The notes under the pieces: generated by a model
Databases searched by the model: none
The model's input: only the letters and a program-made list of their open reading frames with translations
Told to the model about the DNA's origin: nothing
NCBI GenBank assembly: GCA_963837465.1
Contig: CAWINB010000004.1
Span: 138,853-202,852, forward strand
Reading direction: 5' to 3'
DNA: 64,000 nt
DNA from: Candidatus Doudnabacteria bacterium
GTDB lineage: Bacteria > Patescibacteriota > Doudnabacteria > UBA920
In this document: in pieces, positions 1-64,000 of the stretch
How positions within the stretch are numbered: the stretch's first letter is position 1
How the letters are laid out: the number at the start of each line of letters is the position of its first letter
Made by a program: the position numbers and the translations under genes

Positions 1-125
1 GCGGGCAAGCCCCTGCAATTTAATACATTAATTTAAATATTTTAGTATTAAACGAGGAAGTTCTGAGCGATTGATTAGTATAACCGAGTTTCCTAAAACG
101 GTCAATCTAGTATAAAATAAGCTTA

Positions 126-524
126 ATGGACAACAAATACAGCTTAACCCTTAACGACATCCCGGCCTTTGCCAAACAGCTTGCCCAACAACTTAAAGGC
201 GGGGAAATTTTTGCCCTTGTTGGCCCTTTGGGAGCCGGCAAAACCACGCTGGTTAAAGCCGTAGCCAAAGAGATCAAAATTAAACACCGCCTTTCCAGCC
301 CGACTTTCGCCCTGATGCACCGGTTTGAAGCCAAGCTAAAATCCGGCAAAAAAATCCTGTTTTACCATTTGGATTTGTACCGGGTAAAAAACTTTAAGGA
401 AGCCGAAGCTCTGGGTTTGCGTGAATTTTGGGGCCGGCCCGATATCATAACTTTTATAGAGTGGGGCGATAAAATTAAAAAGCATCTGCCGGCCAAAACC
501 AGGCGGATTAAATTTATAAATTGA
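126..524 (+). CDS. tsaE: tRNA threonylcarbamoyladenosine biosynthesis protein TsaE (P-loop ATPase)
   Basis: 132 aa; Walker A motif GPLGAGKTT near the N-terminus; size and motif order typical of the YjeE/TsaE family. Confidence 0.8.
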   Translation: MDNKYSLTLNDIPAFAKQLAQQLKGGEIFALVGPLGAGKTTLVKAVAKEIKIKHRLSSPTFALMHRFEAKLKSGKKILFYHLDLYRVKNFKEAEALGLREFWGRPDIITFIEWGDKIKKHLPAKTRRIKFIN

Positions 525-1834
525 TGGCGAAAAGAACTCTTACCATTACGGCTTTTGTTGTCTTGACGGTTTTTACCCGCGCGCCCGGGGTTTTGGCGCA
601 AAGCGCGGGAACGGCGTTTGTCCCGTTAGAGAACACGACTGCTTCTGTAAATAATGCCAAAAATAATAGCGATCAAGCCAAACAAACCAATTCTCTAACG
701 GGGTTTGCTTTTACCTTTGGGCAAAAAACTTTTCCGGTAAGCCGGGCCGCGGTGGATTCCTGGCAGGACCAAACCGGAGATTCGTCGGATGTCAACTTAA
801 GCCCCCCTCCCCAAAATCTGGTGGATAGTTTGCTGGCCGCTCTGGGACAACTGGCGCCGGCGCAGGATATTTACAGCGCATCCGGTTCCGGTTCCAATTA
901 CAGGCTGGACTTGATTTATAACTATATTCAAACTTTAGCCCCGCAAATAAACCAGCCTGACATTGAACCGGTTCTGCGGATACAAAACAACCGGGTGACG
1001 GAATTCACGCCGCCGCAGGACGGGGAAACCCTGAACACTTACATGAGCGCCTGGGACGCTTTGACGGCCCTGAATTCCGGAGCATCTTCAGCCGCGCTTT
1101 CAGTAAGCCAGACCCAGCCGCAAACGCAGCTGAGCCAGACCAATAACCTGGGCATTAACCAGTTAATCGGCGAAGGCGTTTCCAGTTTTAAAGGCTCGCC
1201 CAACAACCGCCGCCACAACATTGCCGCGGGTATTACAAAATTCCAGGGGATAATTTTGCCCCAGGGCGCGACCTTTAGTTTTGATGATGATCTCGGGCCG
1301 GTTACGGCAACGGCCGGCTTTTTACCCGAACTGGTAATTGACGATGGCAACACCCTGCCCGAACTTGGCGGCGGTTTGTGCCAGGTTTCCACCACAACTT
1401 TCAGGGCGGCCATGGCCGCCGGTCTGCCCATTACCGACCGCCGCAACCACGCCTACGCCGTGGAATATTATTCGCCGCAGGGCACGGACGCCACAATTTA
1501 TCCCGACTCGGCGGATTTAAAATTCGTCAACGACACGCCGGGCGCGATTATGATCTGGCCGTACGAAAAAGACAGTAACACTTTGGTGTTTGATTTTTAC
1601 GGAACGAACGACGGACGGCAAGTCACTCTGGAAAAGCCAGTAGTCTACGACCGCCAGGCCGATGGCGCCATGAAAGCCACCTGGACCCGCCTTGTCACCA
1701 ACGCAGCCGGAGTGACCCGCACCGACATCTTTAATTCCAACTACCAACCGCCCGCCCTGTTCCATAAAACCGAAACCTTTGTAAGCGCCACCGGCGCGCA
1801 AACCAGCGGACTGGCAATGCCAAAGGGAAATTAA
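521..1834 (+). CDS. VanW-domain secreted protein
   Basis: 437 aa; N-terminal signal/TM segment; C-terminal block GGGLCQVSTTTFRAAMAAGLPI...YPDSADLKF resembles the VanW domain; 4 nt overlap with tsaE. Confidence 0.65.
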   Translation: MMAKRTLTITAFVVLTVFTRAPGVLAQSAGTAFVPLENTTASVNNAKNNSDQAKQTNSLTGFAFTFGQKTFPVSRAAVDSWQDQTGDSSDVNLSPPPQNLVDSLLAALGQLAPAQDIYSASGSGSNYRLDLIYNYIQTLAPQINQPDIEPVLRIQNNRVTEFTPPQDGETLNTYMSAWDALTALNSGASSAALSVSQTQPQTQLSQTNNLGINQLIGEGVSSFKGSPNNRRHNIAAGITKFQGIILPQGATFSFDDDLGPVTATAGFLPELVIDDGNTLPELGGGLCQVSTTTFRAAMAAGLPITDRRNHAYAVEYYSPQGTDATIYPDSADLKFVNDTPGAIMIWPYEKDSNTLVFDFYGTNDGRQVTLEKPVVYDRQADGAMKATWTRLVTNAAGVTRTDIFNSNYQPPALFHKTETFVSATGAQTSGLAMPKGN

Positions 1835-1848
1835 AACTGCTTGACAAT

Positions 1849-2175
1849 GTGGAGTTTAGTATATACAATATTGATATGACTGATCCCGAATTGCCAGAAC
1901 CCATAGCCTTTGAATGGGATGAGCATAACAGGACAAAAATTCGGCTTAGGCACAACATCACATTGGAAGAAGCCGAACAGGCTTTTTTTAACTCTCGAAA
2001 GATAATTGTTGACCAAAAACACAGCGCCGCGGAACAGAGATATCAATTATTGGGAATTAATAATGCGGACAAAATTTTATTCATTGTTTTTACTATTCGG
2101 CAGCGAAAAATCAGGATAATTTCGGCACGCAACGCCAGTAAAAAAGAAAGGGGCGGTTATGGCAAAAAAACTTAA
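1849..2175 (+). CDS. brnT: BrnT-family ribonuclease toxin (DUF497)
   Basis: 108 aa; FEWDEHN...RIISARNASKKE pattern of BrnT/DUF497; overlaps the downstream antitoxin gene by 17 nt. Confidence 0.75.
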   Translation: MEFSIYNIDMTDPELPEPIAFEWDEHNRTKIRLRHNITLEEAEQAFFNSRKIIVDQKHSAAEQRYQLLGINNADKILFIVFTIRQRKIRIISARNASKKERGGYGKKT

Positions 2176-2437
2176 AAAAATCCCAAAATTTAAAAACGAA
2201 GACGAAGAGGCGGAATTTTGGAACACTCACGACTCTACGGCTTATTTTGACTGGTCAAAAGCGCAAAATGTAATTTTTCCCAACCTCAAACCCACCTCAA
2301 CTTCCATCTCCATAAGGATACCCAACTACCTGTTGGCCCGGCTAAAACAACGCGCCAACTCGCTGAACATCCCCTACCAAACCTTAATGAAACAATCCAT
2401 AGCCAAAGAAGTCGCCAAAAAACCTTACGAGGCTTAA
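2159..2437 (+). CDS. brnA: BrnA-family antitoxin (CopG-like)
   Basis: 92 aa; C-terminal IRIPNYLLARLKQRANSLNIPYQTLMKQ block typical of BrnA; overlapping gene pair with BrnT. Confidence 0.7.
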   Translation: MAKKLKKIPKFKNEDEEAEFWNTHDSTAYFDWSKAQNVIFPNLKPTSTSISIRIPNYLLARLKQRANSLNIPYQTLMKQSIAKEVAKKPYEA

Positions 2438-2446
2438 TCAATTAAA

Positions 2447-2480
2447 CAGCCGCTGCAATTGCAGCGGCTGATGTTTTATC
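2447..2480. terminator. intrinsic terminator hairpin between convergent genes
   Basis: perfect 12 bp stem cagccgctgcaa/ttgcagcggctg followed by T-run; lies between the brnA stop and the stop of the minus-strand lipoprotein gene. Confidence 0.6.
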
Positions 2481-2486
2481 TGTCAA

Positions 2487-2888
2487 TTATTTTGCGAAGG
2501 GCCCATTGGATTGTCCGTTATCTGCCACAATATTTGCCAAATTAAAACTATTTTCCGTTCCCAAATAATCCACCAAAACTTTCTTGCCAACAAGCTGGCT
2601 GAAATCCTTTTGGGTTTTTATGTAGAGTCTATCGGGCTGGGTGGCGGACTTTGCGCCGGGCTGATTTACCAGCATCAAATTACCCTTGGCCAAATCATCG
2701 GAAACTTCCAAAGTCCCGCTATAAACAGGCAAATTTGGGGAAGTTACCGAAGGTAATTTGGCCTGGAGATTCATGCTTGTGCCGGATACCGACGAAGAAA
2801 CCGGCGCTTGGCTTGAACTACTGCCCTGTTTGCCGCACCCGGCGGCCAGCAAAGCGACAACCGGAAACGCAAATAGGAGTTTTTTCAT
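2487..2888 (-). CDS. lipoprotein (lipobox signal peptide)
   Basis: internal Met start gives MKKLLFAFPVVALLAAGC lipobox; upstream extension of the ORF judged non-coding. Confidence 0.55.
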   Translation of the reverse strand: MKKLLFAFPVVALLAAGCGKQGSSSSQAPVSSSVSGTSMNLQAKLPSVTSPNLPVYSGTLEVSDDLAKGNLMLVNQPGAKSATQPDRLYIKTQKDFSQLVGKKVLVDYLGTENSFNLANIVADNGQSNGPFAK

Positions 2889-2898
2889 AAAATATTTA

Positions 2899-3717
2899 CT
2901 ATTGAACCATATTAAAGAAGCCAGAAGTAGCTTGAGCAGTTCCATCGACTTCATTGATTGAAATTTTAAAAGTTTGCCCTGAAGGATTTAAAATACTTGT
3001 TCCATTAGGGTACATTTGGTTTTGTATCGTCCAAGAATAAGAACCCTGCGAAGCGGGCACACCGCCAATAGGAGTAATAGGTTCAGATGCCTCTTGTGCG
3101 CCATTGCTATTGTAGTAAGCAAGAGTAATATAAACATCTTTTACATCAGTTGAAGTCCATGTGATGTTATGTGTTTCGCCAATACGCCAGGTCTCTCCTC
3201 CAATAGGCGAAGTAATATTTATAGCAGATGTCGCTGACGTCTTGATGTTTATAGGTATGGATTTTGTTGCATAATTACCCTTATCATCTTTTACGATGAA
3301 ATTGACAGTGTAATTTAGACTGCGTTGATAAGAATGAGAAATAGTTGGGCTTTGGCTAGTAGCGAACTTCAATAACAACTTAGAGCAGTCAGTTCCGGGA
3401 GGGCCGCCACAACCAATTCCCTCGTCCCCAAAAATCGCACCATAGGATAGATTGCTGTTTACTGAATCACTTGCGTTAATTGTCCATGTTCCAGTTTGTC
3501 CTACGACTAAAGTTGTTGGTCCGGAAACACTATTTATTGTAAGCTCGGGGTTGGGTGTGGACGTGGCAGGTGATGTGGGCATCGGACCAGGTTGGGTTGG
3601 GAGTGTCTTTTGAACTACTGGGGCTTGAACGGGGGTTGAACCAGAGGCCTGCTGTGAGGAGTTACATCCAGCGGCTAATAAAGCGACAATAGGAAACGCG
3701 AATAATAGTTTTTTCAT
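2899..3717 (-). CDS. Ser/Thr-rich lipoprotein, paralog of the downstream lipoprotein
   Basis: 272 aa; N-terminus MKKLLFAFPIVALLAAGC is identical at protein level to the neighbouring gene but with many synonymous DNA differences. Confidence 0.6.
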   Translation of the reverse strand: MKKLLFAFPIVALLAAGCNSSQQASGSTPVQAPVVQKTLPTQPGPMPTSPATSTPNPELTINSVSGPTTLVVGQTGTWTINASDSVNSNLSYGAIFGDEGIGCGGPPGTDCSKLLLKFATSQSPTISHSYQRSLNYTVNFIVKDDKGNYATKSIPINIKTSATSAINITSPIGGETWRIGETHNITWTSTDVKDVYITLAYYNSNGAQEASEPITPIGGVPASQGSYSWTIQNQMYPNGTSILNPSGQTFKISINEVDGTAQATSGFFNMVQ

Positions 3718-3844
3718 GGATTGTTGATAATTAAGGATAGTAAGGATAGTATAATCCTTTTTATTTTAAATTACCACTAAACATTTTTTAATTCGCAAAT
3801 AGCCCTAAAATGTAGTAAAATGGCATATATAAACAAGTTCCAAA

Positions 3845-4897
3845 ATGATTAAATCAAACAATCAAAATCAGGATATTCCTCCGGCCGCGGCCGAAACCGT
3901 TGATGAAGATGAAGTTATTATAGAGCAGAGCCTGCGGCCGGATTTGCTGGATGAGTATATTGGGCAGGACGCGGTTAAGAAGAATTTGCAGATTATTATG
4001 CAGGCGGCCAAGGGGCGCGGGGAAATTTTGGAGCATCTGCTATTTTACGGCCCGCCGGGTTTGGGCAAAACCACTCTGGCTTTTATTGTGGCCAAAGAGA
4101 TGGGCGGCAGTATTAAGGTTACATCCGGGCCAGCAATAGAACGGGCCGGCGATTTGGCATCGCTTTTGACCAACTTAAGCGAAGGCGATGTGTTATTTAT
4201 AGACGAAATCCACCGCCTTAACAAAGCCGTGGAAGAAGTTTTGTATCCTGCAATGGAAGATGGTGTTCTGGATATTGTTTTGGGCAAAGGGCCGGGCGCC
4301 CGTTCAATAAGAATGGACTTGCCAAAGTTCACTCTAATTGGCGCCACAACCAGAGTAGGTATGATTTCCAGCCCTTTGCGCGACCGCTTTGGCGCCACTT
4401 ACCGGCTGGAGTATTATCCAGAAGAGGATTTGGAAAAGATTATTATCCGCAGCGGGGAAATTTTAAAAACTGTATTGGATAACCAAGCAGCCGGCGAACT
4501 GTCCCGCCGCAGCCGTTTTACGCCGCGTATTGCCAACCGCCTGCTTAAGCGCGTACGCGATTTTGCCCAAGTCCACGGCCATGATATAATTAATTTAGAT
4601 ATAGCCAAAAAGGCTTTGGAACTGCTGGAAATAGACGCCCAGGGCCTGGATAAAAACGACCGCCGCATTCTGGAAACACTAATCCATAAATTTTCCGGCG
4701 GACCGGTGGGCTTAAACACTTTAGCCGCGGCCACCAGCGAAGAAGAAGATACAATTACGGACGTCCACGAACCGTTTTTAATCCGCCTCGGGCTTTTAAC
4801 CAAAACCCCCAAAGGCCGGGTAGCCACGGAAGCCGCGTATCGGCATTTAGGAATTAATGTTCAGAGCTCAGATAATAAACAAAAAACCCTTCTGTAA
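3845..4897 (+). CDS. ruvB: Holliday junction branch migration ATPase RuvB
   Basis: 350 aa; [12 protein letters not shown]...[15 protein letters not shown] Walker A, AAA+ layout and C-terminal winged helix typical of RuvB. Confidence 0.95.
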
Positions 4898-4993
4898 TTT
4901 CAAATTCCAAATATCAAATTTCCAATAAAATCCCAATGCTTAAAGTTTAAAACCCTGGCATCCGACATTCATTTTAAATTTTTAATTTGATAT

Positions 4994-5221
4994 TTGAAAT
5001 TAATTTTTATGGATCCCTCAACCCCAGCCAACCTGCTTATTTCCGGCATCTATTACATCTTAACCGGACTGACAACTTTTTTTTCCATGTTTGGCGTTTA
5101 TATTTTGATCCGCTACGGCAGGACCAAATCCCTGGCTTTTTCCATTGCCATAATTTACGCCATATTTTTTTTAAAAATCCTGGCCGAAAGCTACGGAACA
5201 CTTCACGCATTGGTGTCCTAA
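4994..5221 (+). CDS. small hydrophobic protein (2 predicted TM helices), hypothetical
   Basis: 75 aa ORF with two hydrophobic stretches; no homology recognised; alternative frame overlaps a long ORF whose 5' part looks non-coding. Confidence 0.3.
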   Translation: MKLIFMDPSTPANLLISGIYYILTGLTTFFSMFGVYILIRYGRTKSLAFSIAIIYAIFFLKILAESYGTLHALVS

Positions 5222-5268
5222 ATTTTTGTCATTTTTATTATTTTTGCTCATTTTTGTCATTACTCTCT

Positions 5269-5817
5269 ATGCCCGAAAAACTTTTTCCAAGCCAGATGGA
5301 CAACGAGCAAATTTACCTCGTAGTGCGCGAGCACTGGGTACATTTGACGCTCAAACTTTTGGCTTGGGCCTTTTTCGCGGCTATACTGGTAATTTTTGAA
5401 CGCTGGGCCAATGCCAGCCTTCCGTCTCTGTTCCTGGGTACCTGGGGCGAAATCACTTTACTGTTTACGCAAATCTATACCCTGCTTTTGGTCATGGCGC
5501 TGTTTTTAATTATCGTTTTTCATTACCTGAATATTCAGGCCATCACCAATATTCGAGTGGTGGATATTACCCAGGAAGGCTTGTTTTCCCACACCATTTC
5601 CGAACTGCATATAGATAAAATAGAAGATGCCACCAGCCAGAGCAACGGGATTTTGGGCACGATTTTTGACTACGGCGATGTTTACGTGCAAACCGCGGGC
5701 ACGGCCGAACGCTTTGATTTTCACAACGTGCCCAACCCCGCCGGCATAGAAAAACTGGTACTGGATTTATACGAAAAAAATTCCAACGCCGCCAAGAACG
5801 CCGGCGCGGGAGCGTAA
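5269..5817 (+). CDS. membrane protein with bacterial PH-like (bPH_2/YdbT-like) domain
   Basis: internal ATG at 5269 follows an intergenic repeat array; two TM helices then a soluble domain (VVDITQEGLF...DYGDVYVQTAGT) like bPH_2. Confidence 0.5.
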   Translation: MPEKLFPSQMDNEQIYLVVREHWVHLTLKLLAWAFFAAILVIFERWANASLPSLFLGTWGEITLLFTQIYTLLLVMALFLIIVFHYLNIQAITNIRVVDITQEGLFSHTISELHIDKIEDATSQSNGILGTIFDYGDVYVQTAGTAERFDFHNVPNPAGIEKLVLDLYEKNSNAAKNAGAGA

Positions 5818-5847
5818 AATCCAGACAATTGACAATTAAGGTTAATC

Positions 5848-5883
5848 ATTTCCGCCAGAGGCGGATCCGCCTCTGGCGGAAAT
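5848..5883. repeat. perfect 36 bp palindrome centred on GGATCC (copy 1 of 2)
   Basis: atttccgccagaggcgga|tccgcctctggcggaaat; the left half is the exact reverse complement of the right half; second near-identical copy at 43111-43146. Confidence 0.9.
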
Positions 5884-5893
5884 CGTCAATCAT

Positions 5894-6328
5894 ATGAAAG
5901 TAGTAGCCATATCCGGAGGATTCGATCCTGTACATATAGGTCATGTGGAAATGATGAAGGAAGCCAAAGAACTTGGCGACAGACTGGTCGTGATTATAAA
6001 TAACGACAATTGGCTTACGCTAAAAAAAGGGTTCGTTTTTATGCCGGAGCAAGAGCGGGCCGAAATAATTAAAGCAATAAGGTACGTGGATGATGTAATA
6101 ATCACCAAGCACGAACCGGGCACCAAAGATATCTCTATTTGCAGAGAGTTGGAAGAGTTGAAACCCGACATCTTCGCCAACGGCGGCGACCGAAAGCCGG
6201 ACGGCGACCCTATCCCCGAAGTGGAGCTTTGCCAACGCTTAGGCATAGAGCTGGTTTACAACGTCGGCCACAGCGGCAAAATCCAAAGCTCCAGCGAACT
6301 GGTAAAAAAAGCCGCGAAAATGAAATAA
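5894..6328 (+). CDS. cytidylyl/adenylyltransferase-like nucleotidyltransferase (HldE domain II / TagD-like)
   Basis: 144 aa; N-terminal ISGGFDPVHIGH (HxGH nucleotidyltransferase motif). Confidence 0.65.
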   Translation: MKVVAISGGFDPVHIGHVEMMKEAKELGDRLVVIINNDNWLTLKKGFVFMPEQERAEIIKAIRYVDDVIITKHEPGTKDISICRELEELKPDIFANGGDRKPDGDPIPEVELCQRLGIELVYNVGHSGKIQSSSELVKKAAKMK

Positions 6329-6344
6329 CAGGCTTGTTAAGTTA

Positions 6345-6375
6345 AAATACCCTTATGTTTAAGGGTATTTTTGTT
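6345..6375 (+). terminator. intrinsic terminator
   Basis: hairpin aaataccctta-tgtt-taagggtattt followed by TTTTG, 17 nt after the stop at 6328. Confidence 0.65.
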
Positions 6376-6389
6376 AGAAAATTTAACTA

Positions 6390-6418
6390 TTGACAAACCA
6401 TATGCTTTGTAGTAATAT
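6390..6418 (+). promoter_or_regulatory. sigma70-like promoter (TTGACA-17-TAATAT)
   Basis: ttgaca at 6390-6395, 17 nt spacer, taatat at 6413-6418; would drive a ~170 nt leader before the brnT-like gene. Confidence 0.5.
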
Positions 6419-6424
6419 ATTTAT

Positions 6425-6586
6425 GGGCCTGTTGCCAAATGGGCTTTTGAGGTAAAAATTAAGAATTTTGAGGCAGTCGGTCAAAACAAATTTTGACGTT
6501 TAACTTTTAGTTAAGCTGATAAATTTTTTTGGTCGAATGACCAAAATTATGAATTTTTAACCAAAATGACATTTGGCAACAGGCCC
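6425..6586. repeat. structured leader element A bounded by a 17 bp perfect inverted repeat
   Basis: gggcctgttgccaaatg (6425-6441) and catttggcaacaggccc (6570-6586) flank a ~110 nt core homologous to 6860-7000; the 3' arm ends 5 nt before the ATG at 6592. Confidence 0.7.
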
Positions 6587-6591
6587 TTTAT

Positions 6592-6822
6592 ATGAAACCT
6601 TTTGCTTGGGACCAAAATAAAAACAATCTGCTTAAAACCACAAGAGGGGTAGGTTTTGAAGATGTCAGGACAGCGATTTTAGATAAAAAGGTTCTTGATG
6701 ACTTCCCTAATCCCCACCCCGGCAGATACCCGGGCCAGAGAATGACCGTAGTAGAAATTAATAACTACGCCTATTTAATCCCTTATGTTGAAAACGAGAA
6801 TATAATTTTTTTAAAACAATAA
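6592..6822 (+). CDS. BrnT-like toxin (DUF497), short form
   Basis: 76 aa; FAWDQNKNN...GVGFEDV...NIIFLK resembles the BrnT/DUF497 N-terminal and core blocks; C-terminus shorter than copy 1. Confidence 0.5.
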   Translation: MKPFAWDQNKNNLLKTTRGVGFEDVRTAILDKKVLDDFPNPHPGRYPGQRMTVVEINNYAYLIPYVENENIIFLKQ

Positions 6823-6859
6823 TCCCGAGCGGGAAAGCCACTAAAAAATATCTAAGAAG

Positions 6860-7000
6860 ATGTTTAAAAAGTGCTTTGAAGGCGAAATTTCAGAATTTTG
6901 AGTGGATTGGCAGAAATAATTTTTGACGTTTAGCCTAAAGCTAAGCGGATAAAATTTTTCTGACAAGACGCCAAAATTATGAAATTGCGGCCCAAATGAC
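6860..7000. repeat. structured leader element B (paralog of element A)
   Basis: ~75 percent identity to 6455-6575; conserved blocks gaattttgag, tttgacgttta, ccaaaattatgaa, aaatgac. Confidence 0.7.
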
Positions 7001-7035
7001 TTTTTAAACAGCTTCTAAGGAAAGGAGAATAATAT

Positions 7036-7407
7036 ATGGATCCTAAATACAAAAAAACTGATTTCGGTTACGAACTCGACGACTACGAAGCGGAGCTTGA
7101 GGAAGCTTTTGACAAAGGCGAGTTTAAACGTGCGCCCGATTTTGAGGAACAGAAAAGAAAGCTCATGGCTGCGGCCAGGGCAACTATGGAAAAAACAAAA
7201 AATATCAACATTCGCATTTCACAAGGCGATCTTTTTGATATCCAAGACAAAGCAAGGGAGCAGGGCATCCCTTACCAAACCCTAATATCTTCACTCATCC
7301 ACCAATATTCCAGAAATAAAATAGACTATAACGTTTTAAGGGAACCCGGCAAACCCTACCGGACTTTTACCCCAAAACCGGCCAAAACCAAAAAGAGCGG
7401 CAAATAG
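7036..7407 (+). CDS. BrnA-like antitoxin (CopG/RHH-like)
   Basis: 123 aa; NINIRISQGDLFDIQDKAREQGIPYQTLISSLIHQY matches the BrnA C-terminal block; paralog of brnA at 2159-2437; RBS aaaggag upstream. Confidence 0.6.
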   Translation: MDPKYKKTDFGYELDDYEAELEEAFDKGEFKRAPDFEEQKRKLMAAARATMEKTKNINIRISQGDLFDIQDKAREQGIPYQTLISSLIHQYSRNKIDYNVLREPGKPYRTFTPKPAKTKKSGK

Positions 7408-7420
7408 CCGCTCTTTTTGA
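7394..7420 (+). terminator. intrinsic terminator overlapping the brnA-like stop codon
   Basis: agagcggc-aaata-gccgctct then TTTTTG. Confidence 0.55.
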
Positions 7421-7563
7421 TTTGACTTAATTTTCGCAAAGCTGTACTTTTAAGTAAAGTTATGTCCTCAATTAAGTTAAGATATAAATTCATCAGCTCC
7501 GTGTGGTGGAACCTGCGCCTTTCGCAAAGCTGATTTGAACGTGTCTAAATTTTAAGATTTAGC

Positions 7564-7597
7564 GCCTTCTGCTGCTTCGCGGAAGGCTTTTTTGTTT
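7564..7597 (+). terminator. intrinsic terminator of an unannotated short transcript
   Basis: gccttc-tgctgcttcgcg-gaaggc then TTTTTTG; no recognised ORF upstream in the preceding 150 nt. Confidence 0.5.
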
Positions 7598-7707
7598 GTG
7601 CTGACGACTGGCGCAAGCTCTTTTGGGCATGCTGTGGTGGCCAGCACGGACAAGAAATTACATACGGCAAAGGGTGCTGGCTTTGCCAAACCAAGGAGGT
7701 TTTAAAA

Positions 7708-8150
7708 TGACGCATTTAAGCTTAAGTTTTGCCAGCGCCAAGGTTACTGGCGATGGCAGGATTACAGAGCAACTCAAATTTCCACAACACGGCTACCCGG
7801 ACACGACAGCTTGGTATTTTAAAAAGGGTGTCGTACAAATACCAATCCGCTATAAGCCCAAAGGCTTTACGGGAATAAGGCTGTCCTTTCACCGAACCGA
7901 GGTGGAATACATAAACCAGCAAAGCCAGGGAGCTTTCTTGGAACTTTGCGCCGATGGCCGGGATGACTGTTTTGTACAATTGGTCAACAAGCAAGAAGCG
8001 ATAACGGCCCTCCAAGCTTTGATTTCAAAGCTTCCCGAACGCATCGATAACTGGTTTTTCCTCTGGAAGCTGGAAGTACTGGTGGGTTACTGTATTTCCG
8101 CACTCGCCAAGCATAGGAGTCAAGCCATCCTGTTGGTTAGTCACGGATAA
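7708..8150 (+). CDS. hypothetical protein
   Basis: internal ATG at 7708 preceded by RBS aaggagg; 147 aa; no recognised domain. Confidence 0.45.
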
Positions 8151-8160
8151 GCGAAAAATA

Positions 8161-8193
8161 AAAGCCCTTGGGTGAAACCAAGGGCTTTGTTTT
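8161..8193. terminator. bidirectional intrinsic terminator
   Basis: aaagcccttgg-gtgaaa-ccaagggcttt flanked by A-run and T-run; between convergent genes (7708-8150 plus, infB minus). Confidence 0.7.
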
Positions 8194-8213
8194 AATTTAT
8201 TGTGTTGTTTTAG

Positions 8214-10142
8214 TTACAACGTCTTCTGCTTTATTTTTTCCTCAAAACTTTCTAAGACGTCCCCTGCTAAAATTTTAACGGAAGTTTTTAGTTTGATTCC
8301 GAATTCTTCCCCGGGGTTAACACTTTTGGAAGCGACTTTGCTTTGCTGAAGTTCCAGGATTTCGCCGCGGCCCAGTTCTGCGCCTTCGCGGAAGACCATT
8401 ATCTGGCTTTGGCGTTTTAGTTCGCCCTGCTCCACGCGGCCGCCGATTATCATTTGGCCTTTTTCGGTGCGGAAAATTGCCAGGACCTTGGCCGTGCCAA
8501 AGGCAATTTTCTCCAGCTCGGGGGTGAACATTTTTATAACGGCGGAAGTTATATCTTCTATCAACTCGTAAATAACTTCGTAGCTGTCTATAATTACGTT
8601 TTTTTGCTTGGCCAGGTTTACGGCCTTGGAGTTGACTTTGCTGTGGAAGCCAATAATAACGGCTTTGGAGTTGGAGGCCAAAAGCACGTCGCTCTCGTTA
8701 ATTTCGCCCACGCCCTCGGCTAAAATGGAAATTTTTACTTCATCATTTTTTAACTTGGCGATGGATTGTTTAATAGCTTCCAAAGATCCGGCGGCATCTG
8801 TTTTGATGATTAAATTCAGGGTCTTGTTCTGCAAATCGCCCACAATTGCCTGTTTGCCGGCCATTTTATGGCTCTGGTTTTTGCGCTGAGCCGAAAGCGC
8901 GATGCTTTTGGCCTGGTCAAGCGTTTCCACGGTTTGCAAAATATCGCCGGCTTGCGGGACTTCCGAAAAACCGGAAATTTGCGCCGGCTGCGAAGGCATG
9001 ACTTGCTTTAACTTACGCCCGGTTTCATCTTCCAAACTGCGCACTCGGCCAAAGGCCGCGCCGGCTGCTATGATATCGCCAACTTTAAGGCTACCGTTCT
9101 GTACTATTACGGTTGAGGTGGCGCCTTTGCCCTGGCTGATTTTGCTTTCTACGATAGTACCCACGGTTTTACCTGTAGGATTTGCGCGGAAGTTTTCAAT
9201 TTCCGCCGTCAGCAAAATCATTTCCAGCAAATTGTCTATGCCAATATTCTGCTTGGCGGAAATTTCCACAGCAATAGTTTTGCCGCCCCATTCTTCGGTC
9301 AATACTCCCTGCCCGGCCAGCTCCTGCTTAACTTTAATTATATTGGCCTCGGGTTTATCTACTTTATTAATGGCCACAAGCATGGGCGTGTTGGTAAATT
9401 TGGCGCGGTTGATGACTTCCAGGGTCTGCGGCCTGACGCCGTCGTCGGCGGCTACGACCAGGACAATTAAATCCGTAACGTTGGCCCCACGGGCGCGCAT
9501 TTCCGAAAAAGCTTCGTGTCCCGGAGTATCCAAAAATGTAATAAATTTGCCGTTCTTTTTTACCTGGTAGGCTCCAATGTGCTGGGTAATGCCACCGCTT
9601 TCGCCTTCGGCGACTTTGGTTTTGCGGATGGTGTCCAGTAGCGTGGTCTTGCCGTGGTCAACATGGCCCATAATGGCAACTATGGGCGGCCGGGGTTTTA
9701 AATTGTCCTCTTTTTCATCTTTCAATACCTGCTGCAAAAATCCCAAACCATACTCCGTTTGCGCCGTGTCGGCTTCGACCTCCACTTCAAACCCCAAATC
9801 CTGGGCCACAATGCTGGCAGTGTCAAAATCCACTTCCTGGTTGATGCTGGCCATAACCCCGTTGCCGATTAAACTTTTAATGACTGTGGTAACCGGCAAG
9901 CTTAAGACTACCGCGAAATCCCGGACTTTAATAAACCCCGGCAGTTTAACTTTTTTCTTTTCTACTGGTCCGGCGGGTTTTGCCGCGACCGGTTTTGGCG
10001 CCAAAGCTTCGGTGATTTTTCTGGCCAAAAAATTGTCCACCTTGTTGGCCCTGGGCGAAATAAAAAAACCTTTCTCCCTGGCCCTGGCCCGGAGATCCTG
10101 CACCGACATATTCAATTCGGAAGATAGAGAAGAAAGATTCAT
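8214..10142 (-). CDS. infB: translation initiation factor IF-2 (compact form)
   Basis: 642 aa; G-domain [27 protein letters not shown] motifs and IF-2 C-terminal beta-barrels. Confidence 0.95.
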
Positions 10143-10298
10143 TTTTTTATAAAAACTGTTTACCTGATTATTTCGTAACCAAAATCGCCTTTAAACAGGA
10201 CGTTTACGATTAAGTATAGGCTATTTTGCCCAATAAATCAAGGATTTTTGGGACAAAGTAGCCTTAAAATGTGTTATAATTACAACATAAAGTTTTGC

Positions 10299-11681
10299 AT
10301 GAAATCTTTTTCCAAAAAATCCAGAAACAAAAAAACAATCATAATTGTAGGAACGGGCATCAGCGGTCTTATGGATGCTTTTGCTTTGCATCAAGCCGGT
10401 TTTAAGATTGAAGTTTATACCAAAGGACCAGACCCAAGAAGCGGTAAAAAACAAGACTACTATTCTTCCACCAGGAACGGGGAGCTGGGGAGGTTTATAA
10501 GCCGGTTTGAAGGAGAGCATTATTTGGGCAGTTCGCCTATGTATCCGGATATGAAAAAGGCTTTTCAGGTCCGGGTAGAAGACGGCGGATGGCTCGGCAA
10601 GCACGGCAACGAATTAAATTCTTTTGATAAAACCTGGCTGCAAAAACGCTGGGAAGCTTGCAACAACGAACAACAAATGCGCGACACGGAAAAGTTTTAT
10701 GTTGGAGCCAATGGCAAAGCCATGGAATTATGGCAAGACATAATTTTGGAATTTCCAAATCTCTTTAAGAATGCGGACTTGCTTAATACAGGAATTCTAA
10801 GAATTTATGATAAAGCGATACTTTTTGACTGGGCCGTATACAGGCACAAAAAAGAAAGCGTTTTGGAAAGGGCATTATTCCCAAAAGATATAATTAATGA
10901 CTATCCATACTTTGCCGAAGCAGTGGAACTTGGCTATACAAGCGGTGCCGTAGAAGCTCCCGGATTTTCTTTTAATATCCATAAATTTACCGACAATTTA
11001 ATTGACTACCTGGAACAGGAAGGCTCAAAATTTCATTGGGAGAAATGCGTTTACCGTGTTAAATTTTCTGCGCAAAAATTAGTTGAGGGGTTAGTGACTG
11101 AAGATGGAATTATTAAAGCCGATGGTTACGCTTTAAGCCCAGGTGCCTATGCCGAAGAAAGCCTTTATAAAGGTACTCCTGCAGCAGGTAAAGTTGGGGG
11201 CGTAGCGGGCAGATGGATGTTTATGGCAGCACCAAAAAGTTTTAAACGTCCTGTAAAAATACACGGGGATATGCGCTCTGAGAACGGAAAAACTTTTCCA
11301 ATAGTTGACATAAACCTGACTCATTTTACCGCTGATGACGGCAATAAATGGCTCGCTGTAGGAGGAGGGTATGCGTATTTAGGCAAGCCGCCGTTTAAAA
11401 CCACCAGCGCGGCTTTTGACGCCATCGACGCAGAAAATGAAAGAACGGTAAGCAGATTTCTAGGCCCCACTTACAGACAGGCGAAAAAAGACGGATTGCT
11501 TCGAAAAAGTATTGCTACTTGCGTAAGGTCTTTTACCTACGACGATTTGCCTGTTATGGAAAGCATAAAAACAGTCAACAAAGGCCTGTTAAGGATTAAT
11601 GTTGGGACTAATACAGGAACAACGACAATCTCTCCTTTTACGGCTTTGGAAACAGTTAAAGATTTTAGCCGCTTGTTATAA
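10299..11681 (+). CDS. FAD/NAD(P)-binding oxidoreductase (amine-oxidase-like Rossmann fold), function unknown
   Basis: start moved to ATG 10299 (MKSFSKK); dinucleotide-binding motif IIIVGTGISGL; extended -10 TGtTATAAT at 10271-10279. Confidence 0.5.
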   Translation: MKSFSKKSRNKKTIIIVGTGISGLMDAFALHQAGFKIEVYTKGPDPRSGKKQDYYSSTRNGELGRFISRFEGEHYLGSSPMYPDMKKAFQVRVEDGGWLGKHGNELNSFDKTWLQKRWEACNNEQQMRDTEKFYVGANGKAMELWQDIILEFPNLFKNADLLNTGILRIYDKAILFDWAVYRHKKESVLERALFPKDIINDYPYFAEAVELGYTSGAVEAPGFSFNIHKFTDNLIDYLEQEGSKFHWEKCVYRVKFSAQKLVEGLVTEDGIIKADGYALSPGAYAEESLYKGTPAAGKVGGVAGRWMFMAAPKSFKRPVKIHGDMRSENGKTFPIVDINLTHFTADDGNKWLAVGGGYAYLGKPPFKTTSAAFDAIDAENERTVSRFLGPTYRQAKKDGLLRKSIATCVRSFTYDDLPVMESIKTVNKGLLRINVGTNTGTTTISPFTALETVKDFSRLL

Positions 11682-11749
11682 TATATAAATTTAAATCGGT
11701 TGGAAAAATCTTTGGAGGGAAACCACAGCACAAAGGTTTTTTTATTTCT

Positions 11750-12475
11750 ATGAAATTTGTCAAAGTTAAAACCCGCGCCTTGTTGCCGCCGAAAGATGAT
11801 ATTTTTGGGGTGGTTGATAAATACCTGCCCAAACTCAAAGAAGGCGATGTTTTGCTCATCGCGTCCAAGATTTTAGCAATCCATCAGGGAAGATGCGTTA
11901 GAATTGAAAGCATAAAAAAATCCGCTCTGGTAAAAAAAGAGGCGGATTTTAGTTTGCCGGGAAATATGGTGGCGGGAGCGGAAATTATTTTGACCATAAA
12001 AGATTACACTTTAATTCCTTCCGCCGGAATTGATGAAAGCAACGGCAACGACTACTATATTTTATGGCCAAAAAATACAAATCGTCTTTGTAAGGATATT
12101 TGCGACTATTTAAAAAGGAAACATAAAATAAAAAGACTGGCGGTTGTGGCGACCGACAGCCACACTACTCCTTTACGCTGGGGCACGCAGGGCGTATCAA
12201 TCGGATTTTTTGGTTTGGAGCCATTGTATGATTACCGCGGCAAAAATGATATTTTTGGCCGCAAATTAAAATATACCCAAAGCAACATTGTAGACGCGCT
12301 TTCGGTTACCGCCGTACTTTTAATGGGCGAAGGAGCGGAAAAAACACCAATGGTAATCTGCCGCGGCGCGGAATTTGTAAACTTCACCACCAAGCACACC
12401 CATAAAAAATTGGTGATTGAGCCGAAAAAGGATTTGTATTATCCGCTACTAAGACAATTTAAAAGATTTAAATAA
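11750..12475 (+). CDS. CofE-like gamma-glutamyl ligase family protein (F420-0:gamma-glutamyl ligase homolog)
   Basis: 241 aa; blocks IPSAGIDESNG, LAVVATDSHTTPLRWGTQGVSIGFFG typical of the F420_ligase/CofE fold. Confidence 0.55.
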   Translation: MKFVKVKTRALLPPKDDIFGVVDKYLPKLKEGDVLLIASKILAIHQGRCVRIESIKKSALVKKEADFSLPGNMVAGAEIILTIKDYTLIPSAGIDESNGNDYYILWPKNTNRLCKDICDYLKRKHKIKRLAVVATDSHTTPLRWGTQGVSIGFFGLEPLYDYRGKNDIFGRKLKYTQSNIVDALSVTAVLLMGEGAEKTPMVICRGAEFVNFTTKHTHKKLVIEPKKDLYYPLLRQFKRFK

Positions 12476-12512
12476 TTGACCAAAATTGACATAATTTAAC
12501 CGCAACCCATTC

Positions 12513-13061
12513 TTGTCATTCTTAGAATCTATTTTAAAATTTATGATTAATCCTAAATACATCGCCATTGCCGCCATAACCATAGATGGCAAAATCGCCA
12601 AAGGCTCGGGACATATGTCCGACTGGACCAGCAAAGAAGACAAAAACTTTCTGCGTAAAATGCTGGACAAGTCCGATGTTATAATTGTCGGCAATAACAC
12701 TTACAAAACCGCAATCAAGCCGTTGTCAAAACGGAACTGTATTGTGTTTAGCAGATCAGCCGGTCAGTTTAACAGCAGATCAGCCAACCTGATGTACATA
12801 AACCCAAACAAAACTGATATAAAAAAACTAATAAAAAATTTAGGTTACAAAAAAATTGCCGTTTTAGGCGGCGCGCAAACTTACAGCTACTTTTTGGAAA
12901 CTAATTTACTGAATGAAATTTATTTAACCATAGAACCCCTGGCCTTTGGCACCGGCATCAGCCTATTTTCCAACAAAAAACCCGGCGACTATAAATTTAA
13001 GCTCGTCTCCATAAAAAAATTGAACAAAAAGGGAAGCGTGCTTTTGAGATATAAAAAATAA
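12513..13061 (+). CDS. dihydrofolate reductase-like (RibD C-terminal domain) protein
   Basis: IAIAAITIDGKIA...VIIVGNNTY...VLGGAQTYSYFL pattern of the RibD_C/DHFR family; true start may be Met at 12543. Confidence 0.55.
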   Translation: MSFLESILKFMINPKYIAIAAITIDGKIAKGSGHMSDWTSKEDKNFLRKMLDKSDVIIVGNNTYKTAIKPLSKRNCIVFSRSAGQFNSRSANLMYINPNKTDIKKLIKNLGYKKIAVLGGAQTYSYFLETNLLNEIYLTIEPLAFGTGISLFSNKKPGDYKFKLVSIKKLNKKGSVLLRYKK

Positions 13062-13063
13062 AA

Positions 13064-13091
13064 GAGCAGGCGCACGAAGTCCTGCTCTTAA
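13064..13091 (-). terminator. intrinsic terminator for the minus-strand gene 13155-13628
   Basis: hairpin aagagcagg...cctgctctt; the minus strand reads T-run (tttatttttt) immediately after the stem. Confidence 0.5.
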
Positions 13092-13154
13092 ATGCGGGGA
13101 TGAGGCTCCCAGAGACGGCGTTTAACGCGCGCCAATCGATAATATCCCCCTATT

Positions 13155-13628
13155 TTATTTTGGCTCATTATCCACCCCGGCCGCTTCTTCGAGGGTCTTC
13201 CCCAAGTCAGAAAATAACAGCGCCTCTGGCTTAACCTTAAGCACTCCGGAGATTTTCATCAGGTTTGCCAGATTCCACCCTCCCAAGCCTATTGATTCGC
13301 CGCTGAGCACTCGCCCGGTAAAAGATGGGTTCATGGCCAATTTTTTGGCGAACTGGTTGATGCTCTTAATTCCCTGCAAAACCCACAACAAATAAATATT
13401 TTCCGTTACGCGACCGAGCACACCGGGACGCTGGATATAAATCCAGCACAGGGAATTAAATAACCTGAGGCTTTCCTGAAGTTCGGCCATTTGGTAGAGT
13501 ATGGCCATAGACAGAATGGGAAGCAATGTCCGCATTTGTGACTCCAAATCTGAGTCCTTAAGCGCATACAATTTTTCCTCATCCTTTAACGACAGGCAGC
13601 TCTTCCCTGCAATAATTCTTTTTTCCAT
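13155..13628 (-). CDS. XRE-like HTH protein (paralog 1 of 3)
   Basis: 157 aa; C-terminal half INQFAKKLAMNPSFTGRVLSGE...LKVKPEALLF shares HTH-plus-tail pattern with the two upstream genes. Confidence 0.45.
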   Translation of the reverse strand: MEKRIIAGKSCLSLKDEEKLYALKDSDLESQMRTLLPILSMAILYQMAELQESLRLFNSLCWIYIQRPGVLGRVTENIYLLWVLQGIKSINQFAKKLAMNPSFTGRVLSGESIGLGGWNLANLMKISGVLKVKPEALLFSDLGKTLEEAAGVDNEPK

Positions 13629-13767
13629 CTCTATTCCTCCTTATTTTAGGGTTTTACCCTTCTAAATTCACCAACGCTGACGAACTTAGAAGGCGGGACA
13701 AAGTTGCTTGTCCCGTTAGGGCGAGATGTCCTCGCAAAGTAAATTTCCTCCAAATATATTTTTTAGC

Positions 13768-14256
13768 TTATTCGCTAGGTTTAACCTCCGAAACGGACTT
13801 TAAAAGTTTTTCTCGAAGGTCAACACAGAGCAAGGTATAAACCGAAGCACCAAGCGCTTCGGCAATACCGACAAAGGTTAGAGGTCTTGTCTTCTCAAAA
13901 TTCTTTAACCGTAGGTCGAGCATTCGACTCATTGTGCTTTGCGAACATCCGGATAATTCAGCCAACTTATAAATGGACAATTCGTGCAAGCCCATGAGAA
14001 GATGGACGTTTCCCTTAAAGCGTTTATGCACGGCCGGGTCTTTCAGCAACCTTTCAAATTTTTCAGAAAGGAGGCGGAGAGACCTTAACAGCTGCAGAGA
14101 CATCTGCAGAGCTTTAAAGTCATCGGGGCTTAGGGGTTCCAGTGGTTCGGGAGTGCAGGTGCTTTCTGGGACCATCGCCTTTTTTCCTGTCCCTCTGGGA
14201 CGCCCACGCCTTTCTATTTGCTTCTTACTCATCACAATACTCCTTTTTGCACTCAA
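13768..14256 (-). CDS. XRE-like HTH protein with basic N-terminus (paralog 2 of 3)
   Basis: 162 aa; RGRPRGTGKK AT-hook-like segment; SIYKLAELSGCSQSTMSRMLD helix-turn-helix. Confidence 0.45.
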   Translation of the reverse strand: MSAKRSIVMSKKQIERRGRPRGTGKKAMVPESTCTPEPLEPLSPDDFKALQMSLQLLRSLRLLSEKFERLLKDPAVHKRFKGNVHLLMGLHELSIYKLAELSGCSQSTMSRMLDLRLKNFEKTRPLTFVGIAEALGASVYTLLCVDLREKLLKSVSEVKPSE

Positions 14257-14626
14257 TCTCTTTCAGCCGATTTTCAAATTCCTGTCGAAGGTCAGCCGTA
14301 AGCAATATGCTTGGTTTGACTCGTAAGGACAATGCTATCAGCCGTAGCGTTTCAACACTTGGGTTGAAGTTTGGAAAATCCTTCCTAAGTAGCCTACCAA
14401 CATAGCTTCTGTTTTTGCCTGACGCTACCGACAGCTCTTCTGCTCCCATATTACGAAGACCCATCAAGACTTGAATGTTGCTAATCAGGATGTCCTGATT
14501 TTGGGTGTCCACCAAGTGAACCGAAATCCCAGTGAGCAGTAACTTAAAAATTTGTTTCAAGCTGGCCATACTGGCACCCTGCAACACCAGGTTATCCAAA
14601 AATGCCGCCTGATCTTTGGTTAGCAT
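14225..14626 (-). CDS. XRE-like HTH protein (paralog 3 of 3)
   Basis: 133 aa; MGAEELSVASGKNRSYVGRLLR HTH; strong RBS agggggacta before ATG; 32 nt overlap with the downstream gene. Confidence 0.5.
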   Translation of the reverse strand: MLTKDQAAFLDNLVLQGASMASLKQIFKLLLTGISVHLVDTQNQDILISNIQVLMGLRNMGAEELSVASGKNRSYVGRLLRKDFPNFNPSVETLRLIALSLRVKPSILLTADLRQEFENRLKEIECKKEYCDE

Positions 14627-14793
14627 TAGTCCCCCTAAACTTTGACGTATTCATGCCCCGCCGGGTATTTTTATTTTGACTAAAGAATCTAACATAAATT
14701 ATTACTATTGTCAATAGATATTTACTTTGGCTAAGTTATTTTTAGCTATAATTAAAGGTTAAATTGGAAACTAAATAATTTTGTGAATAAATA

Positions 14794-14822
14794 TTGACAC
14801 AAATGTTAGGACAGGGTATAAT
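14794..14822 (+). promoter_or_regulatory. consensus sigma70 promoter TTGACA-17-TATAAT for trmB paralog 1
   Basis: ttgaca 14794-14799, 17 nt spacer, tataat 14817-14822, 25 nt before the ATG. Confidence 0.7.
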
Positions 14823-14847
14823 GATATTAGGATATTAATATACATTT

Positions 14848-15618
14848 ATGGCGGAAAATAATTTTGAATTACAAAAAGCGCTGCTTTCTTTAAATTTCAG
14901 TGAAAAAGAAGCAAATGTTTATTTGGCCCTTTTGGAATTGGGCCAGGGTAGCGTGTCGGAAATCGCGAGGAAGTCCAATATTAACCGGACACACGGGTAT
15001 AATGTGCTGGCCGCGCTTTCTTCGAGAGGATTGGTCAGTATTTCCGGCAAGGAGCCGAAGCAGGAATATGTGGCGGAGTCGCCGGATAAGATTAAAGATA
15101 TGCTTAGGGCGGAAATTAAAAAAAATGAGGGATTTTTAAAACAGGCTGACAATGTAATCCCTAAATTAAAATCCATCCGAACCGTCCGCGGCCGCCCTCA
15201 AGTACGGTTTTACGAAGGCAAAGAGGGATTGAAACAAATTTACGAAGACACACTAACTTCCCACGAAACAATTTTAGCCTATGCCAGCGTGGAAGATACG
15301 CAAAGTACCCTACCGGACTTTTTTCCAAGTTATTATTTTAGACGCGCCGACAAAAATATTCATATTCGGGCGGTGTTTCCTGACACTGCCGAAGCCCGCA
15401 AACTGGTTAAATCCAATAAAATCCAAAAAAGGGAAACGGTATTAGTACCGTCCCAAAAATATTCCTTTTCCCCGGAAATAAATATTTACGACAACAAAGT
15501 TATGATAGCATCGTGGCGGGAAAAGCTTGGTATAACCATAGAAAGCCATGAAATATCCGATGCCATGAAAAAAATATTTGAGTTGGCGTGGATTGGTGCT
15601 AAAAGTTTAGAAAAATAG
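14848..15618 (+). CDS. TrmB-family transcriptional regulator (paralog 1)
   Basis: 256 aa; N-terminal winged-helix EANVYLALLELGQGSVSEIA; C-terminal sugar-binding-like domain; close paralog of 17442-18239. Confidence 0.8.
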   Translation: MAENNFELQKALLSLNFSEKEANVYLALLELGQGSVSEIARKSNINRTHGYNVLAALSSRGLVSISGKEPKQEYVAESPDKIKDMLRAEIKKNEGFLKQADNVIPKLKSIRTVRGRPQVRFYEGKEGLKQIYEDTLTSHETILAYASVEDTQSTLPDFFPSYYFRRADKNIHIRAVFPDTAEARKLVKSNKIQKRETVLVPSQKYSFSPEINIYDNKVMIASWREKLGITIESHEISDAMKKIFELAWIGAKSLEK

Positions 15619-15677
15619 GCAAAAGAAAAAGGCAGCACCGGATGCTGCCTTTAAAGTTACGAGCGTAGTCAGCAAAA

Positions 15678-16061
15678 TTATTTTTTCCTTCGGCGCCTCC
15701 TCATTTTTTGCTCCAGCTTAGCTATGGCGGCGTCAATGGAAAACTTGCCCGAACCGGCCTCTTTAGCCAACAAAACCTGGTGGGATTGGTCGGCTTTAAA
15801 GTCAATAATAGTAAAAGCCTGTCCGGTTGTTTCCACTACTTCAGGTACTTGATTGACAAATTGCGAGCGGCAGCAGCGGCATTCCCAAAGGTCTTCGTCG
15901 TTTCTGTCGACCTGGTTTTGAGAACATACCGGACAACCAAGCCATTTCTGGCGGGACCGCAACTCCTCCAAGGCAACGGCTGGACAACCAGGCTTATGAC
16001 CCTCTGTTTGCCTGCAATGAGGACAGGGAATTGCAAACATTTGTCTCGATCCAATAAACAT
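15678..16061 (-). CDS. zinc-ribbon (multi-CxxC) protein with poly-basic C-terminus, hypothetical
   Basis: 127 aa; CPHC...CPVC...CRCCRSQF cysteine pairs; C-terminal KMRRRRRKK; RBS ggaaggagg. Confidence 0.5.
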   Translation of the reverse strand: MFIGSRQMFAIPCPHCRQTEGHKPGCPAVALEELRSRQKWLGCPVCSQNQVDRNDEDLWECRCCRSQFVNQVPEVVETTGQAFTIIDFKADQSHQVLLAKEAGSGKFSIDAAIAKLEQKMRRRRRKK

Positions 16062-16191
16062 AAAATCCTCCTTCCAGAGCCTTAGACTCTTCCAAAAAAA
16101 CTAAAAATAATTTTCTTGGAAGAACGGACGAGAGGGCAAGGCTCGTCCTAAAGCGTGATGATAAAACATCACAAATCTGGACATAACGCCG

Positions 16192-16770
16192 CTATGCGGT
16201 TAAGTCAATATATTTGGTCGGCACCAAATGGAGCATAAAATTGGTTTTTCCGGCCCCAAGCTCCAATCGTACCCCGCTTTTCATCTCCGCATTGCTGGTA
16301 TTATCGAGTATGTAGCCGACTAAGCAATCGGCGTTGCTATAAGTTACGTGTACAGGATTGCCAGCGGTGAACTCGACTCCGTCCAGCTGCTGAATTACTT
16401 CGACAGGAACGGGCTTCCGGTTGTCGTAACCTTCGTCGGCGAAGAGGTATACTTCCGGAAACCGGTGATAGGTGAGTGTCCATTGAAACCACTCGGCAAA
16501 TCTTAAATGGCTAATGGTTTCAGTTGGCTCGTCGCCCTTGTATTCCTCCAAAAAACTTAGGTAGTCATTAATGGCGCCTTGGCGAAGCGCGGACAGCGGA
16601 ATTCGTATGGGCATCTCATGATCACTGAACAGTTCCGGAAATGCCAAGTTGAACTTAGCGATGACTTCGTCATCGTCCACTCCCCAGCTAAGCCAAGTAA
16701 CCAAATACTTCAGCCACGGATCTTTGAGCTTGCAGACGTTTTCCCAATTGCGATGGTATTGAATTTTCAT
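16192..16770 (-). CDS. hypothetical protein (no recognised domain)
   Basis: 192 aa; RBS aaaggagg 6 nt before ATG; co-directional with the flanking Cys-rich genes. Confidence 0.5.
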   Translation of the reverse strand: MKIQYHRNWENVCKLKDPWLKYLVTWLSWGVDDDEVIAKFNLAFPELFSDHEMPIRIPLSALRQGAINDYLSFLEEYKGDEPTETISHLRFAEWFQWTLTYHRFPEVYLFADEGYDNRKPVPVEVIQQLDGVEFTAGNPVHVTYSNADCLVGYILDNTSNAEMKSGVRLELGAGKTNFMLHLVPTKYIDLTA

Positions 16771-16901
16771 TTACTGCCTCCTTTAAAATTAGAGCTTGTG
16801 CTCCTCTCAAAACACAAAATGTTAATGTTTTGGGAGGAGCGGATAAACTAAATTTATCCGCCAGTTTCTTCTAAATAACCCCCTTATCTTTGTAGTCGTT
16901 T

Positions 16902-17243
16902 TTAATCGCTTATTTTCTCATCGGCTTTCCATTGCCTGAGCACCCGAATTTCAGCGTCAAGAAATATCCGCATAAATTCGACTGGGTCAGAGCAAGGGAT
17001 TGGCGTGCCGGTCGGGCCGTTGAACCCAAAGCAGAGATAACCCGATGGCTCGACAGATTCGCGAAACCCAATATTGAAGTAGCGAAAACGGTTCTTTACG
17101 AACTCAATTCGCTGCTTGCAAGTCTCGCAGGGTGCGCTGGCCGGACATCCGCCAACATGAAAAAACATCTGTCCTTGGCCGCTGGAAAAGAAGCGTGGCT
17201 TGCTCCAGCCTGCAATCTGAATCTGGTAGTGAGTTAGGATCAT
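16902..17243 (-). CDS. Cys-containing hypothetical protein
   Basis: 113 aa; HVGGCPASAPCETCKQ cysteine cluster; RBS aaggag; first gene of a 3-gene minus-strand operon. Confidence 0.45.
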   Translation of the reverse strand: MILTHYQIQIAGWSKPRFFSSGQGQMFFHVGGCPASAPCETCKQRIEFVKNRFRYFNIGFRESVEPSGYLCFGFNGPTGTPIPCSDPVEFMRIFLDAEIRVLRQWKADEKISD

Positions 17244-17403
17244 GTTAATGTGCTCCTTGCGTAACCCCGCCGGGTATTTTTGATTTTAACTGTCAAAAAT
17301 AACATATATTCAAAATATTGTCAATAATTAACGTCAAATTAATCTTCTTTATTGGTTTTATTTAAGGTATTTTTAAGTATTTTATATATTTTGTGGATTT
17401 ATA

Positions 17404-17432
17404 TTGACACAATTTAAAACACGTCCTATAAT
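17404..17432 (+). promoter_or_regulatory. consensus sigma70 promoter TTGACA-17-TATAAT for trmB paralog 2
   Basis: ttgaca 17404-17409, 17 nt spacer, tataat 17427-17432. Confidence 0.7.
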
Positions 17433-17441
17433 TAAAGCGCT

Positions 17442-18239
17442 ATGATCAAAACCGATTCACCTCTATATAAAGGTTTAATTTTAATTGGCTTTTCGCAAAA
17501 AGAAGCCAGTGTGTATTTGGCTTTGCTGGAATTGGGCAAACGGACCGTTTCTCCAATTGCTCGGTCAGCCAATATTAACCGAACCACGGTTTACGATATT
17601 TTGGCTTCGTTAATAGCAAAAGGCTTGGTAAGCGTTTCGGGAAAAGAACCACTGCAAGAGTACGTGGCGGAGTCGCCGGAAAAAGTTTTAAGGCTAATAC
17701 AAAAGGAAGTGGAAGACAAACAAGAAAATTTAAAAATAGCAGGGGAGTTAGTTCCCCAGCTTAAATCTATTTATAATGTTTCAGATAGGCCCAAGGTAAG
17801 GTTTTACGAAGGCAAAGAAGGGCTTCAGCAAGTTTATGAAGATACTTTAACTTCCCACGAAACAATTTTGGCTTATGCCAACGTAAAAGAAATGCATAGC
17901 GCTTTACCGGATTATTTTCCCAAATATTACAAACGCAGGACTAACCACGGAGTGCGCATACGCGCGATCGTTCCATCAAATAAAGAGGGAGCCGAACGGA
18001 CCAGCAAAGACAATGAAGAAGCGCGCGAGTCCGCCCTTGTCCCTGAAGATAAAGTCTACTTCTCTCCCGAAATTAACATTTATGACAATAAGGTTATGAT
18101 TGCGTCATGGAAGGAAAAACTGGGAATCATTATAGAAAGCAAAGAAATATCGGACGCGATGAAAACTATTTATGAATTAGCCTGGAGCGAAGCCAAAAGA
18201 TTAGAAAAAAGCTTACCAGCTATTGCAAAAATTCCTTAG
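17442..18239 (+). CDS. TrmB-family transcriptional regulator (paralog 2)
   Basis: 265 aa; long identical blocks with paralog 1 (VRFYEGKEGL.QVYEDTLTSHETILAYA, FSPEINIYDNKVMIASW). Confidence 0.8.
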   Translation: MIKTDSPLYKGLILIGFSQKEASVYLALLELGKRTVSPIARSANINRTTVYDILASLIAKGLVSVSGKEPLQEYVAESPEKVLRLIQKEVEDKQENLKIAGELVPQLKSIYNVSDRPKVRFYEGKEGLQQVYEDTLTSHETILAYANVKEMHSALPDYFPKYYKRRTNHGVRIRAIVPSNKEGAERTSKDNEEARESALVPEDKVYFSPEINIYDNKVMIASWKEKLGIIIESKEISDAMKTIYELAWSEAKRLEKSLPAIAKIP

Positions 18240-18420
18240 ATCTGCTATACTAAGTATAGAAAAGTTAGTTCTTCATTCGAAGAAACCAAAATAAAAAACA
18301 AATCAATAGTTTTTAATTGCCTTATCGTGAGATAATGCTTATATTGCCCTTACTTTTAGGGCGACGGGTCGCAAGGTTTGCTTGCGGCTCACAAAAAACT
18401 TCTTTTGGCTTTTCGAGAAT

Positions 18421-18477
18421 AACCCCTTTTACCAAACAGGCCCGACGGCCTTGGTAAATTAAGGGGTTTTTCTTTTG
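18421..18477 (+). terminator. strong extended intrinsic terminator
   Basis: long imperfect hairpin aacccctttt-accaa...ttggtaaatt-aaggggtt then TTTTCTTTTG; 180 nt downstream of the trmB-2 stop. Confidence 0.6.
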
Positions 18478-18520
18478 TTGGATTTAGTGTAAAATAGGAA
18501 AGCTTAATAAATTTTATGCT

Positions 18521-18560
18521 GATTTACAGATTATCTGATTTTACAGATAATCTGTAAATC
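18521..18560. promoter_or_regulatory. 40 bp operator-like palindrome (17 bp arms, 6 bp spacer)
   Basis: gatttacagattatctg-atttta-cagataatctgtaaatc; arms are perfect reverse complements; 16 nt upstream of the ATG at 18576. Confidence 0.55.
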
Positions 18561-18575
18561 GGAATCAATATCTAT

Positions 18576-18854
18576 ATGGATCAAGACGATATCAAAACTT
18601 TGTTTGACGACAAATACAAAAAACTGCTTGGCCAGTCCTACGAGGAATGGTCGGAAAACGGCCCGCAAAACGAAACCGAAGCCTACGCGCGCCTGCAGGA
18701 AATTGACGACGAGTTAAGGGAAAGCCACGACGAATGGTATGAAGCCGAAGGCGATAAAAAAGAAGAGCTGGAAGAATACCGCGACAAGCTGAAAGCGGAA
18801 TATGATTTCATAGAAGCGGCTTTTGGGCTGGAGGCTCCGGATAAGAATTGGTAG
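18576..18854 (+). CDS. small acidic hypothetical protein
   Basis: 92 aa, strongly acidic, predicted helical; followed by a terminator. Confidence 0.45.
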   Translation: MDQDDIKTLFDDKYKKLLGQSYEEWSENGPQNETEAYARLQEIDDELRESHDEWYEAEGDKKEELEEYRDKLKAEYDFIEAAFGLEAPDKNW

Positions 18855-18889
18855 GTTAGTGACAAAAATGACATAATTGACAAAATTGA

Positions 18890-18936
18890 ACAAAATTTAG
18901 CTCCGGGGCTTTAGCTAAATTTTGTCAATTTTTTAA
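18890..18936 (+). terminator. intrinsic terminator embedded in a TGACAAAAT repeat array
   Basis: stem acaaaatttagct / agctaaattttgt with loop ccggggcttt then T-rich run. Confidence 0.6.
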
Positions 18937-18963
18937 ATCTTTTAAATTTTGTTCAATTAATTC

Positions 18964-19629
18964 ATGCTTTACGTAGTAGCGACGCCAATTGGTAATTTAG
19001 AAGATATAACTTTAAGGGCAATAAGCTCCCTAAAAAGTTGTGATTTTGTAATTGCCGAAAATCCGCTTTATTCCAAAAGGCTGATGGAGCATATCGGGGC
19101 GTGGCCAAAAGAAATGGTGCAGTTTGCCGAATTTAACGAACAGCAAATTGTAAAAGATTTAACCAGGCGGCTGGCAAAATCCGACGGGTGTTTTATAACC
19201 AATGCCGGCACGCCCGGAATTTCCGATCCTGGTTTTCGCCTGGTAAGGGAGTGCGTAAAAGAAAATGTCGCTGTAGTCCCAATCCCCGGCGCCAGCGCCG
19301 CCATTGCCGCTCTTTCCGCTTCCGGATTGCCAACAGATAAATTTTTATTTTTGGGATTTTTACAAAAGACCGCGGCCAAAACCGTGAGCGCGCTGCAAAG
19401 CGCGGCGGACGCGGAAGCCACGGCAATTTTTTACGAATCACCGGAGCGGATTTTAAAAACTTTAAATTACATTAGCAACGCTTTTCCAACCAGCCAAATC
19501 GTCGCCGCCCGCGAACTAACCAAACTGCATGAAGAATTCATCCGCGGCACGCCAATGCAGGTAATAGACTCGCTTAAAGACAGGGCTTCTATAAAGGGCG
19601 AGTTTACTATACTAGTATCATTTAAATAA
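18964..19629 (+). CDS. rsmI: 16S rRNA 2'-O-methyltransferase RsmI-like (tetrapyrrole methylase fold)
   Basis: 221 aa; MLYVVATPIGNLEDITLRA...ENPL N-terminal signature of RsmI. Confidence 0.8.
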   Translation: MLYVVATPIGNLEDITLRAISSLKSCDFVIAENPLYSKRLMEHIGAWPKEMVQFAEFNEQQIVKDLTRRLAKSDGCFITNAGTPGISDPGFRLVRECVKENVAVVPIPGASAAIAALSASGLPTDKFLFLGFLQKTAAKTVSALQSAADAEATAIFYESPERILKTLNYISNAFPTSQIVAARELTKLHEEFIRGTPMQVIDSLKDRASIKGEFTILVSFK

Positions 19630-19660
19630 TTGACCATAATTGTCAAAATTGACATAATTT

Positions 19661-19978
19661 ATGGACCACTTCGAGTTACAAAAACGAACCAAAATATTTG
19701 CAGTCAGAATAATTAAGTTAGTTAAGTCTCTACAAGGCGATCCTATTGGAAAAATTATCGGCAATTATCAATTACTCCGATCCGGAACAGCGATCGCCGC
19801 TAATTATAGGGCCGCTTGTAGATGCAAGTCGTCAAAGGATTTTGTATCTAAGATCGGTACTGTGGTAGAAGAGGCCGATGAAACCCAATTCTGGCTGGAA
19901 ATCTTAGTTGAGTCAGATGTAGTTAAAATTGATTTAATCAAAGATTTATTAAAAGAAGCTGGTGAAACACTGCGATAA
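19661..19978 (+). CDS. four-helix-bundle protein (23S rRNA intervening-sequence protein family)
   Basis: 105 aa; block TAIAANYRAACRCKSSKDFVSKIGTVVEEADETQFWLEIL matches the conserved core of this family. Confidence 0.65.
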   Translation: MDHFELQKRTKIFAVRIIKLVKSLQGDPIGKIIGNYQLLRSGTAIAANYRAACRCKSSKDFVSKIGTVVEEADETQFWLEILVESDVVKIDLIKDLLKEAGETLR

Positions 19979-20068
19979 TGACTGCGTCCAAAGCGACAGC
20001 AGTAAAAAATTTGGGCAGAAAATAATTATGTCATTTTTGTCAATTTTTTAAATTTTGTTCAATATTTT

Positions 20069-20785
20069 ATGTCCGGGCATTCCAAATGGTCACAAATTAA
20101 AAGAACCAAGGGCGTCCTTGACCAGAAACGGGGACTTTTGTTTTCCAAATTGGGCAAAAAAATTTCCATTGCCGTTAAAGAAGGCGGCAGTGGGGATCCG
20201 GCTGCTAATTTTAAATTAAAAAGCGCGGTTGAGTATGCCAAGGCCCAGGGTATGCCCAATGATAATATAGACAGGGCCATAAAAGCCGGGAGCGGGGAAG
20301 CCGCGGGTAATATTAAAGAGGTTATTTACGAAGGCTACGGCCCGTTTGGCACGGCATTTTTGGTGGAAGCCGCGACAGATAACAGCAACCGGACTTTTAA
20401 CAACATCCGCAAAATTTTTAACGAGCATAACGGCAGTATTGGCGCGCGGGGCAGCGTAGCCTGGCAGTTTAATACTAAAGGCCAAATTTTGGTGGAGCGG
20501 GACAGTAACATCGAAAATTTAGAAATGGCGGCGATTGACGCGGGCGCCCAAGATGTTCGCGAGTCAGCGGAGGGTTTGGAAGTTTATACCCAAGCCCAGG
20601 ATTTACAAAAAATAAAAGAAGCTCTGGCAAAAGCCGGCGCCAAAATCGCGCAGGCGGACATTATTAAAGAATCATCACAAGGTACGGATTTGGCCGAACG
20701 GCAAAAACCGAAAGTTGAGGCTTTGTTCGCGGCGCTTGAGAACGATGAAGACGTTATCGCGGTTCACACATCAGCAAATCTTTAA
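20069..20785 (+). CDS. yebC: YebC/PmpR-family DNA-binding regulator
   Basis: 238 aa; MSGHSKWSQIKRTKG N-terminus diagnostic of the YebC family. Confidence 0.9.
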   Translation: MSGHSKWSQIKRTKGVLDQKRGLLFSKLGKKISIAVKEGGSGDPAANFKLKSAVEYAKAQGMPNDNIDRAIKAGSGEAAGNIKEVIYEGYGPFGTAFLVEAATDNSNRTFNNIRKIFNEHNGSIGARGSVAWQFNTKGQILVERDSNIENLEMAAIDAGAQDVRESAEGLEVYTQAQDLQKIKEALAKAGAKIAQADIIKESSQGTDLAERQKPKVEALFAALENDEDVIAVHTSANL

Positions 20786-20892
20786 CCGAATCAGCTTCAG
20801 AGAACCATTCCGAAGCGAAGCTGGGGAATCCCTTACAATCGCGGGATGTTTCCATAAGGGATCCCTCGGATGCGCTCAAAACAAAGCAAGCC

Positions 20893-21381
20893 ATGATTAT
20901 CTTAGGAATTGACCCGGGCACAGCCACAACCGGATTCGGCGTTATAAATCAAAATAAAAGCCAGCCCGAGCTGGTCGATTTTGGCGTCGTAGCTACTGAT
21001 AAAACCCTTAGCGACGCGGAACGTCTGGGAATTTTAGCCGATGATTTAACATCAATAATAAAAAAATTCAAGCCCGAAGCCGTGGGCGTGGAAAAACTTT
21101 TTTTAACCACCAACCAAAAAACCGTAATGACGGTCAGCCAGGCGCGCGGCGTAGTTTTGCTGACCTGCCAAAAGCACAAACTCCGCGTTTTTGAATTCAC
21201 GCCTCTGCAAATCAAAAATTTTATCTGCGGCTACGGCAAAGCCGAAAAAAAACAGATACAGTACATGGTGCAAAAAACTTTTAAATTAAAAACCCCGCCC
21301 AAACCCGACGACGCGGCCGACGCCCTGGCCATTGCCCTGTGCGCCGGGCACCATTTTTTTAAAGCCAGCCGTATTAAGTAA
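20893..21381 (+). CDS. ruvC: crossover junction endodeoxyribonuclease RuvC
   Basis: 162 aa; IILGIDPGTATTGFGVI N-terminus and RNase-H fold acidic residues. Confidence 0.9.
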   Translation: MIILGIDPGTATTGFGVINQNKSQPELVDFGVVATDKTLSDAERLGILADDLTSIIKKFKPEAVGVEKLFLTTNQKTVMTVSQARGVVLLTCQKHKLRVFEFTPLQIKNFICGYGKAEKKQIQYMVQKTFKLKTPPKPDDAADALAIALCAGHHFFKASRIK

Positions 21382-21513
21382 CAAACCGAGAGCGGTTACT
21401 TTATCCACAACCGCACAAAACTGGACAAATTTAATTAATAGTTGTTATAATGCTCTTAAATAAGAGCTTTAATTATTACTCCTTGGGAGGGTTCCTAAGG
21501 GAAAGGGACAACA

Positions 21514-21618
21514 ATGCTTTTTGACGACGAAGACCCAGCAGTCAAAAAAGACGGCGGCACAGACGAAGAAGACAAGGATGAAGCTGATGACGAAGACGAT
21601 GACGATACCGATAAATAA
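21514..21618 (+). CDS. very small highly acidic peptide (34 aa), hypothetical
   Basis: MLFDDEDPAVKKDGGTDEEDKDEADDEDDDDTDK; preceded by extended -10 TGtTATAAT at ~21452 and an AAGGGA RBS; followed by a strong terminator. Confidence 0.35.
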   Translation: MLFDDEDPAVKKDGGTDEEDKDEADDEDDDDTDK

Positions 21619-21644
21619 ACTCGGCGCGTACTCTATCGTAAACT

Positions 21645-21676
21645 AAAACCCCTCCATACATAAAGGAGGGGTTTTA
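21645..21676 (+). terminator. intrinsic terminator
   Basis: perfect 10 bp stem aaacccctcc / ggaggggttt with loop atacataaa, then T-run. Confidence 0.6.
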
Positions 21677-21787
21677 GTTACTTAAGAGACACTTCATCGC
21701 GTTTCTAAGCGTAGGGGCCGAGATTGCTCGCCCGCGACTCCCGGGCGGCCAAAGCCAGCCCCTACAAAAGCCTCTTGATATGCCCGG

Positions 21788-22978
21788 TTATATTAATTTA
21801 GCCAGTTTTCTTTTTCCTACCTGAACTATACTTATTTGTTTTAAGTCAACCGGGCTATTTCTTTCCGTTATTTTTTTACCATCAATTTTAACCCCGCCCT
21901 GTTCAATATTTCTCCTGGCTTCGTTTTTACTGGACACCAGCTCCAAAGCAAGCAATAAATCTTCGGTAGTCTCGGCGCTGATTTTTGTCCTGGAAACTTC
22001 TTTAATACCTTCCGGCAGTTCGCCCTTGCTGAATTGGTTGATAAAAGACTGCTTGGCTTCCAGGGCTTTTTTGGGTCCATTATAAAGCTCGGTAATTTTT
22101 TCCGCCAAAATAAGTTTTTGATCGCGGGGATTCGGCAATTTCAGAATTTCCTCAATTTCACTAATTTCCACTCTCGTTGCCAAAACAAAATATTTTTTTA
22201 TTAAATCGTCACGTATAGACATTATTTTACCAAACATATCGTTGGGCTCATCACGCAAGCCAATGTAATTCCCCAAACTCTTACTCATTTTTTCTTTGCC
22301 ATCAAGGCCAATAAGAATAGGCACGAGCATAATATCCTGCGGAGGTTGGCCAAAGGCTTTTTGTAAATGCCGACCCATTAATACATTAAATTTTTGAGCC
22401 GGATCTCCTAATTCCAGATTCGATTTCACTGCCACAGAATCATAACCCTGCAATAAAGGATACAAGGCTTCGTGAAGCGCGAAGGGCAATTGTTCTTTTA
22501 TGCGTTTGCGAAAAGTTTCATGGGATAATAACTCACCCATAGAAACCAGTGAAGCTAATTTCATGATTTCAGACAACCCCATTTTTTCAAACCATTCACT
22601 CTGAAAATGAACTTCGGTACGCTTTGGATCCAAAATTAAATTTGCCTGTTTTACAAACTCTTTACTGTTTGCGTCAACTTGCTTGCGGCTTAAAGCCGGG
22701 CGAGTTTCGTCCTTGCCCGAAGGATCCCCAATCATTGCTGTCCAATCACCAATAATGAGCACGGCAGTGTGACCCAATGCTTGAAATTCTTTTAACTTTA
22801 AAAGGGGTACGGCATGGCCAATATGCAAGTCGGGGCGATTTGGATCAATTCCTAATTTTACGCGTAATTTTTTTTTGCCGTTTAAAGCCTGTTCTAAGTG
22901 GGCTTTATCTATAACTTCCTCAACGCCGCGGCTGAGAAGTTCGGTTATGGAATCGATGGATAAATTTTTCAGAGCCAT
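21788..22978 (-). CDS. tyrS: tyrosine--tRNA ligase
   Basis: 396 aa; HIGH motif (PDLHIGHAVP), KMSKS motif (KMSKSLGN), C-terminal S4-like domain. Confidence 0.95.
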   Translation of the reverse strand: MALKNLSIDSITELLSRGVEEVIDKAHLEQALNGKKKLRVKLGIDPNRPDLHIGHAVPLLKLKEFQALGHTAVLIIGDWTAMIGDPSGKDETRPALSRKQVDANSKEFVKQANLILDPKRTEVHFQSEWFEKMGLSEIMKLASLVSMGELLSHETFRKRIKEQLPFALHEALYPLLQGYDSVAVKSNLELGDPAQKFNVLMGRHLQKAFGQPPQDIMLVPILIGLDGKEKMSKSLGNYIGLRDEPNDMFGKIMSIRDDLIKKYFVLATRVEISEIEEILKLPNPRDQKLILAEKITELYNGPKKALEAKQSFINQFSKGELPEGIKEVSRTKISAETTEDLLLALELVSSKNEARRNIEQGGVKIDGKKITERNSPVDLKQISIVQVGKRKLAKLI

Positions 22979-22989
22979 AAATAACAGCG

Positions 22990-23310
22990 GATTATAATAT
23001 GATAGCTTGGTTGGTTAATAATTTTTCGCCCAAAATACGCTCTTTGGCCAAACCCTTGCTAAAAATTTTTCCGCTTAGCTTTAGTTAAACATCAAAATTT
23101 TTCAACCACTGTGCACTGGAAGCGCGCAGACTGCTCGCCGACTGGAAGTCGAGAACAGCGGAGGAATTATCTATTAATTTTTACTGAAGTGACCGCCTGA
23201 AGGCGTGGGAACTCACCGCCCCAAATGGAGGCCTTAGACCGCGGTTTTGTCTCAAATATCATATTTTGCATCAAAAAATTATTAACCAACCAAGCTATGC
23301 CATTATAGCA
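22990..23310. repeat. ~35 bp inverted repeat pair (26 bp perfect core) flanking ~250 bp
   Basis: tataat...atagcttggttggttaataattttt at 22993-23025; its reverse complement aaaaattattaaccaaccaagctat...attata at 23273-23310. Confidence 0.8.
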
Positions 23311-23369
23311 TTTTTCTTAAATCATAAAAACGGCTATAATTCATCGCAGGTAGATGCTTAACCAAAACC

Positions 23370-26228
23370 ATGCGCGTATACAGTTACAAAACCCCGCAAG
23401 TTGAATCCTCGTCAAAAAGTCCCAAAAAGAAATCCGGGCGGAAACTCAGTTTTAAGTTCGGCAAATTTACCTGGAAGAAATTTTTTACCTGGATATTCCG
23501 CCTGTTCGCCCTGGGCATTGTGCTGGTCGCAGTGCTGTTTTTGTATTACTCCAGGAACCTGCCCGACCCCGACAAACTGCTGACCAGGGACGTGCCGGAG
23601 TCCACCAAAATTTACGCGCGCGACGGCAGCCTGCTTTACGAAATCCACGGCGAATACAAACGCACCGAGATTAACCTAAACCAGGTGCCGCTGCTGGCCC
23701 AGGAAGCGACCATCGCGGTGGAAGACAAAAATTTTTATAAGGAAGGCGGCATTTCTCCCACCGGAATAGTCAGGGCCGCGCTGGCCGATATTTTAAGCCT
23801 GCACAAAAGCGAGGGCGCCAGTACCATTACCCAGCAATTTGTTAAAAACGCGATTTTAACCGACAATAAATCCTGGGACCGCAAAATCCGCGAAGCCATT
23901 TTAGCCATAGCCATAGACGCGCGTTTTTCCAAAAGCCAAATACTGCAGCTGTATTTAAACGAAATCCCTTACGGCCGTAACGCTTACGGCATTGAGGCGG
24001 CGGCTGAAACTTATTTTAATATTCCAGCCGGCAGTCTGGACTTGGCGCAGAGCGCTTACCTCTCGGCCTTAATCCAGGCGCCGACTTTTTACAGTCCTAC
24101 CGGACCCAACCGCGCGGCCCTGGACCAAAGAAAAAATACGGTGCTGGCTTTAATGCGGCAGCAAGGCTACATCACCGCTCTGCAGGAAAAGCAGGCGGCA
24201 AACGAAACTGTAACTTTTTCGGATATCACCAACGGGATTAAAGCCCCGCACTTTGTGCTGTGGGTGGAAAGCTACCTGGCTGCCAAATACGGCGAAGTAA
24301 CTTTGGAGCAGGGCGGTTTGCAGGTCTACACCACGCTCGACCCAAGGCTTCAGACAATTGCCGAAACTGTAGTTAAGGCGGATGTAGCCAAGGAAACAAA
24401 ATATAATGTCGGGAACGCGGCCCTGGTAGCCATAGACCCCAAAACCGGACAGGTGCTGGCCATGGTCGGCAGCAAAGATTACTTTGGCACACCCGAACCC
24501 GCCGGCTGCGTCCCGGGGAAAAATTGCGCCTTTGAACCCGATGTCAACGTCGCCCTTGCCCAGCGCCAGCCAGGATCCAGCTTTAAGCCTTACGTTTACG
24601 CCACCGCTTTTAAAAAAGGCTTTGGTTACGCTCCGGCTTCCATGCTCATGGACGTGGTCACGGATTTTGGCACCTACAACGGCAAAGATTACATTCCCCA
24701 CAATTACAGCGATGAAAGTTACGGGCCGGTCTCCATGCGGCAGGCTTTGGCCGGCAGTTTAAACGTACCCGCGGTTAAAACTCTGGCCTTGGTAGGCGTG
24801 GATAACGCGGTGCAGACAGCGCACGATTTGGGTATTACCAGTCCGCTGCAGGATTGCGGTTTGTCATTGGTTTTAGGCGGCTGCGAAGTGGATTTGCTGG
24901 ACCACGTAGCGGCTTACTCGGTCATTGCCAATGAAGGCGTCAAGAACCCTGAAACCGCGATTTTAAAAATTCTGGATAAAAACGGCAACGTCCTGGAACA
25001 ATACCAGCCCAATCCCCAGGAAGTTCTGGACCCGCAGGATGCCTACGAAATAATCAGCATCCTGACCGACAACAACGCCCGCGCCTTCGTGTTTGGCGCC
25101 AATTCCGCCATGTACATACCAGGCCGTACGGTGGCCGCCAAAACCGGCACCACCCAGAATTTCCGCGACGGCTGGACTTTGGGCTTTACCCCGTCGCTGG
25201 CCGCCGGAGTCTGGGCCGGCAACAACGATGGCGAATTGCTTAAGTCTGGATCCGACGGCGTAGTGGTGGCCGCGCCTATCTGGAAAGATTTTATGGAGCA
25301 GGCTCTGGCCAGCACCACGCCGGAAACTTTTGCCGTACCCCCAGGCATCCAGCAGGTTGTGGTGGATAGCGTTTCCGGCAAATTGCCGACCGACGCCACC
25401 CCCCAGACCAAAACCGAAACCTTTGCCGACTATTCCGTACCCACGGATTTTGACAACGTCCACCAAAAAATCGCTTTTGATGCCACCACCAATCTTCCGG
25501 CCACCAGCCTGACGCCTCCGGCCGACATCACCTATAAACTCTACACGGTGCTGCGCAGCGAAATGCCGAACAATCCCAACTGGGAAGACCCGGTGGAAGC
25601 CTGGGCTTTGGCGCACGGCTACAGTTACCCGCCCGGGGGGGCCGAAGTGGCGCAGCAAACTCCAGGCAACGGCCAGAGCGTTGCCGTGAACATTCTGGAC
25701 CCGTCCGACGGCGAAACAATTTCCCAGGTGCCTTTTGATGTTACGGTAAGCGCGGCCTTCGCCAGCGGCATTGCCCGCGTGGATTTGTCCATAGACGGCC
25801 AATACTACCAAAGCGAAACCTCGGAGCCGTTTGTGTTTACCGTCAACACACCTTTGGACAATGGTCCGCATACGTTGGCCGCGCACGCCGTGGACAACAG
25901 CGGGGCAACAGCCGACACCAGCGCCGGCATTACATTGGATACTGATTCGCCGCTGGTTTTAACCAGTCCGCCGGGCCAGAGCCTACTGCAGTTTCCCGCG
26001 ACTTTAATTGCCGAAGATGAAAAATATTTCAACGCGGTCAATTTTTATTATGAAACGCCGGGAGGTACTCCAACCCTAATCGGCCCGGCCAGCAATATTA
26101 ACCACAGCGAAAACGACTATAATTACAGCTTAACCTGGCAAACTCCGCCGCCTTCCGGCACCTACCAAATTTACGCCCAAAGCGACACGGGAGTTGCCAG
26201 CGTAAAAGTTCAGGTCAGCGTACCGTAA
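23370..26228 (+). CDS. mrcA: class A penicillin-binding protein (PBP1a-type transglycosylase/transpeptidase) with C-terminal Ig-like extension
   Basis: 952 aa; N-terminal TM; glycosyltransferase motifs (EDKNFY, RKIRE); transpeptidase SxxK/SxN/KTG (KTGTT); ~200 aa beta-rich C-terminal extension. Confidence 0.9.
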   Translation: MRVYSYKTPQVESSSKSPKKKSGRKLSFKFGKFTWKKFFTWIFRLFALGIVLVAVLFLYYSRNLPDPDKLLTRDVPESTKIYARDGSLLYEIHGEYKRTEINLNQVPLLAQEATIAVEDKNFYKEGGISPTGIVRAALADILSLHKSEGASTITQQFVKNAILTDNKSWDRKIREAILAIAIDARFSKSQILQLYLNEIPYGRNAYGIEAAAETYFNIPAGSLDLAQSAYLSALIQAPTFYSPTGPNRAALDQRKNTVLALMRQQGYITALQEKQAANETVTFSDITNGIKAPHFVLWVESYLAAKYGEVTLEQGGLQVYTTLDPRLQTIAETVVKADVAKETKYNVGNAALVAIDPKTGQVLAMVGSKDYFGTPEPAGCVPGKNCAFEPDVNVALAQRQPGSSFKPYVYATAFKKGFGYAPASMLMDVVTDFGTYNGKDYIPHNYSDESYGPVSMRQALAGSLNVPAVKTLALVGVDNAVQTAHDLGITSPLQDCGLSLVLGGCEVDLLDHVAAYSVIANEGVKNPETAILKILDKNGNVLEQYQPNPQEVLDPQDAYEIISILTDNNARAFVFGANSAMYIPGRTVAAKTGTTQNFRDGWTLGFTPSLAAGVWAGNNDGELLKSGSDGVVVAAPIWKDFMEQALASTTPETFAVPPGIQQVVVDSVSGKLPTDATPQTKTETFADYSVPTDFDNVHQKIAFDATTNLPATSLTPPADITYKLYTVLRSEMPNNPNWEDPVEAWALAHGYSYPPGGAEVAQQTPGNGQSVAVNILDPSDGETISQVPFDVTVSAAFASGIARVDLSIDGQYYQSETSEPFVFTVNTPLDNGPHTLAAHAVDNSGATADTSAGITLDTDSPLVLTSPPGQSLLQFPATLIAEDEKYFNAVNFYYETPGGTPTLIGPASNINHSENDYNYSLTWQTPPPSGTYQIYAQSDTGVASVKVQVSVP

Positions 26229-26342
26229 GGACTAATGACAAAAACGGCAATCTTTTAAATTTATCATAGTTGTCATCCCGAGTGCATCCGACTTGTCCGC
26301 CGTAGCCTTGGCGAAGGCAGAGGGATCCCTCGCTTCGTTTGG

Positions 26343-26366
26343 GACGGCATTAATGCCGTTTTTGTC
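26343..26366 (+). terminator. intrinsic terminator
   Basis: acggca-ttaa-tgccgt then TTTTTG. Confidence 0.45.
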
Positions 26367-26388
26367 AATTTTGTCATTTTTTTAATTT

Positions 26389-27609
26389 TTGTCATTACTA
26401 TTTATGGATTACCTCCTGCTTCTAACCTTCATCCTTGCCCCGGCCTACGTTATCAGGTTCAATTTCCTGGGTTTTCCCACGGATGTTTTGATGATGTGGA
26501 TATTTTTTGTCTGGTTGGTTTTCTACGGCTGGCTTATTGCGAAAAAAAGATTGGGTGAATTTTTCCGCTTTAAGGAACTTTTGGACCGGAAAGTTTCCGT
26601 CTGGGTCGGCTTATTTTTCCTGTCCGGGATTATTGCGTTACTGGTTGAACATCCAAACAGAGCCAACCTTGGCCAATTCATAGTTTTGTTCTTACAACCA
26701 ATCAGCCTGTTTTTTATCGCGGGTTTTATATTTAAGCAAAGCCCCAAAACCAAGTCCTGGCTACTTGCTACCAGCTACTCGCTACTGGCAATATCCGGTC
26801 TATACGCCATACTCCAGTACTTTACCCTAATCGGGCTGCCCGTAGCCTGGTGGGGCAACAGCGTAGAGCCCAAGCGGGCTTTGGCGTTTTTTGTCCATCC
26901 AAATTTTTACGCGCTATGGTGCGCGCCTTTGCTGGCTCTGCTACTACCGGACATAGGAACCAAGATCAAATCGTGGTCAGCCGTAAATCGTAAATCGTTA
27001 ATGGTTAATCGTTCCTCAGCCCTGGCCTGGCTGCTTGGAGCCATCGGATTATTGCTTTCTTTGTCCCGCTCCGGCTGGCTGGGCTTGTCCGCCGCTATTG
27101 TTGTCTACGTAATAATAGCCGCCGACGCCAAAGTCCGTAAAATTATTTTTGCGCTTGCCGTTGCCGCGGTTTTAATAGTAGCCGCCGTCCCCAACCTGCG
27201 CTGGCGGGTGTTGCTGCCGTTTTACGGGGAAAAGTCAGCCGACTCCAGAATTGAACTGTGGGACGATGGCTTTAAAGGCATAAAACAGTCGCCAATTTTT
27301 GGCATAGGACTCACCGGTTTTGCAAAAGAATACGCCACAATTAATATCGACCCCACTTTAGACCCACACAATTTTCCGCACAACATCTTTTTGGATTTCT
27401 GGGTGGAAACCGGACTGCTTGGCTTAATCAGTTTTGTAGGCCTAGCCTCCCTATTTATTTACCGCGGCCTAAAAAACCGCGGCAATCTCTTTGCCCTTGC
27501 CGTCTCCCTATTCCTAATAGCCCTACTAGCCCAAGGCCAAGTCGACAACCCCTACTTTAAAAACGATTTGGCTTTGGTGTTTTGGATGGTGCTGGCTTTA
27601 GTAATATAA
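26389..27609 (+). CDS. O-antigen ligase / Wzy-family polytopic membrane protein
   Basis: 406 aa, ~10 TM helices; periplasmic loop LSLSRSGWLGLSAAI typical of the Wzy_C domain. Confidence 0.7.
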   Translation: MSLLFMDYLLLLTFILAPAYVIRFNFLGFPTDVLMMWIFFVWLVFYGWLIAKKRLGEFFRFKELLDRKVSVWVGLFFLSGIIALLVEHPNRANLGQFIVLFLQPISLFFIAGFIFKQSPKTKSWLLATSYSLLAISGLYAILQYFTLIGLPVAWWGNSVEPKRALAFFVHPNFYALWCAPLLALLLPDIGTKIKSWSAVNRKSLMVNRSSALAWLLGAIGLLLSLSRSGWLGLSAAIVVYVIIAADAKVRKIIFALAVAAVLIVAAVPNLRWRVLLPFYGEKSADSRIELWDDGFKGIKQSPIFGIGLTGFAKEYATINIDPTLDPHNFPHNIFLDFWVETGLLGLISFVGLASLFIYRGLKNRGNLFALAVSLFLIALLAQGQVDNPYFKNDLALVFWMVLALVI

Positions 27610-27627
27610 TTATGCTATCATAAATTT

Positions 27628-27780
27628 ATGAATCAAAAGCCTCAAGAAAAATCCAATAAAATTAACTTTGAAAAGCTAAGAAAGTTGGCAAAAAAGATTC
27701 GGCAGCAAACGCAAGCAGAAGCAGTCAAATATCCCCAGCAAGAACAGTCCTTAATTTATGGAAACGGCTCTCAAAGATAA
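27628..27780 (+). CDS. small basic ORF overlapping the PIN gene start (candidate antitoxin)
   Basis: 50 aa; overlaps the downstream PIN-domain gene by 23 nt in a different frame; no homology recognised. Confidence 0.3.
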   Translation: MNQKPQEKSNKINFEKLRKLAKKIRQQTQAEAVKYPQQEQSLIYGNGSQR

Positions 27781-28276
27781 AATAGCCAATAAGTTCGTAT
27801 TACTTGATACGGGCGTAATTATTCGCGCATTTGAACACTTCGACAACTTCGAAGCGTTTTTTAAAATGCTGGAAGGTGCCAATTGTAAAAATGTTTATTT
27901 TCCCTTTGTTGAATTTGAATTTTTAAGAGGGGCTTATGAACCATCCCACAAAGTTGATCGTGAGGATTTCTTAAAAGAAATTTCAGGCATTAACTTAAAC
28001 GCTCCAACTCAGGCAATTATCAAAGACGCAATTGCCATAGCGAACTGTTATTCAGCCCGAAAGCATCACTCCGCGTCTTTAACTGACTGCTCAATAGCGG
28101 CCTATTTAAAATCTTATCCGCAAAACCTCTTTCTCGTAACTCTCAACCACAAAGACTTTCCCACCTATCTTTTTGACCGTGTAGGAATTTTTCCAATAGA
28201 CGCCCAAGTCGATATTTTTACCTTGGCCTTTTATACTTACAATAAAACAAAAGCTGAAAAGATTAATTTGAAATAA
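27758..28276 (+). CDS. PIN-domain nuclease (VapC-like toxin fold)
   Basis: 172 aa; acidic residues in LLDTGV, E, LTDCSIAAY, LNHKDF spaced as in PIN domains. Confidence 0.55.
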   Translation: METALKDKIANKFVLLDTGVIIRAFEHFDNFEAFFKMLEGANCKNVYFPFVEFEFLRGAYEPSHKVDREDFLKEISGINLNAPTQAIIKDAIAIANCYSARKHHSASLTDCSIAAYLKSYPQNLFLVTLNHKDFPTYLFDRVGIFPIDAQVDIFTLAFYTYNKTKAEKINLK

Positions 28277-28313
28277 GGACTAAAAAATCCTGGTATATTT
28301 TCTCTGTAAAGAC

Positions 28314-28346
28314 AGGGCGGACCGCATAAACGGTCCGCCCTTTTTG
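28314..28346. terminator. bidirectional intrinsic terminator
   Basis: perfect 11 bp stem agggcggaccg / cggtccgccct with loop cataaa, then TTTTTG. Confidence 0.7.
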
Positions 28347-28351
28347 CCGCA

Positions 28352-28645
28352 TCAAGTCGCCAGTTTGTGCGGGCGATGCAGGGGAGTCAAGTCCCAGACT
28401 GTACCATCGCCGACCCATTCATGGAACATCCCGGGCGGGACAATCCATAAAATAAGCCTGCGATCATCCACAGCTTCAATCGTTTGGCCTGCCTCAGAGC
28501 GCAAATTGAGCGCCTTTGTCAGGTAAAGCGAAAAGAAACTGTGCTTGTGACCGATTGTGGCCTTCGCTATATCTGTCTTACGATAAGCAAACGTAGACAG
28601 AAAGCGAGCAACCACATCGGACAAGACAAACTGCCGAAGTTGCAT
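28352..28645 (-). CDS. hypothetical protein
   Basis: 97 aa ORF bounded by terminators on both sides; no homology recognised. Confidence 0.35.
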   Translation of the reverse strand: MQLRQFVLSDVVARFLSTFAYRKTDIAKATIGHKHSFFSLYLTKALNLRSEAGQTIEAVDDRRLILWIVPPGMFHEWVGDGTVWDLTPLHRPHKLAT

Positions 28646-28797
28646 CTTTTTTCACCTCCTTCTATTGATTCTAAAATTATATACAGACAATTGTATTATG
28701 CCAATAACTTTGGCTAAATTTTTTGACATATTTGACAAAAAACCTCTAAATAAACTACCATAAGCCTATAATAAACCGCCAAAAAATACGTCATATT

Positions 28798-29529
28798 ATG
28801 GAAATTAGTTTAAAAAACCTGTTTAAAGAACTCGGGGTTAACGATGAACAAGCTAAGGTTTATTTGGCGGCTTTGGAGTTGGGACAGGCCAATATGAATG
28901 AGTTGGCTGAAAAGGCCGGGTTAAAAAGAACCAGTGTTTATAATTATGTAGATGAACTTATAGAAAAAAAGTTAATAACTACCGGTAAAAAAAGAAAGCG
29001 CACGGTTTATAGCGCCATTCATCCAAATATGCTTATGGAAATAGAAAAAGCCCGGCTCAGCGAGCTAGAAAGAAATCTGCCGGAACTTTTAGCTGTTTAT
29101 AACAAATCAAAAACCAAACCTAAAGTAACTTTTTATGAAGGCATAAACGGTATAAAAACTGTTTTACAGGATATGCTAAAAGAAAAACAAACAATATCCG
29201 CATTCAGCGATTTTAAACATATGGCCGCGGTATTCGGTGATTATTACTTTGATGTTTTTCCGCCTGAACGGGCCAAGCGGGGGATTGTTTCCCGCAACAT
29301 TGTTCCAGACACGCCAAAAGCCCGTGAGCTGGCAAAAAAAGACGCCCGATATTTGCGCCAAACAAAATTTTTACAAATTCCCGACTTAAAAACTGAAATA
29401 AATATTTACGCCAACAAAGTTGCTCTTAACAGCTACCAAAGTAGTCCGCCCTTTGGAGTAATTATTGAAGATCATGACATAGCGGAAACCCTACGCGCTG
29501 TCTGGCAACAGCTTTGGAATAGAATTTAA
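28798..29529 (+). CDS. TrmB-family transcriptional regulator (paralog 3)
   Basis: 243 aa; same architecture as the other TrmB paralogs (QAKVYLAALELGQANMNELA winged helix; C-terminal EINIYANKVAL). Confidence 0.75.
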   Translation: MEISLKNLFKELGVNDEQAKVYLAALELGQANMNELAEKAGLKRTSVYNYVDELIEKKLITTGKKRKRTVYSAIHPNMLMEIEKARLSELERNLPELLAVYNKSKTKPKVTFYEGINGIKTVLQDMLKEKQTISAFSDFKHMAAVFGDYYFDVFPPERAKRGIVSRNIVPDTPKARELAKKDARYLRQTKFLQIPDLKTEINIYANKVALNSYQSSPPFGVIIEDHDIAETLRAVWQQLWNRI

Positions 29530-29613
29530 TACTATCTAAGAGGCCATAAAGGTTCCTGCCACCTTTACTTTTCTGATATGGCTTTAACCATCTACTTATG
29601 TAAAAATATAAAT

Positions 29614-29877
29614 ATGACTCAAAAGTATTATAAAAGAATTATTATTGACCAAAAAGTTATGGTCGGCAAACCGGTTATTAAAGGCACCCGAATTACCGTG
29701 GAGTTAATTTTGCGTTTTTTGTCCCAGGGGCAAACCGTTACGGAGATTTTAAAAAATTATCCGCATTTGGAAGCCGAGGATGTTTACGCGGCCATTGAAT
29801 ACGCCACTGAACTGGTGGAAGAACAAACTGTTTTTCCGCTAAATCATACTTATGCAAAAACCAAAGCTGCTGCTTGA
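29614..29877 (+). CDS. DUF433-family protein
   Basis: start at Met 29614; KPVIKGTRITVELILRFLSQGQTVTEIL..YP.L..EDVYAAIEYA matches DUF433. Confidence 0.6.
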   Translation: MTQKYYKRIIIDQKVMVGKPVIKGTRITVELILRFLSQGQTVTEILKNYPHLEAEDVYAAIEYATELVEEQTVFPLNHTYAKTKAAA

Positions 29878-29953
29878 AATTTAATATTCAAACAGCACCG
29901 GGGAAAACTGAAAAACAAATTCGTCGCCGCCACAGAAACAAAAATCCGCCTGC

Positions 29954-30028
29954 GTTAATATCGCAAGGCCAAGTCGACAATCCTTACTTTAAAAATGATT
30001 TAGCGCTGGTATTTTGGATAGTTCCATC
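29954..30028 (+). pseudogene. duplicated 3'-terminal fragment of the O-antigen ligase gene (att-like direct repeat)
   Basis: ~80 percent identical over 75 nt to 27532-27609 (17-mer caaggccaagtcgacaa identical); encodes QGQVDNPYFKNDLALVFW like the end of the ligase. Confidence 0.7.
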
Positions 30029-30044
30029 TCTTGCATAATTTTTT

Positions 30045-30578
30045 ATGGAAGCTCAAGAATTTGACAAACTAAGCCAATTTCAAACTGCATCGTTTGCTCT
30101 TTGGGATCCTGAGGATATTACAAATATCGAATATATCAAATCTCTCATCTCCCAACTTAATTCTCGTTTTATTATTCTTGGATTAAATCCTTCTGGCAAA
30201 ATGGGTTTTTTAAAAAATTTTCATTACGGTAGATATGATATCTGGTACCAAGAAGTGTTTTCACAATCTCCATTTAAAGGATGCTATATGAGCGACTTCA
30301 TTTCCTATTCTGGGGTAAAGGCATCTCAAGTGATGAAAAAATGGAAAAAAGATGAAAAATTCAGAAATAAAAACATAAAAAATTTAAGAAAACAGTTTGG
30401 AATTCTGAAAATAAAAAAATCTGCGACATTTATATGTATTGGAAAAAGCACTTGGGATTTATTTCAAAAATCCTTTCCTTTATACATAAAAGTGTTTTAC
30501 CTAAAGCACCCAAATACCCCTGGAACAACGCGAGCGAATTTTATAAATGAAGTACATAAGATTACAAAAAAGTTATAA
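30045..30578 (+). CDS. hypothetical protein (AT-rich gene)
   Basis: 177 aa; visibly lower GC than flanking genes; no homology recognised. Confidence 0.4.
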   Translation: MEAQEFDKLSQFQTASFALWDPEDITNIEYIKSLISQLNSRFIILGLNPSGKMGFLKNFHYGRYDIWYQEVFSQSPFKGCYMSDFISYSGVKASQVMKKWKKDEKFRNKNIKNLRKQFGILKIKKSATFICIGKSTWDLFQKSFPLYIKVFYLKHPNTPGTTRANFINEVHKITKKL

Positions 30579-30608
30579 TAAAACACCTTTCGCTAGTTGA
30601 AGGGTGTT

Positions 30609-31079
30609 TTATGCTTTTGCTCTTATGACAACTTTCCTGTAGGGTTCGTTGCCGAGGCTGCTGCTTTCTATTTCTGGGTGGTTTTCCTGGAGGTAGGCGT
30701 GGATGAGGCGGCGTTCGTAGTTGGGCATTGGTTCTAAGGCTTGGGCGCGGCCGGTGTTTTTGGCTTTTTGGGCCGCGGCTTTGGCGGTTTCTTTTAAGAA
30801 CCATTCGCGCTTTCTTTTGTAATCATCCACGTCCAGGGTAAACCAAAACGGTTCCGGCGAGTTTAGCTTCTTGCCGGCCAAAGCCTGGACCAAAATCTGC
30901 AAAGCGTGCAGTGTGGCGCCTTGTTTGCCTATAAGTAAATAGGAATCGGGCGAACTGATATTAAACACCAACCCTTTGGTAATACTGTCTTCAAATTCCA
31001 CGCTGCCGGAAATACCGCACTGCTCCAGCAATTCGGTAACAACATTTTTTACTATTTCGATTTTGTTGTAGTCGGTCAT
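30609..31079 (-). CDS. jag: Jag/KhpB-like RNA-binding protein (Jag-N, KH, R3H)
   Basis: start at internal Met (MTDYNKIEIV); C-terminal R3H block RRLIHAYLQENHPEIESSSLGNEPYRKVVI; position downstream of yidC as in the conserved rpmH-rnpA-yidD-yidC-jag cluster. Confidence 0.75.
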   Translation of the reverse strand: MTDYNKIEIVKNVVTELLEQCGISGSVEFEDSITKGLVFNISSPDSYLLIGKQGATLHALQILVQALAGKKLNSPEPFWFTLDVDDYKRKREWFLKETAKAAAQKAKNTGRAQALEPMPNYERRLIHAYLQENHPEIESSSLGNEPYRKVVIRAKA

Positions 31080-31137
31080 TGGGTAAGGAAGGGGATAGGG
31101 ATTAGGGTATAGGGAGGGGGTAGTATGCAGGGGGCGC

Positions 31138-31875
31138 TTATGAGACAACCGTGACTTTCGGTTGCTGCCTTATTATATAGTACTGCTGGCCTACGGCAAA
31201 CAAAGTGGTAACAACCCAGTAAAGCGGCAAACCGGCCGGAAGCCTTAGGGCAATAACAATGCTGATTACGGGCAAAACATAAGTAGTCTGCATGGTTAAA
31301 GCCTTAACCGTAGCGTCCTGCTGGCCGCTGACTTTGGGCATAAGAAGTTTTGATTGCCAAAATTGCGCGAGACCCGCCAGCACAGCCAATATCCAGCTGG
31401 GGCTGGATAAATTAATAATCTTTAAGAAGTACGGACTGATGCTTTTGGGAGCCGGCACAAATTTGTACAAGCCCTGCAAGCGCTGGGCAATATTCAAAGC
31501 CGGATTCAGAGCCACCCTAAATGCCTGGTACAGGCCAATTAAGATTGGCAACTGTATAACCAGGGGCAGACAGGAAGCAAAGGGGTTGATCTTATTTTCT
31601 TTATAAAGCTCCATCATAGCCTTGGCCTGGCCTTCTTTATCATCTTTATATTTTTCCCGCACCGCGTTGAGCTTGGGCTGCAAATCATTCATAGCCCTCT
31701 GGCTTTTTATGGACCGGCTAAAACTGGGCGCCAAAACCAAACGGATTAAGATAGTCAAAAGAATAATAACTACCCCAATATCATGTCCCGGAATGATATT
31801 GTAAAAAAACACCAGCAAATTTAAAAGCGGGCGGTAAATGACGTCGTTATAAGCAATTACGATAGCGTGAAGCAT
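31138..31875 (-). CDS. yidC: membrane protein insertase YidC (short form)
   Basis: ~245 aa with 5 TM helices, conserved YidC C-terminal region; start chosen at second Met to avoid overlap with yidD. Confidence 0.8.
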   Translation of the reverse strand: MLHAIVIAYNDVIYRPLLNLLVFFYNIIPGHDIGVVIILLTILIRLVLAPSFSRSIKSQRAMNDLQPKLNAVREKYKDDKEGQAKAMMELYKENKINPFASCLPLVIQLPILIGLYQAFRVALNPALNIAQRLQGLYKFVPAPKSISPYFLKIINLSSPSWILAVLAGLAQFWQSKLLMPKVSGQQDATVKALTMQTTYVLPVISIVIALRLPAGLPLYWVVTTLFAVGQQYYIIRQQPKVTVVS

Positions 31876-31888
31876 AAAAATATGAGTT

Positions 31889-32164
31889 TCAGTTTGTGTA
31901 AAACTTACCGGGAACCGCGTCAACCTTAGGCTGGGACCAGGGATGGCAGCGCGACAGTCTCATAACAGCCAAAACCATTCCCTTAAAAGCCCCAAACCTT
32001 TCTATGGCCTCTGTGGCGTATTGGCTGCAGGAGGGATAAAAGCGGCAATAACCGTGGGGAAAGCGGTATTTAAGCCAGCTGTGATCGGGCGATAGCAATG
32101 TTTGATAGCTCATAATTAGCGCTACGAGCATTCTTTTGGGAAGGTTGGCAAAAAAATTCATCAT
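31889..32164 (-). CDS. yidD: membrane protein insertion efficiency factor YidD
   Basis: FYPSCSQYATEAIERFG core motif of YidD; 4 nt overlap with the rnpA stop. Confidence 0.8.
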   Translation of the reverse strand: MMNFFANLPKRMLVALIMSYQTLLSPDHSWLKYRFPHGYCRFYPSCSQYATEAIERFGAFKGMVLAVMRLSRCHPWSQPKVDAVPGKFYTN

Positions 32165-32505
32165 CTTATTTTATTTAAAAGCTGTAAAAAGTAGCTTAGC
32201 CTGTCAGCTTCGGGCAAACGCGAGACTTTTGGCTTGGCCATAATCATATAGTCGCCTTTTTTAAAATCTCCCATATTCTTGCGTAAATTTTCCCTGATTA
32301 TCCTCTTTAAGCGGTTTCTGGCCACCGCCGCTTTAAAGACTTTTGTTGAAACCACAACAGCAAAACGGGGAGACCCGGACGCCGAGGCCAAAAACTTGAT
32401 ATTGTAAAAAGGGTTAAAAAAAGTCCGCCCTCTGGCAAACGCAGTTTGAATGTCTTTGTCTTTGGCCAGGCGGTTTTTTTTGTGAAGCATAGCGAGAAAT
32501 GACAA
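32161..32505 (-). CDS. rnpA: ribonuclease P protein component
   Basis: 114 aa, basic; ARNRLKRIIRE motif; located between rpmH and yidD. Confidence 0.8.
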   Translation of the reverse strand: MSFLAMLHKKNRLAKDKDIQTAFARGRTFFNPFYNIKFLASASGSPRFAVVVSTKVFKAAVARNRLKRIIRENLRKNMGDFKKGDYMIMAKPKVSRLPEADRLSYFLQLLNKIR

Positions 32506-32596
32506 AAGTTAAAAAAATAATAAAAATGACAAAAATATCTGTTCCCACATTTTTTTAACTTTTATTATTTTTGCTCATTTTTGTCATGTCCTTAGG

Positions 32597-32731
32597 CTAT
32601 ACCGACAGCTTCTTCCGACCTTTGGCACGGCGGCGCGCCAGAACATTGCGGCCGGTCTTGGTTTCCATGCGCTTTAAAAAACCGTGGCGGCGCTTTCTTC
32701 TTTTAACTTTTGGCTGGTAAGTTCTTTTCAT
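32597..32731 (-). CDS. rpmH: 50S ribosomal protein L34
   Basis: 44 aa [44 protein letters not shown]; not in the ORF track (<60 aa). Confidence 0.9.
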
Positions 32732-32733
32732 AT

Positions 32734-33009
32734 TGACTAATTATAAAGAAACTCCTGCTTTTGGTCAACCCAAAAAATCTTTTAAAATTTTTTAAAAGCC
32801 TCTCCCACAACTTTTCCACAGTATATTAACAGGCTCTATAAAAACCTTTATAAACAAGGGGGTTATTGCCTAATTTACATGTTGATAAGTCCCTGCTAGA
32901 CTACAGAAACAATAAACTTCCCGGGAAAAACTGCGGAATTTTACAGTTTATTCCCGTAATGCAATTGTTTTTTGTGGTTTTCCGTGAATCCGCGCTAATT
33001 TTTTGCAGT
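32734..33009. promoter_or_regulatory. putative oriC / dnaA promoter region
   Basis: rpmH-dnaA divergent intergenic region; approximate DnaA boxes ttttccaca (32812-32820), tgttgataa (32880-32888); an 8/9 box ttatccact lies at 34477-34485 between dnaA and dnaN. Confidence 0.4.
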
Positions 33010-34365
33010 ATGAATAACCAGCAACTTTGGCAGGCCATTTTAGGAAATATGGAAGTCTCACTCAGCAAAGCCAACTTTAACACCTGGTTTAAAAACACCA
33101 GCATTGTGGAACGCGGCAGCGACTCCATGATTGTAGGGGTTCCCAGCGCTTTTAGCCGCGACTGGATTGCCAGCAAGTATCATCAGGAGATTTTAAAAGC
33201 CCTTAAAAGCCTGGCTCCGGAAATTAAGGAAATAAAATATCAGCTCGCCAGCCAGGCAAATACCGGCCAAAGCAAAGCGTCCGCCGTTAAGGAACCGCGC
33301 GAAGAAACGGCTCAAAAAGAGCTGGCCGCGCCCACACCTTCTTCCCGCAGCGGCCTTAATCCCAAATATACTTTTGAGACTCTGATTGTCGGCAAAAACA
33401 ACGAGCTGGCCCACGCGGCCGGCCAAGCCGTGGCCAAAAACCCCGGCACCCAATACAATCCTTTGTTTATTTACGGCGGGGTAGGTTTGGGCAAAACACA
33501 TCTTATGCACGCGGCCGGCCACAGGCTGATCCAAAACAATCCCAAAGCCCGGATACTTTACATTACCTCGGAAAAATTCGCCAATGATTATATAGATGCC
33601 ATCAAACAAAAACGCATGGAAGGGTTTAAAAAAGAATACCGGAGCGTGGATGCTTTACTGATTGATGATATTCAGTTTATGGCCGGCAAAGAAGGGTTCC
33701 AGGAAGAATTTTTCCACACTTTTAACGAACTGCGGGACAAAGGACGCCAGATTATAATTACTTCGGACCGGCCGCCGAAAGAAATTCCCGGGGTGGAACA
33801 GCGTTTGGTTTCCCGCTTTGAATGGGGGATGGTGGCTGACATCCAGGCTCCGGATTTGGAAACCCGTATGGCGATCCTGCGCACTAAAATGGAAAAAAAA
33901 GGCGTTGTTTTGGGCGAAGATATCCTGTTTTACATTGCTGAAAACGTTATCAGTAACATTCGGGAGCTGGAAGGCGCGCTTAACCGGCTGGCTGTTTACC
34001 AGCAAATGGAAAACCGCGGTTTGGTTTTGGACCAAGCCAAAACCATTTTGGCCAGCATTGTCGGGATAAAGAAAAGGGTAACATCGGCTAAAAAAATAGC
34101 GGAATCGGTGGCCGAGTTCTATAATATCAGCATGGAAGACCTGATTAAGCAATCGCGAAAAAAAGAATTCGTTAAGCCGCGCCAGGTAGCCATGTATTTA
34201 ATCAGAAAAGAATTGGATAATTCCTTCCCCTCCATTGGAGATTTCTTCGGCGGGCGCGACCACACTACGGTTATGCACGCGGTGGAAAAAATGACAAACC
34301 TTATTTCCCAAAAAGAAGATTTTAAGCAAGAAGTGGATTTAATTCTGGATAAACTGTTCATATAA
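33010..34365 (+). CDS. dnaA: chromosomal replication initiator protein DnaA
   Basis: start set at MNNQQLWQAILG; AAA+ Walker A GGVGLGKTHL; C-terminal DnaA box-binding domain. Confidence 0.95.
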   Translation: MNNQQLWQAILGNMEVSLSKANFNTWFKNTSIVERGSDSMIVGVPSAFSRDWIASKYHQEILKALKSLAPEIKEIKYQLASQANTGQSKASAVKEPREETAQKELAAPTPSSRSGLNPKYTFETLIVGKNNELAHAAGQAVAKNPGTQYNPLFIYGGVGLGKTHLMHAAGHRLIQNNPKARILYITSEKFANDYIDAIKQKRMEGFKKEYRSVDALLIDDIQFMAGKEGFQEEFFHTFNELRDKGRQIIITSDRPPKEIPGVEQRLVSRFEWGMVADIQAPDLETRMAILRTKMEKKGVVLGEDILFYIAENVISNIRELEGALNRLAVYQQMENRGLVLDQAKTILASIVGIKKRVTSAKKIAESVAEFYNISMEDLIKQSRKKEFVKPRQVAMYLIRKELDNSFPSIGDFFGGRDHTTVMHAVEKMTNLISQKEDFKQEVDLILDKLFI

Positions 34366-34544
34366 AATACCGGCGTGGCAGTTCTATAAACCCGCCCCCA
34401 AAAAACACCGGGGTTAGCAACAAAAATATCCCCAGGCAAAAACCGGTTTTACTGACAAAATATTGGCATTAAATGGTTATCCACTATTCAACAAGCCTTA
34501 TTGTTAATATTACTTGTTTAAACAAATAAATAATTTATAACCAC

Positions 34545-35645
34545 ATGAAAATAATTTGCACACAGGAAAATTTGAAAACCGCCTTGTCCGGAGTCGGCAG
34601 GATAGTATCCACTTCCAACACCTTGCCCATTCTCAGCAACCTTTTACTGAAAACTGAAAACGGCCTGTTAAAAATATCTTCCACGAATCTTGAAATAGCC
34701 ATTACCACACAAGCCAGGTGCAAAGTGGAACAGGATGGCGATGTTACCGTATCGGGCAAAGTTATTATGGATTTAATTAACAATATGCCCAACAAAAATA
34801 TTGTTCTGGAAACCCTGGGCGGCGAAATGAAAATAGAAGCTGAAAATTATCACACCGCCATAAAAACCCTGCCGGCCGAAGAATTCCCCTTGATCCCGCG
34901 AATAGAGGGTGGTGAAACCCTGGTCTTGGACGCGCGGGAACTCAAAAACTCTTTGGATAAGGTTGTTTTTGCCGCCTCGACCAACCAAACCCAGCCGGAA
35001 ATTTCGGGAGTAATGTTTGGTTTGGATAAAACGGAGTTAAGAATCGTGGCCACCGACCGCTATCGTCTGGCTGAAAAAAAAATAACATTGAAAAGCGCCG
35101 TAAAAAACGCGCAAGCGGTTATTATCCCCCAAAAAACCATGGTGGAACTGTCGCGGGTTATTGGCAGCCAGAGCGGGGATGTTGAAGTAAATTTAGGCGC
35201 GAACCAGATCGGGATGGTTTTTAAAGACATAAAAATAATCAGCCGCTTAATAGACGGCCAGTACCCGGATTATGAACAAATTATCCCGGAAAGCTTCGCC
35301 ACCACTTCCATTGTCCCGGCCCAGGCCCTGGTTAAGGCATTAAGAGCCGCGGCGGTTTTTAGCCAGAGTGGCAACAGTGTAAAGTTTGAATTTTCCCAAG
35401 AGCGGCAGATTCTGGTTGTTGCCGCCGAATCCCAGGAATTGGGCGGCGGGACGGTGGAAATACCGGCTGCCATAAACGGGCCCGGCGGACAGGTGATTTT
35501 TAATTACCATTATGTTTTGGATTGTTTAACCAGCCTGGAAAGCGATAATGTTAATTTTAAAATGATTAATGACGACTCTCCCGCCTTAATGGTTCCCGAA
35601 GGAGTCGGTGGTTATATTTATTTGGTAATGCCTATTAAGACTTAA
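34545..35645 (+). CDS. dnaN: DNA polymerase III beta sliding clamp
   Basis: 366 aa; three-domain clamp signature; position after dnaA. Confidence 0.95.
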   Translation: MKIICTQENLKTALSGVGRIVSTSNTLPILSNLLLKTENGLLKISSTNLEIAITTQARCKVEQDGDVTVSGKVIMDLINNMPNKNIVLETLGGEMKIEAENYHTAIKTLPAEEFPLIPRIEGGETLVLDARELKNSLDKVVFAASTNQTQPEISGVMFGLDKTELRIVATDRYRLAEKKITLKSAVKNAQAVIIPQKTMVELSRVIGSQSGDVEVNLGANQIGMVFKDIKIISRLIDGQYPDYEQIIPESFATTSIVPAQALVKALRAAAVFSQSGNSVKFEFSQERQILVVAAESQELGGGTVEIPAAINGPGGQVIFNYHYVLDCLTSLESDNVNFKMINDDSPALMVPEGVGGYIYLVMPIKT

Positions 35646-35648
35646 TAT

Positions 35649-36740
35649 ATGAGAATAAAAAATATTAAGATAAAAAACTTCCGTAATTATCCAAGTTTGG
35701 ATATCGAAATAAGCAGTGACACTGTGGTCTTAACCGGGCCTAACGCGGTTGGCAAGACCAACCTTTTGGAATCGGTCTATTTTGCCTCTTTGTTTAAGTC
35801 GTTCCGCGACGATACGGAATTTATTTTTCTGAAAGATTCAAAAAGCCTGGAGCTTAGGCTGGTTTTGGAAAAAGAAGGGGTTGCGCGCGAGCTGGGAATA
35901 TTTTTGGAAAAGCGCGATAAAATTTACGCCAATTTTGTTATTGACGGAGTTAAGAAAAAACGCCGCGAGGCCCAGGGTTTTATAAGCGTGGTTATTTTTG
36001 ATCCCACGGATGTTGATATGTTTACCAAGACTCCGGACTTCCGGCGCAAGTACCTTAACATGGTTCTGTCGCAAAAAAATCCGGAATACTTGGAAGCCTT
36101 GGCCAATTATAAAAAAGCCCTGTTCCAAAAAAACCGCCTGCTTTTGGAAATGAAGGTCGGCCGCAGCCAGGGTGAAGATTTGGCCTCCTGGAACGACCAG
36201 TTGGTAGCGTGGGGCAGCGCCATAATAGTGGAAAGAAAAAAATTTGTCGGTTTTTTAAACACCAGGGTCGCTGATATTTACACCACAATTTCAGGTTTCC
36301 ACCGCCCCGTGGAAGTTGTTTATGATACCTTAGCCGGCTCCGCGGCCGAAGAAATAGCCGAGAGTTTTAGCCAAAAATTGCAAAGCCTGCAGCGCAAAGA
36401 GGCTTTACTCGCCGCTTCCCTGGTTGGCCCGCACCGCGACGATTTTTCGTTAAAGAGCGACGGGCTGTATTTATCGCCTTTTTCTTCGCGCGGGGAATTG
36501 CGCAGCCAGGTTTTGGCCTTAAAAATTTTAGAGCTGGAATACCTCAGCCGCGGCGAAGAAAAACCGATTTTGCTTTTGGATGACGTACTGTCGGAACTGG
36601 ACGAGACGCGCCGGACATTTTTGCTCAAATTTTTACAGGGAAAGTTTCAGACTTTTATCACCACCACTCACCCACTGGAAATGCCGGCCCAGCACATTAC
36701 CTTGTCGCCAGCCGTGGAAGAACAGGAAATAAAAAATTAA
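35649..36740 (+). CDS. recF: DNA replication and repair protein RecF
   Basis: 363 aa; NFRNY...LTGPNAVGKTNLLE Walker A; SMC-like signature; follows dnaN. Confidence 0.9.
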   Translation: MRIKNIKIKNFRNYPSLDIEISSDTVVLTGPNAVGKTNLLESVYFASLFKSFRDDTEFIFLKDSKSLELRLVLEKEGVARELGIFLEKRDKIYANFVIDGVKKKRREAQGFISVVIFDPTDVDMFTKTPDFRRKYLNMVLSQKNPEYLEALANYKKALFQKNRLLLEMKVGRSQGEDLASWNDQLVAWGSAIIVERKKFVGFLNTRVADIYTTISGFHRPVEVVYDTLAGSAAEEIAESFSQKLQSLQRKEALLAASLVGPHRDDFSLKSDGLYLSPFSSRGELRSQVLALKILELEYLSRGEEKPILLLDDVLSELDETRRTFLLKFLQGKFQTFITTTHPLEMPAQHITLSPAVEEQEIKN

Positions 36741-36746
36741 AAACAA

Positions 36747-37055
36747 ATGTTAAAACATAATCAGGGGTTTGACAAGATAGATAAGATTTTACCCGGAGTC
36801 GCCAAAAGCCATAACCTGGAACAAGCGCTTTATCGGCACCAGGCCTTAAGGTATTGGCAGGAGGCCGCCTGCGCTTTTGTGGAAGAATGCCGGAACCTGA
36901 CCCGGGCGGTTGATTTAAAAAAAGGGGTGTTGATTGTCGCCTGTCTGTCACGACAGGCCGCTTATAAGATCAAGCTGCTGGCTGAAAAAATTATAGAGGT
37001 TTTAAACAAGCTGGTTGGCAGAAAGGTGGTTTTCGCCATTAGTATTGAATTATAG
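36747..37055 (+). CDS. DUF721-family protein (RemB/YaaB-like, follows recF)
   Basis: 102 aa; conserved position after recF and DUF721-like sequence. Confidence 0.65.
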   Translation: MLKHNQGFDKIDKILPGVAKSHNLEQALYRHQALRYWQEAACAFVEECRNLTRAVDLKKGVLIVACLSRQAAYKIKLLAEKIIEVLNKLVGRKVVFAISIEL

Positions 37056-37078
37056 GCTTAACTTCCGATTTTAGAAAC

Positions 37079-37669
37079 ATGATCATTTTACAGAATTTTG
37101 TCGCCGGTCTGTCCTACTATCGCTATGTGCTGGCGTTTTTTTTGGCCATTGTGGAAGGGCCGATGGTCATGGTGGCCAGCGGCATTTTGCTGCGCCTGCG
37201 GTTTTTTTATTTTTTACCCATTTATCTTTGCCTGATGCTGGGGGATTTTGTGGCCGATCTGGCTTGGTACGGCGTGGGATATTACGGCGGCCGCGGTTTT
37301 GTGGAGCGCTTTGGAAAATATTTCAGCCTGACTCCCGAAGTCTTGGAAAAAATCGAGCATTTTTTTAAAAAGCACCAGGATAAAATTTTATTTATTTCCA
37401 AAATTACCATGGGTTTTGGTTTTGCCCTGGCCACTTTGGTTACCGCGGGTTTGGTCAGGATAAATTTTAAAAAATACGCCCTGTTTAATTTTTTAGGGGG
37501 ATTTATCTGGACCGGCATCCTCGTTGGCCTGGGATATTTTTTTGGAAACCTTTACGCTTTGCTTAATAAAGGATTTAAAGCTGTTTTTATAATCGGCTTG
37601 GTGGTTTTTATGCTGGCGTTGCTTTATGGCGGCGGCCGTTATTTTAAGACTTTGTTATTAAAAAAGTAA
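37079..37669 (+). CDS. DedA/TVP38-family membrane protein
   Basis: 196 aa; 4-5 TM helices; FLAIVEGP..VMVASG block typical of DedA. Confidence 0.75.
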   Translation: MIILQNFVAGLSYYRYVLAFFLAIVEGPMVMVASGILLRLRFFYFLPIYLCLMLGDFVADLAWYGVGYYGGRGFVERFGKYFSLTPEVLEKIEHFFKKHQDKILFISKITMGFGFALATLVTAGLVRINFKKYALFNFLGGFIWTGILVGLGYFFGNLYALLNKGFKAVFIIGLVVFMLALLYGGGRYFKTLLLKK

Positions 37670-37672
37670 ACC

Positions 37673-38398
37673 ATGATTTCATTTATAATCCCGACGTTGC
37701 AGGAGGAAAAAGTCATGGAAAAGATTTTAAAAAATCTTAGGCAAATTTCCTCCTTTGATTATGAAATTATTGTTTCCGACGGCGGCAGTAAGGATAAAAC
37801 CCGGGAAATTGCTTCCGGCTATGCCGACAAAGTGGTTGTTTACAGCGGAACAAAGCGTCAAACCATTGGACAGGCCAAGAATTTAGGCGCGAAACAGGCG
37901 GCGGGAGAATTTTTGGTGTTTTTGGACGCGGATATTTATGTGCCGGAGCCGGATAAATTTTTTGCCCGCGCCCTTAAGCACTTTGAAGGCGACGGCAGGC
38001 TTGTGGCTTTAAGCGGCTGGCTGAGAGTTTTTCCGGAAATGGAAACCTTTGGCGACAAAATCGGTTACGGTATTTTGACCAATTGGTCGCTGGTGGTAAA
38101 TAACAATATTTTAAGAACCGGCGCCGGATGCGGCGAATTTGCCATGATACGAGCCAGGGACTTTAATAAAGTCGGCGGCTACAGGGAAGATTTGGCCGTG
38201 GACGAAGACCAGGACCTGCCCCGGCGTCTGGTTAAAATCGGCCGCACCAAAACCGATCCCCAGCTTTTGCTTTTTCATACCGGCCGCCGCCCCCACGCCA
38301 TAGGCTGGCCCAGGCTTTTGTGGCAATGGACCACCAACTGGCTGTCCCTGGTTTTATTGAATCACTCCGCGGATACGGAGTGGAAGGTTATAAGGTAG
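37673..38398 (+). CDS. family 2 glycosyltransferase
   Basis: 241 aa; ISFIIPTLQEE...YEIIVSDGGSKD...FLDAD (DxD) GT2 signature. Confidence 0.8.
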   Translation: MISFIIPTLQEEKVMEKILKNLRQISSFDYEIIVSDGGSKDKTREIASGYADKVVVYSGTKRQTIGQAKNLGAKQAAGEFLVFLDADIYVPEPDKFFARALKHFEGDGRLVALSGWLRVFPEMETFGDKIGYGILTNWSLVVNNNILRTGAGCGEFAMIRARDFNKVGGYREDLAVDEDQDLPRRLVKIGRTKTDPQLLLFHTGRRPHAIGWPRLLWQWTTNWLSLVLLNHSADTEWKVIR

Positions 38399-38484
38399 TC
38401 TCTGATCTTTATTGGCCAGCTAGAGAAACTTCGTTTTAATTTAGGCGCCTTTTGATATATTTGCTTTATTATTTCTTTACAAAA

Positions 38485-39906
38485 ATGCAAAACCAAACCA
38501 ACCATTCAGACAAGGTAAGCCAAATTTCCAAAGAAGTCGCCGAAGCATTTAATAAAAAACAGCGGCTATATATTTTCCATAATTCATCCAATACCACAAG
38601 AGAAATCAATTTTAAGAAAGGGGCTGTGGTGGATGTTAGCGACCTTAACAAGGTCTTAGAAATAAACTCCGAGGAACAATATGCTATTGTTGAACCTAAT
38701 GTTTCAATGGGTAAGCTAGTTTCGGAAACCTTAAAGAAAGGGCTCGTGCCACCTGTTGTTATGGAATTTCCCGCTATAACCGTTGGCGGGGCCATACAGG
38801 GTGGCGCGGTGGAAAGCAATTCTTATAAGCATGGTTCTATACACCATTGTTGCGATGAATATGAAGTCGTTTTGGGCAATGGCCGAATAGTTAAATTATC
38901 ACCCACTGACAATCCAGAGTTGTTTTGGGGCTTGGCTTGTAGTTATGGTTCATTGGCAATTATCACTAAAGTAAAATTACGGTTAGTTAGAGCAGCCAAG
39001 TTTGTAAAAATCAGGTACATATTTACAGAAAATACCGTCAAAACCATTGAAACAATCAGGCTTGAAAAAAACAACTCAAAAACAGATTTTCTTGACGCTA
39101 TTTTGTTTGGTCAAAATAGTGGAGTGGTAATGGCCGGTGAAATGACAGATGTTTGCGGCCCCAACCAAAAACCGCTTACTTTTTCCAAGCCCAGCGATAA
39201 CTGGTTTTACCTGCACGTTCAGAGCAAGGTTCAAAAACAGGATTTTTTAGAAGAGTTATTGCCTTTAACCGAATATCTGTTCCGCTATAACCGCGGCGCA
39301 TTTTGGATGAGTAAATTTTATTTTGATTATTTTAAACTGCCTTTTACCAAAATAACCCGCCGTATTTTAAATCGTTGGCTGGACGCGAAAAATCTTTACC
39401 GGGCTCCGCACGCCGCTAACTTATCACAAATTTATATATTACAGGATTTTGACTTACCTTATAACAAAGTTATTGAATTCTTAGAGTATGTAAACCAGAG
39501 CCTGCCAACATATCCTTTGTGGCTTTGCCCATTATTGCCAACGTCGGAAAATGACAGGCTTGCCCCCAATCACATAGAAACCGACTTGGTTATAAATGTT
39601 GGGATATATACACAAATAGGCAATAATTACGAAAAATTTATTAAATTAAACAGGAGCTTGGAAACGCTGGCGGAACAGCTAAAAGGCAGAAAGATGCTTT
39701 ACGCCCACCAATATTATCCGGTAAATGAATTTTGGCGGATTTATGATAAAAATTGGTATGACGGCTTGCGCGCTAAATGCTTTGCCGGAAACATTTTTCC
39801 CGACGTCTATGAAAAAACGTTTGTTGATAAAAAATATAAAAGCAGGTTTTGGAAAGGTGTTTTTGAGTTATTAAAGTCACCGGATAAGTTAACCGTTAAA
39901 GAATAG
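38485..39906 (+). CDS. FAD-binding (PCMH-type) oxidase, DprE1/alditol-oxidase-like
   Basis: ATG 38485 preferred over the upstream TTG; FAD_binding_4-like N-terminal domain (PAITVGGAIQGG). Confidence 0.6.
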   Translation: MQNQTNHSDKVSQISKEVAEAFNKKQRLYIFHNSSNTTREINFKKGAVVDVSDLNKVLEINSEEQYAIVEPNVSMGKLVSETLKKGLVPPVVMEFPAITVGGAIQGGAVESNSYKHGSIHHCCDEYEVVLGNGRIVKLSPTDNPELFWGLACSYGSLAIITKVKLRLVRAAKFVKIRYIFTENTVKTIETIRLEKNNSKTDFLDAILFGQNSGVVMAGEMTDVCGPNQKPLTFSKPSDNWFYLHVQSKVQKQDFLEELLPLTEYLFRYNRGAFWMSKFYFDYFKLPFTKITRRILNRWLDAKNLYRAPHAANLSQIYILQDFDLPYNKVIEFLEYVNQSLPTYPLWLCPLLPTSENDRLAPNHIETDLVINVGIYTQIGNNYEKFIKLNRSLETLAEQLKGRKMLYAHQYYPVNEFWRIYDKNWYDGLRAKCFAGNIFPDVYEKTFVDKKYKSRFWKGVFELLKSPDKLTVKE

Positions 39907-40060
39907 CCAAAACCTATCTTAAAACTTTGCAAAGATGCAGTTCCTGCTCCAACTCAGCCCAGTTAAAGTTCTAAACGGCTTCAATAAGGGCAGGCTTGCC
40001 AAAACGGCCAAAACCGATTACAATAGTTGGTCGCGACTAATAAATTATTATCCCAGTATT

Positions 40061-40378
40061 ATGAAACAGATAAAAAAAGACACCAACCGCATACCGAAAG
40101 TCAATTCCCTTATCGAACATCGGTTGGGGCCGGTTTTGCATGAGTTTTTGTCCGGAGAACAGGGTTTGGTAACGATTTCCAAAGTGGAAACCAGCCGCGA
40201 TATGAAGTGGGCAAAAATCTGGATTTCCATTTTGGGCGGCGATGACGAAAAACTCATCAAACACATTAACGCCCATATTTATGAAATCCAGGGAGCGCTG
40301 AATGAAACATTCGCCACTAAAATTATTCCAAGGATCAGCTTTTTTTGGACACCAGTCCCAGGTACGCGCAGCATATAA
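40061..40378 (+). CDS. rbfA: ribosome-binding factor A
   Basis: start at internal Met (MKQIKKD); RIPKVNSLIEHRLGPVL...VTISKVETSRDMKWAKIWISILG matches RbfA. Confidence 0.8.
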   Translation: MKQIKKDTNRIPKVNSLIEHRLGPVLHEFLSGEQGLVTISKVETSRDMKWAKIWISILGGDDEKLIKHINAHIYEIQGALNETFATKIIPRISFFWTPVPGTRSI

Positions 40379-40428
40379 GCGAGCTGATTGATAAAGTGCA
40401 TGGAGAAGAGTAGATTTACATAATACCC

Positions 40429-41379
40429 ATGCGTCACGAATTAGCCAAAGCCAAAAAGCTTATTGACGGCTCCAGTCGCGTACTGCTGGCCATGCACGAG
40501 CGCATGGACGGCGATGACGGCGGCGCGCTTTTGGCCGTGGCCGCGCATTTGGAAAAAATGGGTAAAATAGTCACGTGCGTTATAAAAAAAGGCGTCCCGC
40601 CGAACCTGGCCTTTCTGCCAGGCAGTCATAAAATAGCCGATGACATTGAGACAACTGATTTTGACCTGCTTATTACCTTTGGCTGCTCTTCCATCAGCCG
40701 CACAGGCAGTGAAAAAATTATGGGTTTAAAACTTCCCATTATAAATATTGACCACCATCCCGACAACGCGAACTTTGGCAGCGTTAATTTGGTGGATCCT
40801 AAAAAATCCTCGGTAGCCGAACTGGTTTATGATTTTTTTATTTCCTGCCGCTGGCCGATAACCAAAGACATTGCCACCTGCCTGCTAACCGGCATTGTAA
40901 CCGACACTGGTTCGTTTATGCACAGCAACACCCAGAGTTCCACTTTAAAAGCGGCTGCCTATCTTATGAGCAAAGGCGCGCGCATGGGAAAAATTATCAA
41001 GCAAACTTATAAAAGCAAAACGCCGCAAATTTTAAAAGCCTGGGGTAAGGCCATGGAAAATTCCTACTACGACCAAAAGCATAAAATAATTTATTCCGTA
41101 ATGACGGAAAAAGACTTGTCCGAGTTCCGTTCTCTGCCGCAGGCGGCTTTTGAAGGTTTTGCCGAAACTTTAAATACCGTTGCCGAGGCCAAGTTCGCGA
41201 TGTTTTTGCGCCAGGACGGTGAGATTATCAAGGGTAGTTTAAGGAGCGATATTTTTAAGGATATTGATGTTTCCAAAATCGCCCACATCTTCGGCGGCGG
41301 CGGCCACAAATTGGCGTCGGGTTTTTCCGTGGCCGGGAAACTGATGAAGGATGAACAGGGGAAGTGGCGCGTTGTGTAA
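40429..41379 (+). CDS. nrnA: DHH/DHHA1 phosphoesterase (NrnA-like oligoribonuclease/pAp phosphatase)
   Basis: 316 aa; DHH motifs (HERMDGDDGGA, INIDHHPDN) and a DHHA1 C-terminal GGGH block. Confidence 0.8.
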   Translation: MRHELAKAKKLIDGSSRVLLAMHERMDGDDGGALLAVAAHLEKMGKIVTCVIKKGVPPNLAFLPGSHKIADDIETTDFDLLITFGCSSISRTGSEKIMGLKLPIINIDHHPDNANFGSVNLVDPKKSSVAELVYDFFISCRWPITKDIATCLLTGIVTDTGSFMHSNTQSSTLKAAAYLMSKGARMGKIIKQTYKSKTPQILKAWGKAMENSYYDQKHKIIYSVMTEKDLSEFRSLPQAAFEGFAETLNTVAEAKFAMFLRQDGEIIKGSLRSDIFKDIDVSKIAHIFGGGGHKLASGFSVAGKLMKDEQGKWRVV

Positions 41380-41440
41380 GCCGCTGATTGGTCGCGGATT
41401 AGTACGCTGATATGACGCTGAATTTAAGTTGCGTCCATCC

Positions 41441-41535
41441 CTGAATTTTTTCGGCACCTCCGCCGAAGCCTTGCTCGCCCGCCGTAGCTTTAGCGAAGGA
41501 GGGGCGTAGGTGGAAGGGCTGTAAAAATTCAGGGA
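41441..41535. repeat. GC-rich element bounded by a 14 bp inverted repeat; member of a dispersed repeat family
   Basis: arms tccctgaatttttt / aaaaattcagggat; interior shares the 12-mer ttgctcgcccgc with 21738-21749 and cgccgtagc.tt.gcgaagg with 26300-26320. Confidence 0.7.
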
Positions 41536-41553
41536 TCCAGAAGCTAATGCCTA

Positions 41554-41586
41554 AAAAAATACCCGGGGTCTTCCGGGTATTTTTTG
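41554..41586. terminator. bidirectional intrinsic terminator
   Basis: aaaaaat-acccgg-ggtctt-ccgggt-atttttt between convergent genes. Confidence 0.7.
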
Positions 41587-41605
41587 TTCCTACTATATCT
41601 ATAGT

Positions 41606-42205
41606 CTACGGTAATTGAGCTCTTGGATATTGTTTCATTATTTCCGCGGATTTTATCAAACTCTGTAAAAATCCGTCAATTTTTTTATGGTAAGATTCGT
41701 CCAGTAGTTTGCCGCTGTCGTCAAAAGTATTCTGAACTGTGCCAAAGCCCACGGTTTCCCGTATGGAAAACATGGAAAAATTTTCCATTATGGGGCGGAG
41801 TTGTTCAATGGCCCGGCTGCCCGCGATTGTACCGGAAGACGTCCCGACCAAACCAACCGGCTTATGGTCAAATTCCAGGTACAGCCAGTCAAAAGCATTT
41901 TTTAGCACCGCTGAGTAGCCATGGTTGTATTCCGGGGCGATGACCACAAAAGCATCGGCTTTGTAAGCAACCCCGCTCCATTTTTGCACGTTAGGATACG
42001 GATACTTTCCCTTAAGCTGAACCGGCAACAGCGCGGAATCAAAAAACGGCAAAGGTAATTCCTTAAAATCCACCAACTCCGATGTATGTCCCAAAGCCGT
42101 GATTTTCTCCACCATCAACCTGGCCGGAAAAATACTTTTCCCGCCCTCACGCACGGAGCCCAGGATTACGGGGATGTTCAGCATAAGGCTATTTTGATCT
42201 TCCAT
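41606..42205 (-). CDS. NAD(P)H-dependent FMN reductase family (flavodoxin-like) protein
   Basis: 199 aa; IPVILGSVREG...APEYNHGYSAVLKNAFDW typical of FMN_red family. Confidence 0.7.
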   Translation of the reverse strand: MEDQNSLMLNIPVILGSVREGGKSIFPARLMVEKITALGHTSELVDFKELPLPFFDSALLPVQLKGKYPYPNVQKWSGVAYKADAFVVIAPEYNHGYSAVLKNAFDWLYLEFDHKPVGLVGTSSGTIAGSRAIEQLRPIMENFSMFSIRETVGFGTVQNTFDDSGKLLDESYHKKIDGFLQSLIKSAEIMKQYPRAQLP

Positions 42206-42542
42206 AAGACTGCTCGATGAGATTAAAAAAATAATTAATATCTTCGGCTTTATCTAAAATAAGTTCAGTTTCCCCAGTCCCAGAATGACCCAACTCTTTT
42301 ACATTACGTGATACACTTTTTGGATCATCAAGCTCTGACTTAGGAATGTTTATATGAATTTTAAGCTTGTCTTTTTGGAATTCAAAAGATACAAAATTTT
42401 TTCTTGTCCAATAGACGATGTAGTATTTACGAGGCCTTTCTTCCACGCCATCAAGTTGTGCAATTTTGTCTCTTAAAGGCAGAAAAAGATCTTTCGCCTT
42501 ATTACTTGCGCTGTCTAAAATCATGAAGTGGAAACTCTGCAC
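42189..42542 (-). CDS. hypothetical protein
   Basis: 117 aa ORF overlapping the upstream gene by 17 nt; no recognised domain. Confidence 0.35.
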   Translation of the reverse strand: MQSFHFMILDSASNKAKDLFLPLRDKIAQLDGVEERPRKYYIVYWTRKNFVSFEFQKDKLKIHINIPKSELDDPKSVSRNVKELGHSGTGETELILDKAEDINYFFNLIEQSYGRSK

Positions 42543-42682
42543 TTACAAGATTCAATCCAAACACTGTTTCCAAATTTAATTCTGTAAGTTTTTGAATATC
42601 TTTTTCAAGGCCAATATCCTTTCCCCGTACAGGAATCAGCTTTAAGTTTTTTATATCAAAAATCGCCATAGTATTATATAAA

Positions 42683-42768
42683 TGGTGCCCGGGAGAGGAA
42701 TCGAACCTCCATGTCCTTGCGGACGCTGCCACCTCAAGGCAGTGCGGCTGCCGTTACGCCACCCGGGC
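42683..42768 (-). tRNA. tRNA-Leu (anticodon GAG), type II with long variable arm, CCA encoded
   Basis: minus-strand GCCCGGGTGGCG...; anticodon stem-loop CTGCC-TTGAGGT-GGCAG; long variable arm; T-arm GGTTCGATTCC; 3' CCCGGGC-A-CCA. Confidence 0.85.
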
Positions 42769-42891
42769 TAAAATTAAATTAACTTATCAATTATAGCTAA
42801 AGAGGGCTTTATTTTCAAGTGGAGGGTCGTCTCGGTGTAGTTGCCCGATTTATCGGGCTTTGAGGCTCAATAAATTGAGCAACTACAAGCT

Positions 42892-43866
42892 TTGTTTCAA
42901 TGGTATCTCTTTACAAAATTCCCAAAACCCGCCAAACTTATAGATATGTTACTGGAAATTCCAAAAAATTTTTCGGACTTTGAGTTGATAGACACCGGCG
43001 ATGGTTACAGGCTGGAGCGCTGGGGGCAGGTTATTTTGGCGCGGCCGGATCCGCAAATTATTTGGCCACGATCACTACCGAGCGACCAGTGGAATTCCGC
43101 CTGGGCGGTTTTTTCCGCCGGAGGCGGATCCGCCTTTGGCGGAAAAAATAAAGCCGCCGGAGAAAAAGGCCGATGGGAAATAAAAAAACCAATGCCAAAC
43201 CCTTGGATTGTAAATTTTGATGATGTGAAATTTTTACTCAAGCTCTCTCCGTTTAAGCATACGGGCTTGTTCGCGGAGCAGGCCGCCCAATGGGAGTGGA
43301 TGTCGTTAAGGATAAAAGATTCCTCCTTCACTAAAGTTTCGGCGGACAAGAAAGGATTAAGGATACTAAACCTCTTTGCTTACACCGGCGGCGCGACAAT
43401 GGTTTTGGCCAAGGCCGGCTGGCGTGTTACGCATGTGGATGCTTCCAAGCCGGCTATAACCTGGGCCAATGAAAATCATAAATTAAATAACTTGCCGGCT
43501 GACTCTGTCCGCTGGATTTTGGACGACGCGGCAAAATTTGTCGGCCGGGAACTAAAAAGAGGTGCCAAGTATGATGCCATAATTATGGATCCTCCCGCTT
43601 TTGGTCATTCGCCCACAGGCAAGATTTGGAAATTTAACAATGACCTGCCGGGCTTGCTTGCCGACTGCGTTTCCCTGCTGTCGCCCGAAGCTAAATTTTT
43701 AATCATCAACGGCTACGCCACAAATTCCTCGGCCTTGTCTTTAAATAATTTATTGGAAGATGTAATTGCCGCCAAAGACGGTAAGATAGAATTTGGTGAG
43801 TTATGCCTAAAGCAACAATCCGAACGAATGATATCAACCGGAATATTCACCCGATGGAGTATTTAG
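42892..43866 (+). CDS. class I SAM-dependent rRNA methyltransferase (RlmI/RlmK-like)
   Basis: 324 aa; SAM-binding block NLFAYTGGATMVLAKAGWRVTHVDASK; IIMDPPAFG motif; contains an in-frame palindromic insertion (see repeat 43111-43146). Confidence 0.75.
   Translation: MFQWYLFTKFPKPAKLIDMLLEIPKNFSDFELIDTGDGYRLERWGQVILARPDPQIIWPRSLPSDQWNSAWAVFSAGGGSAFGGKNKAAGEKGRWEIKKPMPNPWIVNFDDVKFLLKLSPFKHTGLFAEQAAQWEWMSLRIKDSSFTKVSADKKGLRILNLFAYTGGATMVLAKAGWRVTHVDASKPAITWANENHKLNNLPADSVRWILDDAAKFVGRELKRGAKYDAIIMDPPAFGHSPTGKIWKFNNDLPGLLADCVSLLSPEAKFLIINGYATNSSALSLNNLLEDVIAAKDGKIEFGELCLKQQSERMISTGIFTRWSI
43111..43146. repeat. 36 bp GGATCC-centred palindrome (copy 2 of 2), inside the methyltransferase CDS
   Basis: ttttccgccggaggcgga|tccgcctttggcggaaaa; 32/36 identical to the 5848-5883 copy; encodes the Gly-rich segment FSAGGGSAFGGK in frame. 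Confidence 0.85.
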
Positions 43867-43927
43867 AAAAGCCTATCTTAAAAACAGCGCCGGTCTGGCC
43901 GGCGCTGTTTTATTATTAAAATTCCTG

Positions 43928-44473
43928 TTAGATTTCCGTGGGGTCTGCTATTGATCTTCCCAGGACTATCAAAAATAACAATGGCGCGATAAGCCAGATA
44001 AATCCGGCCGAAGGGGAAAGAAAAATAAATGTTATGAGGCTGGAAAAAGTTTTGCCCGAGGCGGCCAGGTAACCCAGCACGGTGTTAATAAGCAGGCCGA
44101 TCTGCAGGATGGAAAAGACAATGGCAAAAGGGATGGAAGCAAAGTGCCGGCCGTCGGCCGAGGTGCGGAAAGCGTAGCGCGACAGCAGCACAAACAGCAC
44201 AATAAAAATAAGCAAAAAACTCACCAGTTCCTGCAGTCCGGCCAGCGCTCCGGGCAGATTTTGATTTAAGGCCGAGGTCAGCCACGGCGCTTCCAGCACC
44301 AAAAGTTTGGCAATATATAAACTCATAAGCAGGCCGATAATCCGTCCCCTGCCCGCGGCAAAAGCGTAAAATACGCTGGCCACGAGCCAAAACAGCAAAA
44401 TAAACAAATCCCAGCTGGGAGCCCGCCAGTTAAAATTATTTATTATTTGATTGGCATCCGCGACGGAAACCAT
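43928..44473 (-). CDS. polytopic membrane protein, hypothetical
   Basis: 181 aa, ~5 TM helices; no recognised family. Confidence 0.45.
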   Translation of the reverse strand: MVSVADANQIINNFNWRAPSWDLFILLFWLVASVFYAFAAGRGRIIGLLMSLYIAKLLVLEAPWLTSALNQNLPGALAGLQELVSFLLIFIVLFVLLSRYAFRTSADGRHFASIPFAIVFSILQIGLLINTVLGYLAASGKTFSSLITFIFLSPSAGFIWLIAPLLFLIVLGRSIADPTEI

Positions 44474-44628
44474 GGCTGTATTTTTTTATTTCTTTACCCG
44501 CCAAAATTTTGCGTAAAAATTTAGGGAGTTTAACGGTAGATTTTATTTAAGTCATCAGGCCCCATAAACTTATTGGACAAAATTTAGGCGGGTTAATTTC
44601 CTTAATTATAGCATAAACGCTGGTGGCC

Positions 44629-45405
44629 TTAGCTTTTAATTTTTTCGGCCGGACAAAAATCCCAAATTAGGTTAAACCAGGTGCGGAAGGTATCGGCTAA
44701 TTGAGGATGCTTCATTACAAAAATAGTTACGTTCTCGCCGACGTTGCCAATATCCACGCTGGTAAAGGTAACTATGTAATCGCCGAACATATCGGTTACT
44801 CCGGGTGTGGGATATTTTTTTGGCAAAATTTTGTATTCGCCTCCGACATTCTTGATCGCTTCGGGGATGCGTTCTTTTACGCGGTAATCGTAAAGTGTAA
44901 AATATTTTTTGTTTTTACGCTTCATTGCGGCCTGAAAATCTTCCAGGTACTGTCTGTCTATGCTGGGCGTGAACCACAAAGCTTTGGCGCCTAAAAAATA
45001 AGTGTCTTCGGCCACACGAGTCATATCGCGCATATAATTTTTATAACCTTCCAGACCTTTATAAATGTAAGCCGCTTCTTGTAAAGGTGTGCTTTGGTAA
45101 AGTTTGTTTAAGTCCGGTAAAATTTGGAATAATTTTTTTTCCTTTTCTTCCAAAACCTCGGCAAGTTTGTTAGGCGTAACGGCCCTGAATTGGTTCTCCC
45201 CTTTTTGGAAAATCCGAAAAACCAATCCTTTTTCTATAAGCCGGTTTAAAGCATCATAAACATTCCGCCTATGCACATTGGCCTTAAGCGAAATATCCGA
45301 AACCCCGACTTCCCCGGCAGAAAGCAAAGTCTCATAAATCTTAGCCTCATTAGGACTAAGCCCAATTTCCTCAAAAACCTCTGTGTACATAAAGTTCGGT
45401 GTCAT
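44629..45405 (-). CDS. TrmB-family transcriptional regulator (paralog 4)
   Basis: 258 aa; NEAKIYETLLSAGEVGVSDIS winged helix plus TrmB-like C-terminal domain; true start may be the second Met. Confidence 0.75.
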   Translation of the reverse strand: MTPNFMYTEVFEEIGLSPNEAKIYETLLSAGEVGVSDISLKANVHRRNVYDALNRLIEKGLVFRIFQKGENQFRAVTPNKLAEVLEEKEKKLFQILPDLNKLYQSTPLQEAAYIYKGLEGYKNYMRDMTRVAEDTYFLGAKALWFTPSIDRQYLEDFQAAMKRKNKKYFTLYDYRVKERIPEAIKNVGGEYKILPKKYPTPGVTDMFGDYIVTFTSVDIGNVGENVTIFVMKHPQLADTFRTWFNLIWDFCPAEKIKS

Positions 45406-45620
45406 TGCGAGGAGGCCAGGGCTTTGGCTAACCGACGCGGCAATCTTTTTACACGATAAGATTGCTTCGGCTGCACTCGCAATGACTTATAATTAAGCCT
45501 GTTTTATATAATGGTGCTAACAATCACCCTATGGTGCTCTTGGCCACTCATAAAATATATCTTATGCTATTTGGTCACCATTGTCAAGCAAACGGCTTGG
45601 TAGGTGCGGGAGGAGGATGC

Positions 45621-46049
45621 ATGATTCTGAATTTTCGTATGGAGGTACCTGAGGGCCCGAGTTATGTAGATCCAGTTGAGTTACTAAATAAGACTGTCAG
45701 TAAACCGCTTAGTGAATTTGTCGCTAAATTTCAGTTAGGGAGTTTTAAAGATGTAGGCGAATGCCTCTTGTCAGATGACAAGACGGTCTGTGCTTTTTAC
45801 ATTCGAAGCTTCTATAGCTATATGAATTCAGTCATGTGCTACTTTGAAAAGGATGGGAGCGCAAGATTTGTCAGACTGACCACAGAGGGACACGCTAACA
45901 TATTGGCGGGGAGTTGGACTTTTGTAGTTTACATGATAATCCCATTCCTCCAAGAATTGGCGACCGCAAAACAAAAGATGAAAAAACAGAGCGATGTCTT
46001 GGAGATGGTTGCCGAGACTCTCAAGCAAGGAATGAGGGAGATTCTATGA
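45621..46049 (+). CDS. hypothetical protein
   Basis: start at ATG 45621 after RBS aggagg; 142 aa; stop overlaps the next start (ATGA). Confidence 0.4.
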   Translation: MILNFRMEVPEGPSYVDPVELLNKTVSKPLSEFVAKFQLGSFKDVGECLLSDDKTVCAFYIRSFYSYMNSVMCYFEKDGSARFVRLTTEGHANILAGSWTFVVYMIIPFLQELATAKQKMKKQSDVLEMVAETLKQGMREIL

Positions 46050-46840
46050 TTGCCAATTACTCTTTACAAGCGGTGGAAGCTCCACTCCGGAAGAAACAGC
46101 AAAGTGCACTTGTCCCAATCATAGACATCGTGCGCCATGGGGAGACGAAGCGAAAACAACATCGCTTAGGCGCCCTGCATAAAACGCTCGATGTTGGTGA
46201 TCACAATGCGGCTCTGGATGATGAAAACTTGGATTTGACCGATGAGGGTATAAGGACAATTCAGTTGTCCGCCGGCCAACTTCTGGGAAGGATCGCGAGG
46301 GATAAAGAAGTAATACTCATAGTCAGTTCTCGTTCGTGGCGGGCTCACAGTTCGGCTTTGGTTATAGAGGACATGCTTAGAAAAGCAGGCATAAGAATCC
46401 TTAACTTGCCTAGGCAATTCAAATTTTTCTGGGCTCTGAATGAGTTGCTGGCTCACGAAAAAAAGCTGGAGGCCATTCGTAACACCGGCGAGCTCATTCC
46501 GCTTGAGCAAACTTTTGCCATTGAAGCTTTGGGTTTTTACAGATTTCTTCGCCACATGAATAATATTTACAAGTGGTTAAAACCCGAAACGATGTTGATG
46601 CTAAAAGACAAGCGCTTGCGGATTATCTGTACAACTCATCAAGAAATCACTCTGAGAGTCATTGAAGATTGCTTCGGCTGGACGGCAGAGCCACAAGGTA
46701 AAGGGCAAATTTTAGAGATCGTCCCAACTTCACAACTCTGTTCCAATAGCAGTGTGGCTACAAGAGTAGAATTATTACCAAACAAGCAACGTCCCGTAAA
46801 ATGTGAAGCTAAGGTAATTTTAAGAAAATTTAGCCATTAA
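46046..46840 (+). CDS. histidine phosphatase superfamily protein (SixA/PGM-like)
   Basis: start MIANYSL coupled to the upstream stop; RHG catalytic motif in IVRHGETK; later SSRSWRAHSS segment at the position of the second conserved Arg/His. Confidence 0.55.
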   Translation: MIANYSLQAVEAPLRKKQQSALVPIIDIVRHGETKRKQHRLGALHKTLDVGDHNAALDDENLDLTDEGIRTIQLSAGQLLGRIARDKEVILIVSSRSWRAHSSALVIEDMLRKAGIRILNLPRQFKFFWALNELLAHEKKLEAIRNTGELIPLEQTFAIEALGFYRFLRHMNNIYKWLKPETMLMLKDKRLRIICTTHQEITLRVIEDCFGWTAEPQGKGQILEIVPTSQLCSNSSVATRVELLPNKQRPVKCEAKVILRKFSH

Positions 46841-46856
46841 GAATGGGGGAAACAAA

Positions 46857-47423
46857 GTGTCAATTTGGTTGAAGTATCTTGCGTTCTACTTAACTGGCGT
46901 GGCAATTGCTGTGGCCTCGCCTAAACCTCAACTCATTGAGTCCTTGGGAATTCTGGGGCCGGTAACGCTTACGGCGCTGTTCGCATCGTTGCTCGTGCCG
47001 TTTGCAGGACTTTCGGCGAACGAGCGAGTTCAGAAGTTCGCTCTACAATTTGCCATTGTGCCGCTGTTTGGGCTCTATACTGTTACATTGTGGTATACGG
47101 CGAACTTGGGCGGTATTGCGCTATTTGTATGCGCGGCGGGTGTCCATGTTTCTTACTGGACGACTAGCTACCATTCCCGGCAGTATCGGCTGGAACAGTG
47201 CCGGCTGGGCTTTGGACAAATGAAGGCGCTGCCATTACTTGTGGCACGCTTGAACGGCTCCGGCTTGGCGCATGTGGCAGACGAGGCTATCGTAGCGCCG
47301 CTGTTGACAGGACGGCCTCCGAATCTGAGTTTGGTGAAGAATATGTTGCCTAACTCGGGTAGGCTTGTGAAATTAGCCGAAGATGAGGTCTTACAAGTTT
47401 ACCAGCTTACGGCAGGCGTCTGA
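46857..47423 (+). CDS. membrane protein, hypothetical (GC-rich)
   Basis: 188 aa; 4 TM helices; local GC clearly above window average. Confidence 0.45.
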   Translation: MSIWLKYLAFYLTGVAIAVASPKPQLIESLGILGPVTLTALFASLLVPFAGLSANERVQKFALQFAIVPLFGLYTVTLWYTANLGGIALFVCAAGVHVSYWTTSYHSRQYRLEQCRLGFGQMKALPLLVARLNGSGLAHVADEAIVAPLLTGRPPNLSLVKNMLPNSGRLVKLAEDEVLQVYQLTAGV

Positions 47424-47475
47424 ACATTTAGATTCGGGGAAAAGGAGGAAAATTAACGACACGACAGAAACAATC

Positions 47476-47520
47476 AAAAAGGCGACGGATGGCCCATACT
47501 ACCGTCGCCTTTTACTTTTT
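47476..47520. terminator. bidirectional intrinsic terminator
   Basis: aaaaaggcgacgg-atggcccatacta-ccgtcgcctttt then T-run; between convergent genes. Confidence 0.7.
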
Positions 47521-47530
47521 ATATTTAGGA

Positions 47531-48685
47531 TCAAAAACTATCCTTAATACTCTCCCAAAACCCATGGTCAACTTCCACGGTTTCGCCGCGTTCTTCGGCT
47601 AGTTGTTTTAGGAGGCCTTTTTCTTTTTTGGAAAGTTTTTTGGGGATGACGACGCGGGCGGTTATTAGGAGGTCGCCGCGGGATTTGGGGTTGTTGATAT
47701 TGGGTACACCTTTGCCTGACGCGCGCAAAACCGTGCCGGATTGGGTGCCGGCAGGAATTTTTAATTCAATATCGCCGTCTAAAGTTTTTACAATCGGCTT
47801 GGCTCCCAATGCCGCCTGGGTAAAGCTAATAGGTAATTCCTTAAGAAGATTCATTCCGTCGCGCGTAAATTCCCTGTGCGCGCGGACTTTAACAGCCAGG
47901 TATAAATCGCCGGGCCTGGAGCCGCGGTAGCCAGCTTCGCCTTCGCCCGTAACGCGTATCCTTTGCCCGTCATCAATGCCGGCCGGAATTTTTACCATAA
48001 TGGTTTTTTCCTGTCTTAGTACGCCGGAGCCGTTGCAGGTATGGCAGGGACTTTCCGGAATTTTACCCATGCCGTTGCAGCGGTCGCAGGTGGTGGCCGA
48101 GGCGATGTTGCCAAAAATAGTCCGGCGCTGGGTGCGGATTTGCCCCTGGCCGTGGCACTTGGGGCAGGTCACTATTTTTGTCCCGGGTTCGGCGCCGGAG
48201 CCGGAGCAGGTTTTACAGACATCCTGTTTTTCCAGGGTCAGATTTTTTTCCACGCCAAATACGGCCTCCTCAAATTCTATAGTGATACCCATTTCCAAAT
48301 CCACGCCATGGTTAACACGCTGGCCCCGCTCCTGGCGGCCGCCAAAAATATCGCCAAAAATATCGCCCAAATCGAACTCCACGCCTTGGCCGAAATCGCC
48401 GCCAAAAGGATTGCCGCCAAAACCTGCGCCTGCCCCCGGAGCGCCCTGATAGCCGCCGCCGTTCCTGGCGGCTTGATCAAAGGTCTGGCCGTACTGGTCG
48501 TACTGCTGCCTTTTGGCGCTGTCGGACAGCACCTGGTAAGCTTCGTTGATTTCCTTGAATTTTTCCGCGTTGCCGCTGTCTTTATCCGGATGGTGTTCGT
48601 GGGCTTTTTTGCGGTAAGCCCGCTTGATTTCTTCGGCGGAAGCGGATTTGGAAATTCCTAAAATATCGTAGTAGTTGCTGGCCAT
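47531..48685 (-). CDS. dnaJ: molecular chaperone DnaJ
   Basis: 384 aa; J-domain HPD, G/F-rich region, four CxxCxGxG zinc-finger repeats. Confidence 0.95.
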
Positions 48686-48759
48686 AATAGTAGCGTTTAG
48701 TGATTAGCGTATAGGGTTTAGTACTAGACGCTAATCACTAAACGCTAAACGTTTATCTT

Positions 48760-49059
48760 TTATTCCATCTTAAACCCAATTTTCTGGTCCGATACTATGG
48801 CCAGGCTTATGGTGCCGAACTCATCCTCGTATTTATTAAGGTTGTCTTCCATGGCTTTGGTCAGGCGCTTGAAGTGTGACGGGGAAACAATCACCCGCGC
48901 GGCAACGGTGCCTCCGGGCGGAAACAAATTCATAAAATCCAAAACAAATTCTTCGGCCGTGTGGCCGACCTGAGCCATATTGGCGTAAACCCCTTTTAGG
49001 GTTTCGTCGGAAATTTTTACCTGCATTGGCTGCTGCGGCTGATTGTTTTGAGGGTTCAT
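48760..49059 (-). CDS. DUF3467-family protein
   Basis: start at internal Met MNPQNNQ; ~100 aa. Confidence 0.5.
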   Translation of the reverse strand: MNPQNNQPQQPMQVKISDETLKGVYANMAQVGHTAEEFVLDFMNLFPPGGTVAARVIVSPSHFKRLTKAMEDNLNKYEDEFGTISLAIVSDQKIGFKME

Positions 49060-49073
49060 AAAATATGTTCTGA

Positions 49074-49811
49074 TTAATATTTTAATTTTAAATTTTGGAT
49101 TTGGCTCTGTTCGGCCGGACAAAAATCCTGGGGTACGCTCTGTCCAACCGCTTCAAATGGCTGACCGTTTACTCCCACCGTACTGTCCATAACGCAACTT
49201 GGGTCGGTGTCGGCGCTTAAGCCGATTTGCTTTCCAAACCCCCGCAACATCCCGGCAAGCAGATAATTATCCGAATACTGGGGATAGTTTTGCGTAAATT
49301 GCTGGTTGGCGTTTAGAGACAGGACGATAGTTGATTCTTCGTAAGTGGTAAACTGTTCCTGCTGGGCCCTTGGTTGATAGTCGTCGGCGAATACCAGGTA
49401 CAAAACGCTGTCCCCCGAAGGTTTTTGCAGGCTCCTGAACACCAAATTGTTTAAGTCTTGAAGCTGAACAGTGCCGGTGGATACGGCTCCTCCAAAAAAA
49501 ACCTGGGTCTGCCTGCCGGTATATTTGCCGACTAAGTCGGCGAAACTTTGTATGGTAGTGGTGTCTACGTTATCGGTTTGCGGCTCCAGCCATTCAATAA
49601 CCAGAGGGCTTGGATTGCCCAGGTATTCGCCGCGCGCGTCGCCGGTGTTATGCAGGCCTATGATGGTGCGCAAGAAAGGGTGCTGCCCTAAATCGTAGCG
49701 GGTGGTTTGGTTAAAGCCGCTGTCCGGGTCCCCCGCAGCCTCGTATTTTAAGTACAAAAAAGTACCCAAAAGCAGAATTATGATTATAAAAAACAGGCTT
49801 TTAAAAGACAT
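49074..49811 (-). CDS. secreted/anchored hypothetical protein
   Basis: 245 aa with N-terminal signal-anchor (FFIIIILLLGTFLYL); no recognised domain. Confidence 0.5.
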   Translation of the reverse strand: MSFKSLFFIIIILLLGTFLYLKYEAAGDPDSGFNQTTRYDLGQHPFLRTIIGLHNTGDARGEYLGNPSPLVIEWLEPQTDNVDTTTIQSFADLVGKYTGRQTQVFFGGAVSTGTVQLQDLNNLVFRSLQKPSGDSVLYLVFADDYQPRAQQEQFTTYEESTIVLSLNANQQFTQNYPQYSDNYLLAGMLRGFGKQIGLSADTDPSCVMDSTVGVNGQPFEAVGQSVPQDFCPAEQSQIQNLKLKY

Positions 49812-49873
49812 AAATACTAATGAGCAAAAATGACAAAATTGACATAAATGAACAAAAATAATCGCACTTTAGT

Positions 49874-51770
49874 TTACGTCGTTTTATCGCTATCCTTTAC
49901 TTCCTTGAATTCCGCGTCTACCGGTCCTTGGTTGCCGGGATTTGGCCCGCTTGCTTGATTTTGGTCCGCTCCGACATTCTGATTACTCTGATTCTCCGAT
50001 TTCCCGGATTCATACATCGCGGCCCCCACTTTTTGCACGGCTTCGCTTAAAGCGTCCAAAGCTTTTTTTATGCCGTCCAAATCGTCTTTATCTTTTACAT
50101 CTTTAAGCGCCTTAATTTTTTCCTCAAGCGCGGTTTTGTCTTCGGGCTTGGCTTTGCCTTCGGCGTCTTTTAAAGTTTTTTCGGAAACGGAAATTAAAGT
50201 ATCGGCCTGGTTTCTCGTATCCACGGTTTCTTTGCGCTTGCGGTCTTCTTCGGCGTGGGTTTCCGCTTCTTTTTTCATGCGTTCCACATCTTCCTTGGAC
50301 AAATTGGAAGAGCCCTGAATGGTAATTTTTTGCTCCTTGCCGCTGGCTTTGTCTTTGGCTTTAACTGTTAAAATGCCGTTGGCGTCTATATCAAACGTCA
50401 CTTCCACCTGCGGCACGCCCCTGGGAGCCGGCGGCAGGCCGTCCAGAATAAAGTTGCCCAAAGATTTATTGTCTTTGGCGAATTCGCGCTCGCCCTGCAG
50501 CACGTGGATTTCCACCGAGGTTTGGTTGTCTCCGGCCGTGGAAAAGACCTGGCTTTTGGAGGCCGGTATGGTGGTGTTCCTGTCTATTAAAGGTGTCCTT
50601 ACGCCGCCCAAAGTTTCCAGGCCTAAAGTCAAAGGCGTAACGTCCAAAAGCAAAATTTCCTTGCCGCCGGCTTCGCCGCTTAACACGCCGGCCTGCACGG
50701 CCGCGCCTTTGGCCACGGCCTCCATCGGGTCAATGCCGCCTTCCACCTGTTTGCCAATGTAGGTTTCCACGAACTGTTTTACGGCCGGCATACGGGTTGG
50801 GCCGCCGATTAAAATAATTTTGTTGATGTCCCGCGGAGTCAGCTTGGCGTCATTAAGCGCCTGCTCCACTGGTTTTCTCATCCGTTCCACAATCGGCTTA
50901 ACCAGTTCTTCCAGCTTGGAGCGGGTAATTTTTATCTGCAGAATGCTTTGGTCCGCTGGCATCGGCGGTAATAAACGGCAGATTGATGTCGGTTTCCATT
51001 GTCGTGGACAGTTCTATCTTGGCTTTTTCCGCGGCTTCGCGCACGCGGTTCATGGCCATTTTGTCGGAGGAGATGTCCACCCCGCTGCTGGCTTTAAAAT
51101 CGCCCACAATGTAATTAATCAAAGCCGTGTCCATGTCTTTTCCGCCCAAAGCCGTATCGCCGGAAGTGGATTTGACTTCAAAGGTGGCCTGGTTGTCCAC
51201 TTCGGAAAAATCCATAATGGTTACGTCCAAAGTTCCGCCGCCCAAATCAAACACCAGGATTTTTTGGTCTTTGGACGAAGACTTGTCCAGGCCGTAGGCA
51301 AAGGCCGCGGCCGTGGGTTCGTTAATGACGCGCACCACTTCCAAACCCGCTATCTCGCCGGCGTTTTTGGTGGCCTGTCTTTGTGAGTCGTCAAAATAAG
51401 CCGGGACTGTAATAACCGCTTTTGAAACCGGGCCGCCCAAAAATGTTTCCGCGTCCTTTTTGATTTTTTGGAGGATGAAAGCGGAAATCTGTTCAGGCGA
51501 ATACTCCTTGCCATTGATGTTATAGCGGAAATTCGTGCCCATCTTTCTTTTTGCTTCAAAAATAGTGCCTTCCGGATTGGTTACTGCCTGTCTTCTGGCA
51601 GGCTCGCCAACCAAAAGCTGACCTTCCTTGGTAAAAGCCACATAAGACGGAAAAGCCTTCCCGCCCAAACTCGCGCCCTCCGCCGCCGGAATAATAGTCG
51701 CCTTCCCGCCCTCCATAACCGCCGCGGCGCTGTTAGATGTCCCTAAATCTATCCCTATAATTTTTGCCAT
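49874..51770 (-). CDS. dnaK: molecular chaperone DnaK (Hsp70), reading frame interrupted by a 1-nt insertion near 50942
   Basis: N-terminal ORF 50898-51770 ([14 protein letters not shown]...) and C-terminal ORF 49874-50962 (...[13 protein letters not shown]...) are contiguous DnaK in two frames; joining requires deleting one base in ggaccaaagcaTtctgcag. Confidence 0.85.
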
Positions 51771-51852
51771 AAATGTTCTCCTTGTTCCCCGTAGTACTCC
51801 TCTCCCTTGAAGGGAGAGGTTAGGTGAGGGTGCTTTGAATTAATCTTACGAT

Positions 51853-52353
51853 TTAAACACTTTTTTTAAAAACCGGTGAAGCCCAAGCATAATCAACAAA
51901 TAACACTGCGCTAATGTTTGGATTAATAGTTTTTAACTCTTGGCTGATTTTTTGGTAATTCTTCAATCGGTACCTATTCCTAAAAGCAACAAATTCTTGG
52001 CCGTCGGCTGTCACAGCAAGTCCGTAGCTATTACTTGATGCAGACTCGGGCTGGTATTGCCGCATGCTTTGCGCGCTATTAATATTCAGAGCCCATACTT
52101 TTTTAAAATTTTGGTAAAATGATAATTCCGATCCATTCAATTCCAAGTATGAAGCGTGGGCTACGGTTAAATAAACTGGTAAATAAATTAACAATGCTAA
52201 TATAATTAAAACCCAAATTGGGATAGTCGAGAGCAAATTAAGACTGTCAGCCGCTAAAAATAAGATGCCAAATACAATTAAAGCTGTAGCGTGGATGCCT
52301 CCGATACTTGCAGGATATTGTCCGCCAGATCTTTTAAAGAAAAATTTTTGCAT
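51853..52353 (-). CDS. membrane protein, hypothetical
   Basis: 166 aa, two TM helices; 4 nt from the upstream gene; RBS aaggag. Confidence 0.45.
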   Translation of the reverse strand: MQKFFFKRSGGQYPASIGGIHATALIVFGILFLAADSLNLLSTIPIWVLIILALLIYLPVYLTVAHASYLELNGSELSFYQNFKKVWALNINSAQSMRQYQPESASSNSYGLAVTADGQEFVAFRNRYRLKNYQKISQELKTINPNISAVLFVDYAWASPVFKKSV

Positions 52354-52357
52354 GGTA

Positions 52358-53194
52358 TTAATTTAATTTTTTAATTTCCCTCCTCGGTAAAAAATTCTGT
52401 CCGCTTACGACTTTTTTCCCGGTCTGTTGTTCTAAGGCTTTGCGGGCATTGCCGGAAATGCGGCCGCCTTTTTGGGCGGCGATGGCGTTTGGTGTGTAGC
52501 CTTTGGCTTGGTCGGTTTGGGCAATTTGCCTTGTGGAGAGTTCGGCGAGCGATGTAAATATCAGTTCCGCGTCTGTCATGTTGTCCCGCAGGTTGTGCTG
52601 TTTTAAACCTTTTAGTTTTTTATGCTGGCCGGTGGTCAGGCCGCTCCACTCCATATGGATTATGTCCGTCAGGCTGGCGTATTCCTGTCCTTCTTTTACC
52701 CCGGCTTCGCTCCAATAGTCCGTCAGCTTGTTTCTTATTTCCTGACCGCGCATCCGCATCTCAATCCACTTAGCCGATCTTCCCGCAGCGAGCCAGTGTT
52801 TGCGCGCGCGGTTTACGGCCAATTCGGGATTCACGGTTTCCTGTATTCGCTCGTAACCAACTTTAGCCAGCCATGTTTTAAAAGGTTCGGCTTTGGGGGA
52901 TGGAATGCTTTGAATAATTCGTAAAACGGACTCGGTATCCCCCATGTCCGTTGGTCGTTTTTTGCCGTCTTCGGCTATAATTTTCAACTGTACGATTTTT
53001 TCGTACAGTTCACTTCCCTCTTGCTTAAGCTTAATTTTAAGATCAGACCAATATCTTCTGGGAATAGAACTGTCTGTTAAAATCGCGACAATGTCAACTA
53101 CGCTAAAAAACCACTTTTCTTGTTTTCCATCCCAAACCCGCCGTACCGGCGCGTCTTGAAAATTTATTATGGATTTTGGGTCTTGGTTTGGCAT
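52358..53194 (-). CDS. DinD-like / Bro-N domain protein (DNA-damage-inducible protein D family)
   Basis: 278 aa; N-terminal INFQDAPVRRVWDGKQEKWFFSVVDIVAIL resembles the Bro-N fold; central KAEPFKTWLAKVGYERIQETVNPELAVNRA and C-terminal region resemble DinD. Confidence 0.5.
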   Translation of the reverse strand: MPNQDPKSIINFQDAPVRRVWDGKQEKWFFSVVDIVAILTDSSIPRRYWSDLKIKLKQEGSELYEKIVQLKIIAEDGKKRPTDMGDTESVLRIIQSIPSPKAEPFKTWLAKVGYERIQETVNPELAVNRARKHWLAAGRSAKWIEMRMRGQEIRNKLTDYWSEAGVKEGQEYASLTDIIHMEWSGLTTGQHKKLKGLKQHNLRDNMTDAELIFTSLAELSTRQIAQTDQAKGYTPNAIAAQKGGRISGNARKALEQQTGKKVVSGQNFLPRREIKKLN

Positions 53195-53347
53195 AAATCT
53201 ATTTTTCTGGATCCCGGATATTTTTACAGCCCTTCCGCCTTCGCTAAAGCTACGGCGGATGCGCCGGAAAATTCCGGGATGGGAGTTGTGCCGTAGTTTA
53301 CCGATAAATCCAGCTTCACCAAAGTTTCGTCTGACACGGTCGGCGCG

Positions 53348-53884
53348 CTAGACTTGGGATTTTTTGCTGATAACCACCTGGCTTGGCCGGATAACTTTCC
53401 CATTTAACTCAAATCCTGTTTGCATTTCATCAACAATAATTCCATTATCTTTATCCGATTCAGCTTCCCGCACGGCTTCATGGAAGTGGGGGTTGAATTT
53501 TTGGCCAAGGGCGCTGATTTTTTTTACGCCCAGTTCCTCCAGAGCTTTGTCCAGCTGCATGACAATTCCGTTCACGCCATTTTGCCAGTTTTTATATTTA
53601 TCAAAAAATTCCGGTTGGGTCGTTTTTAATTCGTCATTAGCCGGCGGTTGATGTTTTAGCGCCTGCTCCAAACTATCCAGCGTCGGCAGCAGCTTTGCCA
53701 CCGTGACTTCGCGCGCAAAGTCCACCAGTTCCTTATTTTCCCCTTCCTTGCGGCGTTTGTAATTTTCAAAATCCGCGGCGGTTCTTTTCCAGCCGTCCAG
53801 GTTTGTCTGCGCCTGGACTATGGCTTCCTCAAGTTCTTTTTGCAGCTGGTCTATGTTAGTTACGTTGCGCTGGTCGTCATCCAT
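53348..53884 (-). CDS. grpE: nucleotide exchange factor GrpE
   Basis: 178 aa; coiled-coil N-terminus with ADFENYKRR and C-terminal beta domain. Confidence 0.9.
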   Translation of the reverse strand: MDDDQRNVTNIDQLQKELEEAIVQAQTNLDGWKRTAADFENYKRRKEGENKELVDFAREVTVAKLLPTLDSLEQALKHQPPANDELKTTQPEFFDKYKNWQNGVNGIVMQLDKALEELGVKKISALGQKFNPHFHEAVREAESDKDNGIIVDEMQTGFELNGKVIRPSQVVISKKSQV

Positions 53885-53887
53885 AAA

Positions 53888-54649
53888 TTATTTAATCAAG
53901 TGCACCATTAAAATTAAAGCGCCGCCGCCCAAGAGTTTGGCAATATACTCCATCAGGCTGAGGTTTTTTTCGTACTTCATGCTCTTGGGGCCAATTAGGC
54001 CGATAACGCCTTTCTTGCCGGAAGGAAGCCGCAGGCCTGAGACTATCATGGAGTAATCCGATTTTTTACTGAGCTGGATTTCCTTGCCTATCATGGTCGC
54101 GGTGCCGCCGCCGGCATAGTCGCCGATCATTTTTTCCGCGTACTGGTCTATGTTGTCAAAAAACTGGGCAATCTCTTTGGCGTCTTCGGCAGGCAGGGCG
54201 GGATTGGAAAGCAGATTGGAAATGCCGACCGTGGAGACTTCTTCGGGAAACAGGGCGAACGACGCCTGCTGGGAATGTTCGGACAGCAGTTTGGCCAGCC
54301 GGCGGCTGACTTCGGCGTTGGCCAGCTGCAGCTTCATCAGTTCGGTTTTCAGCCTGTCCTGTTCTTTTAAAGTTAGCTTAACCCGGTCCATTAACTGATT
54401 TACAAAATAGCGGAAACCTTTGTCCGTGGGCACGCGTCCGGATGAAGTATGTGGTTGCTGGATATAGCCCATTTTTTCCAGAGCCTGCATTTCGTTCCGG
54501 ATGGTCGGGCTGGAAATATTAAAACTGTATTTCCCGGCCAAATCCCCGCTGGCCACAGGCTGGCCGTTTTCGCAATTTTCCTTAACGATAGCCGCTAAAA
54601 TCTTAGCCTGTCTGGATGTAATTTGAGCTTCCTGGTCGTTCATAAGCAA
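53888..54649 (-). CDS. hrcA: heat-inducible transcription repressor HrcA (short form)
   Basis: 253 aa; N-terminal wHTH (LTSRQAKILAAIVKENCENGQPVASGDLA); position at the head of the grpE-dnaK operon with a CIRCE element upstream. Confidence 0.85.
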   Translation of the reverse strand: MLMNDQEAQITSRQAKILAAIVKENCENGQPVASGDLAGKYSFNISSPTIRNEMQALEKMGYIQQPHTSSGRVPTDKGFRYFVNQLMDRVKLTLKEQDRLKTELMKLQLANAEVSRRLAKLLSEHSQQASFALFPEEVSTVGISNLLSNPALPAEDAKEIAQFFDNIDQYAEKMIGDYAGGGTATMIGKEIQLSKKSDYSMIVSGLRLPSGKKGVIGLIGPKSMKYEKNLSLMEYIAKLLGGGALILMVHLIK

Positions 54650-54691
54650 AAGGCACTTTTATTAAACAAGCTCTTAGGCAACCTTAAATTT

Positions 54692-54727
54692 ATGATACTA
54701 TTATCACTCAGGCGTGTCAAGTGATAA
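54692..54727 (-). promoter_or_regulatory. CIRCE-like operator (TTATCACTC-N9-AAGTGATAA) overlapping a TTGACA-17-TATCAT promoter for hrcA
   Basis: inverted repeat 54701-54709 / 54719-54727 with a 9 nt spacer; minus-strand -35 TTGACA (54715-54720) and -10 TATCAT (54692-54697). Confidence 0.75.
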
Positions 54728-54767
54728 TTAAATCAAATTAGAACCTGTTTTTTATGGTGGTTTAGTT

Positions 54768-55517
54768 TTATTTTATTTCGTAAGTCGTCGAAACAGAAGC
54801 CGTTACTTCTTGTGGATTTATAGCCATATCAGGGATGGCTACGTTAACACAGCCGTCCTCTTTCGGTGAGTAAGTTTCATCGCTGTCATCCGTAATTCCC
54901 ACCAATGGCCCCAGTTTAAAGCCTCCCAAATTCGCAAGCTGCTGGGCCTGAGCCTGAGCTTTTTGTAGGGCTTGCCGCAAGGCTGGCTTTAAGACTGCGT
55001 CTATATTTTGGAAGGTTAAACAGCTTTGAGTGGATTCGTTCGGCACCAAACCTTGCTTAGCCGCCCCGTTAAAAATCGCGTTGATTTTTTGGGACAAATC
55101 ATTACCGTCACTTACTTTAACGGTCAGGTCTTCGCTGCCGGTAAAGCCGGTCTCGTCCCCTTCGCCGGGAGGGGTAAAGGTTTGGCTGTTTACCGTTATG
55201 TTGCCCGGATTTATTCCTTGTGTGGATAACAATCGCGAAAAAGTTTGGAGACTTTTGTTTAGGTCGGTCTCGGCGCCGGTGTAATCGGAATCCCGCGAGC
55301 TGATTGTAAATTGCAGGTAAGCCAGGTCGGGCGTGGCCGTGATTTGAGCTTCTCCGTTGGCGTCAATTGTTTTTTGCGGCAGTGTGGCATGGCTAAAAGC
55401 CTCCACTGTATCATGGCCTTTAACCAGGACGGCAAAAATTAAGAATATTGCAAGCAAGCCCCCGACTGTAAAAGTCAGAATTTTAAAAGATTTATTACCG
55501 CACCAGTTGGATTCCAT
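54768..55517 (-). CDS. SIMPL-domain (DUF541) secreted protein
   Basis: 249 aa; N-terminal TM/signal; SIMPL-like C-terminal core. Confidence 0.6.
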   Translation of the reverse strand: MESNWCGNKSFKILTFTVGGLLAIFLIFAVLVKGHDTVEAFSHATLPQKTIDANGEAQITATPDLAYLQFTISSRDSDYTGAETDLNKSLQTFSRLLSTQGINPGNITVNSQTFTPPGEGDETGFTGSEDLTVKVSDGNDLSQKINAIFNGAAKQGLVPNESTQSCLTFQNIDAVLKPALRQALQKAQAQAQQLANLGGFKLGPLVGITDDSDETYSPKEDGCVNVAIPDMAINPQEVTASVSTTYEIK

Positions 55518-55792
55518 AAATTTATCTTAAAACCTGTTTTAAAAATACTTCGGGCCGCAATTTATTTTTTTAAACAGGTTTTTAATAATAATCTTTTCAT
55601 AGTATAGCACTTAAATAAAAGGAGAAAATTATTAAGTTATAAACAAGTATTATTTTATATCTTGTGGATAATTGGTTATAAATAAGCCAAAAGCTAATAA
55701 ATATGGCTTATTGACATATAGTGAACGTTCGTTTTATTATCAGAGTAAGGATTAATATTTATGGAAAACAAAATAATTAACAAGGATCTAAA

Positions 55793-56974
55793 ATGAAATC
55801 AAAACATTTTTTATTCGTGGCGGTTTTAATGATTATTGTGCCCAATATATCCCAGGCGCAAATTGTCTATCATTCCCGGATTTGTTCTTTGGCAAAAAAA
55901 CCCGGATTGGCCAGCTGCAACGCCCATGTGGTTGTCAATGCCAAAGGTACTCCATTGGTAAACAAAACCCCGGCCGGTTTTTCCCCGGCTGATTTGCGTT
56001 CCGCTTATAATTTAAGCGGTCGCGCCTCCGACAAAGAAGTTGTGGGTATTGTTGATGCTTACGATGACCCGACAATCAAAAACGATTTGGATGTTTACAG
56101 CCGCCAGTTTAATTTGCCGATTCTGCCGTTTTGCGCGATCGGCGCGGCAAAACCCGGTGTTCCCTGCCTGCAAAAAATTAACCAAAGCGGAGGCGTTGCC
56201 TTACCCGAGCCCAACAGCGCCTGGGCAGTGGAAATTTCTCTCGACGTGGAGGCGGTGCATGCTTTATGCGGAAATTGTTCGATTATTTTAGCCGAAGCGG
56301 TTTCGCCGAATATGAAAAATTTAACCGCAGCGGTGGACGCGGCGGTTAAAGCCGGGGCTAATGTAGTCTCCGGTTCCTATGGCGGCCCGGAATTTTCCGG
56401 GGAAACGGCCTTTGATTCACATTTTAACCATCCCGGCGTTGCTTTTACCGTCAGTTCCGGCGACAGCGGCTATGGTGTTCAGTATCCCGCGGCTTCACCT
56501 TTTGTAACCGCGGTCGGCGGGACGTCTTTGTATATGAACGGGAGTAAATACGAGGACGAAAACGCCTGGAGCGGTTCCGGCAGCGGCTGCTCGCGGTTTG
56601 AACCCAAACCTTCCTGGCAAACAGACGTTCAGTGTTCCGGCCGCACCGTGGCGGATGTTTCCGCGGTTGCCGATCCGGCTACTGGCTTTGCCGTTTATAC
56701 CACAACCAGTCCCAAAGGACAAAAAGGATGGTTTGCCGTGGGTGGAACCAGCTTAAGTTCTCCGCTGATTGCCGCGGTCTATGCCTTATCCGGCAATATT
56801 CCAAACGGTCGGCAATCCAATTCGCTACCATATATTTTAGGATCCCGCTTTGACCTCCATGACGTGGTCGGCGGCAGTAATGGTATTTGCGGCCAGGCCT
56901 ATTTATGCAGCGGCAAAACCAAATACGATGGGCCAACCGGTTTGGGCAGCCCAAACGGAACCGGAGCGTTTTAA
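55793..56974 (+). CDS. secreted S53 (sedolisin-like) serine peptidase
   Basis: 393 aa; signal peptide; pro-domain then catalytic domain with SGDSGYG and GGTSLSSP (S53 catalytic Ser motif). Confidence 0.6.
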   Translation: MKSKHFLFVAVLMIIVPNISQAQIVYHSRICSLAKKPGLASCNAHVVVNAKGTPLVNKTPAGFSPADLRSAYNLSGRASDKEVVGIVDAYDDPTIKNDLDVYSRQFNLPILPFCAIGAAKPGVPCLQKINQSGGVALPEPNSAWAVEISLDVEAVHALCGNCSIILAEAVSPNMKNLTAAVDAAVKAGANVVSGSYGGPEFSGETAFDSHFNHPGVAFTVSSGDSGYGVQYPAASPFVTAVGGTSLYMNGSKYEDENAWSGSGSGCSRFEPKPSWQTDVQCSGRTVADVSAVADPATGFAVYTTTSPKGQKGWFAVGGTSLSSPLIAAVYALSGNIPNGRQSNSLPYILGSRFDLHDVVGGSNGICGQAYLCSGKTKYDGPTGLGSPNGTGAF

Positions 56975-57013
56975 AATTGACACTAAAAAATAATTAAACT
57001 AAAATTAGAATCT

Positions 57014-57481
57014 ATGATAAAAAATAAAGATAAAAAAATTACATTATCTGGCTTAGGCAGGACTGTAGGCGGCTTACCCGCTACAGTAGGAAATTTGTCT
57101 ACTACCGTTGGGAGCTTATCTGCTACGGTAAGTAGTTTATCCTCCAAAGTGGATAAAATGGTTTCCGCCATGGAAACCGGTTTTAAGAAAGTAAATGAAA
57201 AAATGGACGGTGGCTTTAGCTCGGTCAGAAAAGAAATGGCTGAGGGTTTTGATAGAGCTGAAGAAAATTTTAATAAAGCCGAGGAAAATAGAGAATCTTT
57301 GGCCAGGATGGTTGCCGGCGGCTTTGAAAACGTAATTGGACGAATTGATAATTTAGAGCGGGGCCAGGAAAATATTAAGCTTAGCTTGGGTGGCTTGGCT
57401 CCCAAATTTGAAGTTACTCAAATTGAAAAACGCGTAAAGCACTTAGAACATAAAGCCGAAATTCCGCTACCTCAGCCATAA
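57014..57481 (+). CDS. coiled-coil protein with TVGxLxx tandem repeats, hypothetical
   Basis: 155 aa; repeated TVGGLPATVGNLSTTVGSLSATVSSL heptad-like units. Confidence 0.4.
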   Translation: MIKNKDKKITLSGLGRTVGGLPATVGNLSTTVGSLSATVSSLSSKVDKMVSAMETGFKKVNEKMDGGFSSVRKEMAEGFDRAEENFNKAEENRESLARMVAGGFENVIGRIDNLERGQENIKLSLGGLAPKFEVTQIEKRVKHLEHKAEIPLPQP

Positions 57482-57531
57482 AGGATTTTTAAAATAGGTT
57501 CCAGCAGATTTTTATATTCAGGATCCCTTTT

Positions 57532-57567
57532 AAAACCCGTCCCCCGATTTCGTCCGGGACGGTTTTT
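57532..57567 (+). terminator. intrinsic terminator
   Basis: aaaacccgtccc-ccgatttcgtcc-gggacggtttt then T-run. Confidence 0.6.
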
Positions 57568-57669
57568 AAAATTCTCAGCATCCGCGATTCGGATGAGTTT
57601 TGTGTAAAGTAGACTTGACACAAGTTTTTTGCCGGGATATTATCAAGTTATAATTATTTTGCAATAAAA

Positions 57670-59325
57670 ATGATACAAATATTGTTCGCGTTTTTGGCCG
57701 GTATATTAACCATTGCCGCGCCGTGCATTTTGCCAATGTTGCCTATTGTCTTGGGCGCGTCCGTGGGCCAAACAAACAAACGGCGGCCGTTGTTTATTGT
57801 GTTGGGGTTTATTATCAGCTTTGCCGCGGCCAGTTTGGCGCTGTCGCTAATTGTTACCCACCTGGGGCTTTCGCAAAACACAATACGTTACGCGGCGATT
57901 TATATTTTGCTCCTTTTTGGTGTTTTTATGATTTGGGCTTACCCTTTTGAATATTTTGCTTCTAAATTTTCTACCGTTTTTTACAAAGCAAGTCAAATTG
58001 GAAACAAAAAAGGCGATACCGGCGGCTTTTTGTTGGGTTTGGTTTTAGGTATTGTCTGGACCCCGTGCGCCGGCCCGGTTTTAGGCAGTATATTAACGTT
58101 AATTGCCACCCAGGGCACCACCGGCAAAGCTATAGTGCTGGTAATTTTTTACGCTTTAGGCGCCGGGATTCCAATGATGCTGATAGCCTACGGCAGCCAA
58201 TGGGTTACCACCAGGGTTCGTTCCATGGCAAAATATTCCCGAACGCTGCAGCAAGTTTTTGGCGTTTTAATTTTACTGCTGGCGGTCGCCATGTACTTTC
58301 AATATGACACCATTATAGAAAACCAATTAACGGCCTTTTTTCCGCAAAGCACTTTGGAAAATAAGTTAGTCGGACAGAACAGACAAAATGCCCCAATAGC
58401 CTCATCAACCGACCAAATAACAAACCCTATGGACACAGTACAACTGCAAAACTACGGCCAGGCGCCGGATTTTACCGGCATCACCAACTGGCTTAATTCC
58501 AGTCCGCTGACTATGCAGCAGTTAAGGGGCAAGGTTGTGCTGGTGGATTTTTGGACCTATTCCTGCGTTAACTGCATCCGCACCCTGCCGTATGTGACAA
58601 GGTGGTATAACACCTACAATAAAAACGGGCTGGTGGTTGTGGGCGTGCATACGCCGGAGTTCGCTTTTGAAAAAGTTACCTCAAACGTCCAGGATGCCAT
58701 CAACCGTTTTGGCATAAAGTATCCGGTGGCACAGGACAATAATTATGCCACCTGGGAGGCTTATAATAACGAATATTGGCCGGCGGAATATCTCATTAAT
58801 AAAGACGGGGAAATTGTCCACGAACATTTTGGCGAAGGCGAATATGATGTAACGGAAAACGCCATCCGCGAACTTTTGGGCCTTAATGCCACCAATACCC
58901 AGACTTCCGGCCTCGGCAACATAGAATCCCCGGAAATGTATTTTGAACCCGGCCGCCTGCAGTATCTGTCTTCAAACCAGGAGCCCAGCGCCCAGCCTGC
59001 CGGCTACCAATTGCCTTCCAGCCTGCCTTTAAATACTTTTGCCTTGGGCGGACAATGGCAGTTTGACCAGGATCACGCCCAGCTGACCGGAGGATCCGGC
59101 ACAATTTTACTGCATTTTTCTTCCGGGAAAGTTTTTATGGTGGCGGCCAGCCCGGGAGTTCCTGTTGCCTTAAAAATTACCGTTGATGGCCATCTCCAGC
59201 CGGATGTAACCGTGGAAGGTTCCCAGCTCTACACCTTGTTTAATTCAAACAGCTATACGGATCATACGATTGAGATAACAATTCCAAGTCCGGGTTTTCA
59301 GGCCTTTACTTTTACTTTTGGATAA
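57670..59325 (+). CDS. CcdA/DsbD-type thiol-disulfide transporter fused to a TlpA/ResA-like thioredoxin domain, plus ~220 aa C-terminal extension
   Basis: N-terminal 6-TM region with AAPC and TPCAGP cysteine motifs (CcdA); then VVLVDFWTYSCVNCIRTLP (CxxC thioredoxin fold). Confidence 0.7.
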   Translation: MIQILFAFLAGILTIAAPCILPMLPIVLGASVGQTNKRRPLFIVLGFIISFAAASLALSLIVTHLGLSQNTIRYAAIYILLLFGVFMIWAYPFEYFASKFSTVFYKASQIGNKKGDTGGFLLGLVLGIVWTPCAGPVLGSILTLIATQGTTGKAIVLVIFYALGAGIPMMLIAYGSQWVTTRVRSMAKYSRTLQQVFGVLILLLAVAMYFQYDTIIENQLTAFFPQSTLENKLVGQNRQNAPIASSTDQITNPMDTVQLQNYGQAPDFTGITNWLNSSPLTMQQLRGKVVLVDFWTYSCVNCIRTLPYVTRWYNTYNKNGLVVVGVHTPEFAFEKVTSNVQDAINRFGIKYPVAQDNNYATWEAYNNEYWPAEYLINKDGEIVHEHFGEGEYDVTENAIRELLGLNATNTQTSGLGNIESPEMYFEPGRLQYLSSNQEPSAQPAGYQLPSSLPLNTFALGGQWQFDQDHAQLTGGSGTILLHFSSGKVFMVAASPGVPVALKITVDGHLQPDVTVEGSQLYTLFNSNSYTDHTIEITIPSPGFQAFTFTFG

Positions 59326-59393
59326 GACCACAAATGCACAGATGGGGGCAGATTACACAGATAATGGACGCATTAACTGCCAGTAAAATTATG

Positions 59394-59585
59394 ATTACAA
59401 ATTCCATTAAAATTTACCGGGAAAAATCGGCAACAACCCAGGAAGAACTGGCGTCCGCCGTTGGTGTTTCCCGCCAAACGATAATCGCCATGGAAAAAGG
59501 CAATTATGAGCCGAGCCTGGGACTGGCTATAAAGCTGGCGCGCTTTTTTAAAGTGGCAGTGGAGCGACTATTCATGCTAAAATAA
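59394..59585 (+). CDS. XRE/Cro-type HTH transcriptional regulator (YozG-like)
   Basis: QEELASAVGVSRQTIIAMEKGNYEPSLGLAIKLARFF; start ambiguous (59334/59364/59394). Confidence 0.6.
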   Translation: MTNSIKIYREKSATTQEELASAVGVSRQTIIAMEKGNYEPSLGLAIKLARFFKVAVERLFMLK

Positions 59586-59604
59586 ATTCTATATAATCCG
59601 CAAT

Positions 59605-59967
59605 ATGAAAAGCATTATTTATTACCTTTTGTTATTGGTGTTTATGGCTCTGCTCTCGGGTTTTTTGATATTCGACAGGCAGCCGGCTATGTCCATGCCC
59701 CAAATGCTGGGAGTGTCCGCTTTTTTGGTTTTATACACCGTGGCCATGTCCTTGGTCGGAGAAACCGGCAACGTCGACGAGCGGGACATATCGCACAGGA
59801 ACCTGGCCAACCGCGCCGGACTTATCGCGGGTTTGGTAGTAATGTCCCTGGGGGTTCTGTATCAGTTGTTTGTCTCCCACCGGGTGGATTACTGGCTTTT
59901 GGGCGGATTGATTTTAATAAATTTAACAAAGATTGTCAGCTTGATTTATTTGGGCAGTCAAAAATAG
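59605..59967 (+). CDS. small membrane protein partnered with the HTH regulator
   Basis: 120 aa, 4 TM helices; gene pair arrangement typical of YozG-like regulators. Confidence 0.45.
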   Translation: MKSIIYYLLLLVFMALLSGFLIFDRQPAMSMPQMLGVSAFLVLYTVAMSLVGETGNVDERDISHRNLANRAGLIAGLVVMSLGVLYQLFVSHRVDYWLLGGLILINLTKIVSLIYLGSQK

Positions 59968-60053
59968 CGCTACGTCCGGCTTTTTAATTCCGGGTCAGGC
60001 AGCAAAAACCATCCTCAGAACAAGAGGATGGTTTTTCGCTTTTTAGGCCGCTG

Positions 60054-60560
60054 TTAACGTGTTAAGGTAATTGTGGCCGCGAGTTCGGCGTTCGGAGCCC
60101 AGACGGTGTATCGCCCGCCATTGTCCACGGAAACGTCGTATCTGGTGTCGTAGCTGCTCGAGCTGGTCCAGATTCCGCCGCTTGGGTCTACGGGCAGTTG
60201 GCTGGGTACGTAAGTCGGGGTAAGGCACGACAGGTCTATGTCGCCCGCGCCGCCGGCGCTGCTGATATCGTATGTGGTGCTGGTCGCCATGGGAGGGCAA
60301 TTATAAGGGGTGCTGTTGACGTTAAACGCGCCGGCAAATAATCCTTTATTTTCCGTCAGCCGTTGCCCGATGGCGTTTAAGATAGTGTTGACATTGCTGG
60401 TCCGTTGCGTGTTCCTTCCCTGGGCAAACTGGCGGGCCGGATTGATGGCTATTATTACAATAGTGGCTAAAATGGCTATCATGCCTATAACTACCAGAAT
60501 TTCTATTAAGGTGAACCCGGGATGTTTATTTAGTGTTTGTTGATTATTGTTTGATGGCAT
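60054..60560 (-). CDS. type IV pilin / pseudopilin (prepilin N-terminal methylation motif)
   Basis: start at internal Met; KHPGFTLIEILVVIGMIAILATIVI class III signal; promoter-like TTGCCA-17-TATATT upstream. Confidence 0.7.
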   Translation of the reverse strand: MPSNNNQQTLNKHPGFTLIEILVVIGMIAILATIVIIAINPARQFAQGRNTQRTSNVNTILNAIGQRLTENKGLFAGAFNVNSTPYNCPPMATSTTYDISSAGGAGDIDLSCLTPTYVPSQLPVDPSGGIWTSSSSYDTRYDVSVDNGGRYTVWAPNAELAATITLTR

Positions 60561-60667
60561 TAGTTTTAGTTTTGCTGATAAATATAAGCTTCGACCTTTA
60601 TTTAGGCTTATATAAAAGCAATATAACAAATAAATAAAAAATTGGCAAATTTAAGCCAAAAATTTAA

Positions 60668-60703
60668 AATAAGACTATAATCATTAACGATTATAGTCTT
60701 ATT
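60668..60703 (-). terminator. perfect 15 bp-stem hairpin terminator
   Basis: aataagactataatc-attaac-gattatagtcttatt; T-rich on the minus strand after the stem. Confidence 0.55.
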
Positions 60704-60735
60704 AAATAAACTCCGGCAGCCTAAAAAGATCCGGA

Positions 60736-60945
60736 TTATTTTTCGGCTGTTTTGACTTCCCTTAAGTTTTTATGGGAAGCTATCGCGTGTGTTGTAACTA
60801 CCGGGCCAATATTGGTATCGTTGGGGTCGCTTAAGACAATGTAGCTTACCAGAGAAACTCCGGTAACCACCAAAAAAACAATGGTCCAGATAAACCAGCG
60901 TGAATCGTAGCTGGCCTCCGGTGATTGAGAACTTGGGACGGGCAT
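60736..60945 (-). CDS. small membrane protein, hypothetical
   Basis: 69 aa with one TM helix; followed by a terminator. Confidence 0.35.
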   Translation of the reverse strand: MPVPSSQSPEASYDSRWFIWTIVFLVVTGVSLVSYIVLSDPNDTNIGPVVTTHAIASHKNLREVKTAEK

Positions 60946-61208
60946 AGTTATGTTTTTAATTTTTAAATAAAGGCTTGTTTAATAAATTATTTTTTGCAGC
61001 TCAATTCCTGAAATTGCGGCCAAAATAAATTTTAGATTTTTGTATCAGATCCTAAATGTACGGGATAAATTTACAAATAGTATAGCATATTTTATAAAGA
61101 AAGCGAAATTTTTTTGGCCACTTCAGGTATCGCTCAAGGTTGCCGGTTGATTGGCTGGCCTTATTTTAACAAGTTGGAACTGAATTAGCTAAAATTATAA
61201 GATAGTTG

Positions 61209-61907
61209 CTATTTGTTAAAAGCCAAATTATTTGGATTAATAAAATAGTCTTTTGCCTTTTTGCCTATTTGGTTTTGTGCTACCAGCTGTAAAGAATCCG
61301 GAGTTATGTTAGGAACGACATCGGCCATAGTCCTTAACACAGCACTTTCAATATCATCAGACATTCGGTTGTCCGGTAAATTTCCCATTCTTGAAGCCTC
61401 TAATTGAGCCGCCCAAATTCGGTTTGTAATATCTGTTAATGCGTTAGGTTGTAACTGTCTGCGCGCGAGGCTGGTTTTCAAATGGTCATTAAAAATTTCT
61501 TCCATTGTTCTGCCGCCTCTTGGCCGCCAGTTTTTTTGAGATAGAATAATCTCTTTTGTTGAGCCAATCCAAACATCTCTTAAAAATAAAGCCCTAACAC
61601 CGCTGAAAGATTTGCCTCGTTCGCCCAATTTTTGCATTTGTTGCTGATTAGGTTCTGCTGCTACTCCCACACCCTCGCCCATTTTCGCAACCATGTTTGG
61701 CAATTCTCTTCCATTAAACCATTCGGGATGCTGTTTTTGTAAAGTTTGTAGTTCCTGAGAAAGAGCGGCCACATGGGCCTTGTCCGTATAAACAATCAGC
61801 TTGTCCAGTCGGTTTATATTATCTGGGTTTGGTTTTTGAAAAGAATAATCTATGGTTTTAAAATACAGCGGAAATCTTTTGGCTTGTGCTAAATTACAAA
61901 GTTGCAT
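61209..61907 (-). CDS. hypothetical protein (232 aa)
   Basis: no recognised domain; flanked by long non-coding regions on both sides. Confidence 0.45.
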   Translation of the reverse strand: MQLCNLAQAKRFPLYFKTIDYSFQKPNPDNINRLDKLIVYTDKAHVAALSQELQTLQKQHPEWFNGRELPNMVAKMGEGVGVAAEPNQQQMQKLGERGKSFSGVRALFLRDVWIGSTKEIILSQKNWRPRGGRTMEEIFNDHLKTSLARRQLQPNALTDITNRIWAAQLEASRMGNLPDNRMSDDIESAVLRTMADVVPNITPDSLQLVAQNQIGKKAKDYFINPNNLAFNK

Positions 61908-62024
61908 GGATAATTGGGGAATAGCCGCAGATGGGCCAAAAACGGCTTACCCCTTGGGTATCTTTTTGCACTGGAAACCAGTGTAGCGTTCAGTATCATT
62001 TTTCATTGTACAACTCTGCCCCTT

Positions 62025-62052
62025 GAAATAATCGGGCGGATAGGGTATAATC
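62025..62052 (+). promoter_or_regulatory. sigma70-like promoter TTGAAA-16-TATAAT upstream of rpsA
   Basis: ttgaaa 62025-62030; tataat 62047-62052; gives a ~195 nt rpsA leader. Confidence 0.55.
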
Positions 62053-62249
62053 TTAATGCTTATTTGTAGAGAGTGCCGGTTCTTGCTTTTAGATGGCAGG
62101 GACAAACAAAAATAATTAACCCCAAATAAGCCTTTGAGTTCGGCGCTTTTTTAACAATTAATCACAGGTTTTTTATATTGCTTTTTACTTCGACTCGCAA
62201 TGGTCGATTTTTTATTCAAAAAATCTGGATTAAAGGAAGAAAATTAATT

Positions 62250-63431
62250 ATGACAGAAGACAACCAAAAAACCCAGGTTATCCCCGCCGCCGCCGCCACA
62301 GCCCAAACCATGGGTGATTTGCTGGACACCGGTGTGGAAATCAAGGTTTTAAAACAGGGCGATATGGTAGAGGGCAAGCTGTTGTCCGTGGGCAAAAATG
62401 AAGTTTATGTTGACCTGGAAGGTTATGGCGTAGGCGTGGTCCGTGGCCGCGAGCTTTACGACGACGAGGCCACTTTGGCCAGCTTAAAAGTCGGCGACAA
62501 AATTTTTGTGTCCGTGGTGGATCCGGAAAATAAAGAAGGGATAGTGGAACTGTCGCTTCGGCAAGCAGGTCAGGAGCGCGTCTGGCAGACGCTGAAGGAA
62601 AAAATGGAAAGCAAGGAAATTGTCCGCACCAAAATTTTGGAAGCTAACAAGGGCGGCCTTATGGTGGAGATAAACAACGTCCTGGGCTTTTTGCCGGTTT
62701 CCCAGCTGTCGCTTGAGCATTACCCGCGCGTGGAAGACGGCGATAAAAGCCGCATCCTTTCCGTCCTGCAAAGTTATATGGGCCAGTTGTTTGACGTACA
62801 GATAATTACCGCCGACAGCGAAGAAGAAAAGTTGATTGTCAGCGAAAAAGCCGTGTTTGAAAAAGAAATGGAAAACAAACTTGGCCAGCTGAAAATCGGC
62901 CTGGTGGTTGAGGGTACCATTACCGGAGTGGTTGACTTTGGGGCTTTTGTTAAGTTTGGCGAACTGGAAGGGCTGGTCCATATCAGCGAGCTGGCCTGGC
63001 AGAGAATAGATAACCCAAAGGATATTGTCAAAGTCGGACAAAAGGTTCAGGCTAAAGTTATTTCCATAGACAAGGGCCGGGTCAGCCTTTCCATTAAGCA
63101 ATTGCAGCAAGACCCCTGGCTGGAAGCGGTAAAAAAATATCAGATTGGCCAGACCGTTAAAGGCAAGGTGGTAAAAATTATGCCATTTGGCGTATTTGTG
63201 GAACTGGACAAGGATATTGCCGGACTGGCCCACCTTATGGAGCTGTCGGATAAGACGGTTAAAAATCCCGAAGAAATTTTAAAACCCGGACAGGAAAAAG
63301 AATTTAAGATTATTTCCATTGAGCCGGCGGAACATCGTTTGGGTTTGTCGCTTAAAGCCATGGAAGAAAGTGTTAAAAAACCTGAACAGGCTGAGGCTGT
63401 CGCTGAACCGGTTTTACCGACAGAATCTTAA
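62250..63431 (+). CDS. rpsA: 30S ribosomal protein S1 (four S1 domains)
   Basis: start at MTEDNQ after RBS aaaggaag; four repeats of the S1 OB-fold (GxV..G.VVDFGAFV-type blocks). Confidence 0.9.
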   Translation: MTEDNQKTQVIPAAAATAQTMGDLLDTGVEIKVLKQGDMVEGKLLSVGKNEVYVDLEGYGVGVVRGRELYDDEATLASLKVGDKIFVSVVDPENKEGIVELSLRQAGQERVWQTLKEKMESKEIVRTKILEANKGGLMVEINNVLGFLPVSQLSLEHYPRVEDGDKSRILSVLQSYMGQLFDVQIITADSEEEKLIVSEKAVFEKEMENKLGQLKIGLVVEGTITGVVDFGAFVKFGELEGLVHISELAWQRIDNPKDIVKVGQKVQAKVISIDKGRVSLSIKQLQQDPWLEAVKKYQIGQTVKGKVVKIMPFGVFVELDKDIAGLAHLMELSDKTVKNPEEILKPGQEKEFKIISIEPAEHRLGLSLKAMEESVKKPEQAEAVAEPVLPTES

Positions 63432-63452
63432 GTAGCAGTAATCAAGCAATTT

Positions 63453-63490
63453 AAAACTCTTCCCCCGGTTCGGGGGAAGAGTTTTATTTC
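63453..63490. terminator. bidirectional intrinsic terminator
   Basis: perfect stem aaactcttccccc-ggttc-gggggaagagttt then T-rich. Confidence 0.75.
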
Positions 63491-63516
63491 GGATGGGTAA
63501 TTCCCCAAGCCTAAAA

Positions 63517-63753
63517 TTACATTGAGGGTTTGGCCATGCCGGTAGCGGCGGGGTTGCACATTTTGCAGTTGTTTTTGTGGGTGAATAGTTCGTAGAGAGC
63601 GGAAAGGCCCACCAGTACGTAAATAATTTTGGAAATCGCGGCATCCATGCCGCCAAAAAGGTGCCCGATGTCCCAGCCGGATAAGCCAAAAACCAGCCAG
63701 TTAAGACCGCCGATAATTAGCAATACCCAGGCAATCATATGTAGAGTTTTCAT
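63517..63753 (-). CDS. DUF378-family small membrane protein
   Basis: start at internal Met MKTLHMIAWVLLIIGGLNWL; two TM helices typical of DUF378; RBS ggaagggggtga. Confidence 0.6.
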   Translation of the reverse strand: MKTLHMIAWVLLIIGGLNWLVFGLSGWDIGHLFGGMDAAISKIIYVLVGLSALYELFTHKNNCKMCNPAATGMAKPSM

Positions 63754-64000
63754 TTTGTTCACCCCCTTCCAAGGGTTCACCCGCCAAAACTTTGCGATAA
63801 TCAGTAAAAGTCTCCAACTATTATTTATTTGACCTTACTTGAATAGTCCAGCCTATAAACTTGCTGGGCAAAGTTTTGGCGGGTAAATTTTGTTTCAATT
63901 AGATTTTATTACCTATTTTATGATATCATTTTAAGCCGGAATTTTCAAAATTACTTATCCCCCAGGTTAGCGGTTAGCGTCCAGTGAATAGCGTTTAGGG

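Follow-up and report, generated by a model that had tools for sequence, protein, structure and literature searches.

The window, that is, the whole stretch of 64,000 nucleotides analyzed here, comes from a genome whose proteins are most like those of Doudnabacteria. It contains a gene for a membrane protein with a bPH_2 domain (5293-5817, + strand), which is syntenic with ruvB in relatives, and downstream of it a gene for a cytidylyltransferase-like protein (CTP_transf_like; 5894-6328, + strand), called the nucleotidyltransferase gene below. Spacers of 4, 18 and 90 nt between the two genes in relatives suggest that they are co-transcribed. The spacer in the window is 76 nt long and holds a perfect 36-bp palindrome, ATTTCCGCCAGAGGCGGATCCGCCTCTGGCGGAAAT, at 5848-5883, which has GGATCC as its dyad centre and lies 30 nt after the bPH_2 stop (5817) and 10 nt before the ATG (5894). 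Both the sequence and the coordinates of the palindrome that the original prediction had placed between these two genes are thus confirmed. The left part of the spacer (5818-5850, + strand) is made up of degenerate short tandem repeats (GACAATT and TTAATCA), and the right part up to the ATG (5881-5893, + strand) reads AATCGTCAATCAT.

The palindrome consists of a 30-bp unit, TCCGCCAGAGGCGGA followed directly by TCCGCCTCTGGCGGA (5851-5880), and three complementary flank bases on each side. Each half of this unit is a mini-hairpin with the 6-bp stem TCCGCC/GGCGGA, the first (5851-5865) with the loop AGA and the second (5866-5880) with the loop TCT. As single-stranded DNA, the palindrome region folds with -20.6 kcal/mol (z = -8). 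A T-tract 3' of the palindrome is absent, the flanks being the reverse of a terminator (T-run upstream, A-run downstream), and a terminator scan gave no call there; an intrinsic (Rho-independent) terminator was therefore rejected, in line with the earlier view that the palindrome is not a canonical one. A known RNA family was rejected as well, since a search of the window against Rfam 15 found no match at gathering score and, at permissive settings, only chance-level miRNA-like matches (E ≥ 0.14).

The near-identical copy that had been noted inside a coding sequence is real. This copy, TTTTCCGCCGGAGGCGGATCCGCCTTTGGCGGAAAA at 43111-43146, is identical to the first palindrome at 32 of 36 positions, and the 32-nt pattern shared by the two occurs twice in the window and not once in 100 dinucleotide-preserving shuffles. 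The loop triplets of this copy, GGA and TTT, lack complementarity, which makes its palindrome imperfect. The corresponding 30-bp element (43114-43143) lies in frame within a gene for a class I SAM-dependent methyltransferase (42946-43866, + strand; PF10672, similar to PDB 2igt) and encodes SAGGGSAFGG in a variable loop of the protein. When the protein was aligned with PDB 2igt, its extra residues fell exactly at the palindrome, with a gap in 2igt at that loop, and in an alignment with the 45 closest homologs the 10-aa insert at this loop was confined to the window protein (homologs, ...WAIFxSA-SGSEKGKWEI...; window, ...WAVF-SAGGGSAFGG-KNKAAGEKGRWEI...). In the homolog P0107, this DNA element is found at another loop of the protein family, which indicates that the insertions are independent events.

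Two further observations concern this gene. The homologs P0003, P0004, P0006, P0019, P0027 and P0043 have other inserts at the loop encoded by 43114-43143, for example RGKHAES, ENRGNNAEPNAEKRGNW and TRGKIAEFNPASAQGYGGHSAEGRGNW, which read like translated palindromic DNA elements, and this surface loop may be a hot spot for palindromic inserts. In addition, the native coding sequence directly upstream of the second copy, TCCGCCTGGGCGG at 43092-43105, resembles one hairpin module; it encodes N-S-A-W-A, where homologs have D-K-A-W-A, and the likeness could be a coincidence, a remnant of an earlier event or a feature that favours insertion nearby.

An exact 30-bp unit of two tandem mini-hairpins

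To compare filled with empty sites in the intergenic case, the syntenic loci (ruvB, small ORF, bPH gene, nucleotidyltransferase gene) of the closest relatives were used. The palindrome was sought and found absent in the syntenic spacers of L121 (4 nt), L122 (18 nt) and L124 (90 nt). The spacer of L124, whose nucleotidyltransferase is 87% identical to that of the window, contains TTAATCG repeated five times. When positions 5851-5880 are removed from the window, the sequence reads TTAATCA, TTAATCG, TCAATCA, a periodic repeat of the L124 type with intact heptamers, and no other boundaries give this result; the element lies within TT/AA (slash, point of insertion) of a TTAATCR heptamer.

Coding copies are bounded in the same manner. 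The TsaD of the Komeilibacteria locus L108, compared with E. coli TsaD (PDB 4ydu), shows a gap of exactly 10 aa. A GH57 gene of Omnitrophota is filled in L084 (CATTC-TCCGCCAAAGGCGGATCCGCCTCCGGCGGA-AAAAAC) and empty in L247 (CCTTC/AAAAAC), with the two proteins 94% identical; formally, this difference could also be a precise deletion, and there is no flanking direct repeat to promote one. Four independent filled/empty comparisons gave identical boundaries, and a target duplication is absent in all four, so that the inserted unit is exactly 30 bp, TCCGCC-NNA-GGCGGA followed directly by TCCGCC-TNN-GGCGGA. Two Liptonbacteria UvrB genes at 89% identity have the insert in common. Given that the insert is polymorphic at 94% amino acid identity in one case and common to both genes at 89% in the other, copies can be recent and can also endure, and some, such as those in Liptonbacteria UvrB, are old and stable.

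Compared with E. coli TsaD, the TsaD gene of L108 (509-1600) contains three further short inserts, ETRHASSLL, ETQHAASLQD and GRDVACNVST, which look like a second family of hairpin elements in coding sequence. A different element of this sort is seen in an ArsA-family gene (L056, 4567-6603, minus strand), where residues 139-150, PARLASQGEAGG, are encoded by a 36-nt GC-rich imperfect palindrome, CCCGCCCGCCTTGCTTCGCAAGGCGAAGCGGGCGGG, that is absent from the 99%-identical P0286 of another sample. Presence or absence of another in-frame palindromic element here varies almost at the level of strains.

The consensus of 248 half-sites is tTtT-CCGCC-RRA-GGCGG-A, of which 97% have T at position -1 and 83% have it at position -3, and the flanks follow tTt/aAa, T-rich on the left and A-rich on the right. 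As the insert is 30 bp long, positions -2 to -4 represent the preferred target, roughly TTT/AAA. The 14-bp inner core, AGGCGGATCCGCCT, is conserved, and the two 3-nt loops are RRA and TYY. The loop bases are far more variable than the stem bases, and the loop dinucleotides differ between copies even within one genome. These dinucleotides are fully complementary in 26 of the 127 listed copies, compared with about 17 expected from loop composition. The perfect 36-bp palindrome of the window is therefore a minority state, and selection for a long perfect palindrome found no support, on this count and because variants keep the two hairpins.

Variant stems stay paired within each 15-nt half through double changes (CCCTCC/GGAGGG, TCAGCC/GGCTGA, CTCGCC/GGCGAG), and some of the variants are G-T (G-U) wobbles. 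In a 32-row alignment, a model of two hairpins had 94.8% of cells paired and double-sided changes in 8 of 12 pairs, while a model of one long hairpin had 85.9% paired and double-sided changes in 6 of 14; scored by how many pairs changed on both sides, 0 of 500 shuffles were as good as the alignment under the former and 24 of 500 under the latter. Because 2 of the 32 rows had been picked by structure, an unbiased test was run in which metagenomes were scanned with hairpin 1 only (TTTCCGCCNNAGGCGGA) and the downstream sequence was inspected. Among the 126 non-redundant listed matches, 64 continue directly into another hairpin, again of 6 bp in the stem and 3 nt in the loop. These second hairpins comprise 22 with the canonical stem, 15 with a single mismatch and 27 that pair perfectly through ten other stems (TCAGCC eight times, CCAGCC seven times, CCCGCC, TCTGCC and others). 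Permutation of the 3' arms gave a mean of 1.9 perfect hairpins and a maximum of 7 in 2,000 trials, against the 27 observed. In these 27 variants, the 3' arm pairs at 6 of 6 positions with its own 5' arm and at only 4-5 of 6 with the arm of hairpin 1.

The conserved feature is thus not the long palindrome of the original prediction; it has been shown to be two tandem 15-nt mini-hairpins, and a long perfect palindrome is the case in which the stems are equal and the loops complementary. The pairing pattern of the variants further indicates that the unit is a 15-nt module, YCNNCC-NNN-GGNNGR, and that these modules join two by two; they are also seen singly and in arrays of at least three. That the arms change in a coordinated way speaks for a folded nucleic acid, or for self-templated correction, and not for the half-site of a protein. 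Alternatively, the compensatory changes of the stems could have a mutational origin, in template switching inside the hairpin, and not reflect selection for a recognized structure.

One array deserves separate mention. At L026 (7390-7480), 4-5 tandem hairpin modules come directly after a sequence resembling the 5' half of a class II tRNA (GGAGGGATGGCCGAGTGGTTTAAGGCGG...). A tRNA-related origin was considered and rejected, as ARAGORN calls no tRNA there and the only tRNA of the window is unrelated.

Dispersal across genomes and within genes

A scan of GTDB, one genome per species, with the query CCGCCNNNGGCGGATCCGCCNNNGGCGG revealed exact copies in at least 118 loci of species-representative genomes, and a scan of metagenomes added at least 120 further loci. 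The original prediction had held that two copies only and no conservation in relatives would speak against it; the position is indeed not conserved in relatives, and the copies go far beyond two. Among the matches listed there are 127 exact copies, from at least 118 genome loci, two viral loci and the window. By the taxon labels of the deposited records, the listed carriers are mostly Patescibacteria, and the others belong to Omnitrophota, Kiritimatiellae, Lentisphaerae, Verrucomicrobiota, Planctomycetes, Ignavibacteriota, Chloroflexota, Margulisbacteria and more. All 118 of 118 listed carriers are metagenome-assembled genomes, among them 1.6-Mb contigs of Microflora Danica (MFD), and no cultured carrier is known. 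A phage or plasmid vehicle was rejected, since IMG/VR gave 2 matches in 2.9 million contigs and the PLSDB plasmids and INPHARED phages gave none.

The flanks of the element are unrelated between loci, except in one Kiritimatiellae genome, and no consistent distance of copies to gene starts was found. All-against-all BLAST of 1,960 ORFs from the 118 listed loci did not reveal a recurrent neighbour gene: no protein family occurs in more than five loci, the largest occurring in 5 of 118, and a linked transposase or other gene was rejected on this basis. Outside exact dimers, 24 single units were seen in the loci, of which about half are parts of variant dimers. The isolated ones form no pairs around a gene, by which a larger autonomous element bounded by half-sites was rejected, and no autonomous relative with identical ends was found. 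In the Kiritimatiellae genome (L006, 4569-4752 and 6390-6572; L052; L003), the element is one of the modules of a compound repeat, about 185 nt long, which includes ...gtcattccgagcg... as well and occurs at least four times; no gene goes with this repeat.

Gene context in the loci was derived from ORF logic instead of a gene caller. By this measure, 63 of the 127 listed copies are located well within ORFs that have 150 or more codons, and the ORFs holding the element are intact. Because 30 is a multiple of three, the reading frame is never shifted. A single phase, which reads S-A-x-G-G-S-A-x-G-G, is used by 56 of these 63 copies, and the remaining 7 are in phases reading P-P-x-A-D-P-P or R-R-R-I-R. 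We read this phase bias as purifying selection on the encoded insert, the alternative being a target phase preference. The proteins hit by such 10-residue Gly/Ser/Ala inserts include TsaD, UvrB, UvrC, CysRS and methyltransferases. In a phosphatase, six otherwise identical copies from different samples differ solely by F/L in loop 2, which fits the hypervariability of the loops and resembles a report on GC42 of yeast mitochondria (PMC4478555).

Origin of the element and its relation to known systems

We propose, at a probability of roughly 0.7, that the palindrome is a copy of a non-autonomous selfish insertion element composed of two tandem 15-nt GC-rich mini-hairpin modules and that, as part of the same estimate, the copy at 5851-5880 arose by insertion, specific to this lineage, into an intercistronic spacer rich in repeats. 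The stem of each module comprises 6 bp, follows the consensus YCNNCC/GGNNGR and is most commonly TCCGCC/GGCGGA; the loop has 3 nt. The element would be recognized as folded single-stranded DNA, either as two hairpins or as a cruciform, and an enzyme provided in trans would cut and join it. The transposases of the HUH/Y1 type (IS200/IS605, RAYT) are known movers of hairpin-ended DNA without duplication (PMC3733652). As this is the known way to insert such DNA, an HUH/Y1-type transposase is a candidate; another structure-specific nuclease or recombinase could also serve, and no mobilizing enzyme was found near the element in the 118 listed loci. The spread across phyla would need horizontal transfer of the element and presence of the enzyme in each host. 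Of the readings originally offered, a REP/RPE-like mobile palindrome holds in kind (precise 30-bp insertion, empty orthologous sites, more than 100 species, in-frame copies in genes) and not as membership, since the element is without a GTAG or CGTC tag and has 30 bp, not 100-150 bp; a recombination site could apply only in the sense of some enzyme cutting and joining at the element.

Among the other explanations, an unlikely one dispenses with transposition and invokes a host process, either DNA uptake driven by an uptake signal or templated insertion of hairpin oligonucleotides during the repair of TT/AA breaks. It would accommodate the lack of a linked transposase in the 118 listed loci, the absence of a target duplication, as in blunt-end joining, and halves with independent loops, as if two 15-nt hairpins had been joined separately. 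The cross-phylum spread mostly in uncultivated lineages also agrees with it, and natural competence has been proposed for Patescibacteria. However, uptake sequences are much denser (about one per kb), are lineage-specific and arise by codon choice, not by insertion. We know of no source of such hairpin oligonucleotides, which likewise counts against this process, and the recurrence of the stem variants TCAGCC and CCAGCC in many loci fits copying from existing elements.

It is also improbable that the palindrome is in essence an RNA-level intercistronic hairpin, acting in termination or in protection of the upstream mRNA, that tunes the ruvB-bPH-nucleotidyltransferase operon. Such a hairpin would be very stable and lies between two co-oriented genes, the G-U wobbles among the stem variants agree with folding as RNA, and the REP/BIME elements of E. 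coli, which have effects of the termination and mRNA-protection type, provide a precedent (see also PMC3733652). Against this stand the terminator-reversed flanks without a scan call, the lack of an Rfam match, the operons of relatives that do without the element and the presence of the same element inside coding regions. A stable hairpin 10 nt before a start codon may still affect the message, and since relatives lack the element, any effect on neighbouring genes would be a by-product, as with REP elements; an RNA-level effect of that kind does not account for the origin or distribution of the element.

The operator for a dimeric regulator that the original prediction had also offered fares worse. 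A dimeric DNA-binding protein (transcription factor, partition or nucleoid protein) recognizing duplex GGCGGA/TCCGCC would suit the perfect dyad symmetry, the position 10 nt upstream of a start codon, the strongly conserved inner core AGGCGGATCCGCCT and the conservation across phyla, which is also a property of parS. However, the three syntenic relatives (L121, L122, L124) have no such site in their spacers, about half of the copies are 10-aa insertions in unrelated genes, the distance to gene starts is inconsistent, no neighbour gene recurs in the 118 listed loci, and the stem arms change together in a compensatory manner that a protein half-site model does not predict. We regard this reading as distinctly unlikely and already largely refuted. 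Least credible is an artefact of library preparation or metagenome assembly (linker, chimeric junction): every listed carrier is metagenome-assembled, GGC GGA TCC, which encodes Gly-Gly-Ser and contains a BamHI site, is reminiscent of synthetic linkers and the listed literature matches to GGCGGATCCGCC are eukaryotic, viral or cloning-related studies, but the MFD contigs and variable loops make it very unlikely, as do dozens of independent studies and assemblies, covarying stems, a consistent flank preference, the same insert in several samples of one population and in species at 89% identity, and in-frame inserts in intact ORFs.

The selfish element was then compared with known families. Since it failed the defining features of each, it is not filed as a member of any; by analogy, its closest structural counterparts are the double-hairpin elements (DHEs) and GC clusters of fungal mitochondria, and its closest functional ones REP/BIME, Rickettsia palindromic elements (RPEs) and PARCELs. 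The mitochondrial elements (Allomyces, Schizosaccharomyces, yeast GC42) are short, GC-rich and made of one or two hairpins. They are dispersed in AT-rich spacers and occasionally inside genes, have identical or near-identical copies across species with differences concentrated in the loops, and are suspected of mobility with no known enzyme and of modular hairpin merging (PMC10085805, PMC4478555). The present element shares the GC-rich adjacent double hairpin and the loops that are more variable than the stems. In contrast, it resides in bacterial chromosomes of several phyla, and the relation is by analogy only; it has 30 bp without duplication, whereas GC42 has 42 bp and an AG target-site duplication, and about half of its copies, instead of occasional ones, lie in long ORFs, mostly in frame.

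REP/BIME sequences are imperfect palindromes of 20-40 bp, often arranged as inverted dimers and in some cases located in genes, and they are thought to be mobilized as single-stranded hairpins by an HUH tyrosine transposase without target duplication (PMC3733652). The present element resembles them as a 30-bp dimer of two head-to-head 15-nt hairpins. It differs in having T-run and A-run flanks (248 half-sites) in place of the GTAG or CGTC tag and in occurring as 2 copies in 64 kb, with about half of all copies in long ORFs, whereas REP/BIME are high-copy and mostly extragenic. No RAYT-like gene recurs near the element in the 118 listed loci. Moreover, REP families are described per species or genus (PMC3733652), while nearly the same 30-bp sequence is found across phyla. 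RPEs share the in-frame insertion into protein genes (here the methyltransferase, TsaD and GH57 genes), but they are about 100-150 bp long, restricted to Rickettsia and have a CGTC end, in contrast to 30 bp, TCC...GGA ends and a cross-phylum range.

PARCELs (palindromic amphipathic repeat coding elements) are palindromic DNA that can be read in both orientations to give a tolerable peptide, and they have a horizontal distribution over unrelated microbes (PMC2996958); the likeness lies in these properties. They are much longer, encode amphipathic helices and form tandem arrays within genes, chiefly those for surface proteins of Mollicutes, unlike the single 10-aa inserts in housekeeping enzymes described here. 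A non-autonomous nature with a transposase supplied in trans would also be shared with MITEs and with the PATEs derived from IS200/IS605. PATEs have two sub-terminal hairpins and cause no duplication; they exceed 100 bp and carry guide and cleavage tetranucleotides outside the hairpins, whereas the present element has nothing beyond its two hairpins. MITEs (reviewed in PMC10969869) possess terminal inverted repeats and a target duplication, and the latter is absent at the GH57 and heptamer-spacer sites. No published description of the 30-bp element was found in full-text literature, in a searched set poor in subscription journals.

What is notable among small palindromic selfish elements is the size, the modular 15-nt build, the frame-neutral length and the cross-phylum spread. 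More tentatively, we speculate that 15-nt hairpin modules, usually paired into 30 bp, might be the smallest bacterial mobile DNA seen, with no gene and no ends beyond the hairpins. Their insertion would be TT/AA-like and without duplication, a length divisible by three would open essential genes to them, and they would cross phyla (Patescibacteria, Omnitrophota, PVC, Ignavibacteriota) by means of a shared host structure-specific ssDNA enzyme and not a dedicated transposase; this broader proposal is possible and we hold it to be rather doubtful.

If the selfish-element reading is true, the compact genomes of uncultivated bacteria carry mobile DNA that repeat finders miss because of its small size and that gene-based surveys of mobile elements do not see. 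It would explain odd low-complexity inserts in metagenome-predicted proteins, provide a marker of cross-phylum DNA exchange in metagenome-sampled habitats such as groundwater and lake water, and offer the 30-mer as a concrete substrate for an enzyme search. To our knowledge, the mechanism of the mitochondrial double-hairpin elements has been unknown for 25 years; the parallel suggests a general way for hairpin DNA to spread, for the study of which many bacterial genomes are available. The palindrome at 5848-5883 should not be annotated as a regulatory site.

Finally, other repeats were observed alongside the element. Degenerate short tandem repeats form spacers and some N-terminal or loop coding segments (window, 5818-5893; L124, 2292-2381; L061; L004; L037; L245, 1560-1620), with repeats such as TTAATCG five times in L124, ctttcaccttctaac five times in L061 and cctacag in L004, and the element often lies inside such tracts. 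The window itself has further intergenic palindromes at 48691-48751 (24-nt arms, 96% complementary), at 42836-42887 (23-nt arms, between tRNA-Leu and the methyltransferase ORF) and at 20814-20876 (containing GGATCC, upstream of a RuvC-like ORF). At 21711-21765 there is also an imperfect palindrome with a GTAG tag, GTAGGGGCCGAGATTGCTCGCCCGCGA/TCCCGGGCGGCCAAAGCCAGCCCCTAC. It lies downstream of a small acidic ORF, has the appearance of a classical REP-type element and is unrelated in sequence to the 30-bp element.

Follow-up and report, generated by a model that had tools for sequence, protein, structure and literature searches.

Probable double insertion of a hairpin-forming MITE family into a brnT-brnA operon of Candidatus Doudnabacteria

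The ERIC/IRU and RUP/BOX repeats are imperfect palindromes over their whole length, intergenic or transcribed, in which compensatory changes keep the hairpin. Tn3-family TIMEs duplicate 5 bp of AT-rich targets, and the Tn3 inverted repeat reads GGGGTCTG. The bcr1 elements were reportedly predicted, by Okstad in 2004, to fold as RNA. They form the group A BCR repeats of the Bacillus cereus group, are about 155 bp long, and carry a TTTAT motif at their insertion sites (PMC6542083). The Correia elements of Neisseria (CREE/NEMIS) belong to the MITEs: they measure about 100-160 bp, have a conserved central core between terminal inverted repeats, occur in many intergenic copies and form long hairpins if transcribed; they bind IHF and RNase III, create promoters, and can alter the expression of adjacent genes (PMC2649163). 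Here we describe elements of comparable architecture in a stretch of 64,000 nucleotides from a Candidatus Doudnabacteria bacterium (the window), where two copies lie in a brnT/brnA toxin-antitoxin operon. We take these two copies, with a probability of roughly 0.88, to be non-autonomous DNA transposons (MITEs) that inserted independently and belong to different subfamilies of a single family dispersed through the CPR.

The two copies, A (6425-6586, plus strand, 162 bp) and B (6857-7014, plus strand, 158 bp), are homologous: blastn aligns them at 76% identity over 113 nt (E = 4e-9), close to the 75 percent estimated in the first-pass annotation, an ungapped comparison gives 71% over 138 nt, and the mean column identity is 80%. 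That annotation had also described them as structured elements of about 120 nt; structured they are, each forming one single imperfect hairpin over its full length, although their size is about 160 bp. Copy A is assigned to subfamily s1 (156.5 bits with the covariance model, CM; E = 3e-28) and terminates in the 17-bp perfect inverted repeats already noticed, GGGCCTGTTGCCAAATG (6425-6441 / 6570-6586). Copy B is s2-like (CM 155.8 bits) and is closed in the same manner by imperfect terminal inverted repeats of a different sequence (AAGATGTTTAAAAAG / CTTTTTAAACAGCTT). Outside its repeats, copy A is flanked by a target-site duplication, TTTAT, readable on the left at 6420-6424 and on the right at 6587-6591; the right copy abuts the brnT ATG at 6592 and is itself the 5-nt gap that had been observed between the inverted repeat and the start codon. 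Copy B is flanked by duplicated CTAAG (6852-6856 and 7015-7019), which might alternatively be read as TAA, the element then being one base longer on each side. Folded as RNA, copy A reaches -65.5 kcal/mol (z = -8.4) and copy B -66.4 kcal/mol (z = -9.3), with 0 of 200 shuffles as good in either case; folded as single-stranded DNA, the element reaches -45.8 kcal/mol (z = -9.1). At the apex lies a core, located by pattern match at 6492-6522 in copy A (TTTGACGTTTAAC-TTTTA-GTTAAGCTGATAA, plus strand; the most conserved columns of our alignment A2) and at 6922-6952 in copy B (TTTGACGTTTAGC-CTAAA-GCTAAGCGGATAA, plus strand), and the reported exchange of an A-T for a G-C pair (GTTTAAC..GTTAAGC vs GTTTAGC..GCTAAGC) is present in its stem. 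The ORFs that overlap the two copies are spurious (41 aa or less), and Rfam searches, of the region at E up to 10 and of the whole window at gathering thresholds, returned only noise and no matching family.

Besides the two copies first recognised, a third occurs in the window, along with at least two remnants. Copy C (23002-23298, minus strand, subfamily s3, CM 58 bits) occupies the divergent intergenic region between tyrS and PBP1A, sense-oriented upstream of tyrS; it has 25-bp perfect outer inverted repeats, a core at 23067-23096 and, unique to this copy, some 130 nt of GC-rich sequence inserted in its 5' arm (~23111-23240). An internally deleted s2-type remnant (55518-55590, minus strand, CM E about 0.2) keeps both termini and the 3' arm and has no core, and a solo 3'-terminal fragment, also s2-type, lies at 57482-57503 on the plus strand (AGGATTTTTAAAATAGGTTCC); a possible degenerate remnant with a central deletion (60966-61051, plus strand) matches weakly (CM 21 bits, E = 0.097). 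The s2-type termini lying 1.97 kb apart (55528 / 57482) were considered as the ends of an autonomous element and rejected, being two unrelated remnants that flank ordinary genes.

The operon itself begins with a sigma-70-like promoter (TTGACA-17-TAATAT, 6390-6418, plus strand) just 5' of copy A, which is the best promoter-like site within 6250-7450, matching at 10 of 12 positions. The BrnT-like toxin gene downstream of it (6592-6822, plus strand) is truncated to 76 aa; its tentative assignment comes from a sub-threshold Pfam match (BrnT_toxin, PF04365: E = 0.0016, 19.1 bits vs a curated cut-off of 34.5) and from alignment with the syntenic ortholog, locus L095. The BrnA/CopG-like antitoxin gene (7036-7407, plus strand) is intact at 123 aa, as in L095, has its own ribosome-binding site (GGAAAGGAG), and has sub-threshold matches to BrnA_antitoxin (PF14384; E = 0.005, 17.6 bits vs a curated cut-off of 26.1) and CopG_antitoxin (E = 2.5e-5, 25.4 bits vs a curated cut-off of 28). 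At L095 the brnT-brnA operon is intact, with the toxin gene (97-104 aa) first and overlapping the antitoxin gene, as expected of BrnT/BrnA, and with an element at neither site: the homologous promoter (TTGACA-17-TATCAT) lies 9 nt ahead of the brnT ATG, the site of copy A is a single ATTTAT(TAT)ATG, and that of copy B is empty, AAATATTTAAG running directly into AAAGGAAAAGTATGG. Relative to L095, brnT in the window has lost 1 nt in a T7A4 run (~6805-6815), which shifts the frame, and copy B interrupts the ancestral 3' end of the gene. Metagenome contigs searched with BrnA gave no relatives, and an exact-protein look-up of the upstream cytidylyltransferase found no record.

This comparison bears directly on the proposal of the first-pass annotation that the elements are leader RNAs which sequester translation, that is, that they evolved as cis-regulatory structures for a deliberately split brnT and brnA. 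The proposal is attractive in that both copies lie directly upstream of, and co-oriented with, brnT and brnA, in that 5 nt separate the copy A hairpin from an AUG with no Shine-Dalgarno sequence, in that both folds are very stable, and in that copy C likewise has the sense orientation upstream of tyrS. However, the intact, overlapping and element-free operon at L095 already largely refutes it; copy B lies inside the ancestral reading frame of brnT; a canonical brnTA-like pair in the same window (1849-2437) carries no such element; insertion and decay are evident from target-site duplications and remnants; and members of the family lie beside unrelated genes, in tandem contexts more often antisense (26) than sense (14). 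We thus regard an evolved leader function as extremely improbable, and an identity as a riboswitch-like leader was rejected on the absence of the element from the L095 brnTA operon, the unrelated neighbors and the lack of an Rfam family.

If the two copies are instead MITE insertions, the history of the operon may be reconstructed as follows. The ancestral operon would have consisted of the promoter, a leaderless or near-leaderless brnT (the start of which indeed looks leaderless), and an overlapping or abutting brnA. Copy A would have landed in a TTTAT that separated the -10 box from the brnT ATG; any transcript from this promoter would now begin with a hairpin of about 162 nt, its end lying 5 nt ahead of an AUG that lacks a Shine-Dalgarno sequence, and leaderless initiation of the toxin should thereby be abolished. 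Copy B would have inserted in the last codons of brnT, separating it from brnA, with the frameshift acquired afterwards or already present. Both the 'split' of the two genes and the missing Shine-Dalgarno sequence would thus be consequences of the insertions. After two invasions by the hairpin element the toxin is apparently disarmed, and the antitoxin would survive; the inactivation of brnT is read from a single difference in homopolymer length, which may be a sequencing error, and from the presumed leaderless start.

The family to which these copies belong is dispersed widely. At least 125 distinct copies (about 125 by covariance model R1, 100 loci) are spread over about 25 MAGs of Patescibacteria/CPR, most of them Candidatus Doudnabacteria, and the core pattern is found at 106 or more loci of the genome collection, nearly all of them in CPR MAGs; over viral contigs it has 0 matches and there is thus no sign of carriage by phages. 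In JBBREH01, many copies lie 45-80 nt from contig ends, as expected of a repeat that breaks assemblies. The elements are 160-166 bp long, non-coding and AT-rich (GC 0.25-0.45), and 91 of 92 are intergenic, in either orientation and with no bias to the sense strand of their neighbors, which are unrelated housekeeping genes. Each of the three copies in the window has an orthologous site that lacks the element, at L095 for A and B and at L066, where the intergenic region measures 80 nt, for C; further empty sites are found at L101 and L072 (for the copy at L054), L078 (for L050) and L060 (for L037). A small size, below about 600 bp, without coding content, shared terminal inverted repeats, target-site duplication, and dispersed copies with empty counterparts are the marks of MITEs, which bears out the MITE-like alternative offered in the first-pass annotation; being mobile hairpin DNA elements, the copies are therefore not dedicated regulatory RNAs.

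Subfamilies are distinguished by their terminal inverted repeats, which are kept across genomes: GGGWCTGTTGCCRAATG in s1, (T)TAGAAGCTGTCTTAAAAA in s2, TAGACYTGTTGCTTAATAA in s3 and TAGCCTTGTAGCGAATTAA in s4. Exact 5-bp direct repeats flank 15 of 24 s1 copies (1.4 expected), or 13 of 21 (1.2 expected), and vary in sequence (GCGAT, ACAAA, ATAAC, TTTAT) around a target consensus W-T-W-A-T. The flanks of s3 and s4 read A-W-T on both sides, with an identical W in 20 of 25 copies and hence an apparent duplication of 3 bp. A uniform 5-bp duplication, sought in all subfamilies, is absent from s2 and s3/s4; target duplications are thus clear for s1 and copy B only, most s2 copies giving none that is clear. 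Such differing duplication lengths are odd for one single family. Movement would be due to a transposase supplied in trans, presumably of the DDE type, since staggered cuts would yield duplications. Neither the window nor about 665 kb of flanking CPR DNA yielded an autonomous element or a transposase with matching termini, and no transposase candidate emerged from larger elements with the same termini, solo termini beside large ORFs, or multi-copy ORFs (603 ORFs).

Among the described systems, the Correia elements are the nearest in size, terminal inverted repeats, conserved core, intergenic abundance and hairpin formation, but they have no sequence relation to the CPR family, inhabit a different phylum, and duplicate TA rather than 5 bp (s1, copy B) or apparently 3 bp (s3/s4); identity with them was rejected on the duplication lengths and on inspection of the core, which has no IHF consensus (WATCAANNNNTTR). 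The bcr1 elements are likewise dispersed and non-coding, and their TTTAT motif recurs in the flanks of copy A and of a copy at L083; yet the host phylum differs, the s1 targets are varied 5-mers rather than TTTAT only, and this comparison is one of descriptions. With ERIC/IRU and RUP/BOX the family shares the whole-length palindrome and the changes that preserve its hairpin, but no sequence, and it differs from them by its conserved apex and its several terminal-repeat subfamilies. The s1 termini begin with GGGTCTG, like the Tn3 repeat, a resemblance of 7 nt that may be due to chance; the 38-bp Tn3-type repeat is lacking, the inner ACGYTAAG block not being at the right position, and neither a transposase nor a resolvase of Tn3 type was seen.

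Compensatory changes maintain pairing along the whole element, which is a quasi-palindrome, and the hairpins have z-scores of -8 to -10. In alignment A2, 93.6% of cells are paired, compared to 74% in shuffles and 39-56% with slid partners; double changes occur in 26 of 38 pairs, and the apical A-U/G-C exchange has a family-wide ratio of 31:24. As covariance-model searching has found further copies with covariation, and as the hairpins are far more stable than their shuffles, the structural claim of the first-pass annotation stands; only the assignment to brnTA regulation falls. Conservation peaks at the center of the element and not at its termini: a core of about 45 nt is roughly 90% conserved among subfamilies whose arms cannot be aligned. 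Conserved centers with variable ends are the reverse of what a simple MITE would lead one to expect. The core comprises an A/U helix, an opposed GA/GA, and a stem of 7 bp in which a U.G wobble is invariant; the CM recovers 13 copies that the pattern missed, and these keep the core with compensatory variants such as GTTTACC..GGTAAGC and GTTTAAT..ATTAAGC; one copy, L057:1317, has lost it entirely. A promoter role was discarded, since with TTGAYG as -35 box the only -10-like hexamers are 19-21 nt away; an inverton, attC, dif/Xer, DnaA-box or IHF site was dropped on sequence or geometry, and a k-turn for want of a 3-nt bulge. Integron attC sites have conserved outer R''/R' boxes (RYYYAAC / GTTRRRY) and a variable center, and follow gene cassettes next to intI; the elements, with conserved centers, variable ends and housekeeping genes as neighbors, reverse this arrangement and were rejected as attC sites.

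The two strands of the element are not equivalent. The strand defined by the core folds better in 63 of 63 distinct copies (mean -67.2 vs -54.0 kcal/mol), and in 56 of 63 when the arms are taken alone, copies that are not phylogenetically independent; the forward strand receives 156 bits from the CM and the reverse strand 65-79 bits. This asymmetry, together with the stability of the whole-length hairpin as single-stranded DNA, the conserved apical hairpin, and the small GC-rich REP-like palindromes that also occur in these genomes, would fit REP/BIME-like or IS200/IS605-type palindromes moved as single-stranded hairpins by an HUH enzyme (RAYT/TnpA). However, s1 has clean and varied 5-bp duplications, whereas HUH single-strand transposition makes none, the termini are true inverted repeats, and the surroundings showed neither a RAYT nor a TnpA gene; we consider this mode of movement very improbable. 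As to identity, REP/BIME and IS200/IS605 are 20-40 nt GC-rich palindromes or subterminal hairpins with a linked Y1/HUH transposase, and were rejected for a family with duplications, a length of 162 bp, AT-rich sequence and no Y1/HUH gene in sight.

Within the preferred reading as MITEs, the core is most likely, at a guess, a site needed for the element's own propagation or processing, and might act as a protein-binding or architectural site or as a single-strand hairpin signal. A bolder view, which we hold to be unlikely, is that the family is a mobile module of structured RNA or single-stranded DNA, moving as a MITE, with the apical hairpin as its functional one-strand signal; this hairpin would be, equally tentatively, a site for protein binding or RNase III processing through which the expression or stability of the transcript that contains it is altered, as reported for the Correia elements and for enterobacterial ERIC, or a hairpin recognised in transposition. 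An apical module of about 45 nt would then be carried through CPR genomes as a functional single-strand signal on several transposon 'chassis', a doubtful proposition in which the chassis would correspond to the subfamilies, with their unrelated terminal repeats and differing duplication lengths. The conserved core between unalignable arms, its retention with compensatory changes in the 13 CM-only copies, the consistent strand preference in folding and CM score, and the precedent of the Correia core all point in this direction. Against it stand the absence of an orientation bias to the sense strand of neighboring genes, so that co-transcription in a favored orientation is not the rule, and the lack of a convincing internal promoter. 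Furthermore, G.U pairs outside the core are only in modest excess (141 vs 97; one strand is favored in 33 copies, the opposite one in 19), the covarying apical pair has two A.C intermediates, which lie on the 'wrong' strand for RNA, the copies compared share ancestry as stated above, and L057:1317 has lost the core.

An attractive reading of this locus as a regulatory leader thus gives way to that of a mobile hairpin family which invaded a toxin-antitoxin operon twice. For the CPR/Patescibacteria this provides a MITE family, apparently undescribed in the literature searched, that is defined by a covariance model, subfamilies, target duplications and empty sites. Its members break metagenome assemblies and show covariation so strong that they can pass for structured non-coding RNAs; in genomes that seem rich in leaderless transcripts, they may also affect the expression of the genes next to them. 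The conserved apical core offers a concrete, testable lead: if it is indeed a functional single-strand module, these tiny genomes, with almost no known RNA regulators, would host a widespread mobile RNA or single-stranded DNA element with a selected function of its own, whose signal could rewire neighboring genes or serve an unusual route of transposition.

The two hairpin elements at the brnT-brnA locus, copies A (6425-6586) and B (6857-7014), are homologous, as the first-pass annotation had it: blastn aligns them with 76% identity over 113 nt (E = 4e-9), as an ungapped direct repeat they are 71% identical over 138 nt, and their mean column identity in MAFFT is 80%. The 17-bp perfect inverted repeat seen around copy A (6425-6441 / 6570-6586) is present in the sequence; an outer inverted repeat also closes copy B, in other sequence (27 nt, 85% complementary). 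Each copy is predicted to form one long imperfect hairpin of ~160 nt, with RNA folding energies of -65.5 (A) and -66.4 kcal/mol (B), more stable than shuffles (z-scores -8.4 and -9.3); the reverse strands are weaker (-57.7 and -53.2 kcal/mol), and the ssDNA fold is predicted to be stable too. An Rfam search matched no family, either for the A/B region or for the whole window.

A blastn comparison of A and B with the window recovers their central motif on the minus strand near 23061-23103, upstream of tyrS, inside a 25-bp perfect inverted repeat of a third sequence (copy C, 23002-23298). Judged by sequence comparison, copy C has an empty ortholog in L066, a locus from another MAG: there, 80 nt without an element separate tyrS from PBP1A, compared with the window's 391 nt. 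Copy C has in its 5' arm a unique GC-rich insertion of ~130 nt (~23111-23240, minus) that holds several short hairpins and matches nothing in Rfam; neither the window nor the fetched loci contain it a second time.

Scanning one genome per species with a pattern from the shared centre (TTTGAYGTTTARC-N(2-7)-GYTAAGCNGAWAA) returns at least 106 loci; viral contigs scanned with this pattern contain no copy. Among the matches listed, nearly all loci lie in Patescibacteria/CPR MAGs, the majority in Candidatus Doudnabacteria, with other hosts in Uhrbacteria, Magasanikbacteria, several bins labelled Saccharibacteria and two labelled Gammaproteobacteria; they represent at least ~25 assemblies, with at least 23 loci in one MAG. 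In JBBREH01 many contigs stop 45-80 nt from a copy, a pattern typical of near-identical repeats that interrupt assembly. Bins with a Gammaproteobacteria or Saccharibacteria label include those of L047, L062 (CAZRYK01) and L104 (CAZKQL01), and many CA*01 bins; L095, which shares synteny with the window, comes from a bin labelled Saccharibacteria. Among element-bearing MAGs, taxonomic assignments may be wrong or bins may be contaminated.

A covariance model built on 56 non-redundant copies finds at least ~125 distinct copies in 100 loci. Members of the family are remarkably uniform in length (160-166 bp), and their arms define subfamilies: s1, with the terminal sequence GGGWCTGTTGCCRAATG, includes copy A; s2, with (T)TAGAAGCTGTCTTAAAAATAA / AGAACCTATTTTAAAAA, includes copy B, which is nearest the L009/L080 variant; s3, with TAGACYTGTTGCTTAATAA, includes copy C; and s4, with TAGCCTTGTAGCGAATTAA, has no member in the window. 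As these termini are kept across genomes, the seemingly copy-specific outer repeats are subfamily terminal inverted repeats. Within the window the model scores A and B at 156 bits and C at 58 bits, and picks up weak remnants. Remnants are common across the family, as truncated copies, copies with internal deletions and solo ends; those of the window are at 55518-55590, at 57482-57503 and possibly at 60966-61051.

The further copies covary. RNAalifold places 38 pairs on the 56-copy alignment, with compensatory double changes in 26; 93.6% of cells are paired (73.9% in column shuffles, 39-56% with the 3' partners slid) and the covariation score is 0.533 (0.171 and 0.08-0.14, respectively). The A-T to G-C exchange first noticed between A and B corresponds to columns 88:98, which are A-U in 31 copies, G-C in 24 and A.C in one; copy C also has A.C. 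Compensatory changes above these controls indicate that the hairpin is maintained, which is expected of whole-length palindromic MITEs (Correia, ERIC) and alone is no proof of RNA function.

Subfamily-wide duplication calls cover s1 and s3/s4, most s2 copies falling outside them. Exact 5-bp direct repeats, varied and mostly AT-rich (such as TTTAT, TTAAT, AAATA, GCGAT, ACAAA, ATAAC, GCTAC, ATGCT), flank 15 of 24 s1 copies with one anchor (1.4 expected) and 13 of 21 with another (1.2 expected). The s3/s4 copies have A-W-T at both flanks, with W identical in 20 of 25, which fits a 3-bp duplication. Further filled/empty site pairs among MAGs confirm the boundaries. In related genomes, copies at L066:7593-7752, after the PBP1A stop, and L005:2942-3113, 5' of the gene orthologous to ORF 18576-18854, occupy positions where the window has no element (26229+ and 18240-18575, respectively), so insertion sites differ between species in both directions. 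In L054, compared with L101/L072, an s1 copy has entered a terminator-like hairpin (GCGCCCCAACATTTTAAAGCTAAAAAATGTTGGGGCTCGC) at its AT-rich loop, which fits a preference for AT-rich targets beside gene ends.

At the brnT-brnA locus, the empty state is found in L095 (CAZQFQ010000013.1), which is syntenic with the window across genes for a membrane protein, a cytidylyltransferase, and the brnT-like and brnA-like products, and has neither copy A nor B. Here a promoter, TTGACA-17-TATCAT, lies 9 nt 5' of the brnT ATG, and brnT is intact, encoding ~97 aa from this ATG to ..FLKTMIPSGKATRKYLRKEKYGSQI and overlapping the brnA ATG. The window's homolog of this promoter (6390-6418) ranks first among promoter-like sites of the region, and copy A, bracketed by TTTAT, lies exactly between it and the brnT ATG; copy B, bracketed by CTAAG, lies within the former last codons of brnT. 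A T7A4 run (~6805-6815) is one base shorter than in L095 (T5A5 context), shifting the frame and cutting the brnT product to 76 aa; the shorter run may reflect a genuine pseudogenising deletion, or else a sequencing or assembly error in the homopolymer. brnA is intact, with 123 aa in both. In Pfam the two genes give BrnT-like and BrnA/CopG-like matches, with scores below curated thresholds. A second BrnT/BrnA-like pair (1849-2175 and 2159-2437, plus strand; identified by eye from translations, ..FEWDEHNRTKIRLRHNITLEEAEQA) is canonical, toxin gene first and antitoxin gene overlapping, and has no hairpin element. The DedA-like and glycosyltransferase genes 3' of brnA in L095 (1703-3036) lie ~30 kb off in the window (37079-38398), so the region downstream of the toxin-antitoxin locus has been rearranged between genomes.

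Of the two readings first offered, a MITE-like element is borne out by the empty sites, the duplications and the family, and an evolved brnT/brnA leader is excluded: L095 has the locus without the element, the genes beside copies are unrelated to one another, and orientation relative to them is not sense-biased (14 sense and 26 antisense in tandem contexts; by crude ORF calls, 91 of 92 distinct copies fall between genes). Without copy A and one TTTAT, the -10 box would lie 6 nt from the brnT ATG (9 nt in L095), so near that the mRNA is inferred to be leaderless or nearly so, which would explain the absent Shine-Dalgarno. Such -10 boxes 6-9 nt from an ATG without a Shine-Dalgarno occur at the reconstructed window site (6413-6424/6592), L095:1031-1047 (brnT) and L066:4733-4754 (PBP1A), and suggest that leaderless mRNAs may be common in this lineage. 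With copy A inserted, the brnT transcript would begin with a hairpin of ~167 nt and lack a ribosome-binding site; in practice this probably works much like the 'translation-sequestering leader' first proposed, with the toxin silenced by accident. A MITE family is here caught splitting a toxin-antitoxin operon, and probably disarming it.

The family has the defining features of MITEs apart from an autonomous partner, no transposase partner being found in the window or in ~665 kb of fetched CPR DNA. Among its closest analogues are the Correia elements of Neisseria, which have inverted repeats and a conserved core, bind RNase III and IHF, and create promoters (PMC2649163), and bcr1 of the Bacillus cereus group, ~155 bp and TTTAT-associated (PMC6542083). 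Membership of the Correia family itself fails on its TA duplication, and that of REP/HUH elements on the duplications, which are not expected there; the family also does not qualify as an attC site or a leader RNA class. The literature searched contains no description of MITEs in CPR/Patescibacteria, an absence that is no proof of novelty. A second, tiny repeat family consists of small GC-rich palindromes (CCGCC-N3-GGCGG) in back-to-back pairs, at 5852-5879 and 43115-43142 in the window (6 matches, 0.5 expected) and at L024:5196-5398, L050:1601-1798, L018:1376-1556 and L094; such mini-hairpins are nested within MITE copies of other MAGs.

The most conserved part of the element is its apex, not its ends. 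The core, AAAT-TTTGAYG-TTTARC-loop-GYTAAGC-NGAWAA-ATTTTT, is ~90% identical across subfamilies with unalignable arms and unequal duplication lengths. This is partly ascertainment, since the scan demanded the core, and not ascertainment alone, since blastn recovered the three copies of the window with no use of the pattern, and 13 additional copies found by the covariance model retain the core: their stem changes are compensatory, the U.G wobble is invariant and GA dinucleotides stand opposed. In predicted folds, all 63 distinct copies are more stable on the core-defined strand (mean -67.2 vs -54.0 kcal/mol), and 56 of 63 still favor it when the core is swapped for a tetraloop; the G.U excess of the arms is modest (141 vs 97), and the copies are not independent. 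These findings leave room for a strand-specific signal in single-stranded form (RNA or ssDNA), or for a central architectural or binding site for propagation. The brnT-brnA locus is ordinary once explained; it is the conserved apical module on differing terminal-repeat chassis, together with the strand-biased folding, that is worth follow-up.

Follow-up and report, generated by a model that had tools for sequence, protein, structure and literature searches.

CPR/Patescibacteria have tiny genomes in which about one gene in two is of unknown nature. Where several such genes stand side by side, the question is whether they act together or merely share a place. We address it for a locus in a 64,000-nucleotide stretch of a Candidatus Doudnabacteria contig (the window, below), in which three small genes, A, B and C, lie between duplicated regulators. 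A first-pass annotation had named them the best candidate in the window for a functional module of undescribed type, a small nucleic-acid-targeting or stress/defense system.

Three small genes between two TrmB-type regulators

Genes A (16902-17243, 113 aa), B (16192-16770, 192 aa) and C (15678-16061, 127 aa) are open reading frames on the minus strand, and each has the good Shine-Dalgarno (SD) site that the first-pass annotation had seen: AAGGAG 9 nt upstream of the start of A, GGAGG 7 nt upstream of that of B and GGAGG 6 nt upstream of that of C. The identical three products are predicted by a public gene call made independently, with a TrmB gene on either side (265 and 256 aa), and the assembly of run ERR10755945 includes a contig whose gene order is the same. 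All three genes, B included, are under purifying selection, with pN far below pS (dN/dS 0.06-0.14; pN 0.17 versus pS 0.73 for A). This substitution pattern rejects a non-coding region with spurious ORFs and, together with the reading frames, their SD sites and the public gene call, shows that A, B and C are real genes.

The flanking regulators are indeed duplicates. TrmB2 (17442..18239, plus strand, 265 aa), a TrmB-type winged helix-turn-helix (wHTH) protein, is divergent from the A-B-C array and is 59% identical to its paralogue TrmB1 (14848..15618, plus strand, 256 aa). They score 57 and 62 bits against PF01978 (62 for TrmB2; cut-off 25.6), and their N-terminal stretch of about 90 residues aligns with residues 10-98 of structure 3QPH. 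Neither has a Pfam match past the HTH or the C-terminal sugar-binding effector domain of TrmB/TrmBL1, and the NCBIfam TrmB equivalogs give 18-39 bits against cut-offs of 500-650. The likeness to TrmB and TrmBL2 of Thermococcales lies in the N-terminal wHTH (PF01978) and in a length of about 260 aa, as in TrmBL2, whereas the regulators described here are bacterial (CPR), have a C-terminal part of about 170 aa with no detected sugar-binding domain, and are encoded by genes that nearly always diverge from a variable partner, with several paralogues per locus. Divergent pairing with the upstream gene holds for 81 of 86 TrmB genes, the partners belonging to 48 unrelated families. TrmB2 is a core gene whose synteny is kept across many Patescibacteria: it has 260 relatives among species representatives of the group and orthologues 77-82% identical in four of the compared loci (L002, L013, L019 and L021), the last of which also carries a TrmB1 orthologue at the same position (64%). 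A literature search for TrmB in CPR/Patescibacteria returned nothing relevant.

Two promoters stand back-to-back between A and TrmB2. That of TrmB2 (17404..17432, plus strand; TTGACA-17-TATAAT, a 12/12 match) has a -35 element and flanking blocks that are invariant across 11 aligned loci; the cargo promoter for A-B-C (17296..17324, minus strand; TTGACA-17-TATTTT with an extended TG) is of the sigma70 type, and its TTGACAAT is invariant across 11 loci. It is followed by a conserved 5' leader of about 40 nt (17253..17290, minus strand; GTTAAAATCAAAAATACCCGGCGGGGTTACGC, containing GTTAAAACAAAAA..CCCGGCGGGG..). At the other end, a bidirectional intrinsic terminator (15628..15652, both strands) is common to C and TrmB1. 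A promoter search found no minus-strand match in the spacers between A, B and C, and the three genes are, judging from this layout, probably co-transcribed.

Divergent from TrmB1 are a second cargo promoter (14686-14714, minus strand) and a second copy of the leader (about 14642-14680, minus strand), followed by a second array (13155..14626, minus strand) of genes for three Cro/C1-type HTH proteins that are weakly paralogous to one another: H1 (14225-14626), H2 (13768-14256) and H3 (13155-13628), all on the minus strand. Each array has one promoter and one terminator. Within the window, promoter and leader occur only at these two TrmB-divergent positions: the exact leader core ATACCCGGCGGGG has just two sites, 17265-17277 and 14656-14668, and TTGTGTCAA...ACAA blocks lie within the divergent regions 17244-17441 and 14627-14847. 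The same leader is found in relatives (L002, L004, L006-L013, L019, L021, L022 and L058), and promoter plus leader, divergent from TrmB paralogues, precede A here; in 10 related loci they stand before A, before C or before different cargo, which bears out the suspected link to TrmB. Instead of an RNA element, the core CCCGGCGGGG may represent a DNA operator.

The three proteins are unrelated and match no known family

Only two homologues of A were found, the cluster P0008 from a search of 5.8 billion sequences (in L013, 70%) and an A-like gene detected by tblastn (in L004/L005, 49%). The protein had been described as Cys-rich; it does carry a Cys/His motif, H-x3-C-x5-C-x2-C, and the conservation is confined to H29, C33, C39 and C42. 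It has no match in Pfam, PHROGs, PADLOC or NCBIfam, and a PDB sequence-profile search was empty.

The family of protein B is sparse, with about 30 clusters and members of 160-190 aa, in which W, P and F alone are invariant. The same five resources returned nothing for B, none of 33 family members matches Pfam or PADLOC, and no relative came to light when the genome contigs were scanned with an alignment of B. AlphaFold2 gave an unusable model from four sequences (pLDDT 42.6); with a 27-sequence alignment, used instead, it predicted an N-terminal helical and a C-terminal beta domain (pLDDT 87.5, pTM 0.83), for which Foldseek found no match with TM > 0.25 in PDB and BFVD.

Protein C has a zinc knuckle (C13, C16, H22, C26), a zinc ribbon (C43, C46, C61, C64) and a conserved C-terminal domain, with homologues in L006-L012 (51%) and L021. 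The ribbon, CPxC-x14-CxxC, resembles that of ribosomal protein eL43/L37ae, whose models it matches at 20-28 bits. The alignment is limited to ribbon residues 33-79, however, and the scores fall below the cut-offs (Pfam, 20.1 bits versus 21.9) or far below them (TIGR00280, 28.2 versus 95.8); C differs further in its additional N-terminal CxxC-x5-H-x3-C and its unrelated C-terminal domain, and we rejected the assignment. The PDB sequence-profile search found a generic zinc ribbon only, and PADLOC-DB v2 an 18.5-bit zinc-ribbon match to PDC-S64 only. C ends here in KMRRRRRKK, which the first-pass annotation had read as a possible nucleic-acid-binding tail; in the 51%-identical homologue the tail is acidic, and in the sequences compared the poly-Arg tail is thus specific to a lineage and not a feature of the family.

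No family, then, is recognizable for A or B, and for C only a sub-threshold zinc ribbon. Comparisons of B with A and of B with C by hhalign found no relationship; at the level of sequence and profiles, A, B and C are mutually unrelated.

Related arrays combine the genes differently

The gene order A-B-C of the window was compared with about 12 independent loci, mostly short metagenomic contigs in which the absence of a gene can reflect a contig end. A is followed by B with no C in L004, and further on by a 144-aa family with no B in L013 (both sequences end shortly past these genes). B is preceded by a 75-aa gene in L001 and by genes of 169 and 151 aa in L002, and a B-family gene lies further along an array with a radical-SAM gene and a 76-aa gene in L030. 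C is alone in L021 and precedes a 119-aa gene in L007. The 144-aa family recurs after a 209-aa gene in L019 and after the 75-aa family in L022. C thus occurs without A or B in L006-L012 and L021, and B without A or C in L001, L002 and L030. No other locus among those compared carries A, B and C together; in relatives the genes are found singly or combined with at least six other ORFan families.

The trio is, in this sample, not conserved as a unit, an outcome that the first-pass annotation had itself listed among those that would refute it, and its reading as one functional module is not supported. A dedicated three-component system, in which the zinc ribbon of C would bind nucleic acid with A and B as partners, would suit three co-directional genes behind one promoter and before one terminator, the two conserved zinc sites of C, the adjacency of A and B in two genomes and the island-like character of the slot. 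Yet each gene occurs without the others, the three are mutually unrelated, the poly-Arg tail is not conserved, and PADLOC has no match for A, B or the 33 B-family members and only the weak zinc ribbon for C. The lack of co-conservation already largely refutes such a system, which we regard as very unlikely, and with neither a PADLOC nor a phage link the proposed nucleic-acid-targeting or stress/defense role of the trio finds no footing. A and B may form a functional pair, given their adjacency in two genomes; each also occurs alone, and none of A, B and C matches a toxin-antitoxin family in Pfam, PHROGs or PADLOC.

Across the loci compared, the scaffold is conserved and the cargo combinatorial. 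The comparison favors a different reading, which we consider probable: A, B and C, all lineage-restricted, would be independent, interchangeable cassettes and the present cargo of a variable array on a Doudnabacteria-like (Patescibacteria/CPR) chromosome.

A candidate structured RNA element precedes each non-first gene

The paired hairpins without T-tracts that had been noticed in both spacers turn out to be two copies of one covariation-supported module of about 90 nt, found upstream of non-first genes, in which a pair of neighboring hairpins is followed by a GCUCU box and the SD. Hairpin 1 is GC-rich and variable in sequence; hairpin 2 is a conserved, AU-rich stem of 17 bp. Copy 1 (16777..16864, minus strand; 78.7 bits with covariance model (CM) R1) comprises hairpin 1 GCGGAUAAA..UUUAUCCGC, hairpin 2, the GCUCUAAU box and the SD of B; read on the DNA, the A-B spacer has a GCGGATAAA/TTTATCCGC hairpin at 16839-16861, next to which a longer stem, imperfectly paired over about 15 bp, occupies about 16801-16838. 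Copy 2 (16067..16153, minus strand; 87 bits with R1) comprises hairpin 1 GGACGAG..CUCGUCC, hairpin 2 UCUUCCAAGAAA..UUUGGAAGA, the GCUCU box and the SD of C, and has an extra hairpin beside it at 16157-16174. Copy 3 (13636-13718, minus strand), before H3 in the second array, was absent from the seed alignment and scores 43.3 bits (E = 7e-8).

Compared with dinucleotide shuffles, the A-B and B-C spacers fold with z = -3.3 and z = -4.5. In the consensus of two hairpins 96% of cells are paired, versus 51-62% in slid controls, and compensatory changes occur at 12 of 24 pairs, a count reached in 0 of 500 shuffles. The CM finds three copies in the 64-kb window, all within this island and on the cargo strand. 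Over 849 kb of other Patescibacteria TrmB loci, matches with E < 1e-5 are restricted to seven loci of this lineage, the only two others (L023 and L045) having E of about 0.04-0.1. Sense strands score 75-95 bits and antisense strands 20-29 bits, and G.U pairs are conserved, which points to the sense strand as the functional side; an alternative helix is possible. Neither module nor leader matches Rfam: the one match from cmscan over 13000-18700 (E<=1) was to ctRNA, at 21 bits, and fell on the terminator. The alignments describe a genuine conserved element and a candidate new structured RNA motif outside Rfam.

Intrinsic termination was rejected as its role: no U-tract follows hairpin 1, and the true ends of arrays (in the window, L001, L002, L004 and L030) carry canonical U-tract terminators after the last gene, which argues that the modules are not terminators. 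As in the REP/BIME elements of E. coli and the RNase III sites of the T7 early region, hairpins lacking U-tracts lie between cistrons of one transcript and structure is kept over sequence, with segmental mRNA stability and processing as plausible roles. REP elements, however, number in the hundreds and are scattered over the whole genome. The module was found only in these arrays, has a distinct architecture of two hairpins, GCUCU box and SD, and has no Rfam counterpart.

The module is not tied to one gene. A GGACGAG-type copy precedes C in the window, B in L001 and the 144-aa family in L013 and L022, and the copy before C is nearly identical to that before B in L001.

How cassettes may enter and leave the array

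A RibD_C-like gene and TrmB2 bound the hypervariable slot in which the array sits and which in many related genomes is filled by a B12-binding radical-SAM gene. The slot having held this gene ancestrally, B, and perhaps its neighbors, might be an accessory factor of a radical-SAM pathway (substrate-binding or chaperone) kept after loss of the enzyme gene. A B-family gene does lie downstream of that radical-SAM gene, behind a module, in L030, and a distant B-family gene in L014 is directly followed by a radical-SAM gene. But these are two of about nine B-family contexts, no radical-SAM neighbor is present in the window, L001, L002, L004 or L016, and the argument is one of adjacency; we find the idea scarcely probable.

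A mobile origin was also weighed. In a decayed prophage or the immunity region of an integrative element, the TrmB paralogues would be CI-like repressors set against Cro-like or early genes, and the trio would be early genes of a phage, or "morons". This would agree with a divergent repressor facing small genes, with the three Cro/C1-type HTH proteins of the neighboring array, with the integrase island beside B in L001, whose tyrosine integrase is 10 kb away from that gene, and with a GC content slightly raised over 13.0-17.2 kb of the window. TrmB2 is, however, a core gene in conserved synteny. Moreover, tblastn with A, B and C was empty in 50,697 phage genomes (INPHARED); the leader, the hairpin 2 pattern and relatives of the B-family proteins P0009 and P0010 are absent from 2.9 million viral contigs; PHROGs matches neither A nor B; and the vicinity of the array lacks structural and replication genes. 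We judge a prophage remnant highly improbable.

The arrays resemble those of integrons and CALINs (attC clusters lacking an integrase). Both have a single promoter beside a divergent gene, co-oriented promoterless and unrelated genes that are mostly ORFans, spacers with a structured repeat, an imperfect palindrome of about 60-120 nt (in our arrays conserved in structure and partly variable in sequence), and an order and content that vary among close relatives; the same module flanks different genes, the same genes occur in different orders, and L001 adds its integrase. An integron-like platform would make the modules attC-like sites and the promoter/leader a Pc/attI-like region, with site-specific exchange. 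The divergent gene, however, encodes a TrmB-type wHTH regulator and not IntI, and tblastn with the catalytic C-terminus of the L001 integrase found no match in the 64-kb window. By inspection, the module ends (..TTTAGGACGAG.. and ..GCTCTAAT..) show no R''/R' cores (RYYYAAC/GTTRRRY), and the repeat lies 5' of each gene and includes the SD of that gene. Sites of the attC type use the bottom strand for folding, whereas in the module it is the sense strand that folds better. The fusion junctions lack precision as well: the point at which the leader is joined falls within the 5' arm of hairpin 2 in L021, and in L001 at the GCTCTAAT box via CAAAA microhomology, which argues for homologous or illegitimate recombination and against a site-specific reaction. 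The module was accordingly rejected as an attC site for its missing cores, sense-strand folding and imprecise boundaries, and site-specific exchange is quite unlikely. A search of the literature on integrons or attC in Patescibacteria found nothing relevant.

Discussion

The conserved scaffold runs from a promoter back-to-back with that of TrmB, through the leader of about 40 nt and the first gene, to a module before each further gene and a U-tract terminator. In the reading that we prefer, of independent cassettes on this scaffold, a TrmB paralogue would control the divergent cargo promoter, and the whole array would be transcribed as a single mRNA. The modules would act on the sense-strand RNA as punctuation for processing, stability or the setting of translation, not for termination, and, being repeats, may supply the homology for gain, loss and reshuffling of cassettes.

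The cargo proteins are most likely non-enzymatic binding proteins, a view suggested by the invariant residues of B, which are only W, P and F, and by the zinc sites, two in C and one in A. Our best guess, a weak one, is that they have accessory conflict or stress functions; it draws on the neighbors, which include putative toxin-antitoxin pairs, Xre-type HTH proteins, a MORC-like ATPase and the integrase island, several of them named by sequence appearance.

A bolder and, in our estimate, unlikely proposal is that Doudnabacteria-like CPR bacteria maintain at these loci a dedicated "cassette expression platform", in which a TrmB-paralogue-gated promoter and leader would drive exchangeable ORFan cassettes whose junctions serve both as RNA punctuation and as recombination substrate, integron-like without IntI, through an unknown recombinase or repeat-mediated exchange.

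The locus cautions that adjacent unknown genes need not form one "system", and it adds in B a protein family with a confident predicted fold that has no PDB or BFVD match. The turnover, uptake and expression of lineage-specific genes in CPR are largely uncharted, and a scaffold that carries at least 10 unrelated ORFan families in varied combinations offers a concrete, testable case, with accessory-gene shuffling in reduced genomes as the hypothesis. If the platform is real, it would give these bacteria an integron-like way to sample accessory genes.

Three small genes between two TrmB regulators

Two genes for TrmB-type regulators, TrmB1 (14848-15618, plus strand) and TrmB2 (17442-18239, plus strand), enclose three minus-strand genes, A (17243-16902, 113 aa), B (16770-16192, 192 aa) and C (16061-15678, 127 aa). 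Each open reading frame has a strong Shine-Dalgarno (SD) site, as the first-pass annotation had it, 6-9 nt 5' of an ATG, and public gene calls from another, independent assembly of this organism contain identical products, flanked by TrmB proteins of 265 and 256 aa; A, B and C are real genes. TrmB1 and TrmB2 carry the TrmB winged helix-turn-helix domain (PF01978, 57 and 62 bits); identity between the two is 59%, and each gene is preceded by a perfect-consensus promoter. A promoter facing A (17324-17296, minus strand; TTGACA-17-TATTTT with extended TG) stands at the head of the array, and a bidirectional U-tract terminator (15628-15652) lies beyond C. Neither the A-B nor the B-C spacer contains a minus-strand promoter match; both are unusually structured (z = -3.3 and -4.5), and the two hairpins first cited as examples are where they were placed. 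A, B and C would form a single transcript from a promoter controlled by the divergent TrmB2, and TrmB1 would likewise control a second array, H1-H2-H3 (13155-14626, minus strand). This array, under the TrmB1-divergent promoter and leader (see below), encodes three weakly paralogous Cro/C1-type HTH proteins; an orthologue of H3 occupies the equivalent place in the related locus L021.

The trio is not a unit

We surveyed contigs with homologues together with 80 loci of GTDB species representatives, each centered on a TrmB2 relative (all numbered L001-L096). The full A-B-C trio was found in none of them, and every other combination was seen. A and B stand alone before a terminator in L004/L005; B follows a 75-aa gene and precedes an island ending in an integrase in L001, follows a 169-aa and a 151-aa gene in L002/L003, and has a family member downstream of a radical-SAM gene, a 76-aa gene and others in L030. 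A 144-aa "CDGGPV" gene comes after A in L013, after a 209-aa gene in L019 and after a member of the 75-aa family in L022, while C precedes a 119-aa gene in L006-L012 and is the sole gene in L021, where the TrmB1> <C TrmB2> layout is that of the window without A and B. None of the cargo families of these arrays has a Pfam match.

The three genes had been put forward as the best candidate in the window for one undescribed functional module, such as a small nucleic-acid-targeting or stress/defence system. Because the trio is not conserved as a unit, a single functional module is not supported, and a dedicated three-gene system is contradicted by this distribution. The window instead carries ORFan cassettes that are independent of one another and form a variable array, expressed from a scaffold on the TrmB side: promoter, leader, intercistronic module and terminator are conserved, and the cargo is combinatorial.

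A conserved leader follows the cargo promoter

Alignment of the TrmB-cargo intergenic regions of 11 loci revealed invariant blocks around both promoters. Two of these, TTGTGTCAA and ACAA(AAT) (within 17330-17441 of the window), are separated by 12-14 nt, coincide in part with the TrmB -35 and are invariant in all 11; they may be the operator through which TrmB regulates itself. The cargo -10 is followed by a leader of ~40 nt, GTTAAAACAAAAA-N1-3-CCCGGCGGGG-(C/T)ATGAATACGCAAA, which may be an operator or an RNA element and is present in the window at 14642-14680 and 17253-17290 (minus strand), just after the cargo promoters, and also in L002, L004, L006-L013, L019, L021, L022 and L058. Its 13-nt core occurs exactly twice in the window, before A (17265-17277) and before H1 (14656-14668), once per TrmB paralogue. 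The leader is kept in L006-L012 although the adjacent TrmB is only 33% identical, and L001 and L002 have CCTGGCGAGG as their core, a double change that preserves a CCC/GGG stem around a GGCG loop. A second, internal core in L001 directly precedes the SD of B. Gene callers mistranslate the leader as spurious N-terminal extensions (MVKTK.., ..KNTRRGMNT..).

A two-hairpin module separates the cassettes

The intercistronic hairpins are copies of one element of ~90 nt, the module, in which a GC-rich hairpin 1 of variable sequence is followed after 1 nt by a 17-bp AU-rich hairpin 2 (CUCUUCCAAGAAA...UUUGGAAGAG). A GCUCU(AA) box lies 3-6 nt further on and leads into the SD and start of the following gene. 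Across nine copies, 96.2% of cells are paired, against 51-62% in slid controls, and compensatory changes support 12 of the 24 pairs (2-3 in the controls); none of 500 shuffles reached these values. The structure lies on the sense strand, since G.U pairs are conserved; antisense matches to R1, a covariance model of the module, reach only 20-29 bits.

The 64-kb window contains three R1 matches, which all fall within the island and on the minus strand: one precedes B (16777-16864, 78.7 bits), one precedes C (16067-16153, 87 bits) and one, outside the seed, precedes H3 (13636-13718, 43.3 bits, E = 7e-8). Across 849 kb from further TrmB loci of Patescibacteria, copies at E<1e-5 occur only in L001, L002 (two), L004, L013, L019, L022 and L030, the remaining matches being two at E 0.04-0.1 (L023 and L045). 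The GGACGAG-type copy before C is almost identical to those before B in L001 and before the 144-aa gene in L013 and L022, so the module does not travel with a particular gene.

As originally described, the hairpins lack T-tracts. A role as terminators is ruled out, because canonical U-tract terminators stand after the last genes of arrays instead. The modules may rather act as RNA punctuation: hairpin 1 would protect the 3' end of the upstream cistron, and hairpin 2, together with the GCUCU box, would set the 5' end of the downstream cistron or the accessibility of its SD. An alternative pairing could form between the GCUCU box and the 3' arm of hairpin 2 (AGAGC). It holds in all 54 cells (100%; 11 copies), at low variation and with one three-way compensatory change, in the H3 copy (alignment A14 columns 76-91), and would give a possible mutually exclusive helix, a switch. 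In the window the segments concerned lie at 16777-16800 and 16067-16090, just 5' of the SD.

The slot beside TrmB2 is variable in a conserved neighborhood

The nearest TrmB2 relatives belong to Candidatus Doudnabacteria MAGs (77-80% identity), and 260 relatives are spread across Patescibacteria. The conserved gene order is CofE-like ligase, Vut_1, RibD_C, a variable slot, TrmB, a 90-aa protein, RsmI and YebC (window 11750-13061 and 17442-20785). In L024, L025, L027, L028, L030 and L090 the slot holds a gene, divergent from TrmB, for a B12-binding radical-SAM protein of ~465 aa; it is the common partner in relatives and is absent from the window. The slot is hypervariable in the window, L002, L004, L019 and L021, with extra TrmB paralogues, Xre/CopG-type small genes and ORFan arrays. 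Among 86 TrmB copies in 80 Patescibacteria loci (L017-L096), 81 have a divergent upstream gene, and these partners belong to 48 unrelated families, of which 39 have a single member: an odd combination, as the regulator is highly conserved (60-80% identity across classes) yet its partner is variable. The conserved chromosomal gene order around the slot makes a prophage remnant unlikely, as does the lack of matches to A, B and C in 50,697 phage genomes and to two B-family proteins, the leader and hairpin 2 in 2.9 million viral contigs.

Directly downstream of the TrmB2 orthologue, L019 (6799-8376) and L090 (7398-9050) encode a HATPase_c_3 (MORC/Hsp90-like ATPase) protein of 525-550 aa; the window has none. 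A 105-aa open reading frame between the RsmI-like and YebC-like genes (19661-19978), which may resemble four-helix-bundle "23S rRNA intervening sequence" proteins, has a similar counterpart at a slightly different position in L025. The first 30 nt of L001, a Logan contig, are adapter-like, and its TrmB frame ends in ..RSEEHTS, the usual translation of the Illumina adapter, so this contig end is artefactual.

Cargo proteins

That A, B and C belong to no recognizable family holds: A and B have no match in Pfam, PHROGs, PADLOC or NCBIfam, and for C the sole similarity, that of its CPxC-x14-CxxC ribbon to eL43/L37ae, lies below threshold. A collection of 5.8 billion sequences contains one homologous cluster for A, three for B and one for C, and profile comparison of B with A and with C detected no relationship. 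An exhaustive HMMER profile search with B of 1.84 billion representatives yielded 31 proteins at E<1e-3, nearly all of 160-190 aa and aligning end to end, none matching Pfam or PADLOC. They share the motifs NW..IC, GFPELFS, RVPxSALR, VPxE..QLxG and LxPAxxIDL; the invariant W9, P45, F48 and P105 read as a structural, not a catalytic, signature. A confident AlphaFold2 model from this alignment (pLDDT 87.5, pTM 0.83) predicts a helical N-terminal domain (~1-95) and a beta-rich C-terminal domain (~108-190).

A does contain cysteines, as its "Cys-rich" label implied, but conservation is limited to H29, C33, C39 and C42. Both zinc sites of C (C13/C16/H22/C26 and C43/C46/C61/C64) are conserved, but its poly-Arg tail is replaced by an acidic one in a 51%-identical homologue. 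At codon level the cargo genes have pN of 0.09-0.33 against pS of 0.57-0.87 and, where synonymous sites are unsaturated, dN/dS of 0.06-0.14, comparable to the TrmB2 gene, indicating strong purifying selection.

A, B and C resemble binding proteins more than enzymes. Their neighbors suggest, as a weak guess, accessory roles in conflict or stress: the Cro/C1-type HTH proteins of the window, a CopG-type gene in L004, the HATPase_c_3 protein in L019 and the integrase island in L001. In two loci, L030 and L014 (1720-2862), B-family members also have radical-SAM genes nearby; a radical-SAM accessory role for B would have these two adjacencies as its only basis.

Proposed reshuffling of cassettes

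At two junctions the cassettes seem to have been joined imprecisely. The fusion point of the L021 leader is within the 5' arm of hairpin 2 (..GGGGTTTAAACGTAT meeting AAGAAAATTAGTTTAGTTTTTTTGAAAGAG..), and the leader of L001 is joined straight to the GCTCTAAT box via CAAAA microhomology, a pattern that favors homologous or illegitimate recombination over an integrase. An integron-like platform would share the organization of the array, but integrase, core sites, folding strand and junction precision all speak against it. We infer that the modules, as repeats, mediate gain, loss and reshuffling of cassettes.

The architecture draws on known themes: divergent regulator-operon pairs, variable islets, intercistronic structured repeats and integron-like arrays. 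The A, B and C families, the module and the leader are undescribed, neither module nor leader region matching Rfam, and the module is a new intercistronic element joining cassettes.

Follow-up and report, generated by a model that had tools for sequence, protein, structure and literature searches.

The genomes of Patescibacteria are tiny, and few mobile elements have been recognised in them. The enterobacterial ERIC sequences (or IRU) are imperfect palindromes of ~130-150 bp that lie in transcribed regions and occur in size variants resulting from internal insertions. Miniature elements derived from the Tn3 family (TIMEs) generate a 5-bp duplication at AT-rich targets, and the REP sequences and REPINs, which are mobilised by RAYT, are hairpin-forming intergenic repeats with compensatory changes in their arms, probably recognised via their structure rather than their termini. 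Prokaryotic MITEs are smaller than 500 bp, carry TIRs, are flanked by direct repeats in young copies, are found at AT-rich intergenic targets, and are associated with hairpin transcripts and sigma70-like promoters (PMC10969869). The Rickettsia palindromic elements (RPE) are covered in the same source. The Correia elements of Neisseria (CREE or NEMIS) are presented, in the passages of PMC2649163 and PMC10969869 that deal with them, as small non-coding elements with TIRs of ~26-34 bp around a conserved core.

Here, we analyzed a 64-kb stretch of DNA (the window) in which an inverted repeat lies between the divergent genes for tyrosyl-tRNA synthetase (tyrS) and a class A PBP (PBP1a). We consider it likely that this 34-bp inverted repeat forms the basal stem of one member (copy C, ~22997-23301) of a family of non-coding, AT-rich, MITE-like palindromic insertions that normally measure ~160 bp. 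Literature searches on MITEs in Patescibacteria found nothing.

The inverted repeat between tyrS and the PBP1a gene

The locus contains the following features (window coordinates).

21788-22978 (-): tyrS, tyrosyl-tRNA synthetase (tRNA-synt_1b match, 2.6e-64)
22993-23026 (no strand): tyrS-proximal arm of the inverted repeat, with its perfect core at 23002-23026
23274-23307 (no strand): PBP1a-proximal arm, with its perfect core at 23274-23298; the ancestral tyrS -10 forms its outer 6 nt
23302-23310 (-): ancestral tyrS extended -10, TGCTATAAT, conserved as GAAAAATGGTATAAT in L002 and L003
23311-23345 (+): conserved divergent-promoter block adjoining the PBP1a gene, AATTATAGCnGTTTTT...GAAAAATG invariant in the window, L002 and L003
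23370-26228 (+): class A PBP (PBP1a gene), with Transgly and Transpeptidase matches

The domain matches confirm both ORFs, and with them the position between divergent tyrS and PBP1a genes given in an initial annotation of this DNA. The spacer in the window measures 391 bp. The best named TyrS homologues (~52-54% identity) come from Doudnabacteria, Spechtbacteria and the 'Patescibacteria group', which places the DNA within the Patescibacteria (CPR); an exact look-up of the PBP1a and brnT products returned no record.

The inverted repeat itself, initially described as 35 bp (26 bp perfect) around 250 bp, is real, with 34-nt arms that are complementary at 31/34 positions (91%) and separated by 247 nt. 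Its perfect core comprises 25 nt, ATAGCTTGGTTGGTTAATAATTTTT, read on the plus strand at 23002-23026 and on the minus strand at 23274-23298. This sequence has exactly two matches in the window and did not occur in 100 dinucleotide-preserving shuffles, even with 3 mismatches permitted. A weaker extension of 25 nt (23022-23046 / 23253-23277; 72%) results in a longer stem.

Both strands of the spacer region fold well, with -93.5 kcal/mol (z -4.3) for the plus strand and -111.6 kcal/mol (z -7.6) for the tyrS-sense strand, because of the arms of the inverted repeat. The GC-rich interior, for which hairpins had been noted, folds no better than shuffles when its 147 nt are taken alone (z -1.3 and -0.6). 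The direct repeat ACTGGAAG reported for the interior does occur there twice, at 23115 and 23141, but not beyond chance: the 8-mer is found 3 times in the window, a number reached in 10/100 shuffles. No ORF in the spacer exceeds 40 aa, and the six-frame translation is full of stops.

The divergent gene pair is kept in L002 (TyrS 78% and PBP1a 70% identical) and in L003-L005 (TyrS 75% identical), with spacers of 97 and 78 bp, respectively, that do not contain the segment. This comparison, which the initial annotation had put forward as a check, indicates that ~305 bp of the 391-bp spacer are lineage-specific. Common to the window, L002 and L003 is a block of back-to-back promoters, AATTATAGCnGTTTTT...GAAAAATGnTATAAT. 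Toward PBP1a it contains GCTATAAT ~30 nt before the PBP1a ATG, with the promoter GGCTATAAT within 23311-23345 and its -10 at 23335-23340; toward tyrS it contains an extended -10 (TGnTATAAT), ending in TGGTATAAT in the relatives. In the relatives this TATAAT is followed by a 32-nt tyrS leader, whereas in the window it directly abuts the repeat-flanked segment. The extended -10 TGCTATAAT that had been noted for tyrS is indeed present on the minus strand at 23302-23310, but the arm concerned is the PBP1a-proximal one and not the tyrS-side one. Neither does the arm supply this -10, since its TATAAT, which the relatives conserve as TGGTATAAT, is the ancestral -10 of tyrS. The strain in a second sample (ERR10755938) differs slightly in TyrS and is identical over the 142 bp upstream, so that the element is fixed there too.

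Downstream of the PBP1a gene, the PBP1a-Wzy spacer (26229-26405) measures ~177 bp versus 1 bp in L002. The extra DNA contains TGACAAAAA / TTTTTGTCA repeats (a 22-nt inverted repeat at 26223-26244 / 26386-26407), is GC-rich at 26270-26345, and is probably another, unrelated insertion. Elsewhere in the window, dnaK (49874-51770, -) is split into two overlapping ORFs that match HSP70 profile positions 102-289 and 287-599, which could be due to a frameshift, an assembly error or a pseudogene. Four paralogous TrmB-family regulators are encoded in the 64 kb: 14848-15618, 17442-18239, 28798-29529 (+) and 44629-45405 (-). A whole-window Rfam scan at gathering thresholds returned nothing, a result that we discount because it missed a tRNA-Leu(GAG) at 42683-42768 (-), which scores 46 bits against the Rfam tRNA model in a local scan.

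A dispersed family of palindromic copies

A blastn search of the spacer against the window revealed that positions 23061-23102 recur at 6918-6959 (88%) and 6488-6528 (83%). The recurring part is a 41-nt apex hairpin at the tips of two ~160-nt rod-like palindromes in the window, and the corresponding apex pattern has 3 matches in the window versus 0 expected. The family members in the window are listed below.

6425-6586 (+): family copy A, TSD TTTAT at 6420-6424 / 6587-6591; dG -65.5, z -8.9
6857-7014 (+): family copy B, TSD CTAAG at 6852-6856 / 7015-7019; dG -66.4, z -9.0 (both folded as 6845-7040)
23058-23106 (-): conserved family apex hairpin (TTGAYGTTTARC-N4-5-GYTAAGCNGAWAAA) of copy C, detected by blastn, covariance model (CM) and nhmmer
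57384-57505 (+): degenerate family remnant, nhmmer E 6.6e-5

Copies A and B differ at about one-third of their positions, and 15/60 pairs are changed on both sides and still paired. A covariance model of A and B detects the apex of C with 24.3 bits on the tyrS-sense strand versus 12.9 bits on the other strand; the strand given for element C is this orientation of the family model. The same model identified two full-length copies in L011/L012 (NCBI GCA_964592725.1), D1 at 11693-11860 (131 bits) and D2 at 13062-13232 (114 bits), and truncated copies are found at contig ends in L013 and L014. The apex of C is 90% identical to the copies of L011-L014 (E 3.5e-10, blastn), and an nhmmer profile of four copies aligns C at profile positions 62-120 (E 7.7e-9). 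With 3 copies and 1 remnant in the 64-kb window, the density of the family is ~1 copy per 15-20 kb. No copies were found in the more distant relatives L018-L021, which include a Doudnabacteria MAG. The remnant overlaps the end of ORF 57014-57481, and its 3' end is ~87% identical to the 3' arm of D1 (L011).

The statistical similarity of C to the other copies is confined to the apex region of 41-59 nt, and across all searches its arms and passenger segment remained unique. Outside the apex, a global alignment of C with A and B is ambiguous, and we do not claim homology from end to end. The search for further copies of the perfect 26-mer, as proposed in the initial annotation, is misleading here, since the arms have no further copies and the repeated part is the apex. 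In collections that do not include the source genome, the arm 20-mer has a single chance match among 185,579 GTDB genomes (L006, Elusimicrobiaceae) and likewise a single one in JGI metagenomes (L007, inside a coding region). In IMG/VR, the arm 18-mer has two chance matches and the core pattern 0; blastn gave no match for copy A against plasmids or for copy C against phages.

The presence of copies differs between related genomes, with the reciprocal sites empty. L011 and L016 carry a brnT-brnA-like toxin-antitoxin pair with overlapping genes, without copies A or B. In the window, copy A is located between the brnT-like promoter (TTGACA at 6390-6395, TAATAT at 6413-6418) and the ATG at 6592; the empty site in L016 and L011 is TATTATATATTTATATG / TATCATATTTATTATATG. 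Upstream of brnT the relatives read TTGACA-17-TATCAT/TATTAT-ATTTAT(T)AT-ATG, and the window reads TTGACA-17-TAATAT-A-TTTAT-[A]-TTTAT-ATG. Copy B is located at the 3' end of brnT, in the overlap with brnA. Its empty site is AAATATTTAAGAAAGG in L011 and L016, and the brnT/brnA junction is AAATAT-TTAAG-AAAGG in the relatives versus AAATAT-CTAAG-[B]-CTAAG-GAAAGG in the window. Excising the palindrome together with one 5-bp repeat restores the unoccupied sites of both A and B, with target duplications of 5 bp (TTTAT for A, YTAAG for B). The comparison implies that the inserted unit is the whole palindrome, including the copy-specific outer stem, and that it duplicates 5 bp of an AT-rich target. Insertion into pre-existing target hairpins was considered and rejected, as the empty sites of A and B contain no palindrome. 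Of the readings offered by the initial annotation, the MITE-like insertion is therefore the one that is supported: relatives lack the segment, its core belongs to a dispersed palindromic family, and A and B are exact insertions with 5-bp duplications.

The brnT-like toxin ORF of the window (6592-7407 region) encodes 76 aa, versus 92-109 aa in the relatives, and a homopolymer frameshift near 6805-6815 leads to an early stop. Element B lies in the former 3' end of brnT, where this gene overlapped the CopG/BrnA-like antitoxin gene (7036-7407). The toxin looks inactivated and the antitoxin kept. The only matches in an Rfam scan of 6300-7100 were to generic hairpin models of plant miRNA precursors and scored far below threshold.

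Copies D1 and D2 are located between dciA and recF and between recF and dnaN. These gaps are empty in L015-17 (53 and 87 bp) and in the window (6 and 3 bp), and neither D1 nor D2 shows a clear target duplication. In L015, the site orthologous to that of D1 (2411-2449) contains a 12-14-bp hairpin, GACCTATCCCAAAAT-TCC-ATTTTTGAGATAGGTC, with arms like the basal stem of D1, which may be what an internal deletion has left of a full element. A different palindromic repeat, GC-rich and with the motifs GGCCAAGGGGCTGG / CCAGGGGTGGCCGG / CCGGCCACCCCTGGCC, lies beside D1 in L011 (11478-11690), and these genomes appear to carry several repeat families. The replication-origin neighbourhood of the window (32866-37055) has dnaA, dnaN, recF and dciA consecutively, with AT-rich repeats upstream of dnaA (32497-32572); compared to L011 the gene order is rearranged, with the block from IF-2 to PBP1a interposed.

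Conservation is unevenly distributed over the element: identity between copies is 48-68% in the outer 30 nt and 80-100% in the apex, and D1 and D2 are identical over 45 nt of the apex. Among 4 copies, 24/64 pairs show compensatory double changes, almost all from Watson-Crick to Watson-Crick and with few G.U intermediates. Folding favours the same strand of the element in all five copies, by 8-17 kcal/mol, and this holds also for D1, which runs antisense to its neighbours. An apex that is more conserved than the termini is the reverse of the prediction for a TIR-binding transposase, and the pattern fits recognition of the hairpin tip, or copying from arm to arm, better than classical TIR recognition. 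An attC-like apex (RYYYAAC...GTTRRRY) was also considered and rejected, as the boxes lie at the tip, separated by only 4-5 nt, and not at the base.

Anatomy of copy C and predicted effects on tyrS transcription

The insertion at tyrS has the following parts.

22997-23301 (-): body of element C, a palindromic non-coding insertion of ~305 bp (305-315), absent from the spacers of L002 and L003-5
23111-23250 (-): GC-rich passenger of ~140 nt, present only in C, with two ACTGGAAG repeats
22991-22996 (-): second copy of TATAAT, a probable TSD and the predicted -10 of a reconstituted tyrS promoter, 12 nt before the ATG
23013-23018 (-): element-borne -35-like TTAACC, pointing outward toward tyrS, homologous to TTAACC in the 3' arms of A and D2

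Copy C shares the family apex and carries ~140 nt of unrelated GC-rich sequence. In the tyrS-sense direction, the conserved block ending in TGC-TATAAT (23307-23302) is followed by GGC, the 25-nt perfect arm and an imperfect stem. Then come the GC-rich stretch of ~140 nt (23250-23111), the apex of the family (23106-23058), and the return strand with the perfect arm, and the series ends with CATAT, TATAAT (22996-22991), CCGCTGTTATTT and the ATG (22978). Nothing in A, B, D1 or D2 corresponds to the passenger segment, which also has no homologue elsewhere, no long ORF and no excess folding.

TATAAT is directly repeated at both ends of C. With C and one TATAAT removed, the -10 and the conserved ELLS codons are 48 nt apart, versus 50 nt in both relatives; with only the perfect palindrome removed, the distance is 62 nt. 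Because the former spacing fits and the latter does not, we infer that TATAA(T) is the target duplication of C, and that the element inserted into or just after the tyrS -10 hexamer. The flanking repeat is 6 nt, not 5, and 3-5 non-complementary bases separate TATAAT from the perfect arms; the near self-complementarity of TATAAT adds 6 nt to the inverted repeat. The exact empty site of C is preserved in no close relative examined, and an alternative alignment of the leader, ATTATAATC in the window against ATCATAAGC in L002, is possible.

Copies A, B and C all lie just upstream of a start codon, A and C between a -10 box and the start codon. The insertion of C would have left the ancestral extended -10 ~317 nt upstream of the tyrS ATG. 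A transcript from this promoter would open with the 5' arm within a few nt from its start and would form a long hairpin of ~-110 kcal/mol, ending 14 nt before the ATG. A perfect duplex of 25-34 bp is a canonical RNase III substrate, and the predicted hairpin would likely be one as well. The long RNA helix in the tyrS leader that had been suggested for this locus would thus be a physical consequence of the insertion if the ancestral promoter is used, but not an evolved leader, as the relatives have a leader of 32 nt.

A promoter scan found TTAACC-16-TATAAT facing tyrS, with 10/12 sigma70 matches. The duplicated TATAAT, with the TTAACC of the element 16 nt upstream, may therefore constitute a substitute tyrS promoter that yields an almost leaderless mRNA. 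Such a promoter would explain how an essential gene tolerates the insertion. The PBP1a promoter would be untouched by C. Two identical convergent promoters, as proposed initially, find no support in the arms: the TATAAT on the PBP1a side is the ancestral tyrS -10, and the inward TATAAT of the tyrS-side arm has neither a -35 nor a TG, the better promoter there facing outward.

Short-read contigs stop inside the palindromes: L010 starts at the position of window 6991 (in an arm of B), and L013 and L014 end in D1. L001 and L022 break off at window positions 23156 and 23120, beside the two CTTCCAGT repeats of the C passenger.

Alternative readings and relation to described elements

The gene tyrS is a classic T-box-regulated gene in Firmicutes, and with z = -7.6 for the sense strand the 391-bp spacer could be read as an ancestral tyrS leader, T-box-like or another riboswitch, that was lost in the relatives. 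The initial annotation had found no T-box, and this was confirmed by a permissive cmscan of 22700-23600 on both strands (E<=10), which gave 4 chance hits, none of them a T-box; the search of this region for other Rfam families, also proposed there, gave nothing credible. Both relatives lack the segment and have an identical 50-nt spacing from promoter to coding sequence, the core is a repeat family found upstream of unrelated genes, and the perfect arms account for most of the fold score, the interior being ordinary. We regard an ancestral leader as hardly credible and largely refuted. Long inverted repeats around a ~250-bp intergenic segment between divergent genes would also suit an inverton, in which a site-specific recombinase flips the 247 bp and causes phase variation of tyrS or PBP1a; Correia-type MITEs have been reported to invert (PMC10969869). 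However, the scanned ORFs of the window include no recognisable recombinase, and the promoter-like hexamers are located in or outside the arms, so that inversion would not move them. In addition, two independent Logan assemblies from different samples continue past the tyrS-side arm for 94-130 nt of the interior, in one orientation and without branching at the arm, and tyrS is an essential housekeeping gene; phase variation at this locus is highly improbable. Palindromes can also grow via template switching. A local inverted duplication of the tyrS leader around captured DNA during replication, without transposition, agrees with the unique arms of C and with the ancestral -10 hexamer being included in an arm, but leaves unexplained the family apex shared in the same orientation, the 5-bp duplications and exact insertions of the sister copies, and the direct TATAAT repeat. 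We consider such an origin very unlikely.

Two readings concern the function of the family. If its members were functional structured RNAs, cis-acting in 5'-UTRs or between cistrons, the copy at tyrS would act as a regulatory leader whose spread happens to be by transposition, and the apex (a tandem G.A internal loop and a 7-8 bp hairpin) would serve to bind a protein or to determine how stable the mRNA is or how it is processed. The conserved apex and co-varying stems described above would be expected of such an RNA, as would the better folding of all five copies on one strand, the sense orientation of 6/7 copies or remnants relative to the neighbouring transcript, and the start of A and C a few nt from the predicted transcription start. 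Yet tyrS, brnT and brnA do without the element in the relatives, the neighbouring genes have no common function, and B disrupts the 3' end of the toxin gene. Moreover, D1 has the same strand asymmetry while being antisense to its neighbours, changes from Watson-Crick to Watson-Crick pairs with few G.U are expected for maintenance of a DNA palindrome, the orientation bias is not significant (p ~0.06), and there is no Rfam match. A functional RNA is in our opinion unlikely. Equally doubtful is a mobile element recognised as a hairpin, with the apex as the functional site for a structure-specific mobilising enzyme or RNA-binding protein and with arms that are regenerated from each other. Fold-back or template-switch synthesis would then copy one arm from the other, and such regeneration, if true, would account for termini that are freely divergent yet perfectly complementary, each copy having its own stem. 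The copy at tyrS would then represent a 5'-UTR module that moves and propagates itself, within a phylum in which mobile DNA is thought to be scarce.

The likely identification as MITE-like insertions implies that the tiny genomes of Patescibacteria are still remodelled by miniature elements. Among the targets of the family are the promoter of an essential aminoacyl-tRNA synthetase gene and a toxin-antitoxin operon, which was split, and the former would show in a natural setting how a duplicated promoter can rescue an insertion. Palindromic insertions also explain the breaks of short-read assemblies at such sites, and the conserved apex with co-varying termini poses a modest puzzle on how these elements are recognised.

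In size, the members are within the range of MITEs (305-315 bp for C, 158-162 bp for A and B) and have no coding capacity. They also have TIRs, as 34-nt arms in C and as palindromes over the full length in A, B, D1 and D2. The conserved termini of MITEs are not seen, with 48-68% identity in the outer 30 nt and unique arms in C. No transposase or autonomous IS with matching ends was found among the ~40 ORFs of the window or in the related loci (64 of 868 kb, ~7%); a single IS5-like gene is present in L018, a genome without the family.

Like a T-box leader, the insertion places an extended, structured stretch between promoter and start codon of tyrS, but it has no Rfam T-box match and no T-box sequence, and the region is absent in relatives. 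REPINs resemble the family as intergenic hairpins with compensatory arm changes. They differ in having no target duplication and conserved REP ends, whereas this family has 5-bp duplications and is least conserved at its ends, and we found no RAYT gene or Y1 transposase that would place it with the REP/REPIN elements. TIMEs share the 5-bp duplication at AT-rich targets. The start of copy A (GGGCCTG...) loosely resembles the GGGG-initiated 38-bp Tn3 inverted repeat, which serves as a lead only; the other copies begin with AAGA, AACC or AAAG, the family is palindromic throughout, and no Tn3-type transposase was seen. With ERIC/IRU and RPE the family has in common the imperfect palindromes (~130-150 bp in those elements) scattered in transcribed regions, with size variants due to internal insertions. 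ERIC and RPE copies are, however, conserved end to end, and RPE insert in frame into genes, in contrast to the 5-bp duplications and copy-specific co-varying stems observed here.

In behaviour the family resembles the Correia elements. Both are dispersed beside genes, and Correia elements are transcribed, according to the relevant passages of PMC2649163, into long hairpins that are RNase III substrates, which is predicted here. Likewise, the creation of sigma70-type promoters at the ends with the duplicated target, described for Correia elements in the corresponding parts of PMC2649163 and PMC10969869, is predicted for our family. Correia elements duplicate TA rather than 5 bp, have no sequence relationship to the family and occur in a different host phylum, and in contrast to them the termini of the family are less conserved than its apex. 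The family works like Correia elements but, with duplications of 5 bp rather than TA, is not one of them; it represents a new family, as yet without a name, within a well-known kind of element.
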